Positions 1 to 32,000 are shown, counted from the stretch's first letter. The stretch is 32,000 nucleotides of DNA from Formosa sp. Hel1_33_131 (GCF_001735745.1 NZ_CP017260.1:990001-1022000); one strand, 5' to 3'. Numbers and translations are program-made. Notes: generated from the letters alone by a model not told the origin.

Positions 1-1
1 T

Positions 2-157
2 TTTGAAACAGGATATACGTCTAAAAAACGCGGCTGGGGATTAGGATTGTCTCTTTCCAAACGAATTATTGAGGAATATCACAAAGGAAAAATTAGAGTA
101 TTTCAATCTGAGGCTGGGGAAGGCACGACACTTCGAATTAGTTTAAAACGCTTATAA
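2..157 (+). CDS. sensor histidine kinase, C-terminal fragment (HATPase_c end; 5' part lies outside the window)
   Basis: Frame 2 reads FETGYTSKKRGWGLGLSLSKRIIEEYHKGKIRVFQSEAGEGTTLRISLKRL*. The GxGLGL G2 box and the G-TT-LRI ending are the canonical end of the histidine-kinase ATPase domain. It is absent from the ORF track because it runs off the window start. Confidence 0.7.
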   Translation, partial: FETGYTSKKRGWGLGLSLSKRIIEEYHKGKIRVFQSEAGEGTTLRISLKRL

Positions 158-541
158 GAAAGAGGTGATTTTTTTTGCTAGAGCTTCAAATTCTGCTGGA
201 AGCAATATTTCTTTTTTGATGAATTGCGCATCCTCCATGCTATTTAAAGGAATCAAATGTACGTGCACGTGGGGCACTTCTAGTCCAATCACAGTCATCC
301 CAACACGTTTGCAGTCGACTGCTTTTTCTATGGCGAGGGCAACGGTTCTTGAAAAATCCATCAATTCTAAGTAGTCCGAAGAATCTAAATCAAAAATCTT
401 ATTGACTTCTTTTTTTGGAATACAAAGCGTATGACCTTTGGCATTGGGATTAACATCCAAGAATGCTAAAAATTTGGCCGTTTCAGCGACCTTATAACAG
501 GGTATTTCTTTGTTAACTATTTTGGTGAAAATCGAACTCAT
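152..541 (-). CDS. HIT (histidine triad) family protein
   Basis: 129 aa with the histidine triad HVHVHLIP and the N-terminal FTKIVNKEIP motif typical of HinT-like proteins. ATG start. It lies directly downstream of greA on the same strand. Confidence 0.85.
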   Translation of the reverse strand: MSSIFTKIVNKEIPCYKVAETAKFLAFLDVNPNAKGHTLCIPKKEVNKIFDLDSSDYLELMDFSRTVALAIEKAVDCKRVGMTVIGLEVPHVHVHLIPLNSMEDAQFIKKEILLPAEFEALAKKITSFL

Positions 542-562
542 GGGCTACTTATAAGAATTAAT

Positions 563-1036
563 TTATCTTGAAATATTCATGATTTCAAATTTCAAAATAC
601 CATTAGGGACCTGTATTTCAGCAATATCTCCAACGCTTTTTCCTAACAATCCTTTTCCGATTGGTGAATTTACAGAGATTTTTCCTGCAGCCAAATCTGC
701 TTCACCGTCCGCCACAAGAAGGTAGTCTAATTCCATTCCGTTAGACTGATTTTTTATTTTCACTTTAGACAGCACCAATGCTTTGGAAGCATCGAGTTGA
801 GATTCATCTATCAAACGGGCGCCAGCCATGGTGTCTTCAAGTTTTGCAATGCGCATTTCTAGCATGCCTTGTGCTTCTTTGGCAGCATCGTATTCTGCAT
901 TTTCACTCAAATCGCCTTTATCTCTTGCTTCCGCAATCGCTCTTGAGGCTTTGATGCGTTCCACATCTTTGAGTTGCTTTAACTCGTCTCTTAATCTTTT
1001 TAATCCTTCGGCCGTGTAGTAAGATACATTGCTCAT
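563..1036 (-). CDS. greA: transcription elongation factor GreA
   Basis: 157 aa. The N-terminal coiled coil (YYTAEGLKRLRDELKQL...DLSENAEYDAAKE) and the C-terminal SPIGKGLLGKSVGD motif are characteristic of GreA. Confidence 0.9.
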   Translation of the reverse strand: MSNVSYYTAEGLKRLRDELKQLKDVERIKASRAIAEARDKGDLSENAEYDAAKEAQGMLEMRIAKLEDTMAGARLIDESQLDASKALVLSKVKIKNQSNGMELDYLLVADGEADLAAGKISVNSPIGKGLLGKSVGDIAEIQVPNGILKFEIMNISR

Positions 1037-1100
1037 AACTGATAATTTTTAAAGTAGTCGTTCATTTAGGTTTTTGAATAGTCTAATCTTTATTTAGAAC

Positions 1101-1130
1101 TAAACGCAAAAATCTCGTTTCCACGAGATT
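1101..1130 (-). terminator. hairpin plus U-run in the greA leader (terminator-like or 5'-terminal stabilising stem-loop)
   Basis: The minus strand reads AATCTCGT-GGAA-ACGAGATT followed by TTTGCGTTT: an 8-bp stem with a GNRA-type loop. It sits between the predicted greA -7 box (1137-1144) and the greA ATG (1036). Confidence 0.3.
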
Positions 1131-1136
1131 GCACTA

Positions 1137-1144
1137 CAAATATA
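1137..1144 (-). promoter_or_regulatory. Bacteroidota-type -7 promoter box (TATATTTG) for greA-HIT
   Basis: The minus strand reads TATATTTG, matching the TAnnTTTG consensus, about 100 nt upstream of the greA ATG. Confidence 0.35.
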
Positions 1145-1238
1145 CAAAATATTTATCTTACTGTGGTTTTTGTCGTAAATTGAGCCCTTAATTTACATGA
1201 ATCTTAGACTTCGTCAAATGTCATATCAATCTAAAAAA

Positions 1239-1676
1239 ATGAAGCTTAAAACATTGAAACTGTATGCTATGTTGCTCTTTCTTTGCATGTGCTGTTCAAA
1301 AGATAATAATACCGATGCAAATTGTAATTTTTTAGTCAATTTCAATGTATCCGCTTCATTAAACCTCAGCCTTTCGCAGTACAATCAACTGACGTTTCCT
1401 AACAACCCTGTGTATGTTCCTAACGAAGGAAATGGCGGAATCATTGTAAATAATACAGGCACGGGCTATGTGGCCTTTGATGCCGCAGACCCCAACCATA
1501 TTTTCAGCGATTGTTCGGTGCTTTCTATCAATGGACTTAAGGGGACTTGTGGGTGTAGCGATGCCAATAAATACAGTCTAATTACAGGGCAATCTTTAGA
1601 GAATACAGCCTTGCGTTGTGTGCTTAAAGCCTATTTTGTAGAAAAAAACGGCAATACACTTTATATTTCCAACTAA
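1239..1676 (+). CDS. hypothetical lipoprotein (Cys-rich, possibly a degenerate Rieske-like fold)
   Basis: The ORF track starts it at 1197. The internal ATG at 1239 gives MKLKTLKLYAMLLFLCMCCSKDNN, a signal peptide with a lipobox-like Cys followed by SKD. I recognise no confident family motif. Confidence 0.5.
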   Translation: MKLKTLKLYAMLLFLCMCCSKDNNTDANCNFLVNFNVSASLNLSLSQYNQLTFPNNPVYVPNEGNGGIIVNNTGTGYVAFDAADPNHIFSDCSVLSINGLKGTCGCSDANKYSLITGQSLENTALRCVLKAYFVEKNGNTLYISN

Positions 1677-1702
1677 AAAAATAGCGCACCGAAGTACGCT
1701 AT
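1675..1702. terminator. bidirectional intrinsic terminator between convergent genes
   Basis: The hairpin is ATAGCGCAC-CGAA-GTACGCTAT (9-bp stem; UUCG loop on the minus strand). An A-run lies on its left, giving a T6 tail for the minus-strand TonB receptor transcript. T-rich sequence lies on its right. Confidence 0.55.
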
Positions 1703-1724
1703 TTATCTTCTTTAGTTTAATTTT

Positions 1725-3887
1725 TTAAAACTTCAAAGTAAGCCCTACCAAGAAATTTCGTGTGGCTTGAGGGTAATAGCCCGCTCCTTCAATCGTGGTT
1801 ACTTGACCAGGAACTGACCAGTCGTCATCGTAAGTGTAATAATAGCCATTGGACACATATTCTTCATTAAGAATGTTATTTATTAAAGCTGACACAACTA
1901 CAGATTTAAATACTGATTTTGGATTCCAACGATAAGAAATATTAAAATCATTTACCAAATAGCTTTCAAGTCTTGAAGCTTTAGTATCTGTATTCCCCAT
2001 ATATTGTTCTCCAACAAATTTGGTTAAAAGGTTTAAACTTAGATTTTTCACAGGACTGTAAACAAACATATTTGAGGCTACAATTTCAGGTGAAAAAGAA
2101 ATGTTTGTGGTTCCAAAGTCTTTAAGAGCACCATCCACTTGAGAAAAGGTTTGTTTGTTTTTATTAGAGCTCAACGTGATGTTTGGTTGCACCCTAAGTT
2201 TATCAGAAAACGCATAAACAGCCTCCACTTCTAAACCAAGTCTATAGCTATCTCCACTGTTCGTTCGGACAGGCGAGCCCACATCATCCAATGCGCCTGT
2301 AAGGATCAGCTGTTCGTTGTATTGCATGTAATAGGAGTTGACATTTAACAGCAGCGCTCCCTTTTTGTAACGCCATCCAATTTCAAAATCATTTAACTGT
2401 TCTGATTTGACGTCTGGGTTGCTTTCAAAATCACTTCGACTTGGCTCTCTGTTGGCTCTTGCATACGATGCATATACATTAGAGTGCGCTGCTAATTGAT
2501 AAGTGACCCCAACCTTCGGGTTAAAGAAACGGTAGGTTTCATCAATCAACATATTGACCAAATCAGAAGTAAGCCCCGATGTCTTATAGCCTACATTTCT
2601 GAATTGTAAATCTCCAAAAACATCTATTTTAGAATTCAAAGTATAGGTCGCTTTTGCAAAGGCACTAAAATCTGTTTTCTTTCCATTTCCAAAATAATAT
2701 TGATCTCGAAGCGAAGCGTTTTCAGCAAATTGTTTTGCCCAAATCACTTCTCCAAAATGATCGCCATCATAGGTGCTATAAGACCCTCCAAATGTAAGGT
2801 CTAATTTAGTATCGCTATAGTTTGCGGTCGCATTCATCACATAATAATCGTTGTCTAACCAACGTCTTCTAATAAGGTCAGTGACTGGCGTTCCATAGGA
2901 GTCAACTCCCGTAGCTTCAACAATTCCGCCGTAGGTACTCACCTCATCGTCCGTCCTGAACTGCTCAAAATAGCCACGACCAAATGTGTAATTCAGCCCT
3001 AAGTTAGTGGACCAATTTTGATCGATTTTTTGATTCCAATGGAGCTGATAATGGTCTTGCTTATAGTTGTCAATTTCATTGTCATAGGTATATGGATTTT
3101 GTCGACGGTTCTGATCTATTTCTTCTTTTGTCAACCCAAACCAAGACTGGTATGTTTTTTCATGCCCTCCAAAAACCAAGGCCTTAATGAGTGTCCCATT
3201 CTGATTGTAGGTTCCTTGTAAAAAATAGGATTTAAGGTCCGAAAAAGCTCTGTCAACATAGCCGTCCGATTTAATCTGTGACAAACGCCCTGCAACTTCA
3301 AAAACGTCATTAATCTTGCCTGTACTGAATTTAACGGTATGCTTTCGTGTGTTATAACTTCCAAAAGTATTTGAAATTTCAGCAGACGATTTTTCTGAGA
3401 CAGCATCTGTTAGTATATTGATACTCGCTCCAAAAGCACCCGATCCATTAGTGGATGTCCCTACGCCTCTTTGGAGTTGTAAGCTTTCTACGGAGGATGA
3501 GAAATCTGGTAAATTTACCCAAAACGTTCCTAGTGATTCCGCGTCGGTATAAGGAATCCCATTGATGGTAATGTTGGTTGACAAAGGACTGACGCCACGA
3601 ACTCTAATTCCCGTGTAGCCAATACCCGCGCCAGCATCGCTTGTAGTGACGACTGATGGCAAATAATTTAATAAAACTGGGAGGTCTTGACCTAGGTTTC
3701 GAGGCTCTAATTGGGCCTTGGTCACATTGGAATGCGTAATTGGTGCATTTGGTTTTACTCTAATAGATTGAACCAAAACCTCCTCTAAAGTTTGTGTTTT
3801 GGTGGAATCGTTTTTTACTTGATTTTGTTGTGCAGTCATTACGGATGTTGCCAATGACAGTGCAACTAAAAGGACAGATTTTTTCAT
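1725..3887 (-). CDS. TonB-dependent outer-membrane receptor (riboswitch context suggests thiamine or a thiamine precursor)
   Basis: 720 aa with signal peptide MKKSVLLVALSLATSVMTAQQ. It has a plug-like region (ITINGIPYTD, RGVGTSTNGSGAFGASINI), a long beta-barrel-type sequence and a terminal ...GLTLKF aromatic residue. A TPP riboswitch lies immediately upstream. Confidence 0.9.
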   Translation of the reverse strand: MKKSVLLVALSLATSVMTAQQNQVKNDSTKTQTLEEVLVQSIRVKPNAPITHSNVTKAQLEPRNLGQDLPVLLNYLPSVVTTSDAGAGIGYTGIRVRGVSPLSTNITINGIPYTDAESLGTFWVNLPDFSSSVESLQLQRGVGTSTNGSGAFGASINILTDAVSEKSSAEISNTFGSYNTRKHTVKFSTGKINDVFEVAGRLSQIKSDGYVDRAFSDLKSYFLQGTYNQNGTLIKALVFGGHEKTYQSWFGLTKEEIDQNRRQNPYTYDNEIDNYKQDHYQLHWNQKIDQNWSTNLGLNYTFGRGYFEQFRTDDEVSTYGGIVEATGVDSYGTPVTDLIRRRWLDNDYYVMNATANYSDTKLDLTFGGSYSTYDGDHFGEVIWAKQFAENASLRDQYYFGNGKKTDFSAFAKATYTLNSKIDVFGDLQFRNVGYKTSGLTSDLVNMLIDETYRFFNPKVGVTYQLAAHSNVYASYARANREPSRSDFESNPDVKSEQLNDFEIGWRYKKGALLLNVNSYYMQYNEQLILTGALDDVGSPVRTNSGDSYRLGLEVEAVYAFSDKLRVQPNITLSSNKNKQTFSQVDGALKDFGTTNISFSPEIVASNMFVYSPVKNLSLNLLTKFVGEQYMGNTDTKASRLESYLVNDFNISYRWNPKSVFKSVVVSALINNILNEEYVSNGYYYTYDDDWSVPGQVTTIEGAGYYPQATRNFLVGLTLKF

Positions 3888-3997
3888 ACGATAAAAATAA
3901 TATCGAATAAAAAGAGGTCATTATTCTTTACAAATTAATTACAAAATTTTTGAAGCAAATGCTTCGTCAAAACTTCAATTAAACTAATTAGTTAATT

Positions 3998-4085
3998 GAA
4001 ACTCACATCCCTAAACAGCATTATCTGTTCTAGGTTCAATGGGTATGATCTCAGCCGATATCGGCACCCCTTTATTGAGAACGGT
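3998..4085 (-). promoter_or_regulatory. TPP (THI-box) riboswitch aptamer
   Basis: The minus strand reads CTCAATAAAGGGGTGCCGATATCGGCTGAGATCATACCCATTGAACCTAGAACAGATAATGCTGTTTAGGGATGTGAG. It contains the conserved GGGGUGC...CUGAGA...ACCC...GAACCUG..GAUAAUGC...AGGGA elements. P1 can form as CUCA/UGAG, and the CCUAGAACAG/CUGUUUAGG helix closes the pyrophosphate-sensing arm. Confidence 0.85.
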
Positions 4086-4086
4086 G

Positions 4087-4094
4087 CAAATATA
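4087..4094 (-). promoter_or_regulatory. -7 promoter box (TATATTTG) driving the riboswitch and TonB receptor unit
   Basis: The minus strand reads TATATTTG. It ends about 7 nt before the riboswitch P1 stem and lies about 35 nt downstream of the DUF4301-like stop. Confidence 0.45.
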
Positions 4095-4128
4095 GTTTAG
4101 ATTTTGAAATTGAAAAGAATTTTTAAAA

Positions 4129-5679
4129 TTATTTTACTTGATGTGTAAACTTTAAAAGATCATTCACTGTTTTAACAGGGTTGAATGTGATAATTGGAAC
4201 TTCCACAAAAATTGTATTCCAATCGGCCATGCTGCCATTCCATAAACCGGGCCTCTCTAAGGTTTTGAGTTTTTGACCGTATTTTGTTTTTGTCGTCACA
4301 AAGTAAGTATTAGAATCTATAAATTGCTCTAAATCATAGGCTTCCCCTTTGTAATTTTTGACACCACAAATAATATCAACAGGATTAAAGTGCGTGGCAT
4401 TTGTCAAAATAGCTTTCTGATTTTTTAGATTTATATCCACTTGACTCGCTTCTACTATTTGCAACGATACTTCTCCATTGTCATGCCTTACCCAAAAAGG
4501 GCCACCTCCAGGTTCACTTTCATTTTTTACCATCCCACAAACCCGCATTGGGCGGTTAATTTTGGACTGTAAATATTCGATTTTATGCTTATTTGCATAT
4601 TTGCTGAATTGAGAGCTAATTACAATATTTAGGTTTTGGGTTAAAAATCCTGCAATTTCTTCTATATCAACTTTAGATATGCCTTTAGACTCCAAGGCTT
4701 TTGCATAGGAAAATACCTGACTTTGCGTCTTCAATAATATGCCCGCAAGTGCTTTTTTATAGCGCACTATTTCATCTAGATAGTTGTTAACCACAACATT
4801 ATCTACATTTTTAATAAAAATAATATCGGCATTAATTTGATTTAAATTTTTTATTAAGGCACCATGTCCCGACGGTCTGAACAGTAGTTTGTTTTTTAAC
4901 CTAAAAGGGGTGTTTTTTAAATCTACTGCCAAAACATCTGTATTCGGTTCTTGATTTGAGAACGTGATTTTGAATGTGGTATTGGTTTTGGTTTCAACCT
5001 GTTCTTGTATAGATGCTAATTTTGTCTGGAATTGTTTCAAATGCGTTTTAGTAATCGTAAAATGCAATACAGCTTTGCCATTTACAGAAGCATATTTTGC
5101 CGCTTCGAATAAATGTTCTTCAAAAGCGGTTGAAATATGATTTTTGTACTTGTGAAAAGGCAATAATCCTTTGGGGATGTTTGAATAATTTAAATACGTT
5201 TCTTCTAAGATGGTCTTCACAAACAAGAGGCGTCTTTGATCTAAAGTGAGCAAGTCATAATCCGGGATCATTGCCCGCATTTTAGCAACTGCTTCATCAT
5301 GAAATGGAAGTTTTTCGATGGTTACAAAAAACAAAAACAATTCAGTGATTTTATTTTTATTTATATAAGAATTGATCGATTCTTTTTGAGGGTCGTAATC
5401 CGCCAAAAATTCATGCAACATCTTAAACATTCGCGAAGCTGCCCCAGAAGCTGGTGTAAATTTAACTACGGCAAGACAGGTTTTCTGTTCTTCATAATAT
5501 TCAATGAACTCATTAATTTCTAAGTCTGAAAGTTTTATGATGCCTTTGCCTATAGTTGCCGAGGCTTTTAAATTCACAAAACCTAGAGGTGACTTATAGT
5601 GCTCTAATTGCTTGGCAACATCTGTCAAGCTAAGCCCTAAGCTTTCAAAATGCTCTATGTCTGAAGGGGTATAATTCAA
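4129..5679 (-). CDS. DUF4301-like protein with UDPGP-type nucleotidyltransferase-like motifs
   Basis: 516 aa. The TTG start overlaps the TGA stop of the upstream gene (TTGA). The motifs TPASGAASRMFK, RPSGHGA and IKNVDNVV resemble the Gly-rich loop, PxGHG and N(I/V)DN motifs of UTP-sugar-1-phosphate uridylyltransferase-type enzymes. The DUF4301 assignment is from memory of this gene neighbourhood, not from a search. Confidence 0.6.
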   Translation of the reverse strand: MNYTPSDIEHFESLGLSLTDVAKQLEHYKSPLGFVNLKASATIGKGIIKLSDLEINEFIEYYEEQKTCLAVVKFTPASGAASRMFKMLHEFLADYDPQKESINSYINKNKITELFLFFVTIEKLPFHDEAVAKMRAMIPDYDLLTLDQRRLLFVKTILEETYLNYSNIPKGLLPFHKYKNHISTAFEEHLFEAAKYASVNGKAVLHFTITKTHLKQFQTKLASIQEQVETKTNTTFKITFSNQEPNTDVLAVDLKNTPFRLKNKLLFRPSGHGALIKNLNQINADIIFIKNVDNVVVNNYLDEIVRYKKALAGILLKTQSQVFSYAKALESKGISKVDIEEIAGFLTQNLNIVISSQFSKYANKHKIEYLQSKINRPMRVCGMVKNESEPGGGPFWVRHDNGEVSLQIVEASQVDINLKNQKAILTNATHFNPVDIICGVKNYKGEAYDLEQFIDSNTYFVTTKTKYGQKLKTLERPGLWNGSMADWNTIFVEVPIITFNPVKTVNDLLKFTHQVK

Positions 5680-6245
5680 ATCGTTGGTATTAAAAGTTGG
5701 TTTATGTGGTTGACCGCATTTTTCAATCGGTTCGTTTTAGAACCGCTTAAAATCACATAAGGGAGCTCCTGTTTTTGTAAAGCCGCTTCAAATGCTGAAA
5801 ACATTTTTTTTCGTTCATAGGGCTTGTCTCTCAAATCGTCTGCCACCCAAGGAACATCAATGTCACATAAAAAGTACAAGTTATAACAATTTTTTTTAGC
5901 ATAGTCCTTAATTACAGGATCACAGTACCCATCATAGTAAACTTCAGAGTATACTTTTGTTTCCAGCAGGTTGGTATCGCAAAATAAGAGTTCGTCTGTT
6001 TTGGCTGCAGCCGCATTTTCTAATTGCATTTGACCGATCGCAATTGGCAATAAATCAGACCGCTCACAGGTTTTTTGTTCAATGTCCCATTTATTTTGAA
6101 GATAGTCTCGCGCATATTCAGCAACCCAATGTGTGCCGTAATGTTCTGCCAACGCTTTAGATAAGGTTGTCTTTCCTGTAGATTCTGGACCAAATAAAAC
6201 TACTTTTATGCAGTTTGAATGTTGTTGTTCAAGTGTTTTTTCCAT
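5676..6245 (-). CDS. NadR-type ribosylnicotinamide-kinase-like P-loop ATPase (stand-alone kinase domain)
   Basis: 189 aa with Walker A GPESTGKT. The CDTNLLETKVY and WVADDLRD segments match the TD..TT and WVDDGLR segments of the C-terminal kinase domain of NadR. There is no N-terminal NMN adenylyltransferase domain. Confidence 0.75.
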   Translation of the reverse strand: MEKTLEQQHSNCIKVVLFGPESTGKTTLSKALAEHYGTHWVAEYARDYLQNKWDIEQKTCERSDLLPIAIGQMQLENAAAAKTDELLFCDTNLLETKVYSEVYYDGYCDPVIKDYAKKNCYNLYFLCDIDVPWVADDLRDKPYERKKMFSAFEAALQKQELPYVILSGSKTNRLKNAVNHINQLLIPTI

Positions 6246-6838
6246 GCTAAAAATCCAAATATAGCTATAATTGTAAAACCTAAATATTGTAAACTAGAAA
6301 ATGTAAACCCTTTGTAAAAATATAGGGGCACTGATATTATATCTGCCACAATCCAAAAAATCCAATTTTCTATTTTCCGTTTTGCCATCAACCACATCCC
6401 TACAAAAAATAAAGCTGTTGTGAGTGTATCTACATAAGCAACCCAGCCCTTCCACATATCAAAAATCTGATAGACCACAAACACAAATAATAAGGTCGAT
6501 ATAAAAATAATTACCCCTGTGAACTGTTCTCTTTTGGTCATTCTAGATATTGGAGTGACGTGTTCGGAATCTACTTTTCGGGTCCAAATATACCATCCAT
6601 ATAAACTCATTATAAAATAATAGCCGTTAATCATCATATCGCCGATAAGCTGCCATTTAAATAATAAATACACAAATATAGAGGTGCTTACCAATCCCGT
6701 TGGAAAGACCAGAATATTGTTTTGTTTGGAGTACCAAACAGAGGCAAACCCAAAGATGACGGCGGTTATTTCTAGCACAATATCCGTAAGTGCATAGCCG
6801 CTGTATTGTTCAAATAAAAAATTAAAAATGTGGCTCAT
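6206..6838 (-). CDS. pnuC: PnuC-family vitamin transporter (nicotinamide riboside PnuC or thiamine PnuT type)
   Basis: 210 aa multi-pass membrane protein. It has the two PnuC signature regions FASVWYSKQNNILVFPTG and VGMWLMAKRKIENWIFWIVADIISVPLYFYKG. It overlaps both neighbouring genes. Confidence 0.8.
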   Translation of the reverse strand: MSHIFNFLFEQYSGYALTDIVLEITAVIFGFASVWYSKQNNILVFPTGLVSTSIFVYLLFKWQLIGDMMINGYYFIMSLYGWYIWTRKVDSEHVTPISRMTKREQFTGVIIFISTLLFVFVVYQIFDMWKGWVAYVDTLTTALFFVGMWLMAKRKIENWIFWIVADIISVPLYFYKGFTFSSLQYLGFTIIAIFGFLAWKKHLNNNIQTA

Positions 6839-7082
6839 AATCGCTGCGATCGCTTTTTACAATTTTCATGTTCAAAACGACGTTTTCAATATCGTTAAAG
6901 GACGTTTTGATCGTTGCTGTCAAAAATAACATTAAGGCATCGTACTCTCCATAGATTTGTGTGCTTAATGGATTTTCGAGGACTCTAAACTCAGAGTCAC
7001 GCAATGCTTTTATGAAGTCTATAATTGGAGGCTCAAAATCCGTTTGTAGTGGCATGAGTGTAAATTCTACTGAAATGTTCAT
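6822..7082 (-). CDS. MTH1187/YkoF-like small (thiamine-binding family) protein
   Basis: 86 aa. The pattern ISVEFTLMPL...IIDFIKALRDSEFRVLENPLSTQIYGEYDAL...VVLNMKI fits the beta-alpha-beta-beta-alpha-beta ferredoxin-like UPF0045/MTH1187 family. The assignment rests on pattern only. Confidence 0.5.
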   Translation of the reverse strand: MNISVEFTLMPLQTDFEPPIIDFIKALRDSEFRVLENPLSTQIYGEYDALMLFLTATIKTSFNDIENVVLNMKIVKSDRSDYEPHF

Positions 7083-7094
7083 TTAAAAATACTA

Positions 7095-7727
7095 TTAAAA
7101 ATTAGGGCCTACAATGGCACATCCAAATCCTTCAAATTCCATGAAAATGGCTTTATACTTAGACCTCTGATTGTCTTCAATAACCCAAGCTGTTGTACTG
7201 TTAGCCTCTGTTCCAAAAGGCAGAACCAAAAAATGTTTTTTAAACACCATTCCTGAGATTGCATATAATTTATAAAGCGATTCTTTTATACACCAGATCC
7301 AAGTCAATTTTTGAATCAGTTTAGGATCCTTTTCAGTTAAGTAAGAATCTTCATAGCCAATAAATTTCGAAGCAATTTTAATTATTTTTTCGCGTTGTTT
7401 TTCAATGTCAACCCCTACTGGTCTTGAACTCACCACCACCGCTGAAAATGTATAAGAATGCGTAATAGAAATGTGTTTTCCATCTTTCAAATGAGGTTTC
7501 CCAAATGCATCATATACCAAATCTTCATCTACATAGCCAAATTCAGCAAGTAACATTCGAACACTTAAAAATCCACGTTGATGCAATTCACTTTTCATCC
7601 CATTGACGCGCTCTAAACTTTCAGCTTTCAACACGAGTTGCCCAGTGAAAAAATCTTTGGATTCAGAGATCTTCCAGATTTTAACAATAGTTTGTGAATT
7701 TAAAACAAGTGATTTATAAAGTGGCAT
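7095..7727 (-). CDS. 4'-phosphopantetheinyl transferase superfamily protein (Sfp-type)
   Basis: 210 aa with the GKPHL, ISITHS and WCIKESLYK motifs (the W..KE..K signature of PPTases). Confidence 0.75.
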   Translation of the reverse strand: MPLYKSLVLNSQTIVKIWKISESKDFFTGQLVLKAESLERVNGMKSELHQRGFLSVRMLLAEFGYVDEDLVYDAFGKPHLKDGKHISITHSYTFSAVVVSSRPVGVDIEKQREKIIKIASKFIGYEDSYLTEKDPKLIQKLTWIWCIKESLYKLYAISGMVFKKHFLVLPFGTEANSTTAWVIEDNQRSKYKAIFMEFEGFGCAIVGPNF

Positions 7728-7750
7728 TTAATTTTTAAATAGTTAATAGT

Positions 7751-7758
7751 TATCTTTG
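7751..7758 (+). promoter_or_regulatory. -7 promoter box (TATCTTTG) for ahcY
   Basis: It matches TAnnTTTG. It shares the extended string CTTTGCAAGGT with the sdhC promoter box. Confidence 0.45.
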
Positions 7759-7836
7759 CAAGGTATAATAATTAAAAAACGAAAATACACTAATTTATAG
7801 GTTAAAACCAAACTAGTGCATTTAAAAAACTGCCTT

Positions 7837-9153
7837 ATGACCGTAAAAACAATTCCCTACACACCTTTCAAAGTAAAAGATATGTCTCTTGCAGACTGGG
7901 GTCGCAAAGAAATTGAACTCGCTGAAGCTGAAATGCCAGGCTTAATGAGCCTTCGAGAAGAGTATAAAGACAGCCAACCGCTGAAAGGTGCTAGAATCGC
8001 TGGGTGTTTACACATGACCATTCAAACGGCTGTTCTTATTGAGACGCTTGTAGCACTCGGAGCAGATGTGACTTGGAGTTCATGTAATATATTTTCAACA
8101 CAAGATCAAGCAGCCGCAGCAATTGCAGCCGCTGGAATTCCTGTATATGCATGGAAAGGTCTTAGTGAAGAAGAATTTGATTGGTGTATCGAACAAACAC
8201 TGTTTTTCGGAGAAGATCGCCAACCTTTAAATATGATTTTAGATGATGGTGGTGATTTAACCAACTTAGTATTTGATCATTATCCAGAACTAATGGAAGG
8301 CATCAATGGCTTAAGTGAAGAAACAACTACGGGCGTACACCGTTTGTATGAGCGTATGAAAAACGGAACTTTATCAATGCCTGCAATCAATGTGAATGAT
8401 TCGGTAACGAAAAGTAAATTTGACAATAAATATGGCTGTAAAGAAAGTGCAGTAGATGCTGTACGTCGTGCAACAGACCTAATGCTTGCTGGAAAAAGAG
8501 TTGTTGTTTGTGGTTATGGTGATGTAGGTAAAGGAACTGCTGCTTCTTTTCAAGGTGCTGGAAGTATCGTAACTGTAACAGAAGTGGATCCTATTTGTGC
8601 GTTACAAGCTGCAATGGACGGGTTTGAAGTAAAGAAACTGGAAACAGTATTGCCTACTGCTGATATTGTAGTGACGGCAACTGGAAATAAAGACATCGTT
8701 CAGAGCATTCATTTTGAAGCAATGAAAGACAAAACAATTGTTTGTAACATTGGTCACTTTGACAATGAAATTGACATGACTTGGCTAAATGATACACATG
8801 GAGCCAGTAAAGTTGAAATCAAAGCACAGGTAGACAAATATACTATTGATGGCAATGATATTATTGTATTGGCAGAAGGGCGTTTGGTGAATTTAGGATG
8901 TGCTACGGGACACCCTAGTTTTGTGATGAGTAACTCATTTACAAACCAAGTATTAGCTCAAATCGAACTCTGGACAAATAGAGACGCATACGGAAACGAA
9001 GTTTATATGTTACCAAAACATTTAGATGAAAAAGTAGCCAAACTGCACCTTGCTAAAATTGGTGTGGAGCTTACAGAACTCCGTGAGGAACAAGCAAGTT
9101 ATATTGGCGTAGAAGTTCAAGGGCCTTATAAGCCAGAGTATTACCGCTACTAA
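7837..9153 (+). CDS. ahcY: adenosylhomocysteinase
   Basis: Strong family pattern: [30 protein letters not shown]-binding [15 protein letters not shown] and the C-terminal YRY. The ORF track starts at a GTG at 7816. The ATG at 7837 ([15 protein letters not shown]) fits the usual N-terminus. Confidence 0.95.
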
Positions 9154-9170
9154 TAATAAGACTTATACAA

Positions 9171-9201
9171 AAGCCAAAGCATTCGCTTTGGCTTTTTTTT
9201 T
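9171..9201 (+). terminator. intrinsic terminator after ahcY
   Basis: AAGCCAAAGC-ATTC-GCTTTGGCTT forms a perfect 10-bp stem followed by T7. Confidence 0.8.
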
Positions 9202-9231
9202 GATTAAAATTCATCTGATAATTAAAGAAAA

Positions 9232-9747
9232 ATGATGAAATTTCTACCCTCTAAAAAAGAATATATCTCTCTAATAATGCAACTCATTGGGGAAGCGCAA
9301 GCGTATTTGGCTGCGCAAGATATAGAGCAGTGGCAAAATGGATATCCCAACGAGCAAGCAATCTTAAAAGACATACTTAATAACGAAAGTTATGTTGTAA
9401 AGCTAGAAGACTCTAACCTCCTAGCTACGGCGATGTTTACCACCAAAAACGAACCAACTTACAAAAGTATTGAAGGCCATTGGATTACCGAATCCGATGC
9501 TACATACGGGGTGATTCACCGCATGGCAGTTGGAGAAAAATTTAGAGGCACTGGCGTTGCAAAATTTATTTTTAACCACTGTGAGCAGACCTTAAAACAG
9601 ACTTCCATTCAATCGATGCGAATTGATACTCACGAAGACAACCTTGGAATGCAAGCATTACTCAAAAGATTAGGCTATGTGTTTTGTGGAGTGATTTACT
9701 TAGAGAACAACGATAAGCGTTTGGCTTATGAAAAACTAATCTCCTAG
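9232..9747 (+). CDS. GNAT family N-acetyltransferase
   Basis: 171 aa with an acetyl-CoA-binding RGTGVAKFIF (R/Q-x-x-G-x-G/A) motif in a GNAT-length protein. Confidence 0.7.
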   Translation: MMKFLPSKKEYISLIMQLIGEAQAYLAAQDIEQWQNGYPNEQAILKDILNNESYVVKLEDSNLLATAMFTTKNEPTYKSIEGHWITESDATYGVIHRMAVGEKFRGTGVAKFIFNHCEQTLKQTSIQSMRIDTHEDNLGMQALLKRLGYVFCGVIYLENNDKRLAYEKLIS

Positions 9748-9758
9748 AATTTTGACAT

Positions 9759-9790
9759 AAAAAAAAGCCTCGCAATGCGAAGCTTTTTTA
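9759..9790. terminator. bidirectional intrinsic terminator (GNAT gene versus rpmA)
   Basis: The sequence is an A-run, then AGCCTCGC-AAT-GCGAAGCT, then a T-run. It lies between convergent genes and has one mismatch in the stem. Confidence 0.6.
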
Positions 9791-9806
9791 TAAAAGTTAA
9801 TTGAAA

Positions 9807-10067
9807 TTATGCCTCAAAAGGAACAATAGACACATAGGACTTATTGTTTCTCTTTTTTGCAAATTTCACTAGACCGTCCACTTTAGCATGAAGGGTATGA
9901 TCTTTTCCAGCATACACATTCTCACCAGGATTGTGTGCAGTACCACGTTGTCTTACGATAATGTTACCAGCAATTGCTGCTTGTCCACCAAAGATCTTTA
10001 CGCCTAGACGTTTTGATTCTGATTCTCTACCGTTTTTCGAACTTCCGACTCCTTTTTTATGCGCCAT
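9807..10067 (-). CDS. rpmA: 50S ribosomal protein L27
   Basis: 86 aa. [24 protein letters not shown]...IIVRQRGT is the canonical L27 sequence. Confidence 0.95.
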
Positions 10068-10096
10068 TTTATTTCGATTTTAATATGTTATAAATT

Positions 10097-10633
10097 CTAA
10101 CTTAAAGCTGAAATTAAATCTGATTTTTTCATTGCTGAAATTCCAGAAATTCCTTTAGCTTTTGCTAATTCTTTTAATTGTGCAACAGTCATTGCAGATA
10201 AATCTTGAGCAGCTTCTGCTTTTGGAGCAGCAGCTTTTGCAGCTGGCTTAGAAACTTCTTTCTTTACCGCTGGTTTCGCTTTTGGCGCAGCAGCTTTCGC
10301 TGGTGCAGCTTTTTTAGCTCCTGAAGCAGCAATGCTTTCGATTTGAATTTCAGTCAAAGCTTGGCGGTGGCCATTCTTAACTCTATATCCTTTACGTCGT
10401 TTCTTTTTGAATACGATCACTTTATCACCTTTAAGGTGCTTTAAGACTTTGGCTCCTACTTGAGCGCCGTCTATAGCTGGGGCGCCAACAGTCACTTTGC
10501 TACCATCTGCTAAAAGAAGTACATTGTCAAAAGTGACTTGTTTTCCTTCTTCTGTTTGCAAACGATTAACAAAGACTTTTTGGTCTTTTTCAACTTTGAA
10601 TTGATGCCCTGCTATTTCTACAATTGCGTACAT
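10097..10633 (-). CDS. rplU: 50S ribosomal protein L21 with a ~75-aa C-terminal extension
   Basis: The N-terminal ~103 aa (MYAIVEIAGHQFKV...KKRRKGYRVKNGHRQ) form the L21 core. An Ala/Lys/Pro-rich tract and a helix-extension-helix-like end (LSAMTVAQLKELAKAKGISGISAMKKSDLISALS) follow. Confidence 0.9.
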   Translation of the reverse strand: MYAIVEIAGHQFKVEKDQKVFVNRLQTEEGKQVTFDNVLLLADGSKVTVGAPAIDGAQVGAKVLKHLKGDKVIVFKKKRRKGYRVKNGHRQALTEIQIESIAASGAKKAAPAKAAAPKAKPAVKKEVSKPAAKAAAPKAEAAQDLSAMTVAQLKELAKAKGISGISAMKKSDLISALS

Positions 10634-10696
10634 AGCGTAACGTTTTTTATTAAATTAGTTTAAATTAAATTCACTACACCAAAAAGTATAGCGGCT

Positions 10697-10704
10697 GCAA
10701 ATAT
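10697..10704 (-). promoter_or_regulatory. -7 promoter box (TATATTTG) for rplU-rpmA
   Basis: The minus strand reads TATATTTG, about 65 nt upstream of the rplU ATG. Confidence 0.4.
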
Positions 10705-10787
10705 AATTCTATTATCTTAATCTGCAAATAATTTTCAACTTATCCTCTTATTTACTTGGTTTGAGGGTTGACTTTAAAAAAAAATGT

Positions 10788-10795
10788 TACATTTG
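10788..10795 (+). promoter_or_regulatory. -7 promoter box (TACATTTG) for the M16 peptidase pair
   Basis: It matches TAnnTTTG about 70 nt upstream of the ATG at 10865. It is embedded in a perfect 9-bp inverted repeat. Confidence 0.4.
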
Positions 10796-10864
10796 ATGTC
10801 ATAAAATGTAACTTAGTAAGACATCCTGCGTCTTATTGAATAATTATAAATTAAAAATTAAATC

Positions 10865-12184
10865 ATGAAAAAATGCTTATGTTCTTTAGCTGCTTTGCTT
10901 TTGATGACTTTAACAATCTCAGCGCAAGAAGTTAAATTTGAAGAGTACGATTTAAGTAACGGTATGCACGTTATTTTACATCAAGACAACACAGCGCCTG
11001 TTGTAACAACTTCGGTTATGTACCATGTTGGTGCAAAAGATGAAAATCCAGAACGTACTGGATTTGCACACTTTTTTGAACACCTGTTGTTTGAAGGGAC
11101 TAAAAATATTCCTAAAGGTGAATGGTTTACAATTGTATCTTCTAACGGAGGAAGCAACAACGCTAATACTACCGATGACCGAACTTACTACTATGAAGTA
11201 TTTCCTTCAAACAATGTAGAGCTAGGGCTGTGGATGGAATCTGAACGTTTATTACATCCTGTTATTAACCAAGATGGTGTTGACACTCAAAACGAAGTTG
11301 TAAAAGAGGAAAAAAGATTAAGAGTTGACAACAGCCCTTATGGAAAATTTCTTGAGATGATCAAAGTTAACATGTTTAAAAAGCATCCTTATAAAGGAAC
11401 TACGATTGGAAAAATGGCGCATTTAGATGCTGCAACTCTAGAAGAGTTTCAAGCATTTAATAAAAAATTCTATGTGCCTAACAATGCTGTTTTAGTAGTT
11501 GCTGGTGACATTGATGTTGCAGCGGTTAAAGTAATGATAGAAAATTATTTTGGACCGATTCCAAGAGGTGAAGACATTGTTAGAGATTTTCCAAAAGAAG
11601 ATCCAATTACTGAGCCTATGCGAGCGAAAGCTTACGACTCAAATATTCAAATTCCAGCAGTGATGGCCGCCTACAGAACGCCTTCATTTAAAGACAGAGA
11701 CGCTTATGTGTTAAGTATGGTCTCAACCTATTTGAGTGATGGAAAAACTTCTAAGCTATATAAAAAGATGGTGGATGATAAAAAAATGGCGCTACAAGTT
11801 GGTGCTCTTGATTTTAGTCAAGAAGACTATGGAACCTATATACTATATGCATTGCCTTTAGGAGATGTTTCATTGGACGATCTTGTTGCTGAAATGGATG
11901 AAGAAATTGTAAAACTACAAAACGAACTTATTTCTGAAAGAGACTACCAGAAAATTCAAAATAAATTTGAAAACAACTTTGTAAGTTCAAACTCAAGTTT
12001 TGAAGGAATCGCAAATTCATTGGCACGTTACTATATGTTATATGGCGATGTTAATTTAATCAACAATGAAATTGAAATCTACCGTTCTATAACACGTGAA
12101 GAAATCAAAGCGGTTGCTAACAAATATCTGAATGCAGACCAACGATTGATATTAGAATACTTACCAGAATCCGATAAGGAATAA
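10865..12184 (+). CDS. M16 (pitrilysin/insulinase) family zinc peptidase, catalytic subunit type
   Basis: 439 aa with a signal peptide, the inverted zinc motif HFFEHLLFEG (HxxEH) and a downstream glutamate region (NEVVKEEKR). Confidence 0.85.
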   Translation: MKKCLCSLAALLLMTLTISAQEVKFEEYDLSNGMHVILHQDNTAPVVTTSVMYHVGAKDENPERTGFAHFFEHLLFEGTKNIPKGEWFTIVSSNGGSNNANTTDDRTYYYEVFPSNNVELGLWMESERLLHPVINQDGVDTQNEVVKEEKRLRVDNSPYGKFLEMIKVNMFKKHPYKGTTIGKMAHLDAATLEEFQAFNKKFYVPNNAVLVVAGDIDVAAVKVMIENYFGPIPRGEDIVRDFPKEDPITEPMRAKAYDSNIQIPAVMAAYRTPSFKDRDAYVLSMVSTYLSDGKTSKLYKKMVDDKKMALQVGALDFSQEDYGTYILYALPLGDVSLDDLVAEMDEEIVKLQNELISERDYQKIQNKFENNFVSSNSSFEGIANSLARYYMLYGDVNLINNEIEIYRSITREEIKAVANKYLNADQRLILEYLPESDKE

Positions 12185-12202
12185 TAACTAAAAGATCTAA
12201 AA

Positions 12203-14269
12203 ATGAAAACTAAATTATACATATTAATTGCCGTGTTTTTCATGTCTCTGGGAGTGAATGCTCAGATTGACCGCTCACAGCAACCAAAACCAGGGCCTGC
12301 TCCAGTAATTTCACTAGAGAAGCCACAAGAATTTGAATTAAAAAACGGCCTCAAAGTATTGGTTGTTGAAAACCATAAACTGCCAAGAGTGTCCTTTAAC
12401 TTAGCTTTTGACAGAGACCCTGTATTAGAAGGTGAAAAAGCTGGTGTTACATCGCTTTTAGGAGCCATGTTAGCAAACGGTACTACCACGATCTCTAAAG
12501 ACGATTTTAATGAAGAAATTGACTTTTTAGGTGCGCGATTGAGTTTTGGTTTTAGCGGAGGTTCTGCAAATTCACTAACAAAATACAGCAATCGTATGTT
12601 GGAATTGTTAGCAGATGCAGCTATGAATCCTCTACTTACTGAAGAAGAATTTCAAAAAGAAAAAGAAAAACTTATTGAAGGGATCAAGTCAGATGCTAAA
12701 AGTGTTGATGCAATTGCAGGACGTGCTGGTGGTGCATTGGCTTACGGCAAACAACACCCTTATGGTGAGTTTGTCACTGAAGAATCGGTTGAAGCAGTGA
12801 CTCTTGAAGACGTGAATGCTTATTATCAAAAATACTTTACACCCAACAATACGTATTTAGTGATTATTGGAGATGTCAACACAAAAGCCGTTGTTAAGCT
12901 TGTAAAAAAGTATTTCAAAAAATGGGAAAAAGCAGCGACTGCAACAACGGTTGTTGTAGAACCAAATGCGAATCCTGAGTCTTTAGAAATCAATTTTATT
13001 GACATGCCAAATGCGGTGCAGTCCAATATTTCTTTGACAAGCACTGTAAAGCTAAAAATGAGTGATCCTGATTACCATGCAGTTCTTATTGCAAATAAAA
13101 TACTAGGTGGTGGGTTTAATAGTTACTTAAACATGAACCTTCGTGAAGAGCATGGCTATACGTATGGTGCACGTTCTTCTGTTGGAACAGACAAATACAT
13201 CTCTCGTTTCAGAGCTGGAGCTGCCGTAAGAAATGCAGTGACTGACAGTGCTGTAGTTCAAACCATCAAAGAAATCAAACGCTTTCAAGCGGAGCCTGTA
13301 GAAGCGGATGCTTTATCAAATGCCAAAGCAAAGTATGTAGGTGATTTTGTATTAGCACTTGAAAGACCAAGTACGATTGCTCAATATGCAATCAATACAA
13401 AAATTAATGAATTACCAGAAGATTTCTATGCGACTTATTTAGAGAAAATAAACGCAGTCTCTATTGAAGATGTAAACCGTGTTGCAAACCTGTATTTTAC
13501 AGCAGACAATGCACGCATCATCGTCGTTGGTAAAGGAAGTGAAGTGATCGGAAATCTCGAAAAAACAGGCATTCCAATCAACTACTTTGACACCTTTGCA
13601 AACCCAGTTGAAAAGCCTGAGTTTACAAAGCCAATCCCCGCAGGCGTGACTGCTGCAACGGTGCTTGACTCTTACATTACCGCCATTGGAGGTCTTGAAG
13701 CTGTCAATGCAGTAAGCTCTGTAATGACATCAGCTAATGTTACTATTGAAGGAATGCCCTTTAAACCAACCGCGGTATCGAAAGTTATGACACCTAACAT
13801 GTCATCAATGGAAATGTCTATTGAGGGAATGGGAACGGTTATGAAGCAAAAGTTTGATGGTACTGAAGGCTATGCCGAACAACAAGGAATGAAACAACCA
13901 ATGTCTGAAGACGAGCTTGCTGAAAAAGCAAAAGAAAAAGGCTTATTTCCAGAAACTTATTTAGATGCAAGCACATTAACCTTGGTTAGCTTATCTGCTA
14001 TTGACGGCGTTGATGTTTACAAACTAAAAGTTGAAGAAGATGCTTATCGTTATTATGACGCTGCTACTGGACTTTTGGTGAGAACTGAAAAATCACAAGA
14101 AGCACAAGGTCAAACAATAACCTCTGTTCAAGATTTATCTGATTACAGAGAAGTGAATGGTGTCTTGTTTCCATTCGTACAGAAAATAACTGCAGGCCCT
14201 CAAGTCATTGGGATGGCTGCAAGCGAGATTGTCGTTAATGACGGCGTCTCTGCAGAAGATTTTAAATAA
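12203..14269 (+). CDS. M16 family peptidase-like protein, non-catalytic partner type, with a ~225-aa C-terminal extension
   Basis: 688 aa with a signal peptide. It has M16 architecture, but the HxxEH position reads GVTSLLGAMLANGT, so there is no zinc site. The gene lies 18 nt after the catalytic paralogue. Confidence 0.8.
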   Translation: MKTKLYILIAVFFMSLGVNAQIDRSQQPKPGPAPVISLEKPQEFELKNGLKVLVVENHKLPRVSFNLAFDRDPVLEGEKAGVTSLLGAMLANGTTTISKDDFNEEIDFLGARLSFGFSGGSANSLTKYSNRMLELLADAAMNPLLTEEEFQKEKEKLIEGIKSDAKSVDAIAGRAGGALAYGKQHPYGEFVTEESVEAVTLEDVNAYYQKYFTPNNTYLVIIGDVNTKAVVKLVKKYFKKWEKAATATTVVVEPNANPESLEINFIDMPNAVQSNISLTSTVKLKMSDPDYHAVLIANKILGGGFNSYLNMNLREEHGYTYGARSSVGTDKYISRFRAGAAVRNAVTDSAVVQTIKEIKRFQAEPVEADALSNAKAKYVGDFVLALERPSTIAQYAINTKINELPEDFYATYLEKINAVSIEDVNRVANLYFTADNARIIVVGKGSEVIGNLEKTGIPINYFDTFANPVEKPEFTKPIPAGVTAATVLDSYITAIGGLEAVNAVSSVMTSANVTIEGMPFKPTAVSKVMTPNMSSMEMSIEGMGTVMKQKFDGTEGYAEQQGMKQPMSEDELAEKAKEKGLFPETYLDASTLTLVSLSAIDGVDVYKLKVEEDAYRYYDAATGLLVRTEKSQEAQGQTITSVQDLSDYREVNGVLFPFVQKITAGPQVIGMAASEIVVNDGVSAEDFK

Positions 14270-14291
14270 TCTAACTTTACAAATTCTAAAA

Positions 14292-14321
14292 GAACCGAGG
14301 CATTAGCTTCGGTTTTTTTTT
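14292..14321 (+). terminator. intrinsic terminator after the M16 pair (overlaps the 3' end of the convergent EamA gene)
   Basis: AACCGAGG-CATTAG-CTTCGGTT (one mismatch) is followed by T9. Confidence 0.6.
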
Positions 14322-15193
14322 GCTTTTTTATTGGCTAAATAGATGCCACACAATATAAGTAAAGAGGCCAATCCTTGGTCCAATCCAAAAAGCTCGCCAT
14401 CGGCCAATCCCCAAAGGAGTGCCACTAGTGGCATTAAATAAGTCACAGAAGATGCAAACACAGGACTTGAAATCTGTATGAGATTATTGAAAATAATTTT
14501 CGCCATCACGGTTCCAAATACCGCTAAGATCGCCACATACCCTATCGAAACAAAAACTGCCTCATGCTCATAGGTTTGAGACGAGAAAAAATCTGAGAAA
14601 ATTAAGACCAAAAAAGCAGGAATGAATATCGCTATAAAATTCCCCGTAGCTATGGCAAGTGGTTTCACATCCTGAAGGTAGTGTTTGATTATATTGACAT
14701 TAAACCCATACATAACTGTTGCCAAAACAACAAAACCAGCGTACAAATAATTTTGATCGGGATTGAGTTCCATGCTGTTAAAGATGAGCATTGAGGCCCC
14801 AATAAACCCAAGCATCACGCCTAGCATTTGAATTTTAGTGGACGCAATCTTAAAAACAGCCAAACCTATTAAGGTCGCATTCAATGGTACCAAGGCATTT
14901 AAAATAGAGACAATTCCACTATCCACTTCCGTTTCTGCAAATGCAAATAAAAAGGCCGGTAGGAAAGTGCCAATAAATCCAGATAGAATAATCCACTTCC
15001 ATTGATGGTTGAGAATCGTTTTGACGGATTTATATCCAATCATAAAAATAAAAAGAGACGAAATAACCGTTCGTAAACTCCCCAATTGCAAGGGCGTTAG
15101 AGCGACTAAACCCTTCTTAATAAGAATAAAAGAACTCCCCCACACGATCGCTAATACAAACAGATACGTCCACTTTTTTTGTTCTTGATTCAT
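14303..15193 (-). CDS. EamA/DMT family transporter
   Basis: 296 aa with about 10 hydrophobic segments. It shows the two-fold EamA repeat pattern (WGSSFILIKKGL near the N-terminus). Confidence 0.8.
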   Translation of the reverse strand: MNQEQKKWTYLFVLAIVWGSSFILIKKGLVALTPLQLGSLRTVISSLFIFMIGYKSVKTILNHQWKWIILSGFIGTFLPAFLFAFAETEVDSGIVSILNALVPLNATLIGLAVFKIASTKIQMLGVMLGFIGASMLIFNSMELNPDQNYLYAGFVVLATVMYGFNVNIIKHYLQDVKPLAIATGNFIAIFIPAFLVLIFSDFFSSQTYEHEAVFVSIGYVAILAVFGTVMAKIIFNNLIQISSPVFASSVTYLMPLVALLWGLADGELFGLDQGLASLLILCGIYLANKKAKKNRS

Positions 15194-15256
15194 TTTGATG
15201 ACGGATAATTTTTTACAAAATTGAGTAATAAAATTAGAATAACACTGAATTATTTT

Positions 15257-15264
15257 TACATTTG
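15257..15264 (+). promoter_or_regulatory. -7 promoter box (TACATTTG) for the HMA-domain gene
   Basis: It matches TAnnTTTG and ends 23 nt upstream of the ATG at 15288. Confidence 0.4.
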
Positions 15265-15287
15265 TTTAAACACCTAAATAAAATACT

Positions 15288-15785
15288 ATGAAATATTTCA
15301 AAATTATCTTAACCTCAACATTTCTATTCGTTTTCTTTTTAGCTTGTAAGAACGAGCCAAAATCGGAAATCAAAACGGTAGAAATGAGTGAGGAATCAAC
15401 AAAAAAACTCGACCCTAATGCGACCTATTCTAAAGCAGAATTTAGTATTAAAGGAATGACTTGCGAAATAGGTTGTGCTAAAACCATTCAGAAAAAACTT
15501 GCCAGCATGGAAGGTGTGAAATCTGCAACCGTAGATTTTAAAAACGAAATGGCGATGGTCGAGTACGACGTTGCCAAAGCCAACCCAATGAGCATCACTA
15601 AAACAGTGACTTCTGTTTCAGACACCTATTCAGTAGAAAACATGAAAACCGTAGCTGAATTTTCAGGCTCTAAAATGGCCTGTAAGAAAGACTGCAAAAA
15701 AGCGTGCTGCAAAGACAAAATGGACGCACACAAAAAAGCCTGCGCTAAAGAGTGTAAAAAAGAATGCTGCGCTAAAAAAGCTTAA
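15288..15785 (+). CDS. heavy-metal-associated (HMA) domain lipoprotein with a Cys/Lys-rich tail
   Basis: 165 aa with signal and lipobox-like FFLAC. The HMA-like core is FSIKGMTCEIGCAKTIQKKLASMEGV...VDF. The C-terminal 34 aa contain 9 Cys (CKKDCKKACCKDKMDAHKKACAKECKKECCAKKA). Confidence 0.7.
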   Translation: MKYFKIILTSTFLFVFFLACKNEPKSEIKTVEMSEESTKKLDPNATYSKAEFSIKGMTCEIGCAKTIQKKLASMEGVKSATVDFKNEMAMVEYDVAKANPMSITKTVTSVSDTYSVENMKTVAEFSGSKMACKKDCKKACCKDKMDAHKKACAKECKKECCAKKA

Positions 15786-17077
15786 CGCGACTGCATCAAG
15801 GTTTCTATTTCTTCAACTTCAATAGGAATATCTTGCATTAAATTTAAAGGTGGGCCTTCAGCTTGAATGACAACATCGTCTTCGAGTCGGACGCCCATTT
15901 TTTCGTTAGGGATATAAATCCCTGGCTCTACCGTAAATACCATATTTGCCGTCATAGGTGTTTCTAAAGCACCAAAATCGTGGGTATCTAAGCCCATGTG
16001 GTGCGAAGTTCCATGCATGAAATATTTTTTATAAGCAGGCCATTTTGGATCCTCATTCTGAACATCTGCTTTGTCTATCAACCCTAAATTCAAAAGCTCA
16101 GAGGTCATCATTTTTCCAACTTCCACATGGTAGTCTTTCCAAATAGTGCCTGGAACAAGGAGTGCAGTCGCCTCGTTTTTAACATCTAAAACCGCTTGAT
16201 AAACAGCTTTTTGACGCGCTGTAAAACGACCATTCACTGGGATGGTTCGCGTCATGTCACTGGCGTAGTTCGCGTATTCTGCGCCTACGTCCATAAGCAA
16301 CATATCTCCATCCTTACAGGCTTGGTTATTTTCTATATAATGCAACACACAAGCGTTGTATCCCGATCCGATGATGGGCGTGTAAGCAAATCCTTTGGAG
16401 CGATTATTAAGAAACTCATGCATAAATTCTGCCTCAATTTCGTACTCCATAACACCAGGCTTTATAAAGCCCAACGCTCTTCTAAACCCTTTTTCTGTAA
16501 TGTCGCACGCTGTTTGCATCAATGCAATTTCTTCTGGTTCTTTCACGCCTCGAATCAATTCCATGATTGGAAAATTAGGCACAATCTCGTGATTCGGATA
16601 GGTAGATTTGATCATTTTTAAAAAACGATCGTCTCGAGTTTCCATTTCAACCGCTTGACGGTAATGGTTATTATTGTTAAAATAAAAACTGCTGGCTTCT
16701 GCCATCAATGTTGGAAAAATCGAATCAAATTCTTTTAACCAATACACCGTTTGAACTCCAGATGTAGCGGTTGCCTGAGACTTACTAAGTTTGGCACCTT
16801 CCCACACCGCAATGTGGTCATTGGTTTCTTTTAAAAATAAAATCTCCCTGTGTGCGGCTTCAGTTGAGCTTGGGAATAAAACTAAAATACTCTCTTCTTG
16901 ATCCACTCCACTGAGGTAAAAAATATTTCGGTGTTGTTCAAACGGAAGTGTGCTGTCTGCACCCGTAGAAAAAACATCATTAGAGTTAAACACAGCAATC
17001 GATTTAGGTTGCATCTGCTGTAAAAATTTAAATCTATTTTTTGTAAATAATTGAGAACTAATCGGTAGGTATTTCAT
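15782..17077 (-). CDS. pepP: Xaa-Pro aminopeptidase (M24B family)
   Basis: 431 aa with the M24 metal-ligand pattern MDVGAEY..YASDMTRT, HGTSHHMGLDTHD, FTVEPGIY and VRLEDDV, plus an aminopeptidase-P-type N-terminal domain. Confidence 0.85.
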   Translation of the reverse strand: MKYLPISSQLFTKNRFKFLQQMQPKSIAVFNSNDVFSTGADSTLPFEQHRNIFYLSGVDQEESILVLFPSSTEAAHREILFLKETNDHIAVWEGAKLSKSQATATSGVQTVYWLKEFDSIFPTLMAEASSFYFNNNNHYRQAVEMETRDDRFLKMIKSTYPNHEIVPNFPIMELIRGVKEPEEIALMQTACDITEKGFRRALGFIKPGVMEYEIEAEFMHEFLNNRSKGFAYTPIIGSGYNACVLHYIENNQACKDGDMLLMDVGAEYANYASDMTRTIPVNGRFTARQKAVYQAVLDVKNEATALLVPGTIWKDYHVEVGKMMTSELLNLGLIDKADVQNEDPKWPAYKKYFMHGTSHHMGLDTHDFGALETPMTANMVFTVEPGIYIPNEKMGVRLEDDVVIQAEGPPLNLMQDIPIEVEEIETLMQSR

Positions 17078-17312
17078 ATTTGTTTATTTTTAATGATCAA
17101 CTGCGACATCTATGATGTCATTTTTACTGAATATCAAGTTTTAGATAGGGATGGTTCACAATCTTATGTATTTAGTCCAAATTTAGAAAAAAAATTATAA
17201 TAATAGGTAAAATTTAAAATGTTAAAATACCTAAGAAGGAATCTGTTAATTTAAAATAATTATAAATAAGAAAATTAACACGAATGTTATTGTCTAAAAC
17301 GTTGTCGTGGAT

Positions 17313-17320
17313 TACCTTTG
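17313..17320 (+). promoter_or_regulatory. -7 promoter box (TACCTTTG), with a -33 TTG at 17290-17292, for sdhCAB
   Basis: It fits TTG-N20-TAnnTTTG and lies 26 nt upstream of the sdhC ATG. Confidence 0.5.
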
Positions 17321-17345
17321 CAAGGTTAAAAAATAGCATATAATT

Positions 17346-18029
17346 ATGAGTGGATTTTTAAAGTCTTCAATCGGAAAAAAGATAGCCATGGCGCTCTCAG
17401 CATTTTTCCTCATGTTTTTCATTTTACAACATTTTGCCATCAATATTCTATCTGTCATCAATCCAGACACTTTTAATGAGGTGTCTCATTTTATGGGGAC
17501 AAATTCTTTGGTTCAATTTGTCATGCAGCCGATTCTTATTTTTGGAGTTGTATTTCATTTTGCAATGGGCTTTGTGTTAGAATATAAAAATTATATGTCG
17601 CGATCTGTGAGCTATGCCAAAAATAATGGCAACGCAAATTCTACTTGGATGAGTAGAAACATGATTTATAGCGGCGGATTTATCTTGGTGTTTCTTGTGA
17701 TCCATTTTATTGATTTCTGGATTCCAGAACTAAACATCAAATACGTTGTTGGAGACTCTTCAGGGCTTTTAGCTGATGGATCAGACTATCGCTATTTTGA
17801 AGAACTTCAGCATAAATTTGTACCCCTTTGGCGCGTCGTTCTTTACTGCGTTGGGTTTATCTTTCTCGCATTGCATTTACTACACGGATTCAACTCTGCG
17901 TTTCAATCGGTTGGAGCAAATAATAAATATACCAAATCACTAAAAGGTTTTGGAAACGCATACGCAATACTGATCCCCCTAGGATTTATTGTCATCGCAC
18001 TCTTCCACTTTTTTAATAATACACACTAA
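17346..18029 (+). CDS. sdhC: succinate dehydrogenase/fumarate reductase cytochrome b subunit (b558 family)
   Basis: 227 aa, five hydrophobic helices with conserved His residues. It lies immediately upstream of sdhA and sdhB. Confidence 0.8.
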
Positions 18030-18040
18030 AACATAGGATT

Positions 18041-20038
18041 ATGGCTTTAGATTCAAAAATACCAGATGGCCCTTTAGCAGACAAATGGACCAATCATAAA
18101 AATAACATTGACCTTGTAAATCCTGCCAACAAGCGTCACATCGACGTTATTATTGTTGGAACTGGACTTGCTGGTGGATCCGCTGCAGCGACCCTTGCTG
18201 AACTTGGCTACAACGTGAAAGCGTTTTGTTTTCAAGATTCTCCACGTCGAGCGCACTCTATCGCTGCACAAGGAGGCATCAACGCCGCTAAGAATTATCA
18301 AGGCGATGGCGATTCTACATACCGCTTATTTTACGATACGGTTAAAGGGGGCGATTACCGCTCACGTGAAGCAAACGTACACCGTTTAGCAGAAGTATCC
18401 ACCAACATCATTGACCAATGTGTTGCACAAGGCGTGCCTTTTGCAAGAGATTATGGAGGACTTTTAGACAACCGTTCTTTTGGAGGGGTTTTAGTTTCTA
18501 GAACGTTTTATGCCAAAGGGCAAACAGGTCAACAACTATTATTAGGAGCCTACTCTGCAATGAACCGACAGATTGGGCGTGGAAAAATAAAAATGTACAA
18601 CCGTCACGAAATGTTAGACGTGGTCATCGTAGGTGGAAAAGCCCGTGGGATTATCACTCGAAACTTAGTGACTGGCGAAATTGAACGCCACTCCGCTCAT
18701 GCAGTCGTGATAGGAACTGGAGGTTACGGAAACGTATTTTACCTTTCTACAAATGCGATGGGAAGTAATGCAACCGCTGCTTGGAAAGCCCACAAACGTG
18801 GTGCTTATTTTGCAAACCCTTGCTACACACAAATTCACCCAACCTGTATTCCGGTTTCGGGAGACCACCAATCAAAATTAACCCTGATGTCTGAATCCTT
18901 AAGGAATGATGGACGTATATGGGTACCAAAAAAATTAGAGGATGCCAAAGCGATTCAAAATCGTGAATTAAAACCTACAGACCTTGCTGAAGATCAACGT
19001 GATTATTTCTTAGAACGACGCTATCCGGCATTCGGAAACTTAGTCCCTAGAGATGTAGCTTCTCGAGCTGCTAAAGAACGTTGTGACGAAGGTTTTGGCG
19101 TGAATAAAACAGGGGAAGCTGTCTTTTTAGACTTTGCTGCCGCCATTATCAGATACGGTAAAGAAAAAGCACACGTTAAAGGATTGAATGAAGACGATAC
19201 TTCACTGATCCAAACCTTAGGAAAAGAAGTCGTTAAAAGTAAATACGGCAACTTATTCCAGATGTACGAGAAGATTGTGGATGAAAATCCATACGAAACA
19301 CCGATGATGATTTATCCAGCCGTACACTACACAATGGGTGGCGTTTGGGTTGATTATAATTTACAAACAACCATTCCAGGGCTTTATGCAATTGGAGAAG
19401 CTAATTTCTCTGATCATGGTGCCAACCGTTTAGGAGCTTCGGCATTGATGCAAGGATTGGCAGATGGCTATTTTGTATTGCCATACACTATTGGGAACTA
19501 TTTGTCTAAAGACATTAGAACAGGACCAATTCCAACAGATACTGTAGAATTTGAAGAAGCAGAAGCTAAGGTGACTTCGGAAATTAAGCACTTTATCAAT
19601 AATAAAGGAACCAAGCCTGTGGATTATTTTCACAAACGTCTTGGTAAAATTATGTGGAACAAATGTGGAATGGCTCGAAATGAAAAAGAGTTAAAAGAAG
19701 CGATTGAAGAAATAGCTGCACTTCGTGAGGAGTTTTATAAAGATGTACTAGTCCCAGGTTCTGCTGATGAATTTAATGAAGAATTAGCAAAAGCAGGTCG
19801 AGTGGCAGATTTCCTTGAATTAGGAGAATTGTTCGCAAAAGATGCCTTGGTACGTGAAGAATCTGCTGGAGGACACTTTAGAGAAGAACACCAAACTCCA
19901 GAAGGAGAAGCACAACGAAAAAAAGAGTTTCAGTTTGTATCTGCATGGGAATACAAAGGAGCCCCTAAGGATGCAGAATTGCATAAAGAAGCATTAGTTT
20001 ACGATAATATTGAAGTTAAAGAACGCTCATACAAATAA
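18041..20038 (+). CDS. sdhA: succinate dehydrogenase/fumarate reductase flavoprotein subunit
   Basis: 665 aa with FAD-binding [23 protein letters not shown] (covalent-FAD His region), HYTMGG and GANRLG motifs. Confidence 0.95.
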
Positions 20039-20046
20039 GAACTGCT

Positions 20047-20793
20047 ATGAATTTAACATTACAAATATGGCGACAAAAAAACGCCACTACTGAAGGAAAA
20101 ATTGTAGAATACCCTATTGAAGATATTTCTCCAGACATGTCATTTCTTGAAATGCTGGATGTTTTAAACATGCAACTTATCACCAATGGCGATTCGCCTG
20201 TAGCATTTGACCACGATTGTAGAGAAGGCATTTGCGGATCTTGTTCCCTATATATTAATGGAGAAGCACATGGACCCGATCGACTTGTGACCACCTGTCA
20301 ATTGCACATGCGTAAATTTAAAGATGGGGACACCATTTTTATTGAGCCCTTTAGAGCAGATGCATTTCCAGTCATAAAAGATTTAATTGTGGACCGTTCA
20401 GCATTTGATAGAATTCAACATTCTGGTGGTTTTATTTCAGTCAATACTTCTGGGAATACACAAGATGGAAATTCAATTCCAATTTCAAAACACGATGCAG
20501 ACGAGGCGATGGATGCTGCGACTTGTATAGGCTGTGGTGCTTGTGTCGCGACGTGTAAAAACTCATCCGCAATGCTTTTTGTGGGGGCTAAAGTATCACA
20601 ATACGCATTACTACCACAAGGTCAAATTGAAGCCACAGACCGTGTTCAAAACATGGTAGCTCAAATGGATTTAGAAGGGTTTGGAAACTGTACCAATACG
20701 GGGGCTTGTGAAGTAGAATGTCCGAAAGGAATATCGTTGGAAAACATTGCACGTATGAATCGCGAATTGATCAAAGCAAGTTTGAAGTCTTAA
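20047..20793 (+). CDS. sdhB: succinate dehydrogenase/fumarate reductase iron-sulfur subunit
   Basis: 248 aa with three Cys clusters: [22 protein letters not shown] and [12 protein letters not shown]. Confidence 0.95.
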
Positions 20794-22391
20794 TCTTCTA
20801 AGATAAATTCTTCAATCGTATCCCATCCTGCGCGAACCTCAACAGGTTCTAGAGCATAGCTCACACGTTCCGGTTGGATTTTCTTTAAATAATCACCGGA
20901 GTCATAGACTCCGTTTTTATTGGTATCAAAAATCACTCTTAGAAAATAGATGCCTGGCGTCACCTCATTAAAATCTACTGGCGAGGCTTCTTCCGATAGA
21001 GATGTTTCGACCACCGCACCTTTATCATCTGTAAGCTGTACAATCAAAGGATAGACTCCGTTACGAATTTCAATACGAACATCGCCATAAGTTGACTGTA
21101 ATTTAGTCGTCACTTTAAAATTTAGAGTATCATTTTGAGCCCCATAAAAATCGGTAAAAGCCCCTGGAAGCATTTCTATCGCATAGCTGTTTTCTTCTGT
21201 TTTATCAAAATTGAATTCAACCGTATTTGTAAAGGGGTCCAAGGCCATTGTGGGGTTCTGAAACACAGAATCCTTATCCCTAACACGCACTTTGGTGGCA
21301 TCCATAGAATCTAAGGGAATCGTTGCACTTAGCTTATAAGACTCCTTTAATTTGAGCGAAGAACTAATGGACTTAAATACCAAAGAATCCGATTTAAAAT
21401 CCTTTATCTTCACCACCGTTGTATCAATAGTTTGTTTGTGTGTCATTTCAAAAATCAACGAATCCACTTCCAATTTTGGACGGAACCAATAGTTGAGCGT
21501 GTCTTTGTCCGCCTCTTTGGTGACGACTGAAGCATAGCCCTCAGGAACGTCAGAAAGCAACTTAATGTCCATTATTTCGCCAGCGCCTTCATACCCAAAA
21601 GCAAGCTTAGTGGACGACACTTGTCTGGCTCTTTTAAATTTATAATCGATGGATTCTTTAAACATTTTTAACACATAAGCCGTATCTGACGGCACCGTTA
21701 TAAACTGTTTTCTATACCCTATTATATCTGATTTCGGTTGGTAGGTATAATTAGGATTTTCTTCTTTGAGTGCTGCTAAAAGATAGGTGCCCTCTTTGAT
21801 GTTTTCTAAACTAAACCCAGAAACACTGTCCGTATTTGTGATGTATTTTGGTTTCTGTTTATAAACAATAGAATCTGTAAAAGTGGAGTCCACTTCATAT
21901 AATAAGACGGCGATGCGATCGTCCACTTCTTTGTTCAAAGCATCTGTAACGATCCCAGAAACCGAAAGCGAATCAATATAACTCCCCGTAGAAAACACGT
22001 ATTTATAATATGGAAATAAATTCCCTTCATTGTTATCGGCGATACTTTCACCAAAGTTAAACGCATAAGTGGTATTTGCTTGAAGCGTATCCAGTATTTT
22101 AATCTTAATATACTTACTAGCACTTCCAACCGGGGTAATTTCTGGTTCAGGATCCATGAATGGAGAAATGATCAGTTGCTTTTGCAAATCTTTCATTTTG
22201 ATGTATTCATCAAAATAAATAATGATTTCTTTTGAGTCAAAATTTAGAGAAAAATTCTCTGGAATCGATTTTATAATCACTGGTGGCTCTTCATCTTTTG
22301 GCCCACCAGATGCAGTCCCTTTGTTGGCACACTGAGTGAAAATAAAACTTACAACCACTAAAAACCCTAAATTCGCTAACTTCTTACCCAT
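20790..22391 (-). CDS. Ig-like (Big_5/SbsA-type) domain lipoprotein, function unknown
   Basis: 533 aa with signal and lipobox FIFTQC. The N-terminal segment [29 protein letters not shown]...[17 protein letters not shown] resembles bacterial Ig-like Big_5 domains. Confidence 0.55.
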
Positions 22392-22431
22392 TAATACTGC
22401 ATTTTACGCAAAGTAACAACATATTTTAGTA

Positions 22432-23124
22432 CTAACGAAAAATGGAATGTGTAATTGCAATGGTTGCAACGCTTAATCGACTCTTGTTTGCTGAATTTAG
22501 AACCAATGCACAAGCTTCAATCGTTGCCCCTGTTGTGATGATATCATCCACTAATAGTATATGTTTATGTTCAATCGTGTTTATATTTCGGGCATAAAAA
22601 CTATGAACCACGGATTGGAAACGCGCTTCTCGAGACTGAAACACTTGGGTTTTGGTGTTGACCGATTTTAGAAGCACATCATCAACGTACGAAGCATTCA
22701 ACACTTTGGCGATTTGTTGTCCAAAAAGAGCCGATTGATTATACCCTCTTTGTTTTAATTTTTTAGAATGTATTGGCACAGGAATTACAACATCAATGGA
22801 TTTAAAATACGGAGAATCAAGTAATTCAGCACCCAACCAGTTGCCAAAAATACGCCCAATGTCTTCTTTGCCTTTGTATTTTAGATGATGCAATAGCTGT
22901 TGTGCCTTTCCGCTTTTATGAAAATAGAAAAGCGCCGTTGCCGCTTCTAAGTGTATCCGACCATAAAAGATTTTCTTCACTGTTTCAGGACGTTCAAAAT
23001 GGTAATTGGTTAACGGCAACTCGTGCCGACACTCCACACAAATATCCGGTTCGTTGTCAATTAAAATCGCATCGCAAGCGTGGCATGTTTTCGGAAAAAA
23101 TAGGTTTACGAGACTTGAGAGCAT
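22432..23124 (-). CDS. comF: ComF family protein (phosphoribosyltransferase domain)
   Basis: 230 aa with N-terminal Cys pairs (CHACD...CVECRHEL) and the PRTase motif ILLVDDIITTGATI. Confidence 0.8.
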   Translation of the reverse strand: MLSSLVNLFFPKTCHACDAILIDNEPDICVECRHELPLTNYHFERPETVKKIFYGRIHLEAATALFYFHKSGKAQQLLHHLKYKGKEDIGRIFGNWLGAELLDSPYFKSIDVVIPVPIHSKKLKQRGYNQSALFGQQIAKVLNASYVDDVLLKSVNTKTQVFQSREARFQSVVHSFYARNINTIEHKHILLVDDIITTGATIEACALVLNSANKSRLSVATIAITHSIFR

Positions 23125-23220
23125 ACAAAGTACATTTAGGTGGGAATAAAATTAAAATAATATTTTATATTTCATCCTCACTTTAAGTTTAATTTAAAAA
23201 GTGTTTTCTATTTTTGTAAC

Positions 23221-24765
23221 ATGACAAATCAAGGGGAAAGTTTCAAGAAAGTTATTTCGCATGCCAAAGAATACGGATTTGTATTTCAGAGTAGTGAAAT
23301 TTACGATGGCCTAAGTGCTATTTACGATTATGCACAAAATGGTGTAGAGTTAAAGAAAAATATTCGTGAGTATTGGTGGAAAGCCATGGTTCAAATGAAT
23401 GAGAACATCGTAGGTTTAGATGCGGCTATTTTCATGCATCCTACTACTTGGAAAGCGTCTGGTCACGTCGATGCTTTTAACGATCCTTTGATTGACAATA
23501 AAGATTCTAAAAAACGCTACAGAGCCGATGTTCTTGTGGAAGATTATTGTGCTAAAATTGAAGGCAAGATTGAGAAAGAAGTCAAGAAAGCTGAAAAACG
23601 TTTTGGAGACAGTTTTGATAAAAGCGAGTTCATCTCAACAAACGGAAGAGTCGTTGGCTATCAAACCAAAATAAACAGCATTTTATCGCGACTGGCCAAA
23701 TCTTTAGAAAATGAAGATTTAGCCGATGTGAAAGCACTTATTGAAGAACTTGAAATTGCAGACCCTTTAACCGGTAGTAAAAACTGGACCGATGTAAAGC
23801 AATTCAACCTGATGTTTGGCACCAAACTAGGCGCTTCCGCCGAAAGTGCGATGGATTTATATTTACGTCCTGAAACAGCCCAAGGTATTTTTGTAAATTT
23901 TTTAAACGTTCAAAAATCGGGGCGCATGAAAATCCCTTTTGGAATTGCACAAACAGGAAAAGCTTTTAGAAATGAAATTGTAGCACGTCAGTTTATTTTT
24001 AGAATGCGTGAATTTGAACAAATGGAAATGCAATATTTCATCAAACCAGGAACTCAAAAACAATGGTACGAGCATTGGAAAGAAGCCCGTATGAAATGGC
24101 ATTTATCATTAGGGATGGGCGCCGACAATTACCGATTCCACGATCATGAAAAATTAGCACACTATGCAGATGCTGCTTCCGATATCGAATTTAAATTCCC
24201 TTTTGGATTCAAAGAATTAGAAGGCATTCACTCACGTACCGACTTTGATTTAAGTCAACACGAAAAACATTCTGGCAAAAAACTTCAATATTTTGACCAC
24301 GAAGAAAATAAAAATTACACACCTTACGTTCTAGAAACGTCCATCGGATTGGACCGTATGTTTTTGGCCGTATTTTCAAATGCATTGACCGAAGAAACTT
24401 TAGAAAATAATACCACTCGAACCGTGTTGAAACTGCCCGCAGTCTTAGCACCTATCAAAGCAGCGATTTTACCCCTGGTAAAAAAGGATGGATTGCCTGA
24501 AGTTGCAAAAACTATTTTAAGTGATTTGAAATGGGATTTCAATGTGGTATATGATGAAAAAGATGCGGTTGGAAGACGTTACCGTCGCCAGGATGCACTA
24601 GGAACACCCTTTTGTATTACCGTGGATCATGATACTTTGGAAGATCATTGTGTCACCATCAGACATCGGGATTCAATGCAACAACAACGAGTAAAAATAG
24701 AAGATTTAAAAACGATTATTGAAAATGAAGTCGCCATGAAACACTGGCTAAAGAAAATTAACTAG
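23221..24765 (+). CDS. glyQS: glycine--tRNA ligase (dimeric class II type)
   Basis: 514 aa with class II motifs (RPETAQGIFVNF, FRNEI..R, GLDR) and a C-terminal anticodon-binding domain. Confidence 0.95.
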   Translation: MTNQGESFKKVISHAKEYGFVFQSSEIYDGLSAIYDYAQNGVELKKNIREYWWKAMVQMNENIVGLDAAIFMHPTTWKASGHVDAFNDPLIDNKDSKKRYRADVLVEDYCAKIEGKIEKEVKKAEKRFGDSFDKSEFISTNGRVVGYQTKINSILSRLAKSLENEDLADVKALIEELEIADPLTGSKNWTDVKQFNLMFGTKLGASAESAMDLYLRPETAQGIFVNFLNVQKSGRMKIPFGIAQTGKAFRNEIVARQFIFRMREFEQMEMQYFIKPGTQKQWYEHWKEARMKWHLSLGMGADNYRFHDHEKLAHYADAASDIEFKFPFGFKELEGIHSRTDFDLSQHEKHSGKKLQYFDHEENKNYTPYVLETSIGLDRMFLAVFSNALTEETLENNTTRTVLKLPAVLAPIKAAILPLVKKDGLPEVAKTILSDLKWDFNVVYDEKDAVGRRYRRQDALGTPFCITVDHDTLEDHCVTIRHRDSMQQQRVKIEDLKTIIENEVAMKHWLKKIN

Positions 24766-24784
24766 AGATTAAATTTAACCAATT

Positions 24785-24983
24785 TTGATATTAAACATAA
24801 AACACCTTTTTTATATACTGGTATTTTTAAATACGAGTACTTTTTTTGGTCAAATAAATGACCCTCCAACAGTGACCGCTGTTGGCGATCAAATCTATTG
24901 TCCTCAAAGTCAACAGCGGATTGTGACTTATTTTAACGTCACCGACCCAGATGATACGCTTATAGCAGCCAATTGGAATGCAA
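24785..24983 (+). pseudogene. truncated 5' fragment of the C-type-lectin adhesin gene
   Basis: It has the same TTG start, signal peptide and first 60 codons as the gene at 25168 (MILNIKHLFYILVFLNTSTFFGQINDPPTVTAVGDQIYCPQSQQRIVT...). It then has an in-frame 81-bp gap relative to 25348-25428 and about 20 nt matching 25429-25446. After that it breaks into glyQS-like sequence in another frame. Confidence 0.75.
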
Positions 24984-25148
24984 GGGAAACCGTTTTGCAT
25001 TACTGTAGATCATGACACTTTAGAAGACCATTGCGCCACCATCAGACATCGAGACTCCGTGGAGCAACAACGTGTGAAAATAGAAATTTTAAAAACAATA
25101 ATTGAAAATGAAGTCGCCATGAAATAGTGGCTAAAGAAAATTAACCAG
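24984..25148 (+). pseudogene. diverged duplicate of the glyQS 3' end (last ~54 codons) with a premature stop
   Basis: It translates to GKPFCITVDHDTLEDHCATIRHRDSVEQQRVKIEILKTIIENEVAMK*WLKKINQ. The genuine glyQS end is GTPFCITVDHDTLEDHCVTIRHRDSMQQQRVKIEDLKTIIENEVAMKHWLKKIN*. A TAG lies at 25125-25127, and the original stop position reads CAG. Confidence 0.85.
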
Positions 25149-25167
25149 AGATTAAATTTAACCAATT

Positions 25168-27834
25168 TTGATATTAAACATAAGACACCTTTTTTATATA
25201 CTGGTATTTTTAAATACGAGTACTTTTTTTGGTCAAATAAATGACCCTCCAACAGTGACCGCTGTTGGCGATCAAATCTATTGTCCTCAAAGTCAACAGC
25301 GGATTGTGACTTCTTTTAACATCACCGATCCAGATGATACGCTCATACCTGCCTTTTACATTCAAATTTCTTCAGGCTATGTTTTAGGACAAGACCAACT
25401 CCTTTTATCGGGATCACACCCTACTATAGCAGCCAATTGGGATGCAAACCAAGCCAAATTAACATTGACGGGGCTTAGTGGCGGTTCTGCCAGTTACACC
25501 GATATTATTGCAGCGGTTTATGATGTTGTTTTTAACAGTAGCACTATAAATGTGGGAGCCAAAACCTTTTCATTAACTGCGGGTTCTGCTAATTATTTAG
25601 CTTCAACAGATCATTACTATGACTATGTGCCTTCCAATTTAATTACGTGGACCAATGCCAAAGCGACTGCTGAAACGATGAATTATTTTGGATTACAAGG
25701 CTATTTAGCCACCTTAACCATCCCTGACGAAGGACAAATATCTGGGGAGTTATCGCCTGGAACAGGCTGGATTGGCGCCTCAGATGTAGCAAGTGAAGGC
25801 GTCTGGAAATGGATGACAGGTCCAGAAGCTGGCGATAACTTAGCCTATACCAATTGGAATTCCGGTGAACCTAATGATTACGGGAGCGGCGAAGATTATG
25901 CACACATTACTTATAATACAGGAATTCCAGGGTCTTGGAACGATTTACCAAACAACACTACTGGACAACCCTATGATTATCAAGCCAAAGGCTTTGTTAT
26001 TGAATACGGAGGAACACCCGGAGATCCTGTCTTAAATATATCTGCGTCCACAACTTTCAGTCCGCCTCAAATATTGTCAACCAGCCCATCTGTAAGTTGT
26101 GGGAATGACCCTGCAAACCTGTCGGCAACCTCAAACACCAACGATATTTTATGGTATGACAGTCAAAACGGAGGTGCCCTTTTACATACTGGAGACACCT
26201 ACAATCCTGTTTTAACCACAAGCACCACCTTTTGGGTTTTAGCGTCTAATAATGGCTGTACCACTGGAACCAGAACTGCCGTGACTGCCACGGTTAATTC
26301 CGCTCCAACAGTGGACACCCCAGCAAATGTGTCTTCTTGTGATAGCTATACCTTGGCAGCACTCTCCAATGGAGATTATTTCACAGCAACCAATGGCGGA
26401 GGAACCCCTGTCAATGCAGGCGATGTCATCTCTGCTTCTACCACCTTATTTGTGTATGCAGAAACAGCCACAACGCCTAACTGTACTAGTGAACACGCTT
26501 TTGATATTACAATCAATACAACGCCAGTGGTAGATACGCCAGCAGATGTTTCTGTTTGTGATAACTATACATTACCGGTACTGACCAATGGAAATTATTT
26601 TACAGCTTCCAATGGCGGCGGAACAACGCTCAATGCAGGAGACGTGATCTCAGCTTCCACGACCTTATTTGTGTATGCAGAATCCGCAACCACCCCTAAC
26701 TGTAGCAATGAGCATTCTTTTGACATCACCATTAATATCACTTCAAATACGACGTTTACACAACTAGGACCTATTTGTGAAGGAGGCTCATTAACACTCC
26801 CTACAACATCCATTGAAGGGATTACAGGAACATGGTCGCCCATTTTTGACAATACAGTTTCAGATACTTATACCTTTGCGCCCGATTCGAATCCCTGTGC
26901 CAATAGCACTACAATGACCATCATGGTGAACCCTATTTTCACCCCCACCTTTACGCAAGTACCCACCATTTGTGTTGGGGATGTTTTACTGGATTTACCA
27001 ACGGTTTCAAATGAAGGCATTAGTGGCACTTGGTCGCCAGCCATAAATAATACCATCACAACAGAATACACTTTTACACCTACGCCTGTAACAGGAAGTT
27101 GTTTTGCAGAAACCAAAATGACCATCTCAGTCTTGACGCAAACAATCCCTTTATTTACACAAGTTGACCCCATTTGTATCGGCAGTGTGCTGGCCCCTTT
27201 ACCTACCACTTCCAATGGGGGTATTACAGGCGATTGGAGTCCTGCTTTAGATAATTTAGCAACAACGCTTTATACTTTCACACCAGACCCTGGGCAATGT
27301 GCAGACGTCACCACCATGACCATTGTGGTGAATCCCATCAGTGTTTTAACAATCGACGCGACAAAGCTGTCGGAAGATTTTGATGCGAATCAAGTTATTT
27401 CAGTGTCTGCTACGGGCGGAAGTGGGACTTATGAATACCAATTGAATGGCGGTGTTTGGCAAAGCAATGCAACCTTTGAATATGTAATTGGATGTCAAGA
27501 ACATACGGTGGCTGTACGTGATGCACTTGGGTGTAGCACAATCCCTGAAACAACAGTAATGATTATGGAATTTCCAAAATTCTTTACGCCAAATGGCGAT
27601 GGGTATAACGACACTTGGAACATCAAATGTTTGAGAGATGACCCCACTGCGTTGATCTCTATTTTTGACCGTTTTGGAAAACTGCTGTTTCAATTTAGTC
27701 CCAATCGCAGTGCATGGAATGGCACCTTTAATGGCTCCATGTTAACAGGAACCGATTATTGGTTTGGAGTGAATTACCTAAACAGTAAGGGAGTGGAAAC
27801 GCAATTTAAATCCCACTTTTCGTTGAGGTATTGA
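25168..27834 (+). CDS. T9SS (type-B CTD) secreted surface protein with a C-type-lectin-like head, Ig-like domain, two 73-aa repeats and three ~65-aa two-Cys repeats
   Basis: 888 aa with a TTG start (no nearby in-frame ATG) and a signal-like N-terminus. The C-type-lectin-like segment has WIGASD...EGVWKW...EPN...WND. The C-terminal motif FFTPNGDGYNDTW...F..FGK...WNG......YWF is typical of the gliding-motility/T9SS type-B sorting domain. Confidence 0.85.
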   Translation: MILNIRHLFYILVFLNTSTFFGQINDPPTVTAVGDQIYCPQSQQRIVTSFNITDPDDTLIPAFYIQISSGYVLGQDQLLLSGSHPTIAANWDANQAKLTLTGLSGGSASYTDIIAAVYDVVFNSSTINVGAKTFSLTAGSANYLASTDHYYDYVPSNLITWTNAKATAETMNYFGLQGYLATLTIPDEGQISGELSPGTGWIGASDVASEGVWKWMTGPEAGDNLAYTNWNSGEPNDYGSGEDYAHITYNTGIPGSWNDLPNNTTGQPYDYQAKGFVIEYGGTPGDPVLNISASTTFSPPQILSTSPSVSCGNDPANLSATSNTNDILWYDSQNGGALLHTGDTYNPVLTTSTTFWVLASNNGCTTGTRTAVTATVNSAPTVDTPANVSSCDSYTLAALSNGDYFTATNGGGTPVNAGDVISASTTLFVYAETATTPNCTSEHAFDITINTTPVVDTPADVSVCDNYTLPVLTNGNYFTASNGGGTTLNAGDVISASTTLFVYAESATTPNCSNEHSFDITINITSNTTFTQLGPICEGGSLTLPTTSIEGITGTWSPIFDNTVSDTYTFAPDSNPCANSTTMTIMVNPIFTPTFTQVPTICVGDVLLDLPTVSNEGISGTWSPAINNTITTEYTFTPTPVTGSCFAETKMTISVLTQTIPLFTQVDPICIGSVLAPLPTTSNGGITGDWSPALDNLATTLYTFTPDPGQCADVTTMTIVVNPISVLTIDATKLSEDFDANQVISVSATGGSGTYEYQLNGGVWQSNATFEYVIGCQEHTVAVRDALGCSTIPETTVMIMEFPKFFTPNGDGYNDTWNIKCLRDDPTALISIFDRFGKLLFQFSPNRSAWNGTFNGSMLTGTDYWFGVNYLNSKGVETQFKSHFSLRY
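25609..26013 (+). other. C-type-lectin-like domain (Cys-less, EPN and WND motifs retained)
   Basis: Residues ~148-282. The segment reads HYYDYV..ITWTNAKATAE...GYLATLT..E..., GWIGASDVASEGVWKWMTGPEAG, NWNSGEPND (EPN at 25867-25875), EDYAHI and GSWNDLPN (WND at 25936-25944). Confidence 0.7.
26299..26736 (+). repeat. two tandem 73-aa (219-bp) coding repeats
   Basis: Residues ~378-450 and 451-523. Both read T.VDTPA.VS.CD.YTL..L.NG.YFTA.NGGGT..NAGDVISASTTLFVYAE.ATTPNC..EH.FDITIN. Confidence 0.8.
26749..27336 (+). repeat. three tandem ~65-68-aa two-cysteine coding repeats
   Basis: The first Cys of each unit is at residues 537, 602 and 670. The unit consensus is FTQ..PIC.G..L..LPT.S.EGI.G.WSPA..N....YTFTP....C....M.I.V.P. 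Confidence 0.85.
27231..27683 (+). repeat. near-identical tract shared with 29981-30433 (dispersed direct repeat inside paralogous genes)
   Basis: I counted 5 mismatches in 453 nt, with 27436-27683 fully identical. The flanks are clearly more diverged on both sides. Confidence 0.85.
27562..27831 (+). other. T9SS type-B C-terminal sorting domain (CHU_C / gliding-motility CTD type)
   Basis: EFPKFFTPNGDGYNDTWNIKCL...ISIFDRFGKLLFQF...WNGTFNG....TDYWFGVNY......FKSHFSLRY. Confidence 0.8.
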
Positions 27835-27959
27835 AAGCACTGTACTTCCCAAAAAAATAGTTTTTAAAACATAGTACAGAAAAACATTAAAAATAACCAT
27901 GTAATAAAATATTCGTTTTTTTTCTTTATCTTGATTGTTGAACCTAGTGAATCTAAACA

Positions 27960-30584
27960 TTGATGCTCTTACGTAAGACCTCAACGCATATAGCGTTATT
28001 TATTTTAATCTTGATATGCTTTCAAACGGCTTCTCATGCACAGTTAAATGCAGTTACTATTGGCAGTGCTTCAGACTTAGGGAGCAATTGTTTTCGAATC
28101 ACTCCTGATCAATTCGATCTATCTGGTGGAGCTTGGTATGACAACCCCATAAATTTTTCAAATGATTTTACAATCTTTTACGAAAATAATTTTGGAACTA
28201 AAGACGGAAATGGTGCAGATGGAATGGCACTTGTTTTTAAAACGAATGCGACAGCTGTGATCGGTGGTACTGGAGGGGGGATTGGTTATGCAGGAATTTC
28301 AAATTCACTGATTGTAGAGTTTGACACCTTTAAAAATGGCGACCTAGGAGATGCGACTGTAGATCACATCGGAATCATGTCTAACGGCGTTCCAAATCAC
28401 TCATCAAGTTCAAGTCTTGCAGGACCTATTCAGGCGAGTTCAACGAGCGGAAATATAGAAGACGGCATTGATCATAATATCAAAATCGTTTGGACTGCTA
28501 GCTCTAAAACTTTGGAGGTGTTTTTTGATTGTATTTTAAGACTTTCTGTAACCAAGGATGTGAAAACGGATATTTTTAATGGAGATGATTCTGTGTTTTT
28601 TGGCTTTGTGGGTTCCACTGGAGGATTCTCTAACTTACATCAAGTTTGTTTTAACAGAATCTCATTTGTAGATAATTTTAATTTAGTAGATACGGCCATT
28701 TGTTCGGGTGAAACAGTTCAATTAGATGCTACAATCCCGAGTGGAGTTACCTATTCTTGGAGTCCAACAACGGGTGTTAGCAATCCTTCTATTGCAAACC
28801 CAATTTTATCTCCGACAAGCACAACAACTTACACCGTTACAATTAATGATGTTTGTGGCGACTCTATTACTGAAGATGTTTTAATCACTATTAATCCGAG
28901 CGGAACTTCTGATTTTGCTCAAATCGATCCCATTTGCGAAGGAAGTGGCAACCCATTAACAAGCACTTCAATCAATGGAATTACAGGTGCTTGGTCACCA
29001 GCCTTTAATTCTACAGCCACAACAACCTATACCTTCACCCCAGATGCTGGGCAATGTGCCAGTACAGCAACCATGACCATCACAGTCAATCCGATCATTG
29101 CACCAACGTTCAATCTTATAAACTCCATTTGTATTGGAGATACTTTAGCCGCTTTACCAACCACTTCTAACGAGGGCGTTATTGGAATTTGGAGTCCAGC
29201 TCTTGATTCCACAACAACAACAACCTATACCTTTATGCCGAGTGCAAATCAATGCGCAAATACAATCACAACAACCATCACGGTCAATCCAATCATTACG
29301 CCCTCGTTCAATCCAATAAACTCTATTTGTGATGGGGATACTTTAGCGCCTTTACCAACCACTTCTAACGAAGGAATTACTGGCAGCTGGAGTCCTGCTC
29401 TTGATAACACAATAACAACGACTTATGCGTTTACACCAGATATAGGGCAGTGTGCAATTCCTTCAAATCTAACGATTGTTGTAGTGCCAAACAGTCTTTC
29501 TACTTTTACACAAATACCGCCTATTTGTGAAGGAGATGCACTAACACTCCCTACGACTTCCATTGAAGGTTTTACAGGAACATGGTCGCCTGCTTTTGAC
29601 AACACAACTCCAGACACTTATACGTTCACCCCTGATGCTGGGCAATGTGCCAGTACAACTACAATGAACATTGTTGTGATTCCCATTATGACTCCAACAT
29701 TTACGCAAGTAGCCACCATTTGTGTTGGTGACGTTTTAATGACTTTACCAACGGTTTCAAATAATGGCTTTAGTGGCACTTGGTCGCCTGCCATAAATAA
29801 TACCATCACAACGGAATATACTTTTACAGCTACTCCTGTTACAGGAAGTTGTTTTGCAGAAACCAAAATGACCATTACGGTCTTAACACAAACAACGCCG
29901 TTTTTTACGCAAGTTGACCCCATTTGTATCGGGAGTGTGCTGGCACCTTTGCCCACCACTTCCAATGGTGGCATTACAGGCGATTGGAGTCCTGCTTTAG
30001 ATAATTTAGCAACAACGCTTTATACTTTCACACCAGACGCTGGACAATGTGCAGACGTCACCACCATGACCATTGTGGTGAATCCCATCAGTGTTTTAAC
30101 AATCGACGCTACAAAGCTGTCGGAAGATTTTGATGCGAATCAAGTTATTTCAGTGTCTGCTACGGGCGGAAGTGGGACTTATGAATACCAATTAGATGGC
30201 GGTGTTTGGCAAAGCAATGCAACCTTTGAATATGTAATTGGATGTCAAGAACATACGGTGGCTGTACGTGATGCACTTGGGTGTAGCACAATCCCTGAAA
30301 CAACAGTAATGATTATGGAATTTCCAAAATTCTTTACGCCAAATGGCGATGGGTATAACGACACTTGGAACATCAAATGTTTGAGAGATGACCCCACTGC
30401 GTTGATCTCTATTTTTGACCGTTTTGGAAAACTACTGTTTCAATTTAAACCCAGTCAAAATGCATGGAATGGTGTGTTTAATGGATTGATGTTACCAGCG
30501 ACTGATTATTGGTTTGTGGTAAATTACTTGAAAAGTAATGACGTACAAACGGAGTTCAGATCCCATTTTTCATTACGCCATTGA
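27960..30584 (+). CDS. T9SS (type-B CTD) secreted surface protein with an L-type (legume-lectin-like) head, Ig-like domain and six ~65-aa two-Cys repeats
   Basis: 874 aa. The track starts at the TTG at 27960, and an ATG follows at 27963. The signal peptide is LLRKTSTHIALFILILICFQTASHAQ. It has L-type lectin hallmark motifs, six repeats and the same CTD as the upstream gene. Confidence 0.85.
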   Translation: MMLLRKTSTHIALFILILICFQTASHAQLNAVTIGSASDLGSNCFRITPDQFDLSGGAWYDNPINFSNDFTIFYENNFGTKDGNGADGMALVFKTNATAVIGGTGGGIGYAGISNSLIVEFDTFKNGDLGDATVDHIGIMSNGVPNHSSSSSLAGPIQASSTSGNIEDGIDHNIKIVWTASSKTLEVFFDCILRLSVTKDVKTDIFNGDDSVFFGFVGSTGGFSNLHQVCFNRISFVDNFNLVDTAICSGETVQLDATIPSGVTYSWSPTTGVSNPSIANPILSPTSTTTYTVTINDVCGDSITEDVLITINPSGTSDFAQIDPICEGSGNPLTSTSINGITGAWSPAFNSTATTTYTFTPDAGQCASTATMTITVNPIIAPTFNLINSICIGDTLAALPTTSNEGVIGIWSPALDSTTTTTYTFMPSANQCANTITTTITVNPIITPSFNPINSICDGDTLAPLPTTSNEGITGSWSPALDNTITTTYAFTPDIGQCAIPSNLTIVVVPNSLSTFTQIPPICEGDALTLPTTSIEGFTGTWSPAFDNTTPDTYTFTPDAGQCASTTTMNIVVIPIMTPTFTQVATICVGDVLMTLPTVSNNGFSGTWSPAINNTITTEYTFTATPVTGSCFAETKMTITVLTQTTPFFTQVDPICIGSVLAPLPTTSNGGITGDWSPALDNLATTLYTFTPDAGQCADVTTMTIVVNPISVLTIDATKLSEDFDANQVISVSATGGSGTYEYQLDGGVWQSNATFEYVIGCQEHTVAVRDALGCSTIPETTVMIMEFPKFFTPNGDGYNDTWNIKCLRDDPTALISIFDRFGKLLFQFKPSQNAWNGVFNGLMLPATDYWFVVNYLKSNDVQTEFRSHFSLRH
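28041..28670 (+). other. L-type (legume-lectin-like) lectin domain
   Basis: Residues ~28-237. GADGMALVF (compare ADGLAFF), SLIVEFDTFKN (compare VAVEFDT), VDHIGIMSNG (compare NHIGIDVNS) and FFGFVGSTGG (compare VGFSATTG) occur in the order found in legume lectins. Confidence 0.7.
28908..30083 (+). repeat. six tandem ~65-68-aa two-cysteine coding repeats
   Basis: The first Cys of each unit is at residues 326, 391, 457, 523, 588 and 656, giving nt periods of 195, 198, 198, 195 and 204. The consensus is the same as in the upstream gene. Units 4-6 are collinear with the three units of the upstream gene at offset 2750. Confidence 0.85.
29981..30433 (+). repeat. near-identical tract shared with 27231-27683
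   Basis: This is the partner copy of the 453-nt tract, at offset 2750. Confidence 0.85.
30312..30581 (+). other. T9SS type-B C-terminal sorting domain
   Basis: EFPKFFTPNGDGYNDTWNIKCL...ISIFDRFGKLLFQF...WNGVFNG....TDYWFVVNY......FRSHFSLRH. Confidence 0.8.
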
Positions 30585-30751
30585 AAACGACTAAAAAATA
30601 GGGGGTATTTCTTCAACTCAAAAATTAAAAACCAATCTTCCTTAATTCTGTTTGATTTATTGTTTTTTAAAAGTAATATGAGGGTTTAAATACTTTGTAT
30701 TTGGATTATTTTTCATTTCTTTGAAGGATTAACCAATTTTAAGCTTACATA

Positions 30752-32000
30752 TTGATATTAAACCCTAGTGCTTCGACCCGTATAGCGTTGTTTATTTTAA
30801 CCATTATCTGTTTTCAAACAGCTTCCCACACACAAACCTTAAATACAATTCGAAATGGTACACCAGGCTCAGGAGTATGGATGGGAAATAATGGATTAGC
30901 CCCATGGGTTTTGGGTAAGGGCGACGATTGTTATCGAATAACCACTTCAGACCAAGGTCAAGGTGGAGCAGTATGGTATAATCACCCGATCAATTTTAAT
31001 AATCCTTTCACGATTAGTTATCAAGCTTATTTTGGACTTAATCAAAGTGGTGGAGATGGTATGGCCCTTGTTTTTAAGAGTAATAACAATAATGAGTTAG
31101 GATCAACAGGTGAAGGTATAGGATATGGAGGAATTAGTCCTTCAATGATTTTTGAGTTTGACACCTATTGGAACAGCGGAAAAGGGGATCCTCGTCCTGA
31201 ACCTAATGAAGATCACGTCGCATTCAACTGGTGGGGAAATCCAAATCACAACACATCTGCAATATCAAGTGTTCAGTCTGTTCCAAATATTGAAGACGAC
31301 GCCTTCCATGAAGTTAAAGTGACGTGGGAACCAGCGCCTGTTAGTCGACTTAGGCTTTATTTAGATTGTGACCTAAAATTAAGTATTAATGGGTTGTATA
31401 TTCAAACTGGCGTTATGGGTGGAGATTATACCAATTATTATTTTGGTTTTACAGGCTCCACAGGGGCAAACACAAACGCACAATTTGTTTGCTTTAACAG
31501 TATTTCATTTGTTGATGGCCTTAATATACCAGATACCACCATTTGCGAGGGACAAACAGTAACATGGATAAACGCTTTAATCCCCTCTGGGACCTCCTAC
31601 AGTTGGAGTCCAACAACGGGCGTTAGCAACCCTAACATTTCAAATCCAACATTCACACCCACTACCACAACAACCTATACCGTTAGTATTAGCGATGTGT
31701 GTGGGGACGTCACAACTGAAGATGTTACAATCAACGTCAACCCAAATATAGTTCCTAGTTTTCTAGTTGATGTTGATCTTTTCTGTGTAGGAGATGCCAA
31801 CCCATTAAACAACACCTCTTTAGAAGGAATTACAGGCAGCTGGTCGCCTGCCTTTGACAATACAACTTCTGGAACCTATACATTTACACCAACTGCAGGA
31901 CAATGCGCAACTACAGCAACAAAAACCATCACAGTCAATCCGTTTATTGACTCTAACTTTAATACTGTTGCCGACATTTGTGATGGCGACCCTTTAGCAC
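30752..32000 (+). CDS. third lectin-headed surface protein (L-type lectin head, Ig-like domain, at least 2 two-Cys repeats); the 3' end lies outside the window
   Basis: It is missing from the ORF track because no stop falls in the window. I translated frame 2 by hand from the TTG at 30752; a TAA at 30740-30742 closes the frame upstream. The product reads (M)ILNPSASTRIALFILTIICFQTASHTQ...GGDGMALVFKS...MIFEFDTYWN...EDHVAFNW...YFGFTGSTGA...ICEGQTVTW...YSWSPTTGVSNP...FCVGDANPLNNTSLEGITGSWSPAFDNTTSGTYTFTPTAGQCA. It stays open for 416 codons to the window end. Confidence 0.75.
   Translation, partial: MILNPSASTRIALFILTIICFQTASHTQTLNTIRNGTPGSGVWMGNNGLAPWVLGKGDDCYRITTSDQGQGGAVWYNHPINFNNPFTISYQAYFGLNQSGGDGMALVFKSNNNNELGSTGEGIGYGGISPSMIFEFDTYWNSGKGDPRPEPNEDHVAFNWWGNPNHNTSAISSVQSVPNIEDDAFHEVKVTWEPAPVSRLRLYLDCDLKLSINGLYIQTGVMGGDYTNYYFGFTGSTGANTNAQFVCFNSISFVDGLNIPDTTICEGQTVTWINALIPSGTSYSWSPTTGVSNPNISNPTFTPTTTTTYTVSISDVCGDVTTEDVTINVNPNIVPSFLVDVDLFCVGDANPLNNTSLEGITGSWSPAFDNTTSGTYTFTPTAGQCATTATKTITVNPFIDSNFNTVADICDGDPLA
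30833..31510 (+). other. L-type (legume-lectin-like) lectin domain, diverged paralogue of 28041-28670
   Basis: It has the same four hallmark motifs in the same order: GGDGMALVF, MIFEFDTYWN, EDHVAFNWWG and YFGFTGSTGA. Confidence 0.65.

Follow-up and report, generated by a model that had tools for sequence, protein, structure and literature searches.

A glyQS-adjacent tandem array in Formosa sp. Hel1_33_131 encoding putative lectin-headed substrates of the type IX secretion system

Formosa-clade flavobacteria of the plankton are major consumers of polysaccharides from algae in spring blooms, and little is understood of the means by which they locate and retain glycans, particles or algal cells other than through their polysaccharide utilisation loci. 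In this study, we asked what is encoded by three consecutive genes that lie beside glyQS in Formosa sp. Hel1_33_131, within an analysed stretch of 32,000 nucleotides (NZ_CP017260.1:990001-1022000, hereafter the window). Our analyses make it likely that the products of the locus are a small family of lectin fibrils at the cell surface. A modular family of surface glycan-binding adhesins had been proposed in a first-pass annotation of the DNA, and that interpretation is supported by matches to lectins, by the type B sorting domain and by the variability of the locus. There is precedent for the domain families, for the route of secretion and for the design of head, stalk and anchor, and current understanding is not overturned; the main appeal of the locus is its dynamics. 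In addition, it is a testable candidate, since its lectin-tipped fibrils would have predictable metal-dependent sugar sites and are encoded in a cultured strain for which proteome data exist.

The three open reading frames, which like all features described below are on the plus strand, have exactly the boundaries originally annotated: gene 1 at 25168..27834 (888 aa, TTG start), gene 2 at 27960..30584 (874 aa, with a TTG at 27960 and an ATG at 27963) and the 5' part of gene 3 at 30752..32000 (416 codons from a TTG start), which continues past the end of the window. FORMB_09520 (WP_069676330.1) of Formosa sp. Hel1_33_131 matches gene 1 at 100% identity. Its product has a signal peptide (25168..25233, residues 1–22), a beta-sandwich domain of ~120 aa (25234..25602, residues 23–145), a C-type lectin-like domain (25603..26067, residues 146–300) and an Ig_7 domain (26080..26298, residues 305–377; Pfam PF19081, 57.7 bits). 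These are followed by two copies of a second repeat type (26296..26733; 219 nt or 73 aa, with two Cys each), a stalk of three ~66-aa two-Cys Ig-like repeats (26737..27336, residues 524–723), an SprB-like segment (27337..27567, residues 724–800) and a type IX secretion system (T9SS) type B sorting domain (27568..27831, residues 801–888). The modules first listed for gene 1 are all present, and the list was incomplete, as the beta-sandwich domain and the two 73-aa repeats were absent from it.

Gene 2 encodes a signal peptide, an L-type (legume-like) lectin head (28041..28679, residues 28–240), an Ig-like domain with six stalk repeats (28680..30086, residues 241–709), an SprB-like segment and a type B sorting domain (30318..30581, residues 787–874). 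The visible part of gene 3 encodes a signal peptide, an L-type head of a second type (residues 28–255), an Ig-like module and one complete stalk repeat with the start of another, and its ortholog in long-read contigs, 1398 aa long, carries a type B sorting domain (CHU_C) and no fewer than 14 repeats. Repeat numbers of three, six and at least two, as had been counted, were borne out. The view that an Ig-like module is common to all three proteins stood for gene 1, through its Ig_7 match; in gene 2 the module is identified by structure prediction, and in gene 3 the match is below threshold (17.9 bits). Read from the sequence, each of the three N-termini combines a basic n-region with a hydrophobic core and a site of small residues, after which comes Gln; cleavage is predicted at FFG/Q, SHA/Q and SHT/Q in genes 1, 2 and 3, respectively. 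The Gln at position +1 agrees with the Q-rule of Bacteroidetes. Genes 1 and 3 also have a common "TTAACCAATTTT ... TTGATATTAAAC" 5' context.

The proteins would cross the inner membrane via Sec and the outer membrane via the T9SS. That their C-termini are type B T9SS domains, as first annotated, is upheld by matches to TIGR04131 at three times its cut-off (104.1 bits in gene 1 and 105.4 bits in gene 2; cut-off 35) and to Pfam CHU_C (PF13585; 53.7 and 57.7 bits, respectively; cut-off 27). Type B substrates require PorP/SprF-like shuttles, and in Flavobacterium johnsoniae a cognate PorP/SprF-like gene is directly downstream of nine of 12 type B substrates, while the orphan substrates use one shuttle jointly (PMC12618676). 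Neither a PorP/SprF-like shuttle gene nor a PorE gene was found between the array genes in the window, or flanking the array in the relatives L085, L164, L165 and L002, where the flanks encode a 1144-aa protein, xth and an OmpA/MotB-like protein. With no linked shuttle gene, the array proteins are "orphan" type B substrates, and their attachment to the surface would be through a PorP/SprF-like shuttle encoded elsewhere, plausibly one for all of them. A joint shuttle would account for anchors that are similar despite differing heads. With its near-identical anchors, the array is also a naturally occurring group of orphan type B substrates, which is useful for the question of how one shuttle handles several cargoes.

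Expression of FORMB_09520 was detected at a low level in the Formosa B proteomes, sporadically and with one replicate per detection (PMC6246565, Tables S2A–C). Its riBAQ values, all from single replicates, were highest in the membrane-enriched fraction (0.060%) and the extracellular fraction (0.031–0.073%), against 0.0008% in the intracellular fraction (PMC6246565). The extracellular values would suit lectins that are released, whether soluble or loosely bound, and that agglutinate cells, cover particles or trap dissolved polysaccharide that is then taken up, in place of fixed adhesins. Such release would also fit the lack of an adjacent anchor gene, as well as the recovery of fusions of sfGFP to type B sorting domains from the culture supernatant of F. 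johnsoniae (PMC12618676). However, FORMB_09520 is in the membrane-enriched fraction too, and a long rigid Ig-like stalk is most sensible for a head that is tethered, so we regard release as unlikely.

Surface-attached fibrils could alternatively be part of a gliding apparatus, as are SprB and RemA of F. johnsoniae. SprB has in common with the array proteins a type B domain (TIGR04131) and a repetitive Ig-like body, and the weak SprB-repeat match directly ahead of the sorting domain in the array proteins is a further likeness. The naming of this segment as SprB-like held in part: the SprB family PF13573 is recorded for some homologs, but in the window genes the Pfam SprB score is 19.7–22.5 bits, below the cut-off of 28. 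Unlike the array proteins, SprB is 6497 aa long, is without a lectin head and is dependent on SprF, which is encoded immediately downstream. The lectin domain of RemA is of another family, the rhamnose-binding SUEL type, and we know of no head-variable tandem array for RemA. RemA resembles the array proteins in being a T9SS-secreted surface protein with a lectin domain, and one that binds sugars (as cited in PMC12618676), whereas its sorting domain is of type A and handled by PorV (PMC12618676). If the array proteins were gliding adhesins, loading onto the gliding track would be followed by propulsion along the cell, with their lectin heads providing traction on glycan-coated surfaces. The type B domain and SprB-like segment would agree with this, as would the description of RemA as a mobile surface lectin (cited in PMC12618676) and the Gld proteins among those listed in the Formosa B proteome paper (PMC6246565). 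Nonetheless, this function seems rather improbable, as a sprF-like gene is not linked, the array proteins are 10-fold smaller than SprB, the SprB-repeat match is below threshold and the clade lives in the plankton and its genomes are small (PMC6246565).

For the whole gene 1 protein the score to Pfam Lectin_C (PF00059) was 19.7 bits, below the cut-off of 22.6, and for the isolated domain it was 23.3 bits. Comparison with PDB sequences by phmmer matched the head to a mosquito C-type lectin (GCTL-1; E 2e-9) and to rat MBP-C (E 1.5e-8), with its EPN, E and WND aligned to the same sites of MBP-C, and a profile search with the domain matched CLEC4F at E 1e-7. Across 44 homologs, there is no variation at WIG, E212, P213, N214, E220, W235 and N236, while D237 is kept in at least 90%, and the homologs P0262 and P0264 (39–41% identical) score 268 and 297 bits to Lectin_C. 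Together, the PDB matches at E of about 1e-9, the invariant site residues and the scores of close homologs adequately support the initial assignment of this head as C-type lectin-like. The animal collectins and C-type lectins (rat MBP-A/C, CLEC4F, mosquito GCTL-1) have EPN, E and WND in common with the gene 1 domain, which differs in a shorter loop ahead of EPN, in fusion to a T9SS stalk and anchor, and in having no disulfides. Residues 40–310 contain no cysteine, so the two canonical C-type disulfides are absent. The AlphaFold2 (AF2) model of the domain has pLDDT <50 at residues 172–245, the sugar-binding loop region, which is unreliable there, and a Foldseek search with this model gave no significant match.

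The two modules added to the gene 1 list above have counterparts elsewhere. The beta-sandwich domain is all-beta (AF2 pLDDT about 90) and had no Pfam match; a search of representatives found domains of this type 14–27 times in giant adhesins, and in P0409 its neighbours are Cadherin_3/4/5. The 73-aa repeats likewise match no Pfam family, and homologs hold 0–7 copies of them.

The heads of genes 2 and 3 had been annotated as legume-lectin-like, and the matches agree: scores to Pfam Lectin_L-type_dom (PF18483) are 142.2 and 147.6 bits, respectively (cut-off 78.3), and the "legume lectin" 7ELV of the PDB is matched at E 1e-36. In an alignment with peanut lectin, the motif VEFDTxxN....D....DH and the ADG are in register with the L-type head. 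In 12 L-type heads E93, D95, N99, D104 and H109 are invariant, and A59, D60 and G61 invariant or nearly so. We take E, D, N, D and H to be the Mn/Ca ligands, and the Asp of ADG, the Gly loop and the Asn to be the sugar triad, as in legume lectins. The L-type heads thus have E-x-D, N, D and H, ADG and the Gly loops in common with the fold of legume lectins (peanut lectin, PDB 7ELV), and differ in being fused to a T9SS stalk and anchor. The heads of genes 2 and 3 were described as clearly more diverged from each other than their stalks, which is true in direction and weakly so in degree, the heads being 47% identical, the Ig modules 65% and the first stalk repeats 59%.

The tip of each fibril, as judged from these residues, is predicted to be either a C-type lectin-like domain with a complete EPN/E/WND calcium-sugar site or an L-type domain with a complete metal site and the Asp, Gly and Asn positions for sugar. 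Glycan binding by the heads would be metal-dependent, with the EPN predicting sugars of the mannose, glucose, GlcNAc or fucose type, and the likely targets would be algal polysaccharides, particles or other cells in phytoplankton blooms. It is quite improbable that these are lectin folds that bind no sugar and serve instead in protein-protein contacts or as variable surface decoration under pressure from phages or grazers. Many C-type lectin-like domains are not lectins, strain-level variability would be typical of surface structures under predation pressure, and the AF2 model of the C-type sugar loop is not reliable. Against this, the full set of Ca-site-2 residues (EPN, E, WND) is kept across the 44 homologs with D237 in at least 90%, and the legume-lectin metal ligands are invariant in the 12 L-type heads, with the ADG and Gly-loop positions conserved. 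Such conservation in both head types is hard to account for without ligand binding at those sites.

Beneath the lectin tips, the middle of each fibril is, on the basis of modelling, a chain of small two-Cys Ig-like domains whose fold is homologous to that of the GhpA stem. The AF2 model of residues 232–520 of gene 2 (Ig-like module and stalk) has pLDDT 90, and the best six Foldseek matches to the stalk model were all fragments of the GhpA stem (E 4e-9 to 9e-8; query-normalised TM-score 0.41–0.51). In addition, a profile search matched GhpA at E 1e-48, its C-terminal domain included. GhpA, the grappling hook protein A of Aureispira sp. CCB-QB1, is a Sec/T9SS substrate with a head, an Ig-like stem and a sorting domain (bioRxiv 10.1101/2024.01.29.577165; structures PDB 9FLP, 9FLS and 9FLU–9FLY). 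The layout is the same as in the array proteins, with an N-terminal binding head, a tandem disulfide Ig-like stem and a C-terminal T9SS sorting domain. With GhpA as the analogy and about 4 nm per Ig domain, the lectins would be held roughly 15–60 nm off the cell. The two differ in size and assembly, GhpA having 5898 aa and 52 repeats and forming heptamers, whereas the array proteins have 874–1624 aa; in the head, which is a hook-like adhesin module in GhpA and a lectin in the array; and in linkage, as homologs of PorP and PorE are encoded directly downstream of GhpA, and shuttle or anchor genes are not linked to the array. We consider it highly improbable that the array proteins act as small-scale grappling hooks, multimeric filaments of the GhpA kind for catching other cells, despite the homology of stalk and C-terminal region, given just 4–18 Ig-like domains against 52, lectins in place of the hook module, no GhpB/GhpC (PorP/PorE) genes downstream and no sign of a predatory lifestyle in the clade.

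Both architectures are abundant in databases, annotated in RefSeq as "lectin-like domain-containing" or "T9SS type B sorting domain-containing protein". In a literature search we found no binding, secretion or other functional study of any member of either architecture, nor any experimental characterisation of the homologs in cultured Flavobacteriaceae. The latter (Winogradskyella forsetii, 676 aa; Robiginitalea, Flagellimonas, Psychroflexus, Algibacter lectus) have the architecture of genes 2 and 3 at 38–50% identity: an L-type head, an Ig-like module, 2–3 stalk repeats, an SprB-like segment and a type B domain. They differ from the array in being single genes in unrelated contexts (L166) with a short fixed stalk, neither adjacent to glyQS nor arranged in arrays.

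In the Formosa Hel1_33_131 clade, by comparison, the slot after glyQS is conserved, and at least one family member or remnant was present in every syntenic relative examined. The content of the slot was 1–4 genes, with either or both head types in variable order, 2–18 stalk repeats and pseudogene remnants. The largest protein of a relative has 2284 aa and 18 repeats; those of genes 1 and 2 in the window have 874–888 aa and 4–8 Ig-like domains. Populations with 94–100% identity in the genes flanking the slot are unlike one another in how many array genes they have, in the type of head and in the length of the stalk. These comparisons, together with a polymorphic 383-bp duplication, confirm that the locus is variable, as had been suspected. 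The further claim that it is an accessory locus needs to be qualified: since a family member or remnant is in every syntenic relative examined, the content varies and the presence does not, and the locus is not purely accessory. Gene number, head type and stalk length are a marker of micro-diversity between Formosa populations.

The 383-bp tandem duplication (24601..25347; 1.9 copies, 91% identical, identified with TRF and a repeat search) spans the 3' end of glyQS, the intergenic spacer and the 5' end of gene 1. The additional DNA at 24766–25167 consists of a dead gene 1 5' fragment with an internal deletion (about 24786–24975), then a glyQS 3' fragment, likewise dead, in which a premature stop occurs (about 24976–25150, as read from the sequence). 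The duplication is found in the window and in L084, L085 and L001, and not in L002, L090, L164 and L165.

Recombination between paralogs is the route by which the genes share stalk and anchor sequence. The last 1.07 kb of genes 1 and 2 are 89% identical in DNA and 83% in protein, and the identity climbs toward the 3' end, paired repeats being 68%, 88% and 95% identical in amino acids. In the comparison of the DNA, the 3' kilobase of gene 2 (29502..30571) is of the gene 1 type (26752–27821), whereas the tails of the two genes in the relative L090 are only 69% identical. On this sequence evidence, the conserved stalk and anchor proper is common to genes 1 and 2, and the earlier proposal that heads are exchanged on a conserved stalk gains direct support from gene 2, in which an L-type head is joined to a gene 1-type 3' kilobase.

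Possibly, although we advance this only tentatively, the glyQS-adjacent array is a cassette system that diversifies glycan recognition at the strain level through recombination of tandem paralogs, and perhaps between co-occurring populations. Heads, 5' ends and stalk lengths may then move onto one conserved anchor with a single unlinked shuttle. Hints in this direction are the gene 1-type tail of gene 2, the 5' context common to genes 1 and 3, the states of a fourth gene and an 850-nt block. If this were true, the sugar-binding repertoire and the fibre length on display would differ between bloom-associated Formosa populations that are close relatives.

The fourth gene is intact in some cases and internally deleted in others inside one sample set. 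Contigs with a 15% difference in their flanks have 100% identity in the 850-nt block.

Re-reading of the window returned all three genes of the array on the + strand at exactly the positions proposed in the first-pass annotation, namely g1 (25168–27834, 888 aa), g2 (27960–30584, 874 aa) and g3 (30752 to beyond the window end, 416 codons visible), with glyQS (23221–24765) preceding them. The proposal of lectin heads on a common stalk was confirmed as an observation and supported in its interpretation. The genes fit best into the GhpA/SprB class of T9SS type B surface fibrils, known from the Aureispira grappling-hook protein GhpA and the Flavobacterium johnsoniae gliding adhesin SprB, as short members tipped with lectins, and they form a recombining array with different content in close relatives. 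Upstream of glyQS is ordinary housekeeping DNA that includes sdhCAB and a Big_5 protein, the G+C content of the window is unremarkable, no RNA families were found in the window with Rfam, and promoter and terminator scans were at chance level (17 versus 18.6 expected and 7 versus 5.8, with a promoter consensus ill-suited to Bacteroidota). Over its full 888 residues, g1 matches FORMB_09520 (WP_069676330.1, "T9SS type B sorting domain-containing protein" in RefSeq) with 100% identity. This is a protein of Formosa sp. Hel1_33_131, which was isolated from the North Sea, is in culture and has a genome of 2.74 Mb; the window thus very probably derives from that genome. The residue after the predicted signal peptide cleavage site is Gln in g1, g2 and g3, following FFG, SHA and SHT, respectively (window 25231–25236, 28038–28043 and 30830–30835), which fits the N-terminal pyroglutamate that exported Bacteroidetes proteins often carry.

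The legume lectin-like (L-type) character proposed for the heads of g2 and g3 was borne out by Pfam L-type lectin scores of 142.2 and 147.6 bits (cut-off 78.3) and by a match to the "legume lectin" PDB 7ELV (E 1e-36). In an alignment with peanut lectin, the metal ligands (E-x-D, N, D, H), ADG motif and glycine loop were in register with these heads, and those positions are invariant or almost so among 12 L-type heads. Literature searches returned nothing on PDB 7ELV or 7EXO, and nothing joining an L-type lectin with the T9SS in flavobacteria.

The head of g1 proved to be a cassette of two domains. Residues 23–145 form a confidently predicted beta-sandwich (AF2, pLDDT about 90), for which no credible Pfam family was found with the isolated module; giant adhesins contain 14–27 copies of this domain, and bacterial cadherin-like domains accompany it in one of them. 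Residues 146–300 correspond to the C-type lectin-like domain, as indicated by PDB phmmer matches to mosquito GCTL-1 (E 2e-9) and rat MBP-C (E 1.5e-8) in which the EPN, following Glu and WND of g1 align, by the match of a profile of 44 homologs to CLEC4F (E 1e-7), and by the invariance of WIG, EPN, E220 and WN among those 44 homologs. The Pfam score of g1 itself was just above the cut-off of 22.6 for the isolated domain (23.3 bits) but below it for the whole protein (19.7 bits), and homologs at 39–41% identity scored 268–297 bits in Lectin_C. There are no cysteines in the domain, hence the canonical disulfides are absent. The AF2 model of the head was good for the N-terminal domain but unreliable in the loops of the ligand site (pLDDT below 50). 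A Foldseek search of PDB with this model, its lectin loops poorly modelled, gave only insignificant, antibody-like matches. The C-type assignment of the first-pass annotation therefore stands as predicted family membership, which we accept on sequence grounds, but gained no significant structural match.

The common stalk is assignable to a known stem type. It comprises two-Cys repeats of ~66 aa, present three times in g1, six times in g2 and at least 1.3 times in the visible part of g3, and g1 has in addition a second kind of repeat (2 × 73 aa, 26296–26733); neither the isolated stalk repeat nor the 73-aa repeat had a credible Pfam family. An AF2 model of g2 residues 232–520, spanning the Ig-like module and three repeats, was all-beta with a pLDDT of 90, and its six best PDB matches were all fragments of GhpA (E 4e-9 to 9e-8), followed by generic tandem Ig proteins. 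Likewise, a g1-family profile matched GhpA at E 1e-48, including the C-terminal domain of the latter. Three stalk repeats searched as a single sequence against the PDB gave no meaningful match, and the link needed a profile or a structure. GhpA, a substrate of Sec and the T9SS, combines a signal peptide, a binding head and a T9SS sorting domain with a stem of 52 disulfide-containing Ig-like repeats that are probably O-glycosylated (bioRxiv 10.1101/2024.01.29.577165). The stalk of the array proteins is therefore a short version of this structurally characterised stem type.

The type B sorting domain claimed for g1 and g2 was recovered well above the TIGR04131 cut-off of 35 (104.1 and 105.4 bits, respectively), and Pfam CHU_C scored 53.7 and 57.7 bits. 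The segment ahead of it was below threshold for the Pfam SprB repeat (19.7–22.5 bits versus 28). The end of g3 lies beyond the window and the remainder of this gene was judged from orthologs in the related contigs L164 and L167–L170; its ortholog has a head 99% identical, is 1398 aa long and has CHU_C. Normally a type B substrate depends on a PorP/SprF-like shuttle, the gene for which usually follows directly downstream, and in F. johnsoniae three orphan type B substrates share one unlinked shuttle (PMC12618676). No PorP/SprF-like shuttle gene was found within or beside the array, in the window or in the flanks of relatives, and we infer that the array proteins are orphan type B substrates with a shared shuttle. 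Such sharing would provide a functional reason for similar anchors with varying heads.

Heads had been proposed to be exchanged on a conserved stalk and anchor, and the mosaic structure of g1 and g2 upholds this. Over the last 1.07 kb they share 89% DNA and 83% protein identity, whereas their 5′ halves are unrelated, and identity climbs toward the 3′ end (68%, 88% and 95% for paired repeats, 92% for the final 498 nt). In the related locus L090, the tails of the g1 and g2 orthologs are merely 69% identical to each other, and the tail of the window g2 is closer to that of the L090 g1 (83%) than to that of the L090 g2 (70%); g2, with its L-type head, thus bears a g1-type tail. Heads and anchors have thus recombined between paralogs, for which the g1-type tail on g2 is direct evidence. 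Exchange of 5′ ends among array members is also suggested by g1 and g3 having in common their first four codons (MILN, with a TTG start) and the upstream words TTAACCAATTTT and TTGATATTAAAC, the second being the start context that encodes MILN (window 25140–25180 and 30725–30765). The two words overlap in g1 and are ~13 nt apart in g3, and the 5′ region of g2 is unlike that of either. The further statement that the g2 and g3 heads are clearly more diverged than their stalks is only mildly true (heads 47%, Ig modules 65% and first stalk repeats 59% identical).

Two contigs of separate metagenomes (L085 9810–10660 and L092 about 5540–6390), with flanks only about 85% identical, share at 100% identity a block of ~850 nt that comprises the last 740 nt of a gene and 110 nt downstream. 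To the left of the block L085 is 100% identical to the window, and the switch occurs at a 37-nt stretch common to all three sequences. Either the populations exchanged this DNA recently or the assembly is chimeric. L085 was consequently set aside as firm evidence of a strain without g3, as the 3′ end of its g2 switches to the gene of another population; a further contig, L084, supports the window's version of that end.

Comparison of relatives revealed a conserved slot. Upstream, sdhCAB, Big_5, a phosphoribosyltransferase and glyQS are syntenic in the clade, as are a ~1100-aa protein on the minus strand, xth and an OmpA/MotB-like protein downstream. All relatives examined have a conserved protein of 1074–1145 aa encoded beside the array on the other strand (L085 11137–14574, L164 15815–19039 and L165 12576–16013, all minus strand); neither Pfam nor NCBIfam has a family for it, and its C-terminus, LKAYF, resembles that of an outer-membrane beta-barrel. 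Between these flanks, glyQS is followed by a C-type gene alone (L002, L003, L165), by C-type and L-type genes (L001, L090), by C-type, L-type and C-type genes (L091, the first copy split across two ORFs) or by an L-type gene alone (>20 loci), although such frequencies are biased since the metagenome loci were picked with an L-type probe. L092, with glyQS outside the locus, has a 5′-cut gene whose head is not visible, followed by L-type and C-type genes. In L088, a stub like the first ~55 codons of g1 (4745–4894) lies directly after glyQS and before an L-type gene, and this lineage seems to have lost the C-type gene by deletion. The fullest arrays (L164, L167–L170) have a C-type gene (888 aa), two L-type genes (1624 aa with 17 repeats, and 1398 aa) and a fourth, L-type lectin gene termed p2-type. 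The second and third genes of L164 are each split into two ORFs (7141–7338, 11977–12184), probably by long-read frameshift errors and not as pseudogenes, because they are intact in L167–L170.

The p2-type gene is intact (1044 aa) in L168 and a 122-aa remnant with its lectin domain deleted in L167, L169 and L170, and remnants of it are still present in L165 and L002. Distal p2-type remnants (L164 14446–15794, L165 11198–12544, L002 about 12870–13710) retain the signal peptide and the ~30 initial residues of the head, followed by pieces of the Ig, stalk and SprB-like regions; a conserved gene for a 112-aa predicted membrane protein separates the 5′ from the 3′ remnants. Across relatives, stalk repeats number 2 to 18 per gene.

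Variation also extends to the junction with glyQS, where the end of glyQS together with the start of g1 is covered by a 383-bp tandem duplication (24601–25347, 91% identity). Between the intact genes lie its two dead products, a 5′ piece of g1 that has lost ~33 internal codons and a 3′ piece of glyQS with a premature stop. The duplication is polymorphic: L001, L084 and L085 have it, L002, L090, L164 and L165 do not. The glyQS–g1 gap is only ~17–20 nt in relatives without it, a spacing that suggests co-transcription of the two genes or a promoter inside glyQS. As relatives differ between syntenic flanks and the duplication is polymorphic, the glyQS-adjacent locus is a conserved slot with variable content; the variable accessory locus of the first-pass annotation holds for the content, but the slot itself is conserved in the clade. 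None of 80 GTDB species representatives among the matches listed (GlyRS 71–88% identical) had array-type genes downstream of glyQS. Linkage of the array to glyQS is thus a feature of the Formosa Hel1_33_131 clade alone, although closer species may lie outside the matches listed.

The components of the array are widespread. The g1 architecture was found in >115 protein clusters and its two-domain head in 10,044 cluster representatives at E 1e-3 or better (349 at 1e-30 or better), often in T9SS type B proteins. The L-type architecture occurs in many cultured Flavobacteriaceae under the name "lectin-like domain-containing protein", but as single genes in other genomic contexts rather than as an array after glyQS. 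No experimental study of any family member was found in the literature. The array draws its interest from the dynamics of the locus and from being tractable in a cultured strain associated with blooms, rather than from any new mechanism. Short-read assemblies seem to break at the stalk repeats, so that lectin-stalk genes are systematically truncated in metagenome-assembled genomes and probably under-counted. With the g2 head alone as query, all 25 database proteins recovered were short and without a sorting domain, those named by NCBI being labelled 'partial'.

Published subproteomes of Formosa B contain FORMB_09520 at low, sporadic levels (PMC6246565, Tables S2A–C), with riBAQ values of 0.060% in the membrane-enriched fraction (one replicate), 0.031–0.073% in the extracellular fraction (one replicate) and 0.0008% in the intracellular fraction. 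This constitutes a weak but real indication that g1 is expressed, with a fraction pattern consistent with export. FORMB_09530, which from locus-tag order alone is probably g2, was seen at still lower levels (PMC6246565).
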